From: Hormiphora californensis
Lineage: Eukaryota > Animalia > Ctenophora
Length of the DNA: 64,000 nt
Direction: 5' to 3'
Assembly: GCA_020137815.1 (NCBI GenBank)
Contig: CM035351.1
Span: 3,286,001 to 3,350,000, forward strand
This document shows positions 1-64,000 of the stretch, piece by piece. The first letter of the stretch is position 1. Each line of letters begins with the position of its first letter. A program made the translations under genes and the position numbers. The notes beneath the pieces are model-generated. The model had not been told where the DNA came from, searched no databases, and saw nothing but the letters and a program-made list of their open reading frames with translations.

Positions 1-330
1 ATCAGTCTACCCGGCTTTTCGTACCGAATTCGGACGAATTTAGGCTTCCGTCCGATTTTGGTGCATATTGTCATCCTAGCGGACATCTCTACGAAGTCTG
101 GAGTCTCAACTCCAAAATTTCAATTCGGAACTTAGGGCGATTTTAGGCCATTTTAGCGTTTTTCAATTAGCGATAATTAACGAACCGAACATTGTTCAGA
201 CTTAAACTCTGCGGTATTTGAACCTCTATTGCCACCTCTTAGCATGGGAGAAGTTTCATAGAAATCAGAGGAGGTGACTGTAATTATTGCCTCTACTATA
301 ATAAATCGCCACACATTTAGCTCGCCACAC

Positions 331-2947
331 ATGGAGCAGGTAGACCAGATCATCTTGGTGACACTCCGAGAGTTGGGCCTGACACTGGATGATGACATCA
401 CCACTCTCTCCCACCTGTCCGATGTTCAGGTTTGAGCTGTCAGAGCATTGGCCTGACCTTATTCTCATTTCTATTCTCACGCGAGAACCGCCGTCAGAGC
501 ATTGGCCTGGCAGGGTTTGAGCGGGGTGTGGCGACCATGGAATCGTGGTACATAGTTCTCTTTTTGGAGTTTCGAAACTAAACAGGGAATGAATTCAGGT
601 TGTGGGAAGTGTAGCCCGGTGTCTCAACACAATACGAGGCAGCAGTGGGGAGAAGATCTCTGAGACACTTCCTGGTAATATGGCGATGAGATACCGGCTG
701 GGAATACAACTTGCTAACGCCTGCAAGGAGTTAGGGTATGTTTTCCATATATTTACAGTAATACAGTTCGTATATAATTTACTATTATGTGACATTATGA
801 CACCCTGTATATATAGCTGTGGGTTATAGTTAGGCGTTAGCTGTCAGGCTTCCTGTCTACTGTAAATTTCTAGGGGAAAGTAACACCCGGAATTATTTTT
901 GGAGTTATAACTTCCTTATAAGGCGAATAGCCCTGCGTCACTAACGCCCGCTCCCCTGATATTGCGACAGGTACAAGGCCGATATTGGCTACGAAACGTT
1001 TCTATACGCTAACGAAGTTGAAATCCGGCGACTCCTCATGTTTCCTAGGTGGAGAAACTACCTCGTACAGGAGGTGGAGGAGGTGGGGGAGGTGTGGACC
1101 AGACTAGTAGATCATCTTTGTTGTGTTCCATTGGGCGAGAGTTTAAACGGCAACTCTCCCTTCCCTGGCTCCCCTGCCCCATTACAAGTCCCTAATGGCA
1201 CTGTTTGGGATGGACCAACTACCTTCCACACTGTGTCCGGGTTTACTTCCTTCTCCTCTACCCCCTTGGCTCTCTCGAGAAGGGAAGTCCTGGCGCAACA
1301 GTGCTCTCCAGACCACCTTCTTTGCAGTTTAGTTGCCCTGAACTCCAAACTCAGTCGAGATCTCGATATAACGAACATCAGTTCCAAGACCACTGCTGCT
1401 TCTGTTACAGCTCTTTCGCCGGAGAAGCGAGGAAAGATCAGAGAGTTGGTTAGTAAAGCAGCTTCGGAGGCTGCTGTTTCCACCCTTACTCCCTCATCAC
1501 CAGTGGGTCTGGGTAGTATTAGACTGAGTGCTACGTCACCAATAGCGGCTGATGAACCGTTGAAAAGTGAGGAAAGAGGAGAGGAGAAGGAGGATGAGAA
1601 AACAGAGGAAGAGTTACTAGAGGAGCAGAGAAATGAGGCTGCAGAGTTAGAGGAGGTGTTGGAGGGGTTAGTAGAGAAGGAACGAGAGATGAGGGGCAAG
1701 ATAGAGGGTGCAGGGGAGAAGCTGAAGGGACTAGAGGAGGGGTGTAAGGGCAAGGAAGTGGAACTGGAGGCTCTTGGAGCGGAGTACCAAGTGAAAAAGA
1801 AGACCCTACAGTTAGTCCCTACAGAGGAAAGTCCTGTTAAAGCGATGCGGGGAAAGCTGGATACTGTCCAAAAGGAATCCCTTCATGTTCAGGTAATATA
1901 TATTTGTCACTTCCATTTTCCCAGCTCTGAATACTTAGTACTAGGCACTTCATTCCTAGTACTAGGCACTATGTTTCTCCCCTTCATTCCTAGTACTATA
2001 GGTATTCTCTCTGTCGTTCAACCCTACTACTCTGTCGTTCCTACTAAGTAGTAGGCACTTCTCTCTGCCGTTCCTACTAAGTAGCAGGGTAGTTATAAAA
2101 CCCCTTCCTACTTAGTATGATTTAACAAGCCGTGAATTCTCCGTGTGACACGTTTTGTAATTCATTGTGACAGCTGAGTATGCCATATTATATTATCCAC
2201 TTCTCTCCTTCTATCCTTATCTCTCTCTATCTTTCTATCTCTCCCTCTCTCTCTCTCTCTCCTTCTATCTCCCTCTCTCCCACTATCTCTCTACCTCCCA
2301 TTTCTGCACAGGACATGTGGATAGCCAGGGAGAACCAACTGCGAGCCCAAATCCAGGACCTCACCTCCGAACTAGCGGTCAAGGAATCCCTAACCGCCGA
2401 ACTGGTCACCGAGATCCGGGACATGAGGGCTGAGATAACCTCCCTGGTTTCCGGTATAGACGAGAGAGAGGAGGAGCAGAAGGAGTTGGAGAGACAGGCT
2501 GGCAAACTAACGGGCAAGATCAATAGGAACTCTCACACGAGGAAGATCCTTGATACTGTTGAGCGGATAAAGCGGCAGAAGAAGCAGATAGATACGATAT
2601 TGAGTGACACGAGGGTTGTTCAGAAGGAAATTAACTCACTAAACGGGAAGATAGAACGAGTCTTCATTGAAACAGATGAGATAATATTCCGAGATGCAAA
2701 GAATAATGAACTCTGTAAACAAGCCTATAAACTTCTTGCTAACCTACAATCTGAGTTCAATGCTCTGGTTCGGGCTCTGGATGATATTGGATCTATGAAC
2801 AGAGAGTTGAGAGATCTGGAGGATATGTTGTTAAGAGAGAAGGATAAGAATGTAGCGGCTCAGGTTGTGAAGGTGGAACATGATTTGGCGACGGTGGTGA
2901 GTGAGAATAAGAAGTTAGCTGCAACCATTGATGCGACAAGGAAATAA
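331..2947 (+). CDS. CCDC22: Coiled-coil domain-containing protein 22 (CCC/Commander complex); exons 331-429, 599-735, 971-~1892, ~2312-2947
   Basis: Spliced N-terminus MEQVDQIILVTLRELG..VVGSVARCLNTI..MAMRYRLGIQLANACKELG|YKADIGYETFLY resembles CCDC22 (MEEADRILIHSL..MSARFRLAMSLAQACMDLGY..LGYQNFLY). C-terminal coiled coil HTRKILDTVERIKRQKKQIDTILSDTRVVQKEINSLNGKIERVF..DEIIFRDAK. GT-AG junctions are in phase. Compensating 1-nt frameshifts at about 1041-1190. Confidence 0.9.
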
Positions 2948-3421
2948 TGATCACCTGTTTTCCGATGGTAGTATCATGGGTTTCAGCCTGGAACTTTCAG
3001 GCGATTTTGTGATTGTTGATATGTTGAGTAGGTTTAAGTACGAGTTTAGGGGACGGTTTTAGTTTTTGACCGGAGGTGTGTTTTATAAACTTTTACTTTT
3101 TTTATAGTGTGTTAGTTTTTGAATGATTAATTATTCCATTAAATTACCTTGTTACATCCTAATAAATCATGTGTGTGTGGTTGTGACGTTGACGTTCTAT
3201 TTTTTGTTTTCTGTTGTTACTTGTTGGATTGTTTTCTTCTCCCTTATCCCCCTCAATATACCAGTCCCCCCTCAATACAGCCCCCTTGATCCGCAGATCT
3301 GTACATTGCACAGTCCCCCGATCACCACAATTCGGTCTTTCAATAACACCCCTTCTCTCCATGATATATCTAGCAGTATGAGTCAGGAATAACACCCCTT
3401 CTCCCCATGATATCTAGCAGT

Positions 3422-6400
3422 ATGAGTCAGTTATATCAGGAATGTGCAAGGATCATTACACGTGTAATAGCCGGAACTGGATCAGTTAAATCACTCTGTC
3501 TCAACTCCAAGAACAGAGCCAAGAAGAAACTCTACGCTATCGTGTTTAATGTCCTACAGAGTAGGTTGAAATAAGTTGTCATCTCGTAGCGGCATCACTA
3601 ATTATTGTGATTAGTTGTGCACTAATCATTTATTAGTTATGCAGCTAGGAGAGGGGTTATTAGCGCGATGGCAAAGTCTCTAGTAGAGACTCTCTACTCA
3701 GCGCAGGGGGGAGAGTGGGTGGGTGGGTCAACTTCTACTCTTCCTCATTCCTTCCTTTCGCTTTCTCTCCCTCTTTGCCTTTTACCGTCCCTTCTAGAAG
3801 GCCCTGGAAGATCTTCTGCGGACCTAATTCCCTTTGCAATTATCCCCTCATCATTCCCGCTGATTCTCTAATCCCCACACTCTTTATATCCTAATCCTCA
3901 CACTTTATATCCCTGCAATATAGGATCTAGTATCATGTCAATCCAAGACCGTAACACGGTGTTTTACAACATCTACCCTCTCTCCGACACCACCACCTCT
4001 CTAGACGAACTAAGGCTACAATGCCTCGAGTTCCTCTCCCCTCATCTCGATATAATCTGGAATGCGGAGTGTTTCACCCTCACCCCGGTCTCCCATCCCT
4101 CCCACCCGCACCTCAAGGGCCAGGTGTGGTTTGATAGCTCCCTGGAGGATGAGTGGTATGTGGTGTGGTTGCTACGGAAACTAACGGCCCAATTCCCGGG
4201 GATCGTCTCCAAGGTCTGGGATGACGATGGAGAGTTCATGTTGATCGAGGCATCTGATGCGGTACCCCCCTGGCTTATCCCTGAAATTAGTGACAACAGG
4301 GTGTTCTTATACCAGGGTAAGGTGGCGATAGTACCCCAGCCTACCACCCCAGCCCACATGGGTCTATTTCCCATGACGGGGGTCACACTTGACCAAGCCC
4401 TTCGGTGTATACCCCATATTAACCTTGAGGAAGAATCAGCCCGAATTGACAAGTTGGTGTGTGAACGATTATCTGATTTTCCCGAACGAAGTCTCCACAA
4501 GAGCAGGGTACACCTGCCTGTCACTCTCGTCCATGCACTCTCCCAGAACCCCGGTCTCATCTCCAGTATCATCAGCATGTACCTGTACGCAGATCGGCAG
4601 GAGATCGCCTCAGTTGTAAAGCACAAACGCCTCCAGTGGGTGGACACCTGTGACACTAACATCACTCTGACGAGATGCCAGTATGCACAGTTGTACAGTC
4701 AGAGGATCAGTAGCACCCCGGCATGGCCGAGTAAACCCGCTGGACATGTGGATCACCTGGCCCGACAGCTGGGGTTGAAAGTGACACTGGGTGCCGAGCT
4801 CGCTCTCTCTGTTGCAGACGGGGAGACAGGGACTGATGCGGAGTTTGTGAGGTATCGTAAGAAGTTGGAGGGTATGGGGTACTTTAGAGGTGACATGGAG
4901 GGATCAGCAACATACAAAGAACAGCTGAGGAAGGCAGAGTTGTTCTACAAGTCATCTCAGGAACACGACACTAGTGGTAATGTGTGGATGTCCAATAGCA
5001 GGGCTCTATCCCATCTTGTGGACTCCTCAGCAGCAGTGGATCTAGATCAGTACAGAGGTGCGGATGTTAGTGAGTCTGATCCGGATGGGTGGATGGATGT
5101 CATGCCTGTGGATATCCAGAGATGGTTCCTGAGGGGCCGGGAGCACGATAAAAGTACGAGTACTGGATCCACCACTAAAAACAAAGGTCCTTCTAATCAT
5201 CCTGATAAGGTAGACGAGATATCAACCCGGAACATGGATGTGATAAACAGCCGACTCCAGTCGTTTGTTGAGCAGGTATCCAGTCATGAGGGGGCTGAGG
5301 TACCGGGTGATCTAAATCTGAACCCTGATGATTTCTTTAGTGCTCTCCAGGGACTGAAGGATCAGGTAGATAGAGCACGGGAGAAGGAGGATGAGAGTGG
5401 CAGTGAAGATACATCCTCCATAGAGTCTGATCTGAGAGCTGAGTCGGAGGAGGAGATGAGAGAATACATGAGAGAGCTAGAGGGTCAGCTAGGGAAGACT
5501 ACTCTAACTGAGTCATTCGAAAAGGGGCAGGATGGAGAGCTGGATATTGATTTTAACTTGGTTTCCAATATTCTGAACTCGTTCTCTGCTGACTCAGGGT
5601 TAGATGGTCCAGCGTCTAGTGTGTTGGCTTCTCTTGGTGTCAGGTTGCCTAGAAACGAGGACAATTTTTAGTGAACTGATGTATATTTTAACATGTGTGT
5701 GCTTTTATTTTACCTCTACATATTTTAATTTTTTTAAAGTTGCTGAACAAAATAATGTGTTGTTAATAAATCCAGTGTGTCCAACTCTTTTGGTAATGAA
5801 ATTACCCCTCCACGCAAGCTCAAGCCTCAAGGAGCAGCGTATTAGGGGTGACTTCCTAACCAAACAACTCTTCTAACACGAAGGAACCAGCAGGAAGGGA
5901 GGATGTCTCTAAAACAGATATTGTTTGACGAGGATGCTCTCTCCAAACTACCCGACCTAGTTGACCTTCTCCAGAGGGGCTGCATCCCTGAGGGCGAGAT
6001 AATCCAACTATTCCCCGCTCTCTCTACTCTCCTGAACGGCACTCTCCCACAACGTAAAATGGGTCTCTCTCTCCTCAAGTGTTGTATCCTCTACCTACAT
6101 TCCCGGAATAAGATCTCCGAACATGTTGATGTCATGGTAAAGTGGTGGAGAGCCGCGGTGGGATGTCTCAAATCCCGGTACTCGGCTGATTGCACATTCC
6201 GGTTAGCTGCCATCAACTGCACCCTCTTCACCCAGATAGCAGGTAGTTATGTGGACTTGTTGATCGAGGGTCGAGGTAGTGTCCCTATCATGGTGACAGC
6301 GTGTACCAGCCACCCATGTACTGAAACATTCACCATTCTCCCTCTCCTTGTCAAGCACTTCCCATCCCATATTGGCAAACATTTTGACCAAATCCGGGGT

Positions 6401-9400
6401 TTCTGTCTCAGTCAGGTGGGAGACTGGCCGGTGGAGGCAGGTGAGCTATTAGGCAGGTTGCCCTGTACCGGTCCAGCGGGTAAGAACAGTGCCACGTATG
6501 TTGTTAGTTGGAGAAAGGAGTTTGGGGCGTGTCTGGGTGGTCTGAGAGGGGTGTTAGGGAGGGTGACGGGTGCCCAGCAGGTGTTACAACAACACCAGGG
6601 TGATGCTAGGAAGGTGTTACCGGATATCACCCTCATTGGTAACCATGGTGATATAACAACAGCTAACAATCACGTGACATTCCTCTGTTCTGCTCTCCGA
6701 TCCCTGCTGACATCTTGTTCAGTAGAAGCACCTGTATCTGTACCTCTCTCAACTGTTAAGAGTCTTATTGAGGAGGTGGCAAGGAGTTATCAAGATTCTC
6801 TGTCCTTTATCTCCACCTCAGACAACTTTACTAAACGGCTCATCCTATCCCATACTGTGCTAGAGGTACTACAATTCCTGGGATCCCTCTTCAAAGTCCT
6901 CGGTACCACCACCCTCCTTCTCCAGCCGGCAACCGAACAACTCCTGATTCCTCTCCTACGATCACCAGCTACCTCTCTCCCTGCAGTCACCCTAATCCAC
7001 ACGATGGTGAGAGTGACTGGTAGTAGTGTGGGCGTCCCTCTAGTCATGTTAACCTCCCTTCTCTCTCTCAACCAGCTGACCCTAACAGCCGGGTCTGGGG
7101 GCCAGGTTACCAAGAAACAAAGGACGGAGCAGTTTAATACCCTAACATTTGAGAATTCTACCCTGGGATCACACGATGAGAGACTAATGGAGAAAGTACT
7201 GGAGGTTGTTAACGAGATTTTAACAAGCACTGGACCTTTTCTAGCACAAATGAAAAGTGAGGACTTGCGGGGGAAGTGTCAGGGGATAATTTCCAACTCG
7301 GCCTGTTTTTCACCATCATTAGTCCGTCTGGCTCACTCAACCTGCCTTCTTCTCTCAAGCCCAGAGGTATCTCTAGCCCATCAGACGAACTACTGGAGCC
7401 CAGATCTCACAGGGTTCTTTGCAAGCCAGATGAGGACAAGTGAAGCTCATATTCACCCCCAAAGGTGTTATATTACCGGACCACAACATTCCACTGAACA
7501 AACATCACTATTTGAGGGCAGCAACTCGACACAAAATCATCGGGGGAACCTTCGAGAAGAATTAGAGCACATGGCGGCCACCGCTGCTAAAGAATGTGCT
7601 ATCCCTTCCGTTCGGACTACACAAGAAGAGGAAGAGGAGGAAGAGATGGAGGTGGCAGTAGAAACAACAACACAGGAGGAGGAGAATGTGGGGGAGAATG
7701 GGTATACTTTAGATCTGCCACCAAAACCGGTCTTTGAGTTGCCACCATCATTGCAACAGCGGGCCACAAACCTTGTACAGAGTGGTAAAGAGAATTTGGT
7801 GATGAACAACAATACGAAACCTGAAGCACCGGTTATAGATTTGAAACAGGGAAGTGTGGAGTTACTGGACCTAATGTCTTCTTTCGTTGATGAACCTGCG
7901 AGTGATGGAGAGTGTTAGTTTTTAATTGTTAATTTATTTCTCTTTTAACTTTTATCAAATGGCTGCATTTGTTCTCCCCTTGTAACCCCTGTCTCTGACC
8001 CATGCTAACCCAAAATTGCTCCAACTGCCATTTCCCAGCGCAACCTACTCTTTCGCCCTTTCAAATCCCCCACTTTTATAGTTACCCCTCTAACCCCCTG
8101 TTACTAATACCACTACCCCCTCCCCCAGTTACTAATTCCACTACCCCCTCCCCCAGTTACTAATTCCACCTCTTCCTCCCTATCTGTAGAATGGCTGCAG
8201 CAGCAACACCAGGCTCTATGATGGAGAAATCATTCCAGCTCCAACTCCAAATGAAGCAAAACACGGAAGAAATGTCATCCTTTCTCAAGGACATGACCGA
8301 CTGGACCAAGGAGGTTAAACAAAAAGATAAGGATCTTATCACATCTAGTGACAGTAAACCATCCGAGGTCCTCCCTCCAATCCGGTGCCAGCCTAAACCT
8401 CGCAAGAAGAAGAAGAAGTCGGGAGCTGCTGTTTTAGCCACAGATCAGGACAAGCAAATCGGGCTCCTCAAAGATCAGGGGTAACGACTACCGAGCCTGG
8501 GACAAGTTTGATGTTGATGCTGCTATTAAGGAGATAGATGGTGGAAAGCAGCAGCAGGGGCAGAGTGATGAGGGGGATGTAGCAGGGGATCAGGATGGGG
8601 AGGAGAGTGATGCTAGTACTGATAATGAAATGTTGGACAAGCAGGAGGAGGAGAGGAAAACAAATGCAGGCAGTTTACCTCAAGGAGAAGGGAAATGACT
8701 TTCTTTAAACAAGGAAGTGGGAGGATGCTGTTGAGTGTTATACAAAGGGCCTCCAGTGTGATGCACTAAATGCTGTCCTATTCGCTAACCGTGCCATGGC
8801 CCTTATCAAGCTACAGAAGTATGCTGCTGCTATTGCTGATTGTGATTGTTCCATTGAGCTGGATGATGGGTATACCAAGGCGTATCTGAGGCGTGCTAAC
8901 TGCCCATCTGAAACTAGAGCACAAGGAGGAGGCCCTGGCTGATTTCAGGAAGGTGCTGGAGTTTGAACCTGAAAATAAGCTGGCACTGGGTACTGTTAGG
9001 AAACTAGAGGTAGAGCTGGCCCCACCAGTCCAGTACAAACCGAGAAAGGAGGGTGATATCACACACATGAGGACGGACCCTGCCTCCATCTGATAAACCC
9101 ATGGTTAGGATCCAGATCCACGATATCCGAAATGATGAGTATGATATCCGACCTGCCAGCAGAACCCCGGCCAAGTCAGTCCCTGAAACTCCAACAAATG
9201 TGAAATTTGAGACACTCCCAACTCGTATTCCGGCCAACTATCTCCAGTTTCAGACGGACTTCAGGAAGTTGAGAACCAACCCTGAGGCTCTCTTTAAATA
9301 CATCAAACAAATCGACCCTGATATCTACCCTAAATTGTTCCAGGATTCTCTAGAGGCTGACCAACTATTTATCATCCTAGACATTCTGAACAAGTTCTAT

Positions 9401-11582
9401 GTGCCAGCCAAACTGCCTGTTTATAATGAGTTACACTACCTGACTAAAGTTAAGAGGTTCGACATGGCGGTTATGTTTAAGACGGAGGCCCAGCAGCTAA
9501 CTATCAGTCAGTTGGTTCACTACGCTGCCGAGAACGCGAGTTGTAAGGTGGGAATCTTGAAACTTGTCAAGGCTTATGATATCATGGACTTATCTAAATA
9601 TGAACTGCCTGATATGACTGATGAAGTTGAGACAACTAGTTGAGAGAGGGTGTTATCGGATCTTTTTTACATCTCAGTCACATTCTTACAACTGTGTAAA
9701 TATTTATTGTCAGAAGTGGACACACCAGGCTGTGTGTTGGAGCGTGTGTCAGTCGGAGTATGGAAATGTGGAACTGTGTTTCCGAACTTATTGTGTACAT
9801 AAACCCCTCATACAATGTATTTGTTACCAGTAACTCGGTTTTGTTGTTATTTGAGAGAAAACGTGTCAACTGTCGGCGACCCCCCTCTCATATTTTCTCT
9901 CTCTCTCTCAACTCGCCCACTCATCTTCTCCGATAGTGTGTGTGCGGGTTTCTAGAAGAAACGGCGTGTCGGGGGGGCTGGTGGGGTTTGGAACGCGCGG
10001 TAACTTTCTTATGTTCTGAGTAACTCGTGTGCGCGCTCCTCTCTCATCCTCATCTCCCCCACTGACCTCAGGCTCAACATGACCCCGGCCCACGCCCCTT
10101 CTATTCTGGCAGGCCTCCACATCTCCCAGCCCCCCCCCCTTTTTGACACTTCCTCAGTCATCTCTAATCTCTCTCTGTTTCCTCAGATTATCAAGCCCTG
10201 GAAAAGATTGCTGATGAAGCCGGACTTGAAAAGGTAGACCTCTCATCCTGACCTATCATCACCATTCACCGGCCACGCGAGAAACCTGTTTGTGTTTCTT
10301 ACTCAACTAGTTTCTGTAGAACACGTCCATGAAGTCCGACATATTCAGCATTTAACGTGTATAATATTTCATTGCCTTGTTCAAACTTCGTCCCTCCCTC
10401 GGAGAGAGAGAGAGGGTTACAACATAACAAGTAATTTATTGTTCAGTGCTCTAACAAATAATCTCATTTCAGACCCCGTTTGTGTGTGTTCATCTCTACG
10501 AGCTGCTCTTCAGAGGATCTCTCAGCACTGGGGGACCTCTCAAATCCAAACTAATGTCCCTGAAACCTAGACTACTGGAACTGAAAAAGAAACACGCCTC
10601 AACCCCCACAAAACAGGCCCGTCTCCCTCTGTATGTTAGGATTAACTCACTTAAAGTGCCTGATCCTGTTTCAGTAGTCAGACAACTGCAAGAAGACTTC
10701 CCAGGTGGTGCATTTGCTGGCGACCCTCATGTCAACTTTCTGTTTCGGTTTCCTGCGACTACTAATTTCAGTGAACACCCCCTGTACAAGAACGGGACAC
10801 TGATTATCCAGGATAAAGCGAGCTGTCTGCCTGCTGTAGCTCTCTCCCCACCCCCTGGTTCTGTGGTACTGGACGCGTGTTCTGCACCGGGGAATAAGAC
10901 ACTCCACCTAGCGGCGCTAATGAAGGGGTCAGGACGGGTGTTGGCTATTGAGCGGGATAGGAAGCGGTTCAATCGGTTGAAAGGTAGTGTTCACAGACAC
11001 GGAGCAGATAAAGTCATCACTCCAATCTGTTCTGATTTCCTGAAGATAGACCCAACTCAACCTCCCTATAACACGGTAACCCATATCCTCCTCGACCCGT
11101 CCTGTAGTGGCAGTGGGATGGTGACGGAGAACCTGGTGACTCAATTTAAACCGGTGAATCAGAACCGTCTTGATGAGTTAGCTACCCTTCAACGCACCCT
11201 CCTCTCTCACGCCCTAACTTTCCCAGCCCTTCACCGGATCGTCTACTCCACCTGCTCTCTCTATGAGAAGGAGAACGAGGCGGTGGTCCGGTCTACTGTT
11301 GAGGGGAATCCAGATTGGGAGGTAGTACCAGTGATACCTGATTGGACACGCCGCGGGCATGGTGTCGACATGTCAGGGTGCGTACGGTGTCTACCGGAGG
11401 ACAACACTAACGGCTTCTTTCTGGCCTGTTTGCAGAGGAAGGAGAAGGAGCCAGTTGTTGTTGATAAGAGTGGAGCGGGGAAGTTTAAGATACAGAGTGT
11501 GTTTGTAGTGGGACGGCTAGAGAGGAGATTCAAGTTGCCCCGGGGACCTTACAAGTACCCTTATAAATTTATTGCCATTTGA
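3422..11582 (+). CDS. NSUN5: 28S rRNA cytosine-C5 methyltransferase NSUN5; exons 3422-3560, 10187-10233, 10473-11582
   Basis: Exon 1 MSQLYQECARIITRVIAGTGSVKSLCLNSKNRAKKKLYAIVFNVLQ resembles the NSUN5 N-terminus (MGLY..GSIKGLVYSS..KQLYALV). Phase-1 donor A|gtaggt joins cctcag|AT (N-YQALEKIADEAGLEK). A phase-0 junction then joins cag|TPFVCVHLYELL. The last exon has YVRINSLK, IQDKASCLPA, DACSAPGNKT, LLDPSCSGSG, YSTCS and GFFLA motifs. Confidence 0.92.
3935..5671 (+). CDS. ECD: Ecdysoneless / SGT1-family protein, intronless, nested in NSUN5 intron 1
   Basis: 578-aa ORF with the SGT1/ECD motifs FDSSLEDEWYVVWLL, DDDGEFMLIEASDAVPPW, NRVFLYQG, TRCQYAQL and GYFRGDMEGS. C-terminus DIDFNLVSNILNSFS..GLDGPASSVLASLGV. 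Confidence 0.95.
   Translation: MSIQDRNTVFYNIYPLSDTTTSLDELRLQCLEFLSPHLDIIWNAECFTLTPVSHPSHPHLKGQVWFDSSLEDEWYVVWLLRKLTAQFPGIVSKVWDDDGEFMLIEASDAVPPWLIPEISDNRVFLYQGKVAIVPQPTTPAHMGLFPMTGVTLDQALRCIPHINLEEESARIDKLVCERLSDFPERSLHKSRVHLPVTLVHALSQNPGLISSIISMYLYADRQEIASVVKHKRLQWVDTCDTNITLTRCQYAQLYSQRISSTPAWPSKPAGHVDHLARQLGLKVTLGAELALSVADGETGTDAEFVRYRKKLEGMGYFRGDMEGSATYKEQLRKAELFYKSSQEHDTSGNVWMSNSRALSHLVDSSAAVDLDQYRGADVSESDPDGWMDVMPVDIQRWFLRGREHDKSTSTGSTTKNKGPSNHPDKVDEISTRNMDVINSRLQSFVEQVSSHEGAEVPGDLNLNPDDFFSALQGLKDQVDRAREKEDESGSEDTSSIESDLRAESEEEMREYMRELEGQLGKTTLTESFEKGQDGELDIDFNLVSNILNSFSADSGLDGPASSVLASLGVRLPRNEDNF
5903..7918 (+). CDS. PELP1: PELP1 / Rix1-like rixosome subunit, intronless, nested in NSUN5 intron 1
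   Basis: 671-aa Leu-rich helical ORF. EAPVSVPL resembles PELP1 GAPVSVPV and EAHIHPQ resembles the Rix1 HPR motif. It has a Glu-rich tail, and the terminal LMSSFVDEPASD resembles MLADFIDCPPDD. Confidence 0.8.
   Translation: MSLKQILFDEDALSKLPDLVDLLQRGCIPEGEIIQLFPALSTLLNGTLPQRKMGLSLLKCCILYLHSRNKISEHVDVMVKWWRAAVGCLKSRYSADCTFRLAAINCTLFTQIAGSYVDLLIEGRGSVPIMVTACTSHPCTETFTILPLLVKHFPSHIGKHFDQIRGFCLSQVGDWPVEAGELLGRLPCTGPAGKNSATYVVSWRKEFGACLGGLRGVLGRVTGAQQVLQQHQGDARKVLPDITLIGNHGDITTANNHVTFLCSALRSLLTSCSVEAPVSVPLSTVKSLIEEVARSYQDSLSFISTSDNFTKRLILSHTVLEVLQFLGSLFKVLGTTTLLLQPATEQLLIPLLRSPATSLPAVTLIHTMVRVTGSSVGVPLVMLTSLLSLNQLTLTAGSGGQVTKKQRTEQFNTLTFENSTLGSHDERLMEKVLEVVNEILTSTGPFLAQMKSEDLRGKCQGIISNSACFSPSLVRLAHSTCLLLSSPEVSLAHQTNYWSPDLTGFFASQMRTSEAHIHPQRCYITGPQHSTEQTSLFEGSNSTQNHRGNLREELEHMAATAAKECAIPSVRTTQEEEEEEEMEVAVETTTQEEENVGENGYTLDLPPKPVFELPPSLQQRATNLVQSGKENLVMNNNTKPEAPVIDLKQGSVELLDLMSSFVDEPASDGEC
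8191..9643 (+). CDS. RPAP3: RNA polymerase II-associated protein 3 (R2TP co-chaperone), intronless, nested in NSUN5 intron 1; frameshifted in this assembly
   Basis: N-terminus LQLQMKQNTEEMSSFLKDMTDW..LPPIR, then DYRAWDKFDVD, a TPR block (KEKGNDFFK..CYTKGL..LFANRAMALIKLQKY..DCD..YTKAYLRRA) and the RPAP3_C domain (PANYLQFQTDFRKL..YPKLFQDSLE..KRFDMAVMF). About 7 single-base indels between 8450 and 9095 split the ORF. Confidence 0.88.
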
Positions 11583-12223
11583 TAAATCAACGCCAAAGTA
11601 TGGGGGTATTTTTATTTAGAAGTGACTAGGAGGGTTATATTAATTAATAATGTGTGCCAGTAAATTATTGAAAGTTTTGGGAGTTGAATGTCTAACTTTT
11701 TTATAGTCTTGAGAGTGAGCTAGAGTTTCTACCGAATCAGCTCCATTGGTATTTCTAGTCTCGTATATCGGGTTTTATCTCACTTATCTAATAATTCTTC
11801 TTTTGCAGCCGGGTTCCCTGGAAACCGTTTCCACACGCTTCACATCACGTGTATTTTATTTGTCTCCTTCTGTACGTGGGGCGTAGTTCGAGCAAGACAA
11901 ACTTGTTTTTAGATAAGAAGTTCTCTCATTCGCAGCACTTCATTCTTTAGTTTGAGTTTTCTCTGTAACTTAATTAACTTATTCAACCATTGAGAGCATT
12001 ATCAGCATATTTGAATATTTTATACTTCATTGTCTGTGCAATAAAGGACTGGGTTTTTATCTAATAAACAGGGAGACCTTGGTGACCTAGTTTATTTGTT
12101 TGGTCACGCGGTAAACCCTACCCTGACTTTTGAATTTGGGGATGTTTAGCTTTATTTGGGCTTTCTGGTTTTAACCCCTACCGCCTAGTATCCCACCCCC
12201 TAGTCCCACCTCCCCCTAGTTAC

Positions 12224-15200
12224 ATGGGGTACTGTACCCCACCCACTGTACCCCATGTTATGATAGATGGCCCCCTCCCCCAGTCCCCACCCTACTACTA
12301 CTACATATCTGACCACGTCTACCTATTCCCAGCCCATGTTATGATAGATGGCCCCCACTCCTAGACCCCCCCCCCACCTCCTAAACCTCTCACCACGTCT
12401 ACCTATTCCCAGCCCATGTTATGATAGACTAGAGAGCCCAGGCAAAAGAACAAAAAACTCTCACACCCTATTGACTCCTCTCAATCCCGATCCCTGGCTC
12501 ATGCCTACTTTGCTCCCTACGGCGCCGCTTCGCGGCACCTCCGGTCGCGAGATCATACTCCACCCCCCTTCCCCCTGTTGACTCCCCTCAGTCCTCACCG
12601 CTCTTATCCCTATTGACTCCCCTCGGCCCCTATTGAATCATATCGTCCCCTATTCACTCCATCTCACCCTCTATTCACTCCCTTAACGCCCCTCACCCCT
12701 CTCTTAATCTGTGATCTGAAGCAGTTCAGAACCCCAAATTTTCCCTCATTTTTCACCATTTCCCCCATTACTTAGTCATTTCTCAGCCAATTTCGAAAAT
12801 CTTGGGCTCATTAGAAAGATAATCTCAAGCTCTTTCCAAAGAGCTATTATCCCCCAAATTTATAAAACCTTTACACACGCACGTGCACTCCCCAAACCCC
12901 ACCAACTACCCCTAACAACACGTCAATTTTCCACGTGCAAGCCCTAAAAAACCCCCAAAAAACCAATTGTCTTGCAAGCATCTCTGCTTTATAATATAGA
13001 CTAGAGAGCCCAGGCAAAAGAACAAAAAACTCTCACACCCTATTGACTCCTCTCAATCCCGATCCCTGGCTCATGCCTACTTTGCTCCCTACGGCGCCGC
13101 TTCGCGGCACCTCTGGTCGTGAGATCATAATCCACGCCCCCTTCCCCCTGTTGACTCCCCTCAGTCCTCACCCCTCTTATCCCTATTGACTCGCCTCGGC
13201 CCCTATTGAATCATATCGTCCCCTATTAACTCCATCTCACCCTCTATTCACTCCCCTATAATGCCATAATGAATACTCCCCTCACCCCTCTATCAATCTG
13301 TGATCTGAAGCAGTTCAGAACCCCACATTTTCCCTCATTTTTCACCATTTCCCTCATAACTCGGTCGTTTCTCAGCCAATTTCGAAAATCTTGTGCTCAT
13401 TAGAAAGATAATCTCAAGCTCTTTCCAAAGAGCTATTATCCCCCAAATTTATAAAACCTTTACATTCGCACGTGCACGCCCCAAACCCCACCAACCACCC
13501 CTAACAACACGTCAATTTTCCACGTGCAAGCCCTAAAACCCCCTCCCCCCAAAACCAATTGTCTTGCACTGTTCTCTGCTTTATAATATAGACTAGAGAG
13601 CCCAGGCAAAAGAACAAAAAACTCTCACACCCTATTGACTCATCTCAATCCCGATCCCTGGCTCATGCCTACTTTGCTCCCTACGGCGCCGCTTCGCGGC
13701 ACCTCCGGTCGCGAGATCATACTCCACACCCCTTCCCCCTGTTGACTCCCCTCAGTCCTCACCCCTCTTATCCCTATTGACTCCCCTCGGCCCCTATTGA
13801 ATCATATCGTCCCCTAATCACACCATCTCACCCTCTATTCACTCCCCTAACGCCATAATGAATACTCCCCTCACCCCTCTCTCAATCTGTGATCTGAAGC
13901 AGTTCAGAACCCCAAATTTCCCCTCTTTTTTCACCATTTTCGCCATAATTCAGTCATTTGTCAGCCAATTTCGAAAATCTTGGGCTCATTAGAAAGATAA
14001 TCTCAAGCTCTTTCCAAAGAGCTATTATCCCCCAAATTTATAAAACCTTTACACACGCACGTGCACGCTCCAAACCCCCCACCAGCCATCCCTAACAACA
14101 CGTCAATTTTCCACGTGCAAGCCCTAAAACCCCCTCCCCCAAATTTTGTCTTGCACTGTTCTCTGCTTTATAATATAGATGGCCCCCACTCTTAAACCCC
14201 TAAACTCCTAAACCCCCACCCTCTAACCCTCTCACTACATCTCTCACTACCTAGCCCATGTTATGATAGATGGCCCCCACTCCAGTGAAGTGGAGGACAA
14301 AGAAGAGGAAGAAAGTATGAGGGGGTCCAAGGATACCGTACCATTACTTATCAATAGCGCTTCAGAGGTACGTTACTAACATTGAATGGCCCCCATTGAA
14401 TTACTTAGGGCGGATTCTAGGAATGGTGTTTCTGAGTTCCATGAATATCATTTTTATATTCTTCCACTCTACACCTTCAACCATCATGATCAAAGAGGCC
14501 ATTTCGGATATTTCCCTGAGTCCCAGGCCGTGTCTCGCCGCAACACAAAATGTCTTTTTTTTGGTCGCGTGACTACAATCGCGTGAATTAGTTAATCCTT
14601 TGTCGTTCCGTCTCTTTTCCTGTAATGACCGTGGCGAGGGGGGGGGGGGCTAATGACTGCAGCCCCTGCAGCTGCCCCTATATAATGATCATCACGTGGT
14701 TCTCTTATCTTGTGGGGGTCAATAGAAAGGAGAGGCTCCGGGAGACTGGAGATTAATTTCCCAAATCCTACCTGAGGTTCAGGTCACACTATCTTGTTTC
14801 CTCTTATCATATTAGGTCGTTTCATAAACATGATGATGATGAATAAAGATACCGAATTTTGTTCTTCTATTCTTTCCAGTCCGGTCATTGCGTGAGCAGA
14901 GCAAAGCCATGCTGGAATCATGGCAAAAGTTAGTTGATGCATAATATCCTAACTTTCGCCATACTGTTTTTTAGTCCTAGTCTCTCAATTGAATTGCCTT
15001 ACTCTTTAGAACCCTCTTTAGAACCTGTTCTAGAACGTTCAATTCAATTTTTGCTATAACAACAATTGAATTTGCTCTCAATGAACTTTGTTTCAAAAAA
15101 TACTATACAGAGGGCCAGCCGACCGTGAGCTATGACTAAAAACGTCAATTTTTAATTTTTATTGGTGTGTACTGACCCTAACTCACTTCCAGTATTTGCC

Positions 15201-18200
15201 ATGTACTCTGCTTTTATGAACTTTTGCACCTCTAAATTTCCCCCGCCTTCACCCGTATGCCTTTTGCAGAAATCTGTAACGGACATAGTGACTATGTGTA
15301 GCAAGTTATCTCGTCCCGTTTCAGTGATCTCTAGCCCTACAGCTGGAACCAAAATTTACCAAAATGTGCGTTTTGACCACATACTGCAGTATGGCCAAAG
15401 TTAGTTGCTGCATAACATCCTAACTTTGGCGATACTATATTTCTAGTCCTAGTTTCTCAATTGAATTTGCTCTCAATGAACTTTGTTTCAAAAAATGCTA
15501 TGAAGAGGGCCAGGCCAGGATTATAACATGTATGTATCATTGAGTTAGAATAAAACGGCACGTATGAAAGTGTCCGTCATTATATGAAGTGTGACTCCAC
15601 TGTGCCGCTGGTTTTGCCGCTGCTACTAATATTGTATTGCCTAATATTGTATTGCCTTGATAGCATTGCCTAGCATCAGTTGTTTTCTCAAGAAAACTGA
15701 AGTTGGTAGCGTGTAAGATGGAGGAGGGGACAATTGTTATTAAAAACGAGATGAAGGAGGGGACAATTGTTATTAAAAACGGGATGACGGAAACAGTTGT
15801 CATTAACGAGACAGAACATCCGCCAGTTGACAGCTCCGTTGAATTCCAAGACGGATCAGAAAGTCTGAGTTTTGAAAAGGTTGCTGGTAGTTTGTTGCAC
15901 ACTTTTTATATCGGCACCCGGTCATTTCACTCTTGTCATTCTTGGTGTTTACCTTTCACTGGAATTCCTACTACTACAACAATCTGAAACCTAACCCGGG
16001 TTAACCCCCCCCCCCCATTTTTTCCCCGCCCGGGTGAAGGCCGAAGGCCTTCACCCGGATGCCTTTTGCAAAAAGGCATAAGGGGTTTAGAAATCTAAAG
16101 GGATATAGTGACTATGTGTAGCAAGTCCACCTTCCTGTCCCGTCTTGCGTTGCTAACAGCAACCCTGCGGCGCGCACGATTTGGTTCTTGCGGAGGTAGA
16201 TTTCGCGCGTGTTCACAAGCATTAAAATTGAAAAGGCGCTGCCGCGCGTTTTCGCGTGTTACATAAAGTCGGATTTTTTGAAGTTGTCACCCCAAAATGA
16301 CCGCGCATGTGAAATTTATCAATTTTGACGCGCACACCACACGTTAACATGTGATGTGACGCACAAAAACATTCCGCGCACGAAAAGGGGGGTGACAACT
16401 TCAAAAAATCCGACTTTACACATAATCATTCTGCGAGTGTTAGATAAGTTAGATAAGTAGTATAGTTAGAGTGTCGAAAGTTAGTTAGCAAGTGTCATGT
16501 GAGTTAGTTAAGCTATGTGAGAAGTATACTGGCAGCTAGATCGTTGAGCATTCTCAACCAACCGTTAGGATATGGATCCCAATCACATTTAAAGACCATC
16601 CAGCTTCGTTGAGTTCTGAGCAACGTGAGCTTACTCGGCCCCACCGAGTCTTCATGACTCTCTGAAACGTTGAGTACCCTCAACAGCCCGCTAGGATATG
16701 GATTCCATCTCGGCAATCCAATCCAACTTTGTTACCCACCAAACACTAGTTGAGCATACTCAACCCCACCACCAGTTCCCAGAAAGTCCAGGGTTGCTGG
16801 CACCTTCACGAACTCTCCCATTTCTTATACGTGTTTTATATTTGTGAGTTTTGCTTGCCTGCTTCAGTTTTTTCCCGTCCCCCTGAGTTTTATTTTTCTA
16901 CGAGATTTATTCTTTTTTTTTTTACTACTACACGTATTATTTTTTATATCGCTCCCCCCTTTTTCCCCCTGTAATCTTTAACCCTGCCCCTGTTGACCAC
17001 TTTACGCTTTTTAGCCCTTTTATTGTGTCTTTTTAATTTATTTATTTATTCCCTTCATGTACGTTTTCCTTTTATACCCGAGCGTCATGTTTTTGCCTAA
17101 TGATTTTAAACTTAAATTTAACTTTAATCACCTTAGCATCTTTAACTTTCTTTTTCATCTGACAATGAAGTACCATTATAGATGTATATTGTTTAAATCC
17201 TGTTTAAATCCTGTTTAAATCCTGTATGCATCTCACATTACACTATGACCAAGCCTTGAATGTTGAATGACACATGATACGGGAGGCCGAGGGCGGGGAA
17301 ACACAGCATTATGAATACATAATGCAATAATTCTTGTTTAATACTAAAACGTATTGTATACAGTCGGACCCCGAGGATTCCACTAAATCGGGGTCCGACT
17401 GTACTATGGACCACCTATCTCTCCAAATATGAGGCTAATAAACAGTTATCCGATCGCCCAACTTTCTACCTATCTCCCCCTTTCAGATTCCCGAGGTATA
17501 CGATGCGCTACTCAGTAAGATAGGGTTTACCTGCCGACTAGCCTTGATTGTTATAACATCAGGTCTTGGACTCCTTTCTGATGCCTTGGAGATTATGAGC
17601 ATCGGGTTTGCTAAGGCATACATTGCAAAGGAATTTCAGGTACTGATAAGTTTATAAATAACATCCAAATTTTCGGCCCTTCGTTGTTCAACAAGAGCTG
17701 TTAAATTACCTTTTCTCTCCCATCCCATCCTAAAGTTATCACTTATCACCCCTCCCCCTAAAGCTAACCAGACAAGAGGAATCCACGCTATCTGGAGTAC
17801 TGTTTGCGGGTATGCTAATTGGAGGACTCTTCTGGGGTCGATGTGCCGATATGTTTGGAAGAAGATCTGTCCTCGTTATCTCTCTCTCCATGAACGGTCT
17901 GAGTGCCGCCGTGTCCTCTCTCTCGCCCACCTTCTGGTTGTTCCTAGTGGCACGATTTTTTAGCGGCATTGGGTAGGTCAAGTTTTCACATTCGTAGTGC
18001 TTTCTTGTTTTGTTCAAACCCCGGGGCGCAGTGAGACAGGGTTGAGCAACTGCAAGGCAAGTTTTCCCATTATGCCACCTGTAGCTGTTTTATAACCTGT
18101 ATCTCTCTTCTACAGAGTGGGTGGATCTCTCCCTATCATATTCTCCTACGTCTCGGAATGGTCCTCCAGGAAAGTCAAGGGAGGGCTCATTTCGACCGTT

Positions 18201-20080
18201 GCTACTTGTTGGATGGCTGGTACGATTGTGGCAGCCGGTCTCGCCTGGGCCATCCTACCTCTACCAGAGACACCGGGACAGTTGTAAGTGTCGTGGAGCT
18301 TGTAGTTTGTGCTTAACCTTGGGGGAATGTACAATTTTCGACGCTCAGATGGCTAGATTTTCCGAACCAGAAAGGTCAATTTATGGAGGTCGTTCCCCGG
18401 ACAAAAAGTCGTATCTCGCACCCTTCTGGATTAATTCTCATATCTTGTAAAATCTAAAGGACGCATCCCGACGCATTTGGGCCTTGGCTAGACTGTGTTT
18501 CGGGCGCCCTTTACAAATGTAAAGGGAGGGTTAGAACATAGCAATTTGGGCCTCGGGCTATCCAAACCAATTTGATAACACTCCCCTCTCTCTCAGTTGG
18601 CAGCCATGGCGGACCTACCTACTAGTAGCCAGTTTACCCAGTCTAATAGCAGTCTTCCTCTACATCCTCCTCCCTGAGAGCCCCGTATTTCTGATAGACG
18701 TGGGCAGAAAGGACGAGGCAGTGACTGTTATACGCGGCTATGCAGAGGGGGTACCTGATACTCAGGATGAGTTCTGTGTACTGAAACGACTTATAGAGGA
18801 TACCTCTAATAATACCAACAACCAGAGACAGACAATCGGGGATATGGTTATTGAGGTAATTTTAATTTAACTAATTATCATAATTAATTATCATAATTAA
18901 TTATCATAATTAATTTAATTACCGCGTTGTTTTGTTAGAATTACATCAGAGTAACTATTCCCCACATGTTTCAGTTCCTAACTGGTAATGTAAAGCTGTT
19001 CCGAAGAAGGTTACTGAAAACCACTCTCGTCCTCATGGCGGTCATACTCCCTGTACATTTTGGGTATTACGGCTTTATGTTGTGGTTCCCGGAGTACTTG
19101 GACCACCAGAGTACTAAGGAAGGGACAATTCGACCACCTGAATGGATTTATATTGAGAGTTTCTATGTTTCATTAGCGTCTCTGCCAACAAATATCTTTA
19201 CCATTCTCCTGTCAGACAAGATTGGACACTCTCGATTACTTTGTAAGTGCAGTGAATTACTGCGTCTCCTTTACTTAATTATGAGATTAAATATTTACTG
19301 ATATTAGGGGGTATGTAAAATCCAGGATAACCCAGATAGCTCGGATAGCCCGGATAATAATAAGTATTTTCAGGATGGCCCGTAAGACAATCCGGGATAT
19401 CAGGGCCTGATATGGGCCCCTGATTATCTGATATATCCGGGTTATACGAGCTATCTAGTATCTGGGCTTGATTTCCGGAGTATTACAACTCGTATATGAT
19501 GGAATAGCATTAAATAATGATATTATCATTGTTTGTTTAACTAGTCAGCCCATGAGTCATGACCTTCTTGAGAATATTACTTATTATCACCCCCCCCCCT
19601 CCAGCTGCTAGTTTGGTCCTCTCCGCGGGATCTGTTTTCCTCCTCTGGAAGCTGGATGGTCCTGATTGGACGGTGGTATTGAGCTGTCTATTCAATGCTG
19701 TTACTGCCCCTGTTTTCTGTATGGTGGATACTATCGTACCTGCCCTCTATCCTGCCGACTCAAGGTACGGTATTCATCAAATCCCTTTCCCCTTCTCATG
19801 GCTCCTCTGAGAAAGATGAGAAGAGTCTTGCGAGGTTGTGTCGAAACGTTATATTCGAATACTTGGCCTGTATTCACAACTAAACTATTCTTTCCATTTC
19901 AGAGGTACAGCGTTTGGGTTCCACACTGCTCTAATCAGAATCGTCTCCATGATTGCAACTTGGGTTTTCAGTTTGTTTATTGACTCTTCTCCTACTATCC
20001 CTATCCTAATGACTGCCATCATACTATTAACTTCAGCCTTCATATCCCTCAAAGTACCATCTGGGTCCTTTGTACACTAA
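12224..20080 (+). CDS. SV2-like MFS transporter; tentative first exon 12224-12228, then 14286-14367, 17487-17639, 17764-17972, ~18116-18283, 18597-18855, ~18975-19242, ~19606-19764, ~19903-20080
   Basis: Spliced motifs GLGLLSDALEIMSIG, GMLIGGLFWGRCADMFGRR, GIGVGGSLPIIFSYVSE, CWMAG..LAWAILP, PWRTYL..PESPVFL, YYGFMLWFPE, LPTNIFTILLSDKIG and RGTAFG match the SV2/SVOP family. The start is uncertain; the alternative is the ATG at 14317. Confidence 0.85.
12429..14179 (-). mobile_element. Head-to-tail array of three non-autonomous Helitron-like units (12429-13000, 13001-13592, 13593-14179)
   Basis: On the - strand each unit starts TCTATATTATAAAG and ends GGGCTCTCTAG. The array is inserted between A and T with no TSD. 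The empty site ATGATAGA|TGGCCCCC survives in neighbouring repeats near 12262, 12341 and 14263. Confidence 0.8.
14925..15512. repeat. Diverged direct repeat pair (about 14925-15120 and 15398-15512) in an SV2-like intron
   Basis: Shared AAAGTTAGTTG..CCTAACTTT..CTCAATGAACTTTGTTTCAAAAAAT..GAGGGCCAG. Confidence 0.6.
16264..16418. mobile_element. MITE with ~30-bp terminal inverted repeats
   Basis: TAAAGTCGGATTTTTTGAAGTTGTCACCCC ... GGGGTGACAACTTCAAAAAATCCGACTTTA. Confidence 0.7.
17361..17401. mobile_element. Minimal Tc1/pogo-type MITE remnant (41 bp)
   Basis: TA|CAGTCGGACCCCGA..TCGGGGTCCGACTG|TA: CAGT termini with a TA duplication. A related end lies near 55650. Confidence 0.65.
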
Positions 20081-21050
20081 ACCCCTTTTGACCTGCTGAA
20101 CCCGCACAGAAATAAAATGCAGTGTGACCCACACAATAAACCCCCGGAGATGTTTGTTAAGTAACCCAACAAGGAGATGTAATTATTTCCCTGACTAAAC
20201 TAAAACATTATATTTTTCGTGCGGCTATACATTTTATTCTAGAAAGTTTTACGCACCTGTTTGTTTATTTCCCCTATTGTGTAAGTTTCATTTTATGTGA
20301 CACAGCTGTGTGTAAATTTGTGGCTAAATTTCATGGCCAGATGGCATTTATTAGCTAGCTTAGTGACCCTTGAGTTAGATTGCATTTAACGAATTTTGTA
20401 TATTTTCCGCTGGCTATTCAGTGTATAGTTTGATTTGATCAAATCAGTGTATGGATGAATTCATTACCAACTCTTGAACCATATTTGTTTAACTTTGAGG
20501 AGCAATGTGACAAAGTCAAGGGCCACAATCCCGGATTGAATCCACTGTTCGGAGGTCTGGCAAATAATCCCACGGTCGTTCCGCGCGCACGTGTTTGGTG
20601 AATCTGCGCGCGGTTAGTATTATTGGAGATGCATCGCGCCGTACTGACACGGTTTGAGATTGTCTACCACAGTGGCCCTGAAGCCAGGAACTAGGATCCT
20701 AATTGAAGGAAATCAGTTGGTTTCACCAAGAACAATTAATAACACTCAATTTTCTTAAAACTAAATGAAAAGAATGTAAAAAATCAAAACAATTTAAGCA
20801 ATAAACACGCTTCAACACTTATAGTACCATGCTGTTAATGTATGAACTAAAACATTAATAGTCCCTTACTAGGCTGTATAACAAGTATAATAATAGTCCC
20901 AGTGAAGTATTAACCCACCCTGCAGCTGCAGCACCCAGTATAATACTCCAGACAGTGGAATGTTAAGAGGGCCAGGGGTCTCTGGTAGACAATAGAGGTC
21001 ACGGCTCATCGATAATTAATATATACCCTCCTCTCTATAATTAATATATA

Positions 21051-22896
21051 TGGTCAGTGATCTAATCGTTGCGAGGATTTTTGCAAAAAGGGATGACTGA
21101 ATTCACTGCAAATTTCCTAAAATCCATATTAGGACATCTTATACTACTTGAATTAATTTAAAATTTGGTATACTTATGTAAATATGTTTAAATTAGTATA
21201 CTACATGTGTTTTAAACCTTCAACTCAAATAATGTGGAGCCCAAAGGCAAAGATGCTAAATGCTCCCTGGATTTTCGAGTTTTATCAGTATGACAGTCGG
21301 ATATATGCAAATGTCTAGATAATTGATGAAACTGAACCGTAATTACCGAAGAGTAAAGGTTTGCTCCTAATATGCGGAGCCATAGCTGCTTGAAGGGGTA
21401 GCTTTTTTTATTGCCCATTTGAGGTAAGATAAACATAATTGTATCTTCTAAAATTAATAGAACTTCTTTCATAAATGTTAAAAATAAATCTCCATGCTAA
21501 AAAATGTACCCTGATATGCTCATATTGTGTGGAGCGGGTGTTATATTCATGGGTCCAAATTATCATTTTTTACTTCGATACTTTGCGGGTTCAATTCACA
21601 AGCAATCAAACTAAAAACGTATGCTAAGTGGTAACAATAACATACCAGTATATATTTTATCACTAATTTAATCTTATGACTCAAAATTTGTGGAGCAAAT
21701 CACGATTTCTCCCTCCATTTTCGCAGTATAAAATATCTACTTGAATATCAACATAATAAGCTTTATTTGCATCAAGATAACGTTCATCGGACCATAATAT
21801 TACAGAAATAATATTGCCTAATCATGGGACTCAAATTGTGTGGAGCAGTTACACATAAAACCTTGGAATACCATCAGTTACTTTGGCCTTGACAAATCGA
21901 GTTATATTACAACCAATTGAGTATTTAACCAAATATTAGCTATAATTTAACCAAATATTAGTTATAGCCTTACTCAAAATCAGGGGAGCAATGATTTTCC
22001 TCTCTGAGAATCAGAAACAGAGCATGCCATAAGGTTTTGGGCGAATTTTATGACTGTCTGGACACAAATACGGCTCCTTTAGGGGCTCCTCCACACAATT
22101 TGAGTAACTTTTTGTGGTTAAAATGGTAAATTGTTGGTGCCCAATTATCTGTACAGCTTATTTTCAAAATCAAGAACCGGTTAAACCGCAACTCAAACGA
22201 TGTGGAGCAGTTTTTGTCAAAAAATCAGTATTTGCTCCACATATTTTGAGTTAGTATCTTCGAAATACACAAGAATCTTGCTCCACTATCATTTTGCTAA
22301 CTTAATTGACTTATTTCAAGAAGCTACTCCTATTACTTTTTGATTTATTACTCTATTTGGAAGTATAGCTGCAGATCTTCCGTCGATTAAATTTGGAATA
22401 AATTATCGGCTAGGAAAAATCAGCTCCACACAAATTTGAGCAAATGTTTTGATCAAGTTAATGACTTAAAAAGCTCCTAAAATGTCTCTAGAATCTAATA
22501 GTTTATGAATAAAATGTAAAGTAAATTTAAGTAACCCCAAAGAGTAAGATTTGCTACAAAAAATCGATGTGCTCCGCACAATTTGAGTTCCTGACTTTTA
22601 ATTTTTAAACGGTATAGCTAGAAATAATTTGATTGTATATTTACTAAAATTTCAAGGAGAAAGGATGAAAAACATCTCCTCTAGAGGGGGCTCCGCAGAA
22701 TTTTGCTCCACACGTGTTTAAACGGCTATAACTTTGCTTTAGAGCAAGTAAATATGTTCTAGTTTTCACAGAAATTTAGAGTAAACAATTGTACACCGGT
22801 ATAGTGGTATTATGAGTACCAGTAATAATAGGAGCATATTTAAATATCTAAATACAAATTTGTGAAAAATCCTCGCAACGATTAGATCACTGACCA
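21051..22896. mobile_element. Non-autonomous DNA transposon, 1.85 kb, with 32-bp perfect TIRs
   Basis: TATA|TGGTCAGTGATCTAATCGTTGCGAGGATTTTT ... AAAAATCCTCGCAACGATTAGATCACTGACCA|TATA. AT-rich interior without a long ORF, carrying a repeated ACTCAAA-N-TGTGGAGC motif. Confidence 0.85.
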
Positions 22897-23117
22897 TATA
22901 CCCTCCTCTCTATACCTAATATATAATACTCTCTCTATAGAACTCATTTTATATACCGTATGTATGTGTATTACTTATAATTCAATAACTATGTACACTA
23001 TAAAGTGACCACATATAGCTGGTCAATGTCAGGGCCCTCTTTCCGGTTATAAATGACGCATAATTTTCACGCCCGGATATGTTTCTGAATCAATTACCAC
23101 ATATCCCTCTCAGACAG

Positions 23118-26099
23118 CTAAACTACTACCCCCATTATCTCCATAGCTCTCCTCTGATTCAGACTTGAATGGCCTGGAGTGCCAGACCCCCGGCAATAGT
23201 TTCTGGGCTTGGGCCAGCTGGGATCCTGAAACAACACGGCAGGAAACCGGGCTAGCAGAGTTAGTTTGGTTGAGTATCGTTTGTTTTCTAACTCTGCCTT
23301 TTTATGGCACTCAATGTCTGCCTCCTCTTTCAGTGACCAGAAAATGAAGAGTATATCACAGATGAGACAGATGGATTGGGTGAAGGATAGGAGGAAGAGA
23401 ATGAGATACATCGCCAGGATTCGTAACTGAAAATAGATCAGAGGGTTTAGGTATCCGTGTGTGTGTTCACATAACAAATTCGAAATAAGGGAACAGCAAT
23501 TGCCAATTGTTATAGAAATTATCATGTATCTGCCAACAATTCATCCGAAGGGAACCACACACATATGTCACACACACACACACACACGTCACACACAAAC
23601 ACACATGTCACACACACTTGTGATATGTACCTTTGTATTCTCCTTCACATACAAAAGACAATTGACAGGATCACCCGAAGACCAGCACCAAGTATCACAA
23701 TTCGTTGCGTTGTATTCATACTCATTCTCTGTCTTGTCTTCACCAATAATCAGGTCCCATGCACCATACTTGTCACAGTACCTGAGTACAACATGATTGG
23801 TGTAGTTCGGTGAACTACTGTCTGGCGCTGCGGACCCATCTGAGTGCACTGAGAATAACATCGGGGTCTGGCGCCGCCAGACAGGTGAACTAGGGGACTG
23901 TATAGATTGTTATAGTCAAAATGAGGGATACTGGTAGCGGTGCTGAAAGGAACTATACTGTAATACAAAACAGTAAAGGAATGTTGGTAATTCGGAGTAC
24001 GTACTCATTGCACATTTTGTAAGTACAGTTGGTTTCAGTCGCCTTTGAACATTTGTACTCTCCCAGCGTTTCTAAATCTTCCACTTTGTATGGGTTGTTA
24101 TTGACATCACTTCCATTAGAAGGTACAACTGAAACATTGAGAGTTATATGCAAACAAAGAGAAAAGTATTTCAAAACTTTGCTTATATACATGCATGCAC
24201 CTCCGACCCGAAGAAAATAGAAAAACGAATAAAAGGTACAGGAAAGTTCCACAAAATTTGTAGGTCTAGTGTCATTGGGTAGTCTGAAATCATAGTTCTT
24301 CCAGAGGCTTTCCTTTGTTAGATTACGCGACCCTGTTTTTCCGGCCCGGTGCGAAGCGAGAGTTACGGAAGTAACAAGCTTTCCTCTGAATTTTGCACAG
24401 TAGGGTAGCGACTGGCAATTTGAAACGCCTGCTAACTTGAAACAGTGTCTGATAACTTGAAACACGTGCTCTGGTTATTTGAAACAAATGCGCGTTATTT
24501 GCTCTCTGATTGGTGTCGTGTGTGTGCTGTAGCACAGTGAAGAGAGTCTGGTAACTTGAAACACTGAGGAGGGCTATTTGAAACAATTTTCTCCAATTGG
24601 ATTGTCGAAATTTTTGTTGTTCAATATGAGCATGAGGCAGGATATAAACTATGATTTGAGTCATTTCCGCCAAAAGTTGGCCGAATATGAGGCAAAAACT
24701 GCTTTCCTGCTAATTTGAAACAGTTTTTGGAAAAGGTCATTGCACCAAGCACGTTCAACAAAATTCAGATTTCAGACATGGAATGGCTCTGCACAACCCT
24801 TTTCTAACTATTCAATGTCAAAAATTTTGGTTTCGTGGAGAATTTGAGGGAGATACGGGTGTTTCAAATTAGCAGACCGAGGCGGGTAAATTGAAACACC
24901 AAATTTGGATAGATATCACGTGACCCTGACCCCGGAAGACAAAATGAGACATCTCCAACCACCCAAAAAACTACCCAGGGACTGTCTCGGTAACACAAGG
25001 TCAAAAAAATTTGGGTTCGACTTGATTTGTGGGCAGGCAAGGGAAAAAAGTGAAAAACTGTTTCAAATAGCCAGTCGCTACCCTATAAATATATTCCCAG
25101 CTTACATTGCATTTGACAGGTTCTGTTCACCAATAGCTCCCAGATGAACTGCTCATCCGTCGATGTACCATTGTTGTCATCTTTATCTCTAGTTACGGGA
25201 TGAACTTGGTTCCTCGTTTTGGGGTCTCCTGAAAAGTATAGTTATTGTACTGGGGCACATGGGGTACAGGGGCGCTATAACATATTCTATTCGTAAACAT
25301 TTAAGTTGCCTAAAAAACTTACCCCAATCAAAACGCGTTACGAATTGTGACCACTGAGTTAAAAAGTTTTCTTGAGAGTTTTCCGCTATTTTAGCGTCTT
25401 TTAAATGTGCCTCCCAACTGAATACACCTCCGGATATTAGGAGTCCCAAACCTAGAGCACCGTATACAATAAGTGATCTGATGGAGAGAGGGGATTAGGA
25501 GGGGTTAGGGTGTAAGGAGAGGTTGGGGGTGGTAGGAAGGTAATAAGGGGTCTCTTTAGCTTGTCTCTCAAGTGGGAGTTAGGAAGGAGATGTGGAGTTA
25601 GATTTGTAAACAGATCACTTGACACTCACCTGCTTTGTCTTGATACAAATCCGTAGGCCCCAATCAGACCGTGAATCATTGTTAGACACCCAATAATCAG
25701 AAACCGCGTCTGTGGAAATATAGTAGATCAAGTCACATAATCAATCCCTCGACTAAAATAACCAAATATATCTAACTAAACAATTAACATACCGTGAAGT
25801 TACTCATGATATACTTATAACATTGGTATAGTTTTGGACTAATTCAAATTAATTAAACTTACCTCAACGGTCGATATAGTACTCCCAGATGTCGAGCTAT
25901 TATCACTAACATTAATGGGACTCAGATCGTACCCGATACTAACTCCCACTGCGATGAACCCCAGGGTAAGACTGGTAAAATTGCACATGTGGAATACTAA
26001 ACGGACCAGATCGAGGGTTCTGGTGGCCGGTTCCAGATTGTCCTCTAGGAAGGCAGCCAGCTGGTTAGCATTCCGTCCCCCACCCAGGGAGAAACTCAT
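23118..26099 (-). CDS. Four-transmembrane, tetraspanin-like protein; exons 26099-25863, 25709-25630, 25477-25323, 25228-25106, 24128-24005, 23781-23631, 23426-23118
   Basis: Seven exons join in phase through GT-AG. TM1 LVFHMCNFTSLTLGFIAVGVSIGY, TM2 FLIIGCLTMIHGLIGAYGFV and TM3 LIVYGALGLGLLISGGVFSW precede a long Cys/N-glycosylation-rich loop and TM4 LAMYLILFLLSFTQSICLICDILFIFW. Confidence 0.75.
24401..25085. mobile_element. MITE / non-autonomous DNA transposon in a tetraspanin-like gene intron
   Basis: TAGGGTAGCGACTGGCAATTTGAAAC ... GTTTCAAATAGCCAGTCGCTACCCTA, with many internal TTGAAAC/GTTTCAA motifs. Confidence 0.75.
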
Positions 26100-26210
26100 G
26101 GTGGTGTAGAGCTACTACTGGGACTGCTGTTCTATAGCTGGTAGTCACATTCTATAAAGTAGGAGTGTGGTGAGAAGTGACGTTCAATGCAAAAACAGGA
26201 GAAGGAGGGT

Positions 26211-26483
<273 letters not shown>

Positions 26484-27570
26484 AAGAGTCGTATGAAGCA
26501 TTGACCATGGTACACACGCGAACGGCACGCGGAAACAGTCGACAGTATTGAGATCTAGGGAAAGAGCTAGAGAGAGATAACTACCTAGAGGACTAGAAAC
26601 CTGAAACATGACTAAAGGTGGGAGCTGAACAAACGATCCAGTGAGGTAGATGAATGTTATTCATGAGGGCATCGAGTAAGAGAGATAGAGATATAATAGA
26701 GATAGAGATAGAGATATAATAGAGATAGAATTAGATGGAGAGACTTGAAAGGACGGGTGTGTCAATGTGCGGTAAGTAAAGTAATATTTCAGAGACACAC
26801 GGGTTGCAGTCAACACTAAATGCAGAGTCTTTAGAGAGGGGGATAAAATGCAGGAAAGCATAAAAAGACAACATCCGCGGAAAGAGAGATACGTTGGGGA
26901 GGGAAACATAAAAAACGACGCGTACAGTTAAAAAAAGGAGGTGAAGAAGGGGAAAGACTGAAGAGAAGGAATGTTCAATTATGCAAAGTGCTACGTTTTG
27001 CTACGACGGTGTTGCACTGTTGCAGAGAGACAAAGACAAATGGAAGCTACTAAAAAAATTCGTATAGTATGGGGCACGGCTGAATACCTCTATTATAAAA
27101 GTTGTGAAACATGTGTATAGAGGCTCCACTGGGTATGAGCTACCTAAGCTTCGTTCGTTTGCAGTTATTCATAACAAGCTGCAAGTTACATGGGGAGTAA
27201 CAGTGTACCTCTCTCTCTTTGTTACTAATGACAAGCTGCGGGGGCCACAACAATTCACAACAACTCACGTATAACAAACAAGGCCTGCACGTGATCAAAG
27301 GATCAGCACGTATTGTTCTGAGTACACTAGTATGTCAGTAAATGCATGGTGCATGACAAGAACTAAGAAGCAGCTTTTTCTCCCTACTAAATCACTTGAC
27401 AAGAAGCAGCTTCTTTCTCCCTACTAAATCACTTGACATGGAGCAGTGTTCCAGTTGGCAGATTATTTAGATTGTTAATTGCAAATGTTTACAACTCGGA
27501 TCTCCACCAGTGGCCAGCAGCGTGACGGAGAGAGATAGCTGAGACTTTCTGCAGTGAGAGAGTGAAGGAA

Positions 27571-27649
<79 letters not shown>

Positions 27650-27848
27650 GAGAGAGAGAGTAACATGAAAAAGTATCGCTTTAGATTGTACTAGAACCTA
27701 GGAAATGGCATGCAATCACAAATAATAATCAGAATAACGAACTTTAGAAAATACACAACGTTTGTCAGGCTCTGACTATAATATCAACAGATATGGGCGT
27801 AGAACAGCTCTGTTATATCATGTTTTACATCTTTTCAATATCTCTCTA

Positions 27849-27918
<70 letters not shown>

Positions 27919-28718
27919 TTTTCTGAAGAGGTGATGAGAGTTTCTCTCAACTGCTAAGAGTATTACACTACTTCATGTAGAGGCTTCCCTTAGAAAACAG
28001 GAAGAATTTGAAGGAAAATAGAACTAAAGAGTGACTATTAGGAGTTTGGAAACATCAGGAAATTGTGATCTGACTACACTCCGGTGACAAGTCTACTAGA
28101 GATAGAGAGATATATCAGTATCAGTCGACTATAATCCTCCATTATTGAATGTTGATACCAGCTACCAATTATGTCCAACAGACAAACATGTAATGCGGCT
28201 TGATCAAGCTTGACCAGTATTATGATCAATTGAGGGGTCTATAATAACAGTAGCAGCTCTGTGTTGAACAACTCTACAGCAGCACTATAGAGATCTCGGT
28301 GAAAGTGCAGTCTGCACCATGTATTAGGCTGACACACTAGGTAGTAGGTATAGAATATATGCACATTGTACACACACAGCATGTGTACAGGCAGGGTTGA
28401 AAGTTTGTTGTGCTGTTAATTGAAATTACCATTATTATAGCGAGATAGAAAGCGAGAGGGATGTACAGAACTTCAATTGTCACTGACAGGAAAGGAGAGT
28501 CAGAAATTATAAATGCGAAAGCCCTGTGAATGGAGAACAGTGGTGCCTGGAAATAGAATAAGAGACCGAAAGAAGAATCGAAAGATGTTATAACTTGCTA
28601 ATATTAGCTATAAACGGAACTTTATCCAGTATGCCATACATCCCATGAGTGCAGTGGTAACCCAACACAATAAATGCAGTGCGACTTTCTCTCTCTCTCC
28701 CTCTCTCTCTATATCTCC

Positions 28719-28757
<39 letters not shown>

Positions 28758-28765
28758 TCTCTCTT

Positions 28766-28857
<92 letters not shown>

Positions 28858-29461
28858 CCTCTCTCTCTCCCATACCGGGACGGTAGGACACCAACATGTG
28901 TATTATGTTTCCAATTTGCTGGTCTCAGAGAAGGGGGACGGGGAGAGACAGATAGATAGCCATAGAGAGATATAAGAGAGAGAGAGAGAGATAGAGAGAG
29001 GAATAGAGAGAGGAAGGGAGAAGGCCGAGGGACCGGGGCAACGACGAAGTTTGATCACCACTGTTATAATACACACATCCGCAAACTCCCACCGCGAATT
29101 TATTTATTCGATTTCACACACAAATCAGTAACTCTTCTGTCACGGTGGCCGGGGGCCGGGGGGTCTTCAATAGAGGATAGAGAAAAACACGCATACACAC
29201 AAGTAGACAAGCAAAAAAGGGAAGTAAAAATACAGAAGAGATGAGAATGGGATAATGAATCATTGAATCATGGCTAGAGAAGAAAAGACTCTCTTTGACG
29301 TGGTTCTCTTAGAGAACACAAGATTGGGAAGTGGCACACACCAGAAGTACATAGAAAATGAGTGAGAACTGTGAGAACTGAGTGAGAGAAATGTTATAGA
29401 AAGTGAGTGAGAGGTAGTTAGATAAATTCATGGAAAGAGAATGGAAGTGATCTAGTAGTAA

Positions 29462-29574
<113 letters not shown>

Positions 29575-29937
29575 AACTCACAGAGGCTCAGAGAACAATA
29601 ACATCAGGAAGAGAGGGAAGCTCGCTCTCAGGGATGTTTGCATGTGCCAACGGACAATAAAGTGGCCAAGGAACAGACCTATAGTGGTGGCAAAGAAGTC
29701 AGAACAATGCAGCCCCGCCAGAACTACATTATGAGAACGAGAGCTTGGAGAAAATATAAAGAAGAATTTAAAATTAAACAGATAAGAAGAAAAATAGAAG
29801 GCCAGAAATAATGATATTTGCGGCAGTGAAGCGTAACGAACAGAAATAATGCTAAATGTTAATCTACAACATTTAAAGAGTCCCTGGCCTGATGATAAGC
29901 ATTCAAAAGAAATGGATTATTATTGTTCTAGCCCTAA

Positions 29938-31034
29938 TCCTTATTATAAAGTACAAATGAACGTCGTGATGATGGTGACCTATCCTAGCACGTGCAAATA
30001 GTGGGGGGTTGTCAAGGAGGTGCCATAGCCCAGCTACGCATCGGGTGATTGAAGGCTGCACGTGCGGGTTGGTGCAGTGGGTGAGAGGGGTGCTCCTGGG
30101 TTAGGGAGTGGGTATTCGGGTCAACGGGTGCTCTACTTCAACGGGTTTTCTAGTCCTTATTATAATTTGCAAATGAACGTCGTGATGAGGAGGAGTATGT
30201 AGTATCCACACGTGCAAATAGAGGGGGTTGCCAAGGGAGGGGTATTGGAGATTGTGGGGGGATACTGCACGTGCATGTTTTTGGTTCTTTGTTGCGTGTT
30301 CCTGTATTGTTCCTGTGGTGTTTTGGGATCTACTACTGGAGCTGCCATGATTGCCAAAGCCTTTCTACCTACGTACCCCGTTGATTCTCTACACAGCTAC
30401 AATTCTACGGATCTTTATCACCTGATTCTACATGTTATTCAGCGGGATTTCCCTTGATGTTTATCACCAGCGCTCTACCACTACCTACCTCCGTGTTCTT
30501 TACCCCGACATGGAGAGACAAAGAGTAAGAGGGGGGATAGAGACGGGTGGGGGGGGGGGCTATTGTAGGACTTCAATGGGCTTTCTAGTCCTTATTATAA
30601 TAAGCAAATGAACGTCGTGATGAGGAGGAGTATGACCTATCCTCACGTGCAAATAGAGGGGGTTGCCCTGGGAGGTGGCTTGGGAGGGGTATTGGAGGGG
30701 ATACTGCACGTGCATGTTGTTGGTTGTTTGTTATGTGTTCCTGTGGTGTTTCGTGGTGTTTTGGGATCTACTGCTGAGGCCGCCATGATTGCCAAAGCTG
30801 TTCTACCTACGTACCCTGTTGACTTTCTACACAGCTACAATTCTACGGATCTTTATCACCTGATTCTACATGTTATTCAGCGGGATTTTCCTTGATGTTT
30901 ATCACCAGCGCTCTACCACTACCAACCTCCGTATTCTTTACCCCGACATGGAGAGACGAAGAGTGAGAGGGGGGGGGGGGCATAGAGACGGGTGGGGGGG
31001 GGGCTGTTGTAGGACTTAACAATGGGCTTTCTAA
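29938..31034 (+). mobile_element. Second head-to-tail Helitron-like array (29938-30153, 30154-30588, 30589-31034)
   Basis: Starts A|TCCTTATTATAA. Internal junctions CTAG|TCCTTATTATAA at 30153/30154 and 30588/30589. Ends GGGCTTTCTAA|T (CTRR). No TSD. Confidence 0.75.
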
Positions 31035-33777
31035 TTTTAATATAAAGAGTGAGAGATCGGATATAATGATATATCCGTCATTCTACTTCAAATCCAGACT
31101 ATCAGGATAGTCTGGAGTTGAAGTAAAATGACGGTGTGAGCCACACAAGTCTGGAGCGGACCAAGATTGTGTTATTATAACCGAGTTGTGAGAATGCTTC
31201 TACAGAAGAATTATATTGTGCACTTTGTATATAAATCAAAGAATAAGGATGGGCTGATTGTTTATTAGGCTTTGTTGTAATCGGGGTAAGGAAATCTCCT
31301 TTATGAACTATTGTTGGTTACTAATAAACACGGAGCCTACCATATATGCGATATTTTCTGTAGGTACAAGTAGCCAGTAGCTCTCTGAAGTAAAATCCAG
31401 TGGAGATTGAGAGAGAGGAAATAGTAGGGACAACAAAGGAGAGATGGAGAGAGAGAGCAAAAGGGAGAGATAAAGAGATAGAGAGCTAGAGAGATAGAGA
31501 GCTGGCCAACTTTATAAAGTAGGCTTCTGATTGATTAATTGTGGGTGTACCAGCATCTACAGAGCTGCTGTCTACCAATCAGTGCATGTGACAATGGTTT
31601 TATTGTACCTCTCCCATGAAACACAAAATAGTCGGTAGTCACAACAACGAATATCTCACTGAGCTGCCATATTCATTTGTCTTGTTCAAACCCAGGGTCG
31701 AGCAAGGCAAATATTCACTTGTTGTTACTCCACAAATATTCACAGCGGGTACGGGGTAGCACTACCCACACACACAGACACATGTACAACGAATAACACG
31801 TGCGTGAGGTACTGCATGAGGGCAATTATATATCGACTACTGCTGAAGGAGACGGTATTATATATACAGACCCCCCTCCCCTAATGACTTCTTCTGCTTC
31901 TGTATTGGCACACTGCCCCCTTCCAGGAGGTCGGCCACTCTTTGCGGTGCAGATTACTACTGGCATACTAGGCCCCCTGATGGCAATCAGTTCTCTTTCG
32001 ATTGGAGTATTGGTTTCTGCTCAGAACACAGTGCAGACTGCAGAGTCTGTTGAGTAGCACAGAGTGTGGTCATGTATAATTATTTACAATACAAAGATTG
32101 GTAGAAATTAAGCAATGTTAAGATGGACTACGGGCCAGTAATGATCAGAGAAAACGATCGCTACTGCAGTGAAGGATATTTATGAGGCTTCATAAAATTA
32201 CTTTTTTTAAGAAAATGAAGAAACAAAATCAAAATGTAACCTTAATCGCAGGGAAAGATGAAAACACTCTTGCAAAACACACGACCTACTAATCTTTGGG
32301 GCTTGGTAAAGTGTAACAGGTGTACACCCCTGGTCGAATAAAATGAGTTGTATTAGGATAATCCACCCGTTTAGGGATTGGGGGATGATATGCGGTACCG
32401 GCAACTATCGAACAGTAAAGACCATTTATATGGGCTAACAACATAAACACACATTGGACCATTCGCCGCACCTTAGTCCTCTCACCAACACACAATGCTA
32501 GAGCCTTTAAGAGAATAAGAAAAGAGACAAAGGGCTTCATAAAACAAAGGCGTTTTAAAGTTGTAAATAAGTTAGCGTGTAGCCTCCTTACACTTTGTAT
32601 GGTGCTAAATTAAACGAAGGACTTCAGGAAATGCTTCATGGAATGAGGTTAGAGGAACTAGAGTAGGGACAAATGGAAGGGTCAGCGAGAGGCCTAGTGG
32701 CAGTACAGAATTCTGCTCTGCAGAACACTCATTCTTTTTGTTTAGAGTTGCCGGATCACATGGGAGATTGGCAACTTAACGGCCGAATAATGTTTCAGAA
32801 ATATGTATCATTTCATTTGGGAAACAGACAACCAGCAGTGTAAATCATGCACTACAGTAAGCAACGGGACTTCGACCTTCGTGCGCTTGGCAATTCAAAT
32901 CGGCGAATGTCCTATTGTAAGTAAAGAGGATACCAAATAACCCCAACCAATTTTCACCGGTCTAGGTTGTTTTGGCAATTGTTGACAGTTCAAATCCTAA
33001 GTTTTCTGACTGCTAAGTCTAGGTCAGACTGTCTGGCGTGTGGAAAATGCTTGTAATCATTGAAGTCGAAGGACGAATCACGGAGGGATCAAATTTTGAG
33101 CGATTTTCGATCGCTTCAAAAAGTTTTCAACGAAAATTTTAAAATATTTTTTACGCTGCCTTACTAAAGCGCGCGCTGCGATTCAGTGCGCGTTGCAACA
33201 TGGGCGCGGCGCGCGGTTGCATTCGGACTCAAGTTTTACTTTTTCCAAGATGGCCGTTTTTAAAAGTCAGTTTCGCACACGTCAACATTTGAACTTTGAC
33301 AATACGACTGGTTAGCCCACATGGGGACCGTATGATGACTTAATTCACACCTCACTGTGTCTAGTGGCTGCTCTGTACCGTTTCACCCCTGATGTGCCTA
33401 GTGGGTTGTGTGAGCTGAGGCTGAGAGTCCGGTCTCCCCAGCGGAGACTGGTTAGCTCGTTCTCCCATCCCCCTCAGTCATGCAGGCTACAGCCTGGTGT
33501 ATCCTATAAGTTGTTGGCGTAGTTTTTCTTTGGAATCGTTAAATAACCTTGAATTGCCGTTACAAGCGGTACATTTGAGTAAAGAATTGAATTGAAGTTG
33601 CAAAGATAACTAATTTAATAGTGAATTTCATCTTGAGATAAAGTTATTCGTAAATCGACTCGCTCATTCCCACAATTATTTTCGATGAGAAGACAGAAGT
33701 TATCAAAATTTTTAACCAATCTCCCATTCTAGATTTGCTTATGTTTTCGTATATGGTCCTGTAATCTGTTAATTGCA

Positions 33778-36700
33778 ATGTCAAAGTAAGTGTACATACA
33801 ACAAGCGTTGCTGTATGTTAGTCACTTGTTAATAACCCTCTCTTTCCAGGACTAATTCAACTGTTCGCACGCCGAGCTCGGTGGCCAAAACTCCCAAACG
33901 ACGGAAATGCATGGACCCGGTTGAGGTTTCCTGCCGAATCAGACCGCTCTTTGGACAAGGCTCGAAATGTGTGGAGAAGGTGGATGATAGTTTACTGAAA
34001 ATCACCGCTCCACCAACTTCTCAGCTGTACAAGAACAATCCCGTGGCACCATTTCTATACACCTTCAGCGATGTCTACGACGAGGAGGTCTCCCAGAAGG
34101 CAGTTTTTGATAAACTAGCCCTGCCCCTGGTGGAGGATGTTGTGAAGGGAAAGAACGGACTATTATTTGCTTATGGTGTTACAAACTCAGGGAAAACTCA
34201 CACAATGATTGGACAGTCTAATAATCCCGGCATTTTGCCAAGATGTTTGGACGTTGTCTTCAACACTATCGGGGAGAACCAAGCTCGACCATTTGTAAGT
34301 GGTTACATCTCAGTGTACATCTTATCCCCCTCAATTATATTCCTTCTAAGCACTTCCCCTCCCAGATATGTCTTCTAACCACATCCCCTCCTCCCAGATA
34401 TTTCGACCTGACGAGCACGAGGCGAATGGTATGAAGATCCAGGCAGAATACCAGGCAGCGGTTATGAAGCGGACACAGGAGCGAGAGAGGAAGCAAGTGG
34501 AGAGGATCAAGAGGCAAAATGGAAGACCCCAAACACCAGACATGCCTGACGAGATTAGGATACCAGACAGCACGAAACTCCACTGTGTATGTTATTAGTT
34601 GTATGATGAAGCAGTAATGGAAACTATTGTATTTTAACAAAACCAAGGTTTTGAAAACCCTGTGGGAGAGCTGAGACAGTACGAACAGTTCTAAATTCTA
34701 ATAATCTAATAATCTAACACTAAACTATTACAGGTAAATGAGGATAGTGCGTATGCTGTGTTTATCAGTTATGTGGAAGTGTATAACAACTGTATATTCG
34801 ATCTGCTTGATGATGATGTTGTGGATGATTACGGGCATGCAATCCTTCCCGAAACAAAGAAACTGGGAGAGGACAACAAACGGAGGGTATGTGATGCTAG
34901 ATTGCTGAATATTTGTATTTTACCGTCCATCCCTAACCTTCCTATACACTGCTACCTTCACTGCACTATCCTCCAAAGTACAGTATTAATCAACCCCCTC
35001 CCTACCTCTCAATAGCCTCTAATCAGCCTCTAATCAATTATTAAACAACTAACCCCCTTCTCTTCTCATCAGGTAATGTACGTGAAGGACGTGAAAGAGG
35101 TAGAGGTAAAGAGTACAGAGGAGGCATGTGCCCAGGTTTGGAAGGGACAGGAGAAAAGGAGAAAAGCAGCGACCATCCTAAATGATCGATCATCACGATC
35201 TCACAGTGTATTCAACATTCGACTAGTCCAGGTATACATTGTCTACAGTCTCCCGGGTTGTTCAGTGATGTCTGACAATATATCCACATATTGTGGAATG
35301 TGGATATCCTTCAGCATTGTGAGGGATATCACAATTTGTGAATATACCTCTACTCACATTCCACAATTGCAAAATGTTTACACACACATCTCCCACACAG
35401 GCCCCGTACGACGAGGAAGGGAAACAGATTATATTGAACAAGGAAAAGATTGCCATCTCACAGCTCTCTCTAGTAGACTTGGCTGGTTCGGAGCGGGCTT
35501 CTAAAACTAATGTAAGTGTATGTCGCCACCCCGTCTATACACCTCTCCTCCCCTCTCCCCTCCCCTCTCCATCTCTAGACACGGAAACGCAGACTACCAA
35601 TGTTTACCTATGTCTACCTAGCAGTGAATGAATATATAATGCAGGGTCTGCATTACTAACCGATTCTCTCTCTCCCTTCTCTGCATTCCTACCACCGTGG
35701 GAAGATTCCACAAATTATAGGAATCGACCGAGTAACACCTTTGACACTTCCGTATTTAGGCTACAGGTGGGACGCTAAAGGAGGCCGGTAATATTAATAA
35801 CAGCCTGATGACACTTCACACTTGTCTGGAGATTCTCCGCTCAAACCAAATGGGAAAGGGAACCAAGGTAAAATATTCCATCATACTGTCACAATGTCCT
35901 ACTAAAGAGTAGCTAAACAGTACAAAACAGCATCTATATTTTACAATTTTTTCGTCTCCAGTTGGTACCCTATCGAGAGAGCAAGTTGACACATTTGTTC
36001 AAAACCTACTTCGAGGGAACTGGGAAGGTGAAAATGATTGTTTGTGTAAACCCACGCTCAGAGGACTTCGATGAGACTGTGGTAAGTAAAACAGTGTCAT
36101 CTAAAAACTAGCAGGTCTCCTTTAAACTTCCACCTCATATTTCGGAACGAATAATTTTAAACCCCCCCCCCCTAATTCCTAATGGTAACCCCCCCCCCCC
36201 ATTGCAGCACGTGATGAAGTTCGCTGAGTTGACTCAGGATGTCCAAGTGACACGAGGACAGGAGGTACAATTCGATGACCTCGCCCCAGGACGGAGAAAG
36301 AACAACATTCTATACCAGCGGGTTTCAGCCAGCGGTCTTCTAAACAATGTCAACAACAACTTTGGATTTAATCTCCCTGCAGTTCCCCCTGCCTTTGCAA
36401 TGCCTCCCTTCCCCTCTTGGGCAGTAAGTACTTTTTGTAATGCCTCCCTTCCCCTCATGGGCAGTAAGTACTTTTTGCAATGCCTCCCTTCCCCTCATGG
36501 GCAGTAAGTACTTTTTGTAATGCCCCCCTTCCCCTCTTGGGCAGTAAGTACTTTTTGCAATGCCTCCCTTCCCCTCTTGGGCAGTAAGTACTTTTTGCAA
36601 TGCCTCCCTTCCCCTCTTGGGCAGTAAGTACTTTTTGCAATGCCTCCCTTCCCCTCTTGGGCAGTAAGTACTTTTTGCAATGCCTCCCTTCCCCTCTTGG

Positions 36701-39700
36701 GCAGTAAGTACTTTTTGCAATGCCTCCCTTCCCCTCTTGGGCAGTAAGTACTTTTTGTTTTCTGTAAGTTACAGAACTATTATAAATAACCAGGCTCATT
36801 ATCAGACCTCTAATCCCCCATTCCATCACCAGTTGGCTGATGGCTCGTCCGAGGATAAGACCCAATCAGTTTTAGCAGCCCTTCATGAACGACAGAAAAT
36901 CATCAAGGATGCTCTCTCAGACTTTGAAAAGAGAAAAGAAAGAATGCGGGTAAGCGACCGTCCCCACATCTCCCCGGTCCCCACATCTCCCCGGCCCCCT
37001 TTGGTTGTCTGGAGGTTTCTCAGACGCACAAAGGGCGAAGGGGTGGTGTATTTGTTAGAACAGGGGAATAGCTAGAGGGGGTTGTAGCTAGAGAGGGGGT
37101 AGATGTATTTGTTGTTTTAGTGTGCAGCACTACAGACCTTCCTGGATACAAACTTCACCAGACACCCTTTCTCTCACGTGCTTTTGGCACCTCTTCTCTT
37201 CTCCCTCTCTCACGTGCTTTTAGCACCTCTTCTCCCTCTTTCACGTGCTTTTAGCACCTCTTCTCCCTCTCTCACGTGCTTTTGGCACCTCTTTGCTCCC
37301 CGCTTGTGTTTTCATCATATCACCGCGGCCGACTTTTTACGGGGTAGTTTTTAACGGTGTGGAATTTAACTCACCGGCCGTATCATAGAGATTGAGATGT
37401 TTTACATTCACACATCCCCTAATCTAACTGTGTTACCTGAGATCTGTAATGATCAGTCCCTCCTCCGCTGCTGCTGTGTGTATGTGGAATCTGCAGCAGT
37501 AGACTGGTAATTCCGCTGGTATGGCCGCTCAATCTAATTCCATCCCGCTCCTTCCAATTCCCTTCTCTCTCTGTTATCTGTAAAACGTAGTCCCCCAATA
37601 TGACTCCTATGCAGCACACTGGTGGTGCAATAATTGAGTCTCCCAAGGGGGTATTATCTGCAAAACAGCGGCAGTAGCAGCGGGGGGTTTTAATAAAGAA
37701 GCGCTCCTGATAAAGCCAGATGCGTTGTCCCCTGGGATTTGAAAGCCTGTCATCAGCTGTTAGCAGCAGCAGCAACAGCTGGAGCTTATTATAGAGTTGT
37801 GATCTATCAGCATTCTGAGTGCCCTATCTTCGGAACAATCTCAACACATTCCTTCTGACAGCTCAGCCGCTGGGGTACAACAGGGGAGCCTCCTTGTTTC
37901 AATATGTTATATGCCGTGTGTCTATTATGCAAATTAGATTTTCCATGTTGGTGCAGTTAATGAGCCGTTACACGCTTCTCCTCTCCCCCTTTACCCCCCC
38001 CCTGACCTTCTTCCTAATTGGGACACGCGTCTCCTCTCCCTCCCCTTCTTCCTCTCCCTTTCTTCCTCTCCCCTTCTTCCTCTCCCTAATTGGGAAAATA
38101 TGGGATAGCTTGGATACTATAAAACTACACAGCTGTGTATAACAGGGAGACTTGAGGCGTCTGGTCTCCTTGCCCTCCCCCCTAATTGGGAAACATGATG
38201 GCCGGTGTGGCCTGGTTATCAATTGTCTCCTGATGCACAACCGCTCTCTTCACAAGCAATTTATACCCTATGCTTCTAGCTATCTCTAGTAACACCACTC
38301 CCTCTCTCCAGGCTGTCCTTGTTGCCATGGAGAAAGAGAACGACGAGCTGAGGGCCAAGACGATGGCTGGAACAGACGAAATGACAAATCTGCAATCAGA
38401 AAATGAACAGTTGAGGGACGAGAAAGCTAAGATGGAGCGGGAATTCTGGAAAATCAAGCGGGAGGTAAACACAGTCAGAAATTAGCTAGTATAGACTATA
38501 GAGAATACTATTGAATTGTTTTTGATGTCAATGTTAACAGTTCTTAGTGTTATAACATGTCAATGTTAACAGTTCTTAGTGTTATAACATGCTAACACTT
38601 CTCTCTCTTCAGAACGATAAGTTGAAGAAACACAACGTTCTATGCCAGAGTGAGATGAACAACGCCATCGACGAGAGGAAGAAGTTTGAAATGCGAATCC
38701 GAAGGGAAATGGAGAAGAGAGAAAATGACAAGAAAACCTTCAAGGCAGTGGTGGGGAGAGAAAAACAAAAATGGGAAAACAAAACTGTACGTGTTTCTTG
38801 AATCTTGTATTGATATCTGCAACCCATATTCCCTAACCCACTCCCCTCCCTTGTATATCTCATACCCCACTAAGACCTAATCCCCCACTCTGGCATGTCG
38901 CATACCTAATGACTAATTCCCCTCTCCTTACAGGAACAGCTCATCAGACAGGTGGATCTAAAATCAGCACACCAACAATCCAAACTCAGACAAGTGCTGG
39001 AAATCGTGGGCGGTGTAAGTGAGAAAGATGAAAGGAGGAAGAGAGGGAGCGCTGAGTCCTCCTCCTCTTCGACTAGTGCTAGTGAAGCTACTGTCATTTC
39101 AAGAAACACTTCCGTCTAGAAAACTGTCTAGAATATTCTTTGATTCTGATTCTAGAGAGAGAGAGAGAGAGAGAGCCGTCTAGGACTCTCTGATACGATG
39201 TGTTGTCACCACTGTGCTGGACAAATTGACACCCCTCAGTCTCCCACTCAGCTTCTCTTTTAATCCAGCACAGTGCTGACACAGTGTTTTTGTAGTGAGA
39301 GTTAGACGCACTACTCACCCTCCCTCACACTAACACTCTCCAGAACGCTGACTGCCTTGCTGCGATGAAACCCACGGAGGCGCCAGTATTTAGTGATGTT
39401 GACTTCCCAATGACATCAGAGGATGGCGGTGATGTGTTATCTAACAAGGACCCTGCTGGATATACGATACCATTCACAAGAACTAGAATGGATAACTTAG
39501 TGATACCTAGTACTACCAGTGGTTCCAGTAGTAGTTCGAGTAGTTCCAGTAGTAGTACTGAGTCCGAGGTGAAGCCTCCAACACCATTTGGAGTCAAGGT
39601 GTTACCTGACCTACCTCCACGGGGCACAACACCAAAACACCATGGTGGTGGTGGGGGATCAAGAAATGCAACACCCAAACCTGGCGGTGATCCAGGATCC

Positions 39701-41397
39701 AGAAACGCAACACCCAAACCTGCTTCCAAGAATACCACACCAAAACAACATCCCTCCCGGCAACTCTCTCCCGTTCATCATCCGAAGACAATCACCCCTA
39801 AACCCTCGCGGAATGCCACCCCGAAAAGCCCAGTTAGACACATGAAACCAGAAAGGAACCCCCCTCCCCGGCACAGTCCAACAGCAATGGAGTGCGAGGT
39901 TGTAGTGGACGATCGGCCGGAGAGACCCCTGAAGGTTCGAGTGGCACACCCAGTCGATGGTGGGGCAAAGTGGTTAAACCACCGGCCACCTGTAAACCTT
40001 GAACAAGGTAAAAAAGGTTCACAATTCACACTTGGGTCGTCCCAATAACCCACACTCTCTCTCCCCTTCCATATATCATCTCTTGTTGTAGTGTTATTGG
40101 GACTTCCCAAATTCCTCCTCTCCCTTTTTTACCCGTCGCCGCAATTCTCCGCACTGGAATTTGCTCAAAACTCTCTAAAATTTGGGAAGTCTCAAAATTT
40201 TGAATATTGTTTTGCACGTTTTTTTTCTTTCAAAAGTGAACACTCTTCAGTTACTATTGAATGTTTCGGCTCTGTAAAATTTCAAAATTAAATTGACAGC
40301 CGAAAGATATGCGTTTGATATAAACCCGACTACAGTTTTGAGCAAATATCAGCGAGGAAACGGCCACAACACCAAAAACTCTTTGTCTAACAATTTTCGC
40401 GCCATTTTTCAGTAAACATTCTGAAGCCTAACCTGGAGAACAAGAGAACTGTAGCGATTCCTGAAGTTGAGGATTTTGATGGAGAGGTAAGTGTTTGTCT
40501 GTGTGTGTGACCCCTTCTCGCCCCCTCTGTGTGGTGAGATTTGAAATGATCATCCTGCGATCCTTTTCAAATTTCGCGCTCTCTTGTGAGGGGCTATTTC
40601 GCGCGGCGCTAGTACTGTTGTCAGCACTGGGCTGCGTGGCGGCGCGCACTCTAGTTCACCGGTTCAATGACCCACTTCTGGGTTCCGATGTTCCAACCGT
40701 TTATCGTACCACCTGTGTTTATCTTATCTAAATAACCGTCAAATTCCTCCTCAGACAAATCGATATCTCCTGCAACATCAAGACCAAGACTCCAGTGGGG
40801 AGCTAAGGACACATTTCATTAAGGTTCGTAAGCAGGAAGATGTTTCAGAATTCAGAAACCGGGTTTCTGCTGATTTCTCCTCAGGCTGAAAATACAGGTA
40901 CCCAATTATGGCCAATTACGACCCTTATCCCCCACTTCTGGGATGTAAACTTTTTTTTGGTGATTAAGGACCCCTTAGACTACACTTTGGTGAAAAGAAA
41001 CCTTTGCCCTTCCACTATGCAGGGTTCGATACCCATATTCCATGGATTACAGTGTCTACCCCCAATTTCTAACTGTTCCCTCTCACAGGGTAACGTGTTT
41101 GTGTCTCAAGGGGGTGGGAGAAGTGTTCACTTTACTGATATCGAGACGATGAGTCAGAAACCCAACGCCAAGGGTGCATTCGGAGTATCCATGACAACCT
41201 ATCCACCTCCACAAGCAGACAGCGGGGAATGGACCGATACAGAAACTAGGGTGAGATTGGGGAGTCCAATTAATTCTTAAGATGTACCTAGCAACATTTA
41301 TAGTTGAGTTATTAATTACCATTCCCTAATATTTCAGTGTAAAGTTGGTGTCGGAATCCCAACTGCCCGAACGAAACCAGCCCCCATAGGACGGTAG
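33778..41397 (+). CDS. KIF23: Kinesin-6 KIF23/MKLP1 (centralspindlin motor), multi-exon
   Basis: Micro first exon ATGTCAAA|gtaagt (33778-33785) joins ..[21 protein letters not shown]. Motor motifs [55 protein letters not shown] and HVMKFAE. C-terminal MKLP1 motifs [26 protein letters not shown] and [10 protein letters not shown]. Stop TAG at 41395-41397. Confidence 0.93.
36394..36757 (+). repeat. 40-bp tandem repeat x9 spanning a KIF23 exon/intron boundary
   Basis: Unit TTTGCAATGCCTCCCTTCCCCTCTTGGGCA|GTAAGTACTT; GCAGTAAGTA recurs at 36421+40n. Confidence 0.95.
37170..37293. repeat. ~30-bp minisatellite x4 in a KIF23 intron
   Basis: CTCTCACGTGCTTTTRGCACCTCTTCTCCCT units. Confidence 0.8.
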
Positions 41398-42680
41398 CAG
41401 CCCCCACCCTTAACCCTTTCTGATATAATTGTTTGCGGATTCAAGCCGCCCCCTGTGTGGACTAAATTTGGAATTTTATGTGACACTCTGTATTCTACTC
41501 TTGCCAAGGAACACAATATTGAACGATGATGTGTGTTCAGAAGCTTTTAGACTGTGTTATTTGTTTTTTTGTGTGTATTTTTTGGACTAATTTATTAGCC
41601 TTATCTTGTGGTGTAGAGGCAAACCTTGTTCTATAACCCCACTCGTTAAACAATTCCCATAACTAAATTCGTGTTTTGATTCATGTTTGTGTCTACTTGG
41701 GTCTTGGTATCATTTCCTGTTTTAAGCAGGAAAATGATGACTTATGTGTGATGTTGCTGGAATGCGCGAAAATAAACGCACTTGATTGCTTTTTTCACTG
41801 CGCGGTCATATCACGAGCGCGCGTTTTCTTGAAAAGTTTCGACTCGCCGGAATTTTTAGATTTTGAGATTTCGTTTTTTAGATCTCTTTTCGAACTTCGA
41901 TCGTGTTTCAGGCCTCTGTAGAGGTCGTTAAGTGTTTCCATATCCTTTTACTGCAGCTTATACCGATCCTGCAGACTTATTAAGTTCGCTGCTTTCTTGA
42001 ATATACAGTTTAGGGAGTTTAAGGATGGGAAATATGAAAATAGTCTCTCCCACAGCACAACGTGGACTGTTCAGCAATTGCTTTTTGTTCATATTGTTTC
42101 AAAATTTAGGGTTCATGAGTTATAGCATCCGGATTTCTGCAAAGCTACGTCTAGCACTACGTTCCTGTACATTTTATTTAGGCTAGAGTTAACTAAACTA
42201 TTGTTTAGAGGTCTCAATTTCATCTACTTTTGTCTTTTCTCTCTGTCGATGACGAGTCCTAATCTTGTGACAGGATGTTGACTACGGGCCAAAAGTTCAA
42301 CGCCCAGAGTCTGGGCTTTGAAGTTTTGGCACCGATAACATGGCGTAATACTATATTAGATCATAAAGGTACCTGTCTCTGTTTAGAAGAGGGTTTCCCT
42401 CTCACAAGTTTCTGTCTCTGCACGGATTACGATCCCTTATAAGTGTCCCATCCTGGATTATTATGTGTCAGACACACACTCTCACCCAGACCCGCTTGAA
42501 TCTTGCAAAGTAGCGCTATTTCTGTATTACACTTGCACACTTTTGTTTGCTTCCGTTGCAGCACTCTGCAAAGCAAAACAGCCCTTATTCATACCAAGTC
42601 CTAATACCGCGTCTAAAAACATGGTATTAGTAAAGCAGCCGTCCTTGTACCGGGTATTAGTGCAACCTCTCTCGCAGGTC

Positions 42681-45009
42681 ATGGCAACACCAAAGGGAGA
42701 AAAGTTTATAAAAGATTTGCGGGAACAGAAAGAAGTGCAGTTTTATGCGATTGTGAGTAATATAATAGAATATTTATTGTATTTCGGTTTCCATCTACTT
42801 AAACTTTGTTTTTCTTATTAATGTGTATGAAATTATAGTGAATTATGTCTAAGTATTAGATTTCGGTTTCTGTATTCATAATTCCCCTTGTACCTCTCTC
42901 AGTATATTGGTAGTATAGCAGTGGAGCGATCAGTTCGAACGATGCAGTATGATTTTCGGACATCTTTAACTAAGTAATCCCCCCCCGCTATCATTTAGAG
43001 GCTCGAAAGCCCCCCTATTTGTGTTTCTGTTAGATCTCACTTTGCTTGTTGTTATGATTTAACAAGTAACTAATGGATTGTGTGATCTCAGGGAGGCTAT
43101 AGTAAAGGTCTGCAGTGCAGGGGTTGGGAAACAAGATATCAAGCGACCTAAATCCATTAAACAGATCAACAAAATACTTCCTAGTAAGTTTATAGTTATC
43201 CAATATCCCTTCTATAGAAACTAATGTGGGGGACTGATGTCTATAATTGAATCTATGGAATAGGAAAGACTTTTCCTAGTACAACACACTAACAAAATAT
43301 ATCTCCTATTATTTAGAGCCACCTTTGATAAATAAAATTGGGGTGAATTTCTCTGTTTCCTTGACGGGTCTGAAAGCAGAGGCAGCGGAGTCTCACAAGG
43401 TATATTTCACATTCTTAGGTGTAATTTGACACTCTGCCTGATAAGAAACACAATATTATAGCCTCGTGTGTACCAATAATTTTAGAAAACATTCCCCCCT
43501 CTCTCTCTCTCTCTCTGAGGAAACTTCTAGTTAGGATCCAACCACCCACTTTTTCTATTTTTTTTCGTGTCCTCCCTGTGCTAAATTACCCACTTACTAC
43601 TCACCCTTGGCCCACTATTCCTCTATGTGTTTGTATCACTTCGCCCCCTGCAGGTAATTGTAGGACATTCAATGTCGGCTATTTCCTTTGCAAGCTGTGG
43701 TGAAATGGTAAGTTCTAAATATAGCTCAGCATTATTAGTGGGGATTGTTAGGAACCCCAAATATGGCATGAAACAAATCCCCATTATACTCCAATCCATG
43801 GTACCAGTCAACATTCCAATGACGTAATTATGACGTCATAATGTTTTCAGCCCTTCAAATCGTATGTGGGATACATAGCAAAGGACCATACGCGGGGCAG
43901 GGCATGTCATGTGTTCAACTGTTTCGATGATGCGACAGAGGTTGTTTCCTACGATTGGTGAGGCATTTTCGATAAAGTACAGGGACGTCCTAGACAAGCA
44001 CAGTCAGAACAGGACACCTTTTGAGTTTATTACACTTGAGGAAGGATTCTGTAAATCAATATTTGATGATAGTGAGAATACACCTCTAAACCAGGTTTGT
44101 TGGGAGACGGGAGATAAGATGAGTGGGTTAGGGTTGTCAACTGTCATTCACGAGATCCCATAATAGGCATTGAAATTTGTCAAATATGTGATTAAAAATA
44201 TCCCGCTCAGAACGAGTCGATATACGAGAATTTAACTGCAACCCCTCCTCCCTCTCCCCCGATATCTCTAATGCCGCGGAAAGTTTCCAACAGCACATTC
44301 TACCTTCCCACCCCTCCCTGGCCACACTCGCCCTCCCTCAGACCAAAGGTAACTGCAGCATAATCTGGGGATGATTTTTGTGACCTCCCCGTGCTAACAT
44401 AAGTCTGGGGATGTTGTGACACAGCCGGCTGGTATCGGGAATCTAGAGACAGAGACGGTGTCAGAAGTTTGTGGGAGAGAGAGTGACCCTCTATCCCACA
44501 AACTCTCTGAGAGACTTCATATAATGAATCTCATATTACAAGACGTTTATTTGATAAACTGGGTGCACATTCACACAGTTTATTACAAAATCTCAGCCGC
44601 ATATATTACCTTTCCTTTTTTACCCCCCTCTCTCTCGCTCTAACTCTCCCTCTTTTCCCTGATTCCTTTCATTTATTTCTCTGTTCAAACCCTTTTTGTT
44701 TTTTTAAATCGGGGCCTGGAGAGAGGGGGGTCGAGCAAGACAATCATTCTCTAATTCGTAGACACTCTTATGATTTATATGAAGAGTGTCATATTATGAT
44801 CCAGAAATACACTGAAGCAACATCAAGAGAGAGAGTTATGGAGATGACGTGCTATCGGAAAGAGATTATACTGGTTGTTGACAGTGTTTCCTATATTGCA
44901 TGATGTCACATTGTAACGGCGTGAAGAGAGTCTACCTGTCTCTAGATGTGGGGTCATTAGCAGAATCAGGTGGAAAGATAGAAAGATAGAGAGATAGAGA
45001 GATAGAAAT

Positions 45010-45042
<33 letters not shown>

Positions 45043-45879
45043 TAGAGAGAGAAAGAATGGAGGAGCTGTCTCTGTTCAGTGATTGTGCTGGAGGTTCTCA
45101 CTAATCATCTGATTACTATCTCTGCCTATCTAACTGGGTCCATGCAAGAGAGAGACGCATGGAAAATAGGAGATTTCTTGGAGAGAGAGTTGGGAGTGAA
45201 AATCATGGAGTGAGAAAAACAATCGGGAATAGTAAGAGTGAGAGATAGAGAGGGAGAGAGAGGGAGAGAGAGAGAGATAGTGTGTGAGAGAGAAAGAGAG
45301 AAAGGAGAGAAAATATGACACAGATGACAAGCCGATGGAAAGAAAGGGAGACATGCAGACAAAAAATATTCTCAAAGGAACCGATATATCTGTGGACTGT
45401 GAGAGAAATTTTGGGAGAGTAGAAGACGAAAGAATGGTGGAAGTGTAGGGAGAGAGAGGAAGAGAGTGAGAGATAGAGAGATAAACAGATGGAGTGAAAG
45501 ATGAAGGCTGAGTTGATGACAGAGCTGGGAAATGCATTTGAGGTAATGAATCATTTTGACATGCAGAAGACAGCGCATCCTACCGCAGAAATTGGTGTAA
45601 GGAACAGAGAGAGAATGAACAAGCAGAGAGAGAGAGAGAGAACAAACAAACAAACCGACAACCTGGTTTTTATTAAAATGTGATATTTGATATTGTTTTC
45701 CAATAATGAGCGTACTGCGTCATCGATACCTAGTTTGGGGTTTCATCCATGACGAGCAAACCCAGAAATAACCCCTATGGCTGTGAGAGAGAGGGAGAAA
45801 AGGGGGAGAGAATAGATGAAGGAATGAAGGTGGGGAAAAGTCGCATATTATATGTCATGAGGTCACGAGATAAAAAGAT

Positions 45880-45932
<53 letters not shown>

Positions 45933-46204
45933 AGAGTAAACTGATAAGAGTGACCCACCGCTCCTTATTTCTTCTTCATTCTGCTGCTGCTTCATCACTG
46001 ACAATGTTTGATATTTTCTGCTTCAAGCGGCCCTCGGTAGGTTTATTAATTTTTATAACCCCCCCCCCCCTTGGCCTTTATCATTTCTTATGCTGTTATC
46101 ACTCCATTCCTCCTTCTCCAAAGCACACAATATAATGTTCGGGGTGAATTAAATATCTGTTATTTAATCTCTTCTCCGGCTGTTGAGTCCTTATTTCTCG
46201 CGCA

Positions 46205-46283
<79 letters not shown>

Positions 46284-46287
46284 TCTA

Positions 46288-46323
<36 letters not shown>

Positions 46324-48355
46324 TCTCCCTCTCTTTCTCCCCCCTCTCTCTCTCTCTCACCCCCTCTCTCTATCTCTCTCTCTCTCTCCCTCTCCCTCTC
46401 CCCCTCTCCCCTCCCTCCCTCTCTGACAGTATTCTAATTTCTGCTTTTCTTCTACTCCGTACTTTGCCTGATTGGTCTGTTCTCGCCTCTATGGGAAGGC
46501 AGACTGTACTAGACGGTGCATAATTTGTAATGTTTGAACTAGTTCGCATGGATTATGTTCGCAGGCGGTCTCAACGCAAGGTTTAATTTTTTAAATCGTT
46601 CTCTTGTCTAACATTATGCCTGTAAATGTGTTGTAATATGTTTCCTTTTCCCTCTCAGTCTGGACCTAAAAAAGAACTTGAAAATTCTCCTGTGGCCATG
46701 TCTCCGCCAGTAAGTAGAGTTGAGAATACCCTCATAGTTTGTACTAACCTTGATTTTAATTCTTATAAATGGCTATATTCTAGAACTAGTTTTTGATTAT
46801 GTGTAATGTAATTGGAATCATGACTCAAGTTGATACTATTTGATTGTTCCTTGCACCAGGTAAAGCCGCCGCGACCAAAGATTCCAGTGTATGCTAATAT
46901 TGATGATGCGGACTTAGAGCCGAGGAAAACGAAGGGTCTACCAACCTCCGGTACATCGCCTTTCCGTGTTACCTCAGGTAGGGTGTTATGTTGTAACCCT
47001 CTTTACGGTGGTGAGATAGGGTCGAGCAAGTTAGGGTACATCTTGCCTTCCTTGACCCTCTCTCACCACACCAAATTTTGTAAAGGGGGGGTAAACATAA
47101 CAGGGTGCATCTTTGTAAGATGAGGAGGGTCTTGGAGGGGGTTTAGAGATAGGGCATGTCAGGAGGGGTGAGGGACAGGAAGGTTGGCAGCTCTAGAAGG
47201 GGAGGGGGTTAGTGACATTCAGGAATGTCAATATAGCCAGAGATGGGGACATATCAAGGGAGGGAGGCCGAGGGATGGTAGGGACAGGATGGTAGGGCCA
47301 GGATGGTAGGGACAGGCTGATAAGTCCAGAGATTGGACGGAAAAGGGACAGCCCCAACTGGTAGTATAGTTAGTGTTGATAGGGACATCCCCAACTGGTA
47401 GTATAGTTAGTGTTGATCTCTTATCGTCATGCCGACTATCGGAATAATATTAAATTTGTGTTGTGTGTGATGAGTGTGTGTGGGGCTTTAGTAATTTATT
47501 AGATGGGGCAAGATGACATTCCTATGTTTCCCGGAATCATCTTTCTCTCTCATTCTCTCCCCTTCCCACCATCTCTCATTCTCCCTCCTTCTCTCCCCTT
47601 CCCAACATCTCTCTTTCTGAATTCTTACCGTCTCAACTCCTCACCATTTCTCCTGTCTCTTGATTCTCTCTCATTTCGGAGCAGTCAGAAAAAAATAAGA
47701 AGAGAGGGAAACAGAGAACTGAGTAGTGAGTGTCCGAGATGATATATGAGTCTGTTCACAGAATCTTTTTATAGAGATGAATGCCTGATGAGAAGAAGTA
47801 AACACTGATGAGGGAGCAATCATGAGCAAAAATTGAAGAGCGAGAGAGAGTGAGAGAACGAGAGAAATAGAGAAAGAGATAGAAAAGAAGAGGACGAAAG
47901 GGAGGAAGTTATGTTTTAACATGGAAACCCTCTCGTATCATATGTTCATCAGTTGTTATTGCTAAATGTTGTGACAACAGACAGAGATCATTTTACACTC
48001 ACAACCAACTGTCTCATCCCTCCTGTCACTTTGTCCCCTCCCCTCTATCTTTCTCTCTCTATCATTTTATCTCTCTCTCTCTCTCTCTCTCTCTTTATAT
48101 CTCCCTCTCCCATGATCGAACAACAGCTCAGGTAGACGAAGTTGACACACACATACACTTCTTCTCTTTCCTCTCCGTCTTCCTTGTTCTTCCAAACTGT
48201 CTCTCTCTCTATCTCTAACTCTCTCTAGTTTCTCTCTATCTTTCCATCTTGTTGTTCTACCTTTCTCTCTCTCGCCTTTCTTGCCGCCCGCTCTCCATCC
48301 TTCCGCATTTCTAGGGGTTACCATGAGATAGCTTCTGGGAGGTGTGTATGCAGGT

Positions 48356-48428
<73 letters not shown>

Positions 48429-49340
48429 ACCCTCTCCCTCCCCTCTCTCTCACACCCTCATATCCCATCAATGTATTTTCCCTGTAGAGTGTCGTGCTGT
48501 TGAGCTGCAAAGAAACCTCGAGGATCTTGAGTGTAGTTTGAACGAAATTTCGTGTGAGTGGTCTCTCTCTCTTTGCTATGAGTGTTTAATTGTTAATGTT
48601 TTATCCTTGCTTAGAAATAAGTGTGATATATTTGTGATCTATCTGTTGAACTAAACGAGTTGTCTCGTCTCTCACCCTCCTTTCCTTTCCCTCTATCCTT
48701 TCCTTTCCGCTGCAGGTCAAAGCATGAGCTGGTTCCACGGTAAGATTTGCCGGGAGGAGGCGGAGAGACGGCTCAAGTTTCAGGGTGACTATCTGGTCCG
48801 GTCTCATGGCAATGGGCAGTTTGTTCTGAGCTGTCTAGATAACGGATGTGCGAGGCACCTACTCCTTGTCGATCCGCACGGACAGGTTAGGACGGAGGGC
48901 GCGGAGACTCGCGCGCAGTCTCAATCACGCGCCCTCACATGGTTTATGTTACGGTTACACTCAAAATTGAAAATGTTTCTGAGTTGATGGATAAATCATC
49001 CAAAACAAGTCGCGATCCACTCTCCAATGATGGATCGCTACTGCTTCTTTTTTTTCTCCAGAGAGTAACGATCAAGCAGGGCAAGTTCTTTTTCCCTAGT
49101 TGTTGCTCTTGTCATGAAGTACACATACACTTGCCTTGCTCGAAAATCGACCATCTCCCACATAAAGCTGTTTAATTGAACTAAATATCTTCCCCCTCCC
49201 AGATTCGTACAAAAGACCGGCATTTTCGGAGTATAACAGACCTAGTTAGTCACTACTCAACGAGCGGGGAATGCATCGTCAGTGAGGGATGTGCCCTTCG
49301 AATTATCCGGCCAGTTCCACACAACTCAACCTTCCATTGA
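42681..49340 (+). CDS. SHC: SHC-family adaptor (PTB - linker - SH2), multi-exon
   Basis: PTB exons YIGSIAVERSVRTMQYDFRTSLTKEAIVKVC, HSMSAISFASCG and YVGYIAKD..RACHVF..TIGEAF; linker YANI; SH2 WFHGKICREEAE..GDYLVR..RHLLLVDPHGQ|IRTKDRHF. One 1-nt frameshift near 43950. An in-frame upstream ATG at 42621 is an alternative start. Confidence 0.9.
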
Positions 49341-50250
49341 AATCAGAGATGCTGAAGTACTTAAGAGAGAAAGACTTTTAGTGAGATTGTGGATTTGACT
49401 CTGAGAAATATTGATGTGTGTGGGATATTCGTAAAAAGACTCCAATTTGAGGCAAGAGACATTAAGTGCTGGAAATTATGATTTAAAACAATAACTGATT
49501 GAGTCAGTGAATGATCCTTTTTTATTTCAATACGATGTAATTTTTTACTTTCTTTTGATAAACCTGCTATGAATGTGTTTTGAATGTGTGTTCTAGCCTC
49601 AACTTTCCGTTGGCAGATGACAGGCATCGCACTGACCTTTTGAGCGAAGCGAGGGGAGTTGTCAGTGACCACTGACCACTGGTCACTGCAACTAGACTGT
49701 CAGGCATTGCATCGCTGGTGCAGTGGTGCAGCTTCGCTACTGGCTATTTGCCGACAGCTGGCTAAATCACTGTGATAGGTTGCCGATAAATATTCATGCA
49801 ATATGTGACTGTTTACACAACCTGCACCATAATCCAATTCAGGGGAGACAATGCAAAACAACATAGAGCTGCTGCATTGGCCGGAAACAGCCCAAATTGC
49901 TATAGGCATAGCGTGAGAAGTGCGCGCCGTCATTACAAAATAACGGTTGTGTACTTTAACTACGCGCGGGAGATTTGGAGACAGCGCGGGGCCTCATCAA
50001 ACATTTTGAGCCGTGATAGGCACATGGTGGCTCACCCGAGAATTTTCTATCAGCCCTTATCCACCGAGAGAACAATTTTACCAAAATGGGGTCTGCTGAC
50101 GATGCGAAGAGTTATTTATGTACTCTCACTATTCTATACAGCTGCTCTTGCTCCCTTGACTGTTTGACTATGCGTGTGCAAATTTGCGTTTCCGTGCAAT
50201 ATACAAAGCTACGTCCATGTGACTAACTGCTGACAGGTTGCTCTCTCTCA

Positions 50251-50285
<35 letters not shown>

Positions 50286-50536
50286 GTGCAAAAGTTTACA
50301 CACACCTTACACACAACTAACATTATCTCCGACCCATTTTGGTGACGTTATTATTAAGGAAGGTTAGTCGCACACACACACACCCTCGTGAGAATCACTA
50401 TTATGGGTTGGCTGGCTGCAGAGATAGTCATGTTGCTGCACTAACAGTAGACAGTATGTAGGTAAACAAAAACAAACACGCACCATTTCGAAATACACAC
50501 AAGGGCAGGGCTAATAATAATTTACATCAACATATA

Positions 50537-55485
<4,949 letters not shown>

Positions 55486-56241
55486 CCTATAGTGTTTAGA
55501 TTAGTGGTTATCCAGTTGTTATAATTGGGGGATGGGATGGGGGATGGGTCTTAGGATAGGACATGGCATGGGTCTTGGGATGGGACTTGTGATGGGTCTT
55601 GGGATGGGTCTTGGGATGTGCCTAATGTGCCTAATAGACCATACACAAATCGGGGTCTGACTGCTAAAATATATTATTCACTGAATATTGTGGTTGATGA
55701 GTTGTATGTATAGGACTTCAGTCTGGCACTTACTAAAAGTCACTAAACACTCATCAGGTGAAGTTATAGCACTCACAACGTGTCATAAGGAAGCGAATAA
55801 GTTATATCGACATTATTTGATCTGCCTTGTAGTAGTCTAGATAAGAAGCTCGGTTATATCGAGCTATATCACAGTATTTATTGGCCGATGGTATAGGCAA
55901 AGAATGTCACTTCCCCGGTGATAGACGAGACCGAGACATCGCTTTATTTAATCATTCTAGCAGCAGAGTCACCGCGTTATGCCGCCCCGGGCCTTACTTT
56001 GACAGATTGAAGGATGAAGAGACTAAAAGTAGTATTTAGTTATAGAGCGCCATGGCTCTACAATATTGTAAAGCATGGTATTTCTTCTTCAGCTCAGTTT
56101 TATTTGACAGCAGACATGAGAATTGCTAAGCCCAATACTCATTCCTATCGATTTTATTTGTGTAGCATTATCATTCCATTAGTTAATTAGTTAATTGGCC
56201 CATTATTTAATTAGTTAATTACCCCATTAGTTAATTGGATA

Positions 56242-59200
56242 ATGGAGCGGCCCGCACTATCGAGTATAATGAACAACTCAGATGATGAGGAAGATACGAC
56301 GGGGGAGCAGACTAAAACAACAATCTTCATTAAGATTGCGGAGGGCAAGAACTTCCCTGTAACTGATACTCTGAGTAAGAGTAGTGATCCATACTGCGTT
56401 CTCAAGGTATGCAGTATATGTATCCAAGGTGTTACACCAGGTATACCTTGTTGAGTAACAAGGTATATCAAGATCAATATCTAGTTCTGTATGAACTATG
56501 AACTGTCAGGCATAGAGATTAGAGAAGAACAGTCAGTTATCATCGCACTGGAAGTGTCAGTATCTTATCTCTACTCACTATTCCAGGTTGACGGACAGAC
56601 TGTGTTGCGGACAATGACTCACTACCGGACCCTGTCCCCATTTTGGGGGGAGGAGTACACCCTGCACGTACAGAGGAACTTCTTCGCACTTTCCGTTTAT
56701 GTCTTCGACGAAGATCTCAGGTTTGAACCATGGATTCATAAAAGCTCGAGTTTTAGTTTCAACTCTAGTTTACACCATACACCATGTCAATTTGGACACT
56801 TCCTTATTTATTATTGAAGGGCTGTGTGGCTCACACCGTCTGTCAGAGTAGATCAATCATAATTCAGAAAACATGGTTATGATCCGGTTCCTGCAGGTAC
56901 GATGATGTAATAGGGAAGGTAACTTTGACAAAGAAGGAGCTGGTAAGAGATTACTCTGCCGGAGATGAGAGATGGTTTCCGTTAGAGAAGGTAATTTGAA
57001 TTATATTCAGTCGTGACCCAGATTTAAACTCGATCATTTGGGGTTTTCCGATTCCCTTATATGACTTCTTTTAGGTAACGAAAGACTCAGAGGTCAGCGG
57101 GGAGGTAAGATTGGAGTTCAACTTGAGTGAGACTAAGCTGGATATCAAGATAGCCGAGGCTCGTGATCTAGCTGCAAAGGACAAGACGGGGAGTTCTGAT
57201 CCATATGGGATCCTAACTCTGGGTTCGAATTCCTTTCAAACGGAAGTCCGTAAGCAGACACGGTTCCCAAAGTGGAATGCCGTGACGACGCTACCAGTGC
57301 CTGCCAATTCGGCTGACCAAGTGGTCACTCTCACCCTCTGGGATAGAGACATGGTCGGTAAAGACGAGTTCATGGGAGTCGTGTCATTTTCTCTCAAGAA
57401 ACTGGAGAAGAGGGTAAGAATAACTTCAGTTCGTCATTGATCGTCTGAAACTGAGTGTGTGGTATCTAGGATAATCTGTCAGGCCAATGCTCTGACCGCG
57501 GTTCTCTCCTTATTTGAAGGAAATGAGAATAGGGTCAGGCTCTGACAGATGATAATACTGCTGACTGATTATGATACCCCCTGTATAGTTCAAAGTACAT
57601 GACCTCCCACACCCAGGACGTCCCCCAACCCCATCTACCTACCCCTGTACAGGTGCAGTATAACCAGTGGTTTTGGATCTACCCCAGGGATGTTATTGGC
57701 CATCAAGCAGCAGGGAGTATTCGCCTCAAGATCCGTTATGTGACTGCTTCTATCCTACCATCACCCGTCTATGAGCCACTTATAAACCTCCTTATCGAAG
57801 AGGTATTATACTAGCCAGTTATGTATTTTAGTCAAGCACCTGTGTATAGTAGAGAGAGTGACTAAAGCCCCCTGACCTCCTAAAAATCACCCCTCAACGC
57901 GAGCGCACGGAGCGTAATAGGGGTGACTTCGTAACCAACTAAGTCCCTTTCTTGTGACCCAAAGATCCCAATTGTCATATAACCCCCCCCCCCCCCCCGA
58001 TCAGGTGGATGGATTCACGGCTGGTAAACTTTCAACTGGAATAACCCCTCTGGCCCTGTTAGAAGAGGCCATGGTGGATAGAATGGAAATGAGTTACATG
58101 TTGGTCAGAGTGTTCCTGGGCAAAGGGAAAATAGAGGGCCTTCTCACCATGCTGTGCACCCTCGAGGCAAAGAAATCTTCCGGAGAAACGGTCTTTAGAG
58201 GTAAGAAATCTTCCGGGGAAACGGTCTTTAGAGGTAAGAAATCTTCCGGAGAAACAGTGTTTAGAGGTAAGAAATCTTCCGGAGAAACAGTCTTTAGAGG
58301 TAAGAGGAACTCTTTGACAAAGCTCCTGAGATGTCGTGCATTCTTAAAAAACGGAGCCGTGCAGGGTGGCCGAAATACCGTTTCAGAAACTTGCGAAACT
58401 GAATATCGGATATCATCCCATATACAGCCCTCTCACTATGACACCACACCCCCTACAGATAACTCGCTAGCGGCAAAATGCCTGGAGCAGTATCTGAAGA
58501 TCACGGGTACTCTCTATCTCCAGAGTGTTCTGGGGAAAGTCATCAAGAAGATATACCGAGAAAACCGGTACTGTGAGATGGACCGAGCTAAAATATCCAA
58601 AACGTAAGCGAGATGCAATGATAATCACATATAATGTAGGCACGTGATAGTGCAGCAGGTGAATCATTATGAAGAATACTAGGACTGGTTAATTGCATAT
58701 TCAATGAAGAATTTTGTTTTCTCCTTCCGGCTGGTCAAGATGAAAAGATGCGGGTTTATTGGAGTTGGATGCAACTATAATAACTAAATCTTGTCCAGCC
58801 GGAAGAAGAAAACAACACGATCTGCAAGAATGATTATGAAACCTACTTATACTTGATACTTGGTTCGGTCTCCTCAATCATTCGAGTGGCCGGCTCCAAG
58901 TATCCTCGCTCGTAGCGACGTGAGCTGTCTCCATTCATTTCTGTTCTCTGCAGTGTTAGTAATAGCACGGAGAGACTGGGATTGACCCGTAGCGTCTCGA
59001 TAATCGTTCAGAACACAGGAAGTCCAGGTTTTACGCGGTTTTCCTCTGGAACGTCTCCCATGACTAGGCACCCAGTGATAGAGTTTGTTGGGCACCCTAC
59101 CCTCAGGCATTCTAATCAGGTGTCCAAACCAGCGGAGTCTCCCATTGCCAATGAACTTCGAGATTGGTTCTATCCCCGCCCTCTCCAGTACCTCCCTGTT

Positions 59201-62200
59201 AGATACTCTCCTAAACCACTGTATTCTCAGGATTCTACGCAGGCACCGTTGGTGGAATGCCTCCACCCGGCGATCTTGGACCTGAGTAGTTGTCCAGGCC
59301 TCACAACCATAGAGAAGCACCGTCAGAACAGCAGCCCTGTAAATCCTAATCTTGGTACAGGTCCTGATATTACGGTTGTACCAGATCCTACAGAGCATAC
59401 TGAATGCACTATATGCCTTCCCTATCCTGATACCCAGCTCCTTGTCGATGGTACCATCAGAGGACATAGCCGATCCGAGATAGGTAAAATTGGTAACCTG
59501 CTCAGCCGGATTGCCCTCCACAGATATGTTGACCGTATCCGCCTCCGAAAAAGGACGCTGGTTAAGACCCTTAGAAAATGCCATAACTTTAGTCTTTTTC
59601 GCATTGATCTTCAAACCAGCATACCCTGCGTATTTAGCCAATAAATCCGTTGACTCCTGGAGCCCTTCCTCTGTATCATCCATTACAGCCATGTCATCCG
59701 CGTAATCGAGGTCCAGAAGCCACTCCCCTCCATCCCCACTCTCAACACCCTGAAGAGTGAGCCCCCTGGAGACAGTCTTGTTACACTCAGCAAGCTGAGC
59801 TGCCCAATTTATAACGATGTTAAAGACTGGCGGCCCCTGGATGTCGCCCTGACCAGTACCACTAAGAACACTGAACCAATCGGAGAGTTCCCCACCATGT
59901 TTCACTGCACTCACTGTACCATCAAAAAACGCACGAATTATCCGGATATATTTCTCAGGAAGACCATAATGGCGAAATGATGCCCAGACAAATTCTCTGT
60001 TTATACAATCGAATGCTGATTTAAAGTCTATAAAGTTTATGTACAATGGTAAATTATATGCTATACACTGGTGTATGATAGTACGGAGTGAATAAATCTG
60101 ATCCACACAAGAACGGTTTCGCCTAAAACCGCACTGGTTTTCCCTGAGCGCCAGTTCCAGGCCTGATGCCAACCGATCCAGCATTACAATCTGAAACAAC
60201 TTAGAGGTTGTTGACCGCAGTGTAATACCCCTGTTGTTAGAACAAATACTGGGGTCACCCTTTTTAGGGATCACCGAAATAACCCCCTTCAACCCGCAGC
60301 CTCTTAGCCGGATCACGCTGGACCCGCCCAGGATGGACCACGCGGAGGTGGACTGTTCGGACTTGTCATGTGAGAGGTGGAAGTTACCAACAACGACACA
60401 CATCACACAACCATTCCCATCCCAAACCTAGGAGAGATAAATACAAAGGAGGGCCGAATATTTCACAACATCTGAGAGAGATCAAAAGGGATCAGTGTGC
60501 TAGGGCCACTAATTGTGGGCCACCCTGTATCATACAGTGTATGTGAATGATGATCACTGATATATCACTGATATATCACTGAATATGTGGGAATGTTGGT
60601 AATATCCATGATGGTCTTGCATCTGTAAAAACCACGTGCTTGTTACTCAACAACCACGTGCAGCTTCTTCCTGTACCGATTACATATTCATACCCATAGA
60701 TATCCTTTGCATAGGATGAAATTTGAAATTACTGCCGCCAGTAAAATCTCTAAAAATATTTAAAAAATGCCATTTCTTTTTTTGAAGGAGCACTACCTCC
60801 TATTCCCCGCAAGATAAAGGTCCTCCCAAACTATTATGTCCCTTGCTGCGCGCGACCGGATTTTAGACAGCCATAGCTCCACCCCCTGATGAGATAGAGA
60901 CTTGAAATTTGTTTTGTGAGGAGATCATGTCGAGTTCTTCCTACAAAACAAATTTCAAGTCTTTATCTCATCAGGGAGTGGAGTTATGACCGTGGGAAAT
61001 TTCACAAAACCCGAGTGAGGGACATAGTAGTTTGGGGAGTACTTTAGTAGATACTGAACACTAACTCCTCACCCTACATTTGCCTCCTGTCTGGTGTGCG
61101 CCTATAGACCCTTTATTTCGTGCAAGAACGGGTCTGGTGCACCCTGGACAGTTTTCATTCCTCCCACATACATGACATATCACAGGATTCTAAAACACTA
61201 ACCCCAATTAAACTTAACCACAGGATTCTGAACAAGGAGTACGTGGTGAGACAGAGTACTCGGCATATCAGGCGGTATATGGTGGATATTGTACAGAGCA
61301 TACAACAAAGCAAATCAGCATGCCCTTTCGGAATCAGGAAGATATGTTCCATGATATTCGAACTTGTCAAGAAAACCTTCCCCGAACAAGTGGTAGGTGT
61401 CTAACTAATCACTAATTAATCACTAATTAATGGCTAATTAATCAATAATTCAAAACTCAAGTGGTAGTTATTGCTATAATTAATTAGATGTCTACTGTCT
61501 AATTAATCACTAATTAATGGCTAATTAATCAATAATTCAAAACTCAAGTGGTAGATATTGCTATAATTAATTTAGATGTCTACTATCTAATTAATCACTA
61601 ATTCATGGTTAATTAATTCATAACTAACTCAAGTGGTAGGCGTTGCTTTAATTAATCACTAATACATAACTAACTCAAGTTTATTACTTTACACATACAT
61701 CTGGGTAGAATTTGGAATTAGGGAAAAATGATCTGGTCAACACACAACACTCACATAATTTGAGGAATATAAAATTCGACAGTGGAAAATCTTTCTCTTT
61801 ATCTATAGTATATCTCTCTCTCTCTCCCTCTCTCAATCACCTGTCTCTAGAGGCCTCTAACGTGTGCAGTAATTTGTCTTACACGAGTCACGAGCCAATA
61901 TTAGACCTTTCTCAATATGACTCAATCTCTAGCTCAATATCACACTCTCTAATATTCCCTTCCTTCCATCTTCCCTCTCTCGCACTTTCTCCACCTGTAT
62001 CCACCGTCAAATGATTCCTCACTGGCACCCCACTAACTGCTACCCAGCTGCCAACAATGGCCCAACTCCAACTAGCAGCTGACAATTACAGAAACTCTAA
62101 CAACATGGCTGATGGCATTCTCTCTAAGGTAGAGATGTTGGGTAGTGAAACAGATTATCTCATCACCCTAACTTGAATACTTCATCCACCAAATCATACA

Positions 62201-63660
62201 CTCCAAATCCTTTCAAAGGGAAGCCGCTGGATAAATGTTCGGGCGCCTAAAAAGCAGAACTAATAAGCTGTTACCTACTACCTCGGTAATCTTCAGCGGC
62301 AGATCAAATGTAGATTACCGCCGTGGGTGTTTTGATTGAGATTAGAGACGGTCACTGGTCAGTGTAGTTTGAAATAGACGGCCTGATTAACCAAACTTAC
62401 ATTAACCCTTTGGGGACGATAAGCCCCCTGTCGACAGAATTCTCTAAAACTTCCTGGAGACACTTACTTTGAACCTACTTGAACGCAGGAAAAGGAATTT
62501 CGGTTCTACCACCTGTATTTCTATTGGGTCACCTGTGACCCAATCGTCCCCTAACGCTAAAACAGGAATTGAGATTTCGCGGCTATTTTGCCCCATAACT
62601 CGAAAACAGCTCATTTTAGGCCCTATGTTTCTTCATAACACTTATATAAACCCGGCCATTCTGCACATTTTGCACACCCTATGGACCTCTCTATCTCATC
62701 TGTAGCCGATTTTAGAATTTCAAAATTGGCCGAGATGAAAATTTTTATGAAGGAGCACGGATCTCAAAAAATTTTTCATCGTCTCCTTATGATGTTGAGA
62801 TAACAATGATGGAGTCGGTTAGTCGCTAGCACCAGTTTTAAAAATGCCGTTTTAGACTGTAGACATTTAACGGCGGCCATTCCTTTAGAAATGCTCGTAA
62901 AATGCAAATTTCTGTTTTAGCGTTAGGGGACGATTGGGTCACAGGTGACCCAGCACTTTGAAGGCCTCTGAGGGGCACAAAATTTGTAATATCACCCTGA
63001 AACTTTACCCCGGGGTAAAATACACACTTTTCTTGCATTTTCCAAGTCCATTTTAAGTACACTCGTACCAATTTTGAGATATGGCCATTAAACTACCCAT
63101 TTTGTCTACTAAATGCACTGTTTTAGCCCTGTTTTCCGAAGTCGACAACTTCAGAGGCTAAAAACGACCTCAAAATGGTAGAAAAATGTATGTTTCAACC
63201 CTGGAAACAACTTAAAACTTTCAAACATGATCTATAAAGACGCTAAATGGGTTCAAAGTACTGGGTCACCTGTGACCCAATCGTCTCCAAAGGGTTAACT
63301 CTAATCTTGGCGACATCCCCAGCGATCACAAAGGTCTAGACCGGTCAGGGTGAAGACTAAAATCCCGATAAAACTAATACAAAATTGCCACTCACGAGTA
63401 CCTACCTACTTTAAACCCCGCTAGCAGCTGCAAATCCTCGGCCTAAGGAAGCCCCTGTGGTAAAACTGCAGGAAACTAATACAAATAAAGTACTCAACTA
63501 ACACATGTAATCTGACCTCCAGGATTTACCCTATGTGACAGTGAGCAGTTTTGTGTTCCTAAAGTTCTTCGTCCCTGGAATAATGAATCCCAAACTCAGC
63601 TATCTGAACAGCCACCACCCAAACATTAGGATATCACGGACTCTGATGCTGTGTGCCAAG
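56242..63660 (+). CDS. GAP1-family Ras GTPase-activating protein (C2-C2-RasGAP; RASA4/RASAL1-like), 3' end beyond the window
   Basis: C2A IKIAEGKNFP..SSDPYCVLK|VD..RTLSPFWGEEY..DDVIGKV; C2B EARDLAAKDKTGSSDPY..TRFPKWN..WDRDMVGKDEFMG. GAP domain TVFR|DNSLAAK, CEMD, CPFGIR and SSFVFLKFFVPGIMNPK..RTLMLCAK. The last visible exon is 63523-63660. Confidence 0.92.
58170..58305 (+). repeat. 30-bp tandem repeat x4 spanning a RasGAP splice donor
   Basis: AAGAAATCTTCCGGAGAAACGGTCTTTAGAG|GT repeated; translates as KKSSGETVFRG x4. Confidence 0.9.
58711..58815. mobile_element. Short MITE-like inverted repeat
   Basis: GTTTTCTCCTTCCGGCTGGTCAAGAT ... ATCTTGTCCAGCCGGAAGAAGAAAAC. Confidence 0.55.
58844..60390 (-). 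mobile_element. 5'-truncated RTE-clade non-LTR retrotransposon (RT domain intact) in a RasGAP intron
   Basis: IPKKGD..NNRGITL, ENQCGFR..SCVDQI, FIDFKSAFD, GTGQGD, YADD, FTYLGS, RLRWFGH and RSRGKPRKTW motifs. Short 3' UTR ending in a CAAGTAT-CAAGTAT-AAGTA tail. No endonuclease domain. Confidence 0.92.
60818..61045. mobile_element. Palindromic MITE
   Basis: TCCTCCCAAACTATTATGTCCCT ... AGGGACATAGTAGTTTGGGGAG, plus an internal inverted pair CTGATGAGATAGAGACTTGAAATTTGTTTTGT / ACAAAACAAATTTCAAGTCTTTATCTCATCAG. Confidence 0.7.
61387..61680 (+). repeat. Degenerate 70-90-bp AT-rich tandem repeat starting at a RasGAP donor site
   Basis: CAAGTG|GTAG recurs at about 61387, 61457, 61545 and 61630, with CTAATTAATCA spacers. 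Confidence 0.75.
62406..63294. mobile_element. Non-autonomous piggyBac-like element
   Basis: TTAA|CCCTTTGGGGACGAT ... ATCGTCTCCAAAGGG|TTAA, with an internal repeated palindrome GGGTCACCTGTGACCCAATCGTC at about 62526, 62925 (inverted) and 63263. Confidence 0.85.
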
Positions 63661-64000
63661 GTACGTGTGGAGAAAAGAACATGTGCTATAGACAGTGGGT
63701 AATGGCCGGCTATACATGTCATGGTATACAGTAGACAGTAGCTGCTATTGCCAAGTAGAATTTTAGAGAATATCTCAGGGATGATTATTAGAAGCTTGAT
63801 AGTGGAGTGATAGTTATACACAAAGTTGGCGAGGATTAAAGAAATGAAGCGAGCGAGGGGAGAGAGCTTGAGAGAGAGAGCTAGACCAGATAGGTAGATG
63901 TAGAGCAATAGAGAGCCAAACAAGGATTAGTGTACACATGATATAATAGTTATAATAACAGGAAGGAACGCCTAACTGCACTCCAATGTGGTCCAATGAA

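Follow-up and report, generated by a model that had tools for sequence, protein, structure and literature searches.

Three same-strand guest genes, ECD, PELP1 and RPAP3, lie within the first intron of NSUN5 in the ctenophore Hormiphora californensis

The window analysed here is a stretch of 64,000 nucleotides of the H. californensis genome. From the homology of its exons and the splice sites read in the sequence, intron 1 of NSUN5 is the host of three guest genes on the same strand, namely ECD, a PELP1/RIX1 homologue and RPAP3. The coding sequence of the guests (3935-9643, + strand) is located wholly between NSUN5 exons 1 and 2, and the guests occupy about 80% of the intron. We consider it probable that this same-strand nest is real and old, with single-copy, intronless and expressed housekeeping genes as its guests, and that four separate mRNAs are made from it.

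NSUN5 exon 1 (3422-3560, + strand), recognised by tblastn, is 139 nt long, corresponding to 46 codons plus 1 nt, and ends at the donor A/gtaggt. Intron 1 (3561-10186, +) spans 6626 nt and ends at the acceptor cctcag/AT before position 10187. The first-pass annotation had proposed this exon and both splice sites, and all of them could be read in the sequence. Exon 2 (10187-10233, +; 47 nt) encodes (N)YQALEKIADEAGLEK, and its counterpart in L005, the complete NSUN5 mRNA (430 aa) of another ctenophore, is residues 47-62 (QYETLSKIAQECHLQS). After intron 2 (10234-10472, +), exon 3 (10473-11582, +) was identified by Pfam and tblastn and contains both defining domains, the ferredoxin-like and the RsmB/F methyltransferase domain (PF21148 and PF01189). 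The best named matches of NSUN5 are 28S rRNA (cytosine-C5)-methyltransferases.

The homology evidence for the host gene was taken exon by exon. Queries with the N-terminus of nine full-length NSUN5 proteins matched 3422-3559 in every case (9/9, best E-value 2.9e-9), and a ctenophore NSUN5 mRNA matched exon 1 with 67% identity in tblastn (E-value 5e-13). An alternative first exon close to the acceptor had been named in the first-pass annotation as something that would speak against the nesting; the same nine N-terminal queries found nothing in 9650-10186. Exon 1 is the sole coding sequence for an NSUN5 N-terminus in the genome (110.69 Mb in 45 contigs searched) and the body of NSUN5 is likewise single-copy genome-wide. 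The possibility that exon 1 or NSUN5 occurs twice was considered and rejected, as the genome search gave only two distant NSUN paralogues with 31-33% identity. The L005 mRNA is colinear with exons 1, 2 and 3, and on this basis the joining of exon 1 to exon 2 (3560^10187) is predicted. Its 5′ end carries an SL-like sequence, ...TTTTAATTGAG, two bases ahead of the ATG. With exon 1 assigned by the nine N-termini and L005, the earlier claim of tight same-strand packing inside NSUN5 intron 1 stands. The upstream neighbour of NSUN5 is CCDC22 (332-2947, +), a multi-exon gene with an ATG read at 332, intron-like gaps and approximate exon limits, on which Pfam CCDC22_CC covers 1038-2051 and 2180-2947. 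It is encoded on the same strand and its stop codon is 475 nt from NSUN5 exon 1.

The gene identities given in the first-pass annotation all held, those of ECD, RPAP3 and NSUN5 by Pfam and that of PELP1 by other means. ECD (ecdysoneless/SGT1; 3935-5671, +) is an intact intronless ORF of 578 aa, which matches Pfam PF07093 (SGT1) at profile positions 1-556 of 587 with an E-value of 1e-99 and is 95% identical to the Pleurobrachia bachei model. The second guest (5903-7918, +) is an intact intronless ORF of 671 aa. It had no match in Pfam even at an E-value of 10; judged by fold, profile and Atlas score rather than by Pfam, it is a PELP1/RIX1 homologue. The nine best PDB matches of its predicted model (mean pLDDT 59) were all PELP1 or Rix1, with an E-value of 1.2e-7 and a target-normalised TM of 0.61, human PELP1 ranked first in the profile search (E-value 0.008), and the Atlas score to RIX1/PELP1 was 0.97. 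ECD, PELP1 and RPAP3 are each single-copy in the genome. The spacers measure 231 nt between ECD and PELP1 and 272 nt between PELP1 and RPAP3, as previously noted together with the ECD and PELP1 ORFs.

The third guest, RPAP3 (8191-9643, +), comprises an N-terminal region, one TPR block and RPAP3_C (Pfam E-value 1e-22). The first-pass annotation described three complete ORFs, which is correct for ECD and PELP1; RPAP3 is frame-broken in the reference. Compared with an intact ctenophore orthologue of 502 aa (P0123) it is colinear in five pieces along the frame path 1>2>3>1>2, with four net frameshifts and one local disruption, reading NDFL*TRKWE. The breaks lie near 8455, 8658, 8699/8712, 8898 and 9073. 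RPAP3 orthologues in other ctenophores are intact and 500-502 aa long. The indels at 8699, 8712, 8898 and 9073 (4/4 covered positions) are missing from the RNA contigs of two studies, whose cover does not extend to the breaks at ~8455 and ~8658. This RNA originates from seawater metatranscriptomes and not from the sequenced animal, so that assembly error, allele and RNA-level change look alike in the comparison. The reference was assembled from PacBio CLR reads with wtdbg2, its gaps closed with LR_Gapcloser and the result polished with pilon. Because RNA contigs from two studies are free of them, the indels are probably assembly errors. We strongly infer that the breaks are a fault of the reference, or of one allele, and not gene decay; RPAP3 as a dying pseudogene was rejected on the same RNA contigs, without indels at every covered site. 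The reference thus probably carries insertion-type indel errors in at least RPAP3, and the reads should be consulted on other apparent '+1 frameshifts' of this assembly before recoding is called.

The RNA contigs cover PELP1 at 6311-7910 and NSUN5 exon 3 at 10725-10891 and 11347-11500, and RPAP3 also lies under them; expression of PELP1, RPAP3 and NSUN5 is shown or strongly inferred. An ECD contig reaches 5748, with only the ECD 3′ end within the stretch mapped. The contigs leave gaps at 7910-8676 and 9833-10725, and the guest 5′ ends and the host junction lie outside their cover. RPAP3 makes its own poly(A) end within the host intron (9798-9833, +). A CATAAA is located at 9798, and 23 untemplated A follow position 9833 on the loose end of a contig from run X1. 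This poly(A) site lies 353 nt 5′ of the host acceptor at 10187. Downstream of the ECD stop codon, a script search found AATAAA at 5765-5770 (+), from which it is ~120 nt to the AG (5892-5893) ahead of the PELP1 ATG.

An AG dinucleotide stands just 5′ of each ATG. It is found 1-11 nt before the guest ATGs, with two candidates for ECD (3922-3923 and 3929-3930), and at 3419-3420, one base 5′ of the exon 1 ATG (3422). Spliced-leader trans-splicing is reported for at least 56% of the Iso-Seq reads in H. californensis (PMC8527503). In the 200 nt upstream of exon 1, ECD, RPAP3 and exon 2, C and T together make up 0.64-0.72 of the bases, against a background of 0.51; PELP1, with only 231 nt upstream, has no C-rich tract. 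The spacers are single-copy and are not transposons. Side searches in the intron gave several candidates that were not retained. Depletion of donor-like hexamers as an explanation for the intronless guests was not supported, with 6 found (the host donor at 3561 and 5 inside guests) and 7.7 +/- 2.6 expected. A snoRNA in the RPAP3 3′ region was rejected: the SCARNA7 match at 9613-9802 reaches 30.7 bits where the gathering score is 65, contains no D box and is taken as chance. The 11 nt at 8041-8051 are perfectly complementary to the exon 1 donor, which is at chance level for that length.

The synteny check proposed earlier gave a positive result, as ECD and NSUN5 share a contig in 12 other ctenophore assemblies, joined by RPAP3 in 3/12. 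The contigs with all three genes have sizes of 34114, 39461 and 167066, and those with ECD and NSUN5 have sizes of 600937, 481281, 351705, 59887, 77169, 11561, 11426, 109764 and 155074; the linkage was read from equal contig size and speaks to co-location, not to gene order, strand or the place of exon 1. The guests are likewise single ORFs in the genomic contigs of distant ctenophores. The linkage is very probably conserved in other ctenophores, and the neighbourhood old.

In the reading that we prefer, the locus would give rise to four separate mRNAs. The 5′ ends of the guest mRNAs would be formed by spliced-leader trans-splicing at the AG 1-11 nt before the ATG, and each guest would have its own cleavage and polyadenylation at the 3′ end. 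NSUN5 mRNA would be made only when a polymerase passage brings the donor of exon 1 beyond the acceptors and 3′-end signals of all three guests to 10187, and because the donor must pass these signals, competition with guest processing would set the NSUN5 output. Transcription that starts 5′ of exon 1 has to run across the guests, so part of the RNA initiated by the host probably ends up as guest mRNA through operon-like processing. The C-rich tracts before ECD and RPAP3 may instead be promoters of their own. A plausible account, though not the one we favour, gives the guests, or the ECD-PELP1 pair, their own intronic promoters, treats read-through as minor and attributes the packing to a compact genome. 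Parallel nested genes are common in this species, for which Schultz et al. 2021 (PMC8527503) report 2357 nested intronic genes, many running in the direction of their host, and the C-rich 200-nt tracts and the separate poly(A) site of RPAP3 fit such independence. However, these promoters are hypothetical, PELP1 has little room for one and lacks the tract, and host transcription crosses all guest signals, so operon-like processing is hard to avoid.

We regard as unlikely a true operon inside the intron, in which the guests would lack promoters and a single primary transcript would start upstream of exon 1 or come from CCDC22. Trans-splicing of the spliced leader coupled to polyadenylation would then release the ECD, PELP1 and RPAP3 mRNAs, and NSUN5 would come from the uncut fraction, or from a tethered or released exon 1 joined to 10187. 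The common strand and the short, single-copy, non-transposon spacers are consistent with this, as are the AG immediately before every ATG, the ~120 nt from the ECD AATAAA to the PELP1 acceptor in a spacer free of a C-rich tract, the linkage kept among ctenophore lineages, the guest functions in housekeeping RNP and ribosome biogenesis, and the SL-like 5′ end of the relative's NSUN5 mRNA. Yet no RNA contig bridges two genes, given contigs with the two gaps described above, and the C-rich tracts ahead of ECD and RPAP3 could be promoters. In nematodes a donor cis-splices to the first acceptor downstream. The exon 1 donor, 360 nt 5′ of the ECD acceptor, should therefore capture that acceptor in cis, and because of this rule a simple shared transcript is disfavoured. 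As of 2021 ctenophore operons were also unreported (PMC7986045). Less likely still, in our judgement, is a phylum-wide operon in a cis-spliced intron, where one passage of the polymerase would produce SL-capped ECD, PELP1 and RPAP3 mRNAs, and exon 1, staying at the polymerase or set free with an intact donor, would still join 10187; if true, no operon would have been shown in ctenophores before it, and cis- and trans-splicing would be combined in a new way. Last in probability comes retroposition, in which the guests would have arrived one after another or together in a polycistronic cDNA, with RPAP3 as a decaying processed pseudogene. The three guests are intronless whereas CCDC22 and NSUN5 have introns, and RPAP3 is frameshifted in the reference, which would fit. 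However, the genome contains no parental copies, each guest being single-copy, no A-tract, flanking direct repeats or SL remnant was found at the guests, and RNA contigs restore the RPAP3 frame at the covered sites. Because the orthologues are single ORFs in distant ctenophores, any retroposition predates the divergence of these lineages; recent retroposition is largely refuted.

Among the closest known layouts is that of the spliced-leader operons of nematodes and tunicates (the C. elegans SL2 type, Ciona and Oikopleura), which, like the NSUN5 locus, group housekeeping genes on the same strand. In these spliced-leader users the spacers are roughly 100-270 nt and the acceptor lies just before the ATG, and Ciona operons have intron-poor members, as does the NSUN5 locus. 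Unlike in classical operons, the NSUN5 cluster is placed in a cis-spliced intron, with a donor upstream of all trans-splice acceptors. Moreover, the nematode and tunicate operons are known to be resolved by the spliced leader, whereas the NSUN5 locus is known from gene layout, with only AG dinucleotides visible. Processed retrogenes are likewise intronless coding copies; the guests differ from them in having no parental gene, poly(A) remnant, target-site duplication or SL remnant, and in being single-copy and conserved.

Among nested genes, the same-strand nests known from Drosophila and from human (Yu et al. 2005; Henikoff et al. 1986, both cited by PMC8527503) also require the host to be transcribed and spliced across complete guests. 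Such nests usually contain only one guest, which has a promoter to itself, and involve no trans-splicing, whereas the NSUN5 intron holds three. The nests of Schultz et al. 2021 are alike in that a single host intron contains the guests whole and in parallel orientation, and the figures there include hosts with several guests. The first-pass annotation had taken most nested genes to be single and antisense, which does not fit H. californensis, where, according to that paper, many of the 2357 are parallel to the host. The available text of the paper does not describe the NSUN5 locus, and in comparison with the nests in it, the three intronless, functionally related guests, the conserved linkage and the poly(A) site of one guest are new. 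Comb jellies combine spliced leaders on most mRNAs with nested genes in the thousands, of which many share the strand of their host, and operons are so far unreported in the phylum. How a host gene gets read through complete guest genes is a general question, which the NSUN5 locus addresses as a compact test case with one donor, four acceptors and three 3′-end signals in 6.8 kb.

The coding sequence of NSUN5 begins at ATG 3422 with a 139-nt exon 1 (3422-3560; donor A|gtaggt), continues at the intron 1 acceptor at 10187 (cctcag|AT) with a 47-nt exon 2 (10187-10233) and, after an intron of 239 nt, ends with exon 3 (10473-11582). Three guest genes in intron 1 had been proposed by the first-pass annotation. 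The nest is real, with ORFs at 3935-5671 and 5903-7918 and an RPAP3-like gene at 8191-9643 between exons 1 and 2, and when read in the sequence, the coordinates proposed for exon 1, donor, acceptor, ORFs and spacers (231 nt and 272 nt) proved right.

The N-termini of all nine full-length NSUN5 proteins used as queries, from sponge to vertebrates, matched 3422-3559 (best Sycon, 51 % identity, E 2.9e-9), and none of them had an N-terminal match closer to exon 2. A scan of JGI metagenome contigs recovered L005, a 1378-nt ctenophore contig with a complete NSUN5 ORF of 430 aa. Exon 1 is matched by its first 46 residues with 67 % identity (E 5e-13), exon 2 (YQALEKIADEAGLEK) has its counterpart in residues 47-62 (QYETLSKIAQECHLQS), and residues 63-428 align with 10473-11573. 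As the exons are matched in the predicted order, L005 represents a spliced NSUN5 mRNA of another ctenophore. Exon 1 is more conserved against L005 than exon 3 (52 %), and is therefore a coding part of NSUN5. In the 110.69-Mb, 45-contig assembly searched for copy number (window on contig 2, 3,286,001-3,350,000), exon 1 is present once at both the DNA and protein level, and the NSUN5 body is likewise single-copy. Based on the exon 1 homology, the exon order in L005 and the single copy of exon 1, the junction 3560^10187 is strongly inferred for H. californensis from sequence comparison. At 3342-3438 the exon 1 acceptor and start codon are duplicated in tandem, with a unit of about 46 nt (ATATCTAGCAGTATGAGTCAG is present twice); translation from the upstream start codon would stop after four codons (MSQE*).

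Regarding the guests, each is present in one copy in the genome. The first ORF encodes a 578-aa ECD/SGT1 protein (PF07093, E 1e-99). The second, of 671 aa, remained without a Pfam match up to a threshold of E 10. Atlas grouped it with RIX1/PELP1 (0.97), the three best PDB hits of a three-sequence profile were all human PELP1 (E 0.008), and the nine best PDB matches of its AlphaFold model (mean pLDDT 59) were PELP1 or Rix1 chains (E 1.2e-7, target-normalised TM 0.61). From these grouping, profile and predicted-fold matches, we accept it as a fast-evolving PELP1/RIX1 homologue. The third guest contains RPAP3_C (E 1e-22) and is colinear with P0123, an intact 502-aa ctenophore RPAP3.

RPAP3 had been annotated as a complete ORF, which overlooked that it is broken in the reference. 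Relative to P0123 the reading frame changes near 8455, 8658, 8898 and 9073 (1>2>3>1>2), and the local sequence NDFL*TRKWE stands against NEFFKQGKWE in the orthologue. Within 620 nt at 8455-9075 the sequence shows five insertions and one deletion, each of one base. We aligned RNA contigs from seawater metatranscriptome runs, including X1 and X3, to 5600-11599, which covered four of these six indels (8699, 8712, 8898 and 9073; the other two lie near 8455 and 8658). Contigs of X1 lack one letter at 8699 and carry an extra G after 8712, while contigs of both runs, which come from two studies and differ in SNPs, lack one letter at 8898 and one at 9073. Introducing these changes yields NDFFKQGKWED and places the last three RPAP3 pieces in one frame. 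The genome was assembled from PacBio CLR reads with wtdbg2, gaps were closed with raw long reads, and the pilon-polished result is a composite of two haplotypes; residual insertion-biased errors would fit this history. The breaks are thus very likely assembly errors, and 8455-9075 is probably a badly polished patch. A null allele in the sequenced animal is improbable and a change at the RNA level very unlikely.

The RNA contigs matched all covered genes with 90-100 % identity, reaching 5748 at the ECD 3′ end and covering 6311-7910 of PELP1, 8676-9833 of RPAP3, and 10725-10891 and 11347-11500 of NSUN5. One X1 contig carries 23 A's not encoded in the genome after 9833, 30 nt downstream of CATAAA at 9798. 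The RPAP3 mRNA thus receives its poly(A) tail after cleavage within the host intron, 353 nt upstream of the acceptor at 10187. For ECD, an AATAAA lies at 5765, and a motif scan found no canonical poly(A) signal for PELP1. A 30-nt motif (80 % alike) occurs at 3106-3135 after the CCDC22 stop (AGTGTGTTAGTTTTTGAATGATTAATTATT) and at 7909-7938 over the PELP1 stop (AGAGTGTTAGTTTTTAATTGTTAATTTATT); it may be a 3′-end signal or chance. A SCARNA7 match at 9613-9802, over the RPAP3 end and 3′UTR, was rejected as chance (30.7 bits versus a gathering score of 65; C-box-like UGAUGA, no D box).

The synteny comparison proposed in the first-pass annotation supported an old linkage. We looked for homologues recorded on contigs of exactly equal nt size, which shows a shared contig and not order, strand or the place of exon 1. 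ECD, RPAP3 and NSUN5 homologues share contigs of 34114, 39461 and 167066 nt, and ECD and NSUN5 homologues share contigs of 600937, 481281, 351705, 59887, 77169, 11561, 11426, 109764 and 155074 nt. ECD/NSUN5 linkage is thus kept on 12 contigs, with RPAP3 on three of them, in four sequence lineages, one including Bolinopsis microptera; two are below 11.6 kb. Twelve exact coincidences cannot be chance, and the linkage is therefore old. The NSUN5 homologues there are 50-58 % identical to the window, and since the NSUN5 gene calls begin at the exon 3 acceptor (FQ|TPF...) or slightly upstream of it, these contigs are unspliced DNA. On genomic contigs of those assemblies ECD and RPAP3 are each encoded by a single ORF, of 561-610 aa and 500-502 aa respectively, and both thus lack introns in the other sampled lineages. 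P0122, a PELP1 homologue of 667 aa, is encoded by one ORF on a contig of 3.6 kb, which is either genomic or a transcript. If the guests arose by retroposition, this must be older than the split of the sampled ctenophores, and it left no trace: the genome has no parental copies of ECD, PELP1 or RPAP3, no A-tracts, flanking repeats or leader remnant were found at the guests, and the intercistronic spacers are single-copy.

An AG lies 1-11 nt upstream of every ATG (exon 1 cag|tATG, ECD tag|tatcATG, PELP1 cag|gaagggaggATG, RPAP3 tag|aATG). In the preceding 200 nt, C+T is 0.64 for exon 1, 0.72 for ECD, 0.71 for RPAP3 and 0.70 for host exon 2 against a background of 0.51, and not enriched for PELP1 and the ordinary exon 3 acceptor (both 0.54). 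These C+T-rich tracts could be promoters, or else polypyrimidine regions of an outron-like kind. At 8094-8177 a C-rich 28-nt unit (CCCCCWGTTACTAATWCCACTACCCCCT) is repeated three times in tandem directly before the RPAP3 acceptor, and a long, strongly C-rich stretch downstream of NSUN5 (12150-14500, GC skew to -0.55) resembles the tracts before guest 5′ ends. L005, which comes from a JGI metatranscriptome, starts with ...TTACTATATTTTAATTGAG (1-21), followed by cgATG; its ...TTTTAATTGAG, two bases before ATG, resembles the leader end AATTTGAG in the genome paper (PMC8527503), and nucleotides 1-21 are probably the spliced leader of that species.

Expression of NSUN5 requires polymerase passage from exon 1 to 10187, and host transcripts must consequently contain all guest signals. 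In a trans-splicing organism, part of them probably gives rise to guest mRNAs. Once a transcript is cut at one of the guest poly(A) sites, exon 1 is parted from exon 2, so that in the simplest view each transcript yields NSUN5 or guests. From the donor of exon 1 to the ECD acceptors it is only 360 nt, and by the nematode rule their capture in cis would be expected, which speaks against a simple shared transcript. That the guests are supplied mainly from the host transcript, as in an operon, is rather unlikely. Independent guest promoters are a reasonable possibility, somewhat short of an even chance, and mixed or other supply takes the remaining probability. Spliced in cis to AG 3922-3923, donor 3560 would read A|GA TCT AGT ATC ATG in the ECD frame with no stop, yielding an NSUN5(1-46)-ECD fusion; AG 3929-3930 is out of frame.

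Same-strand nesting is of a kind already known in this genome (110 Mb, 44 scaffolds), for which the genome paper counts 1654 host genes whose introns contain 2357 nested genes, 'many ... parallel with the host gene', and reports that at least 56 % of the Iso-Seq reads carry a spliced leader (PMC8527503). No ctenophore operons were reported as of a 2021 survey (PMC7986045), and our literature searches found no publications on the NSUN5/ECD/PELP1/RPAP3 locus. Elsewhere the window contains a kinesin motor exon (33881-34378), a RasGAP exon (57954-58607) and, on the minus strand, a 510-aa retroelement ORF with an RVT_1 reverse-transcriptase domain (58874-60406, E 9e-26).
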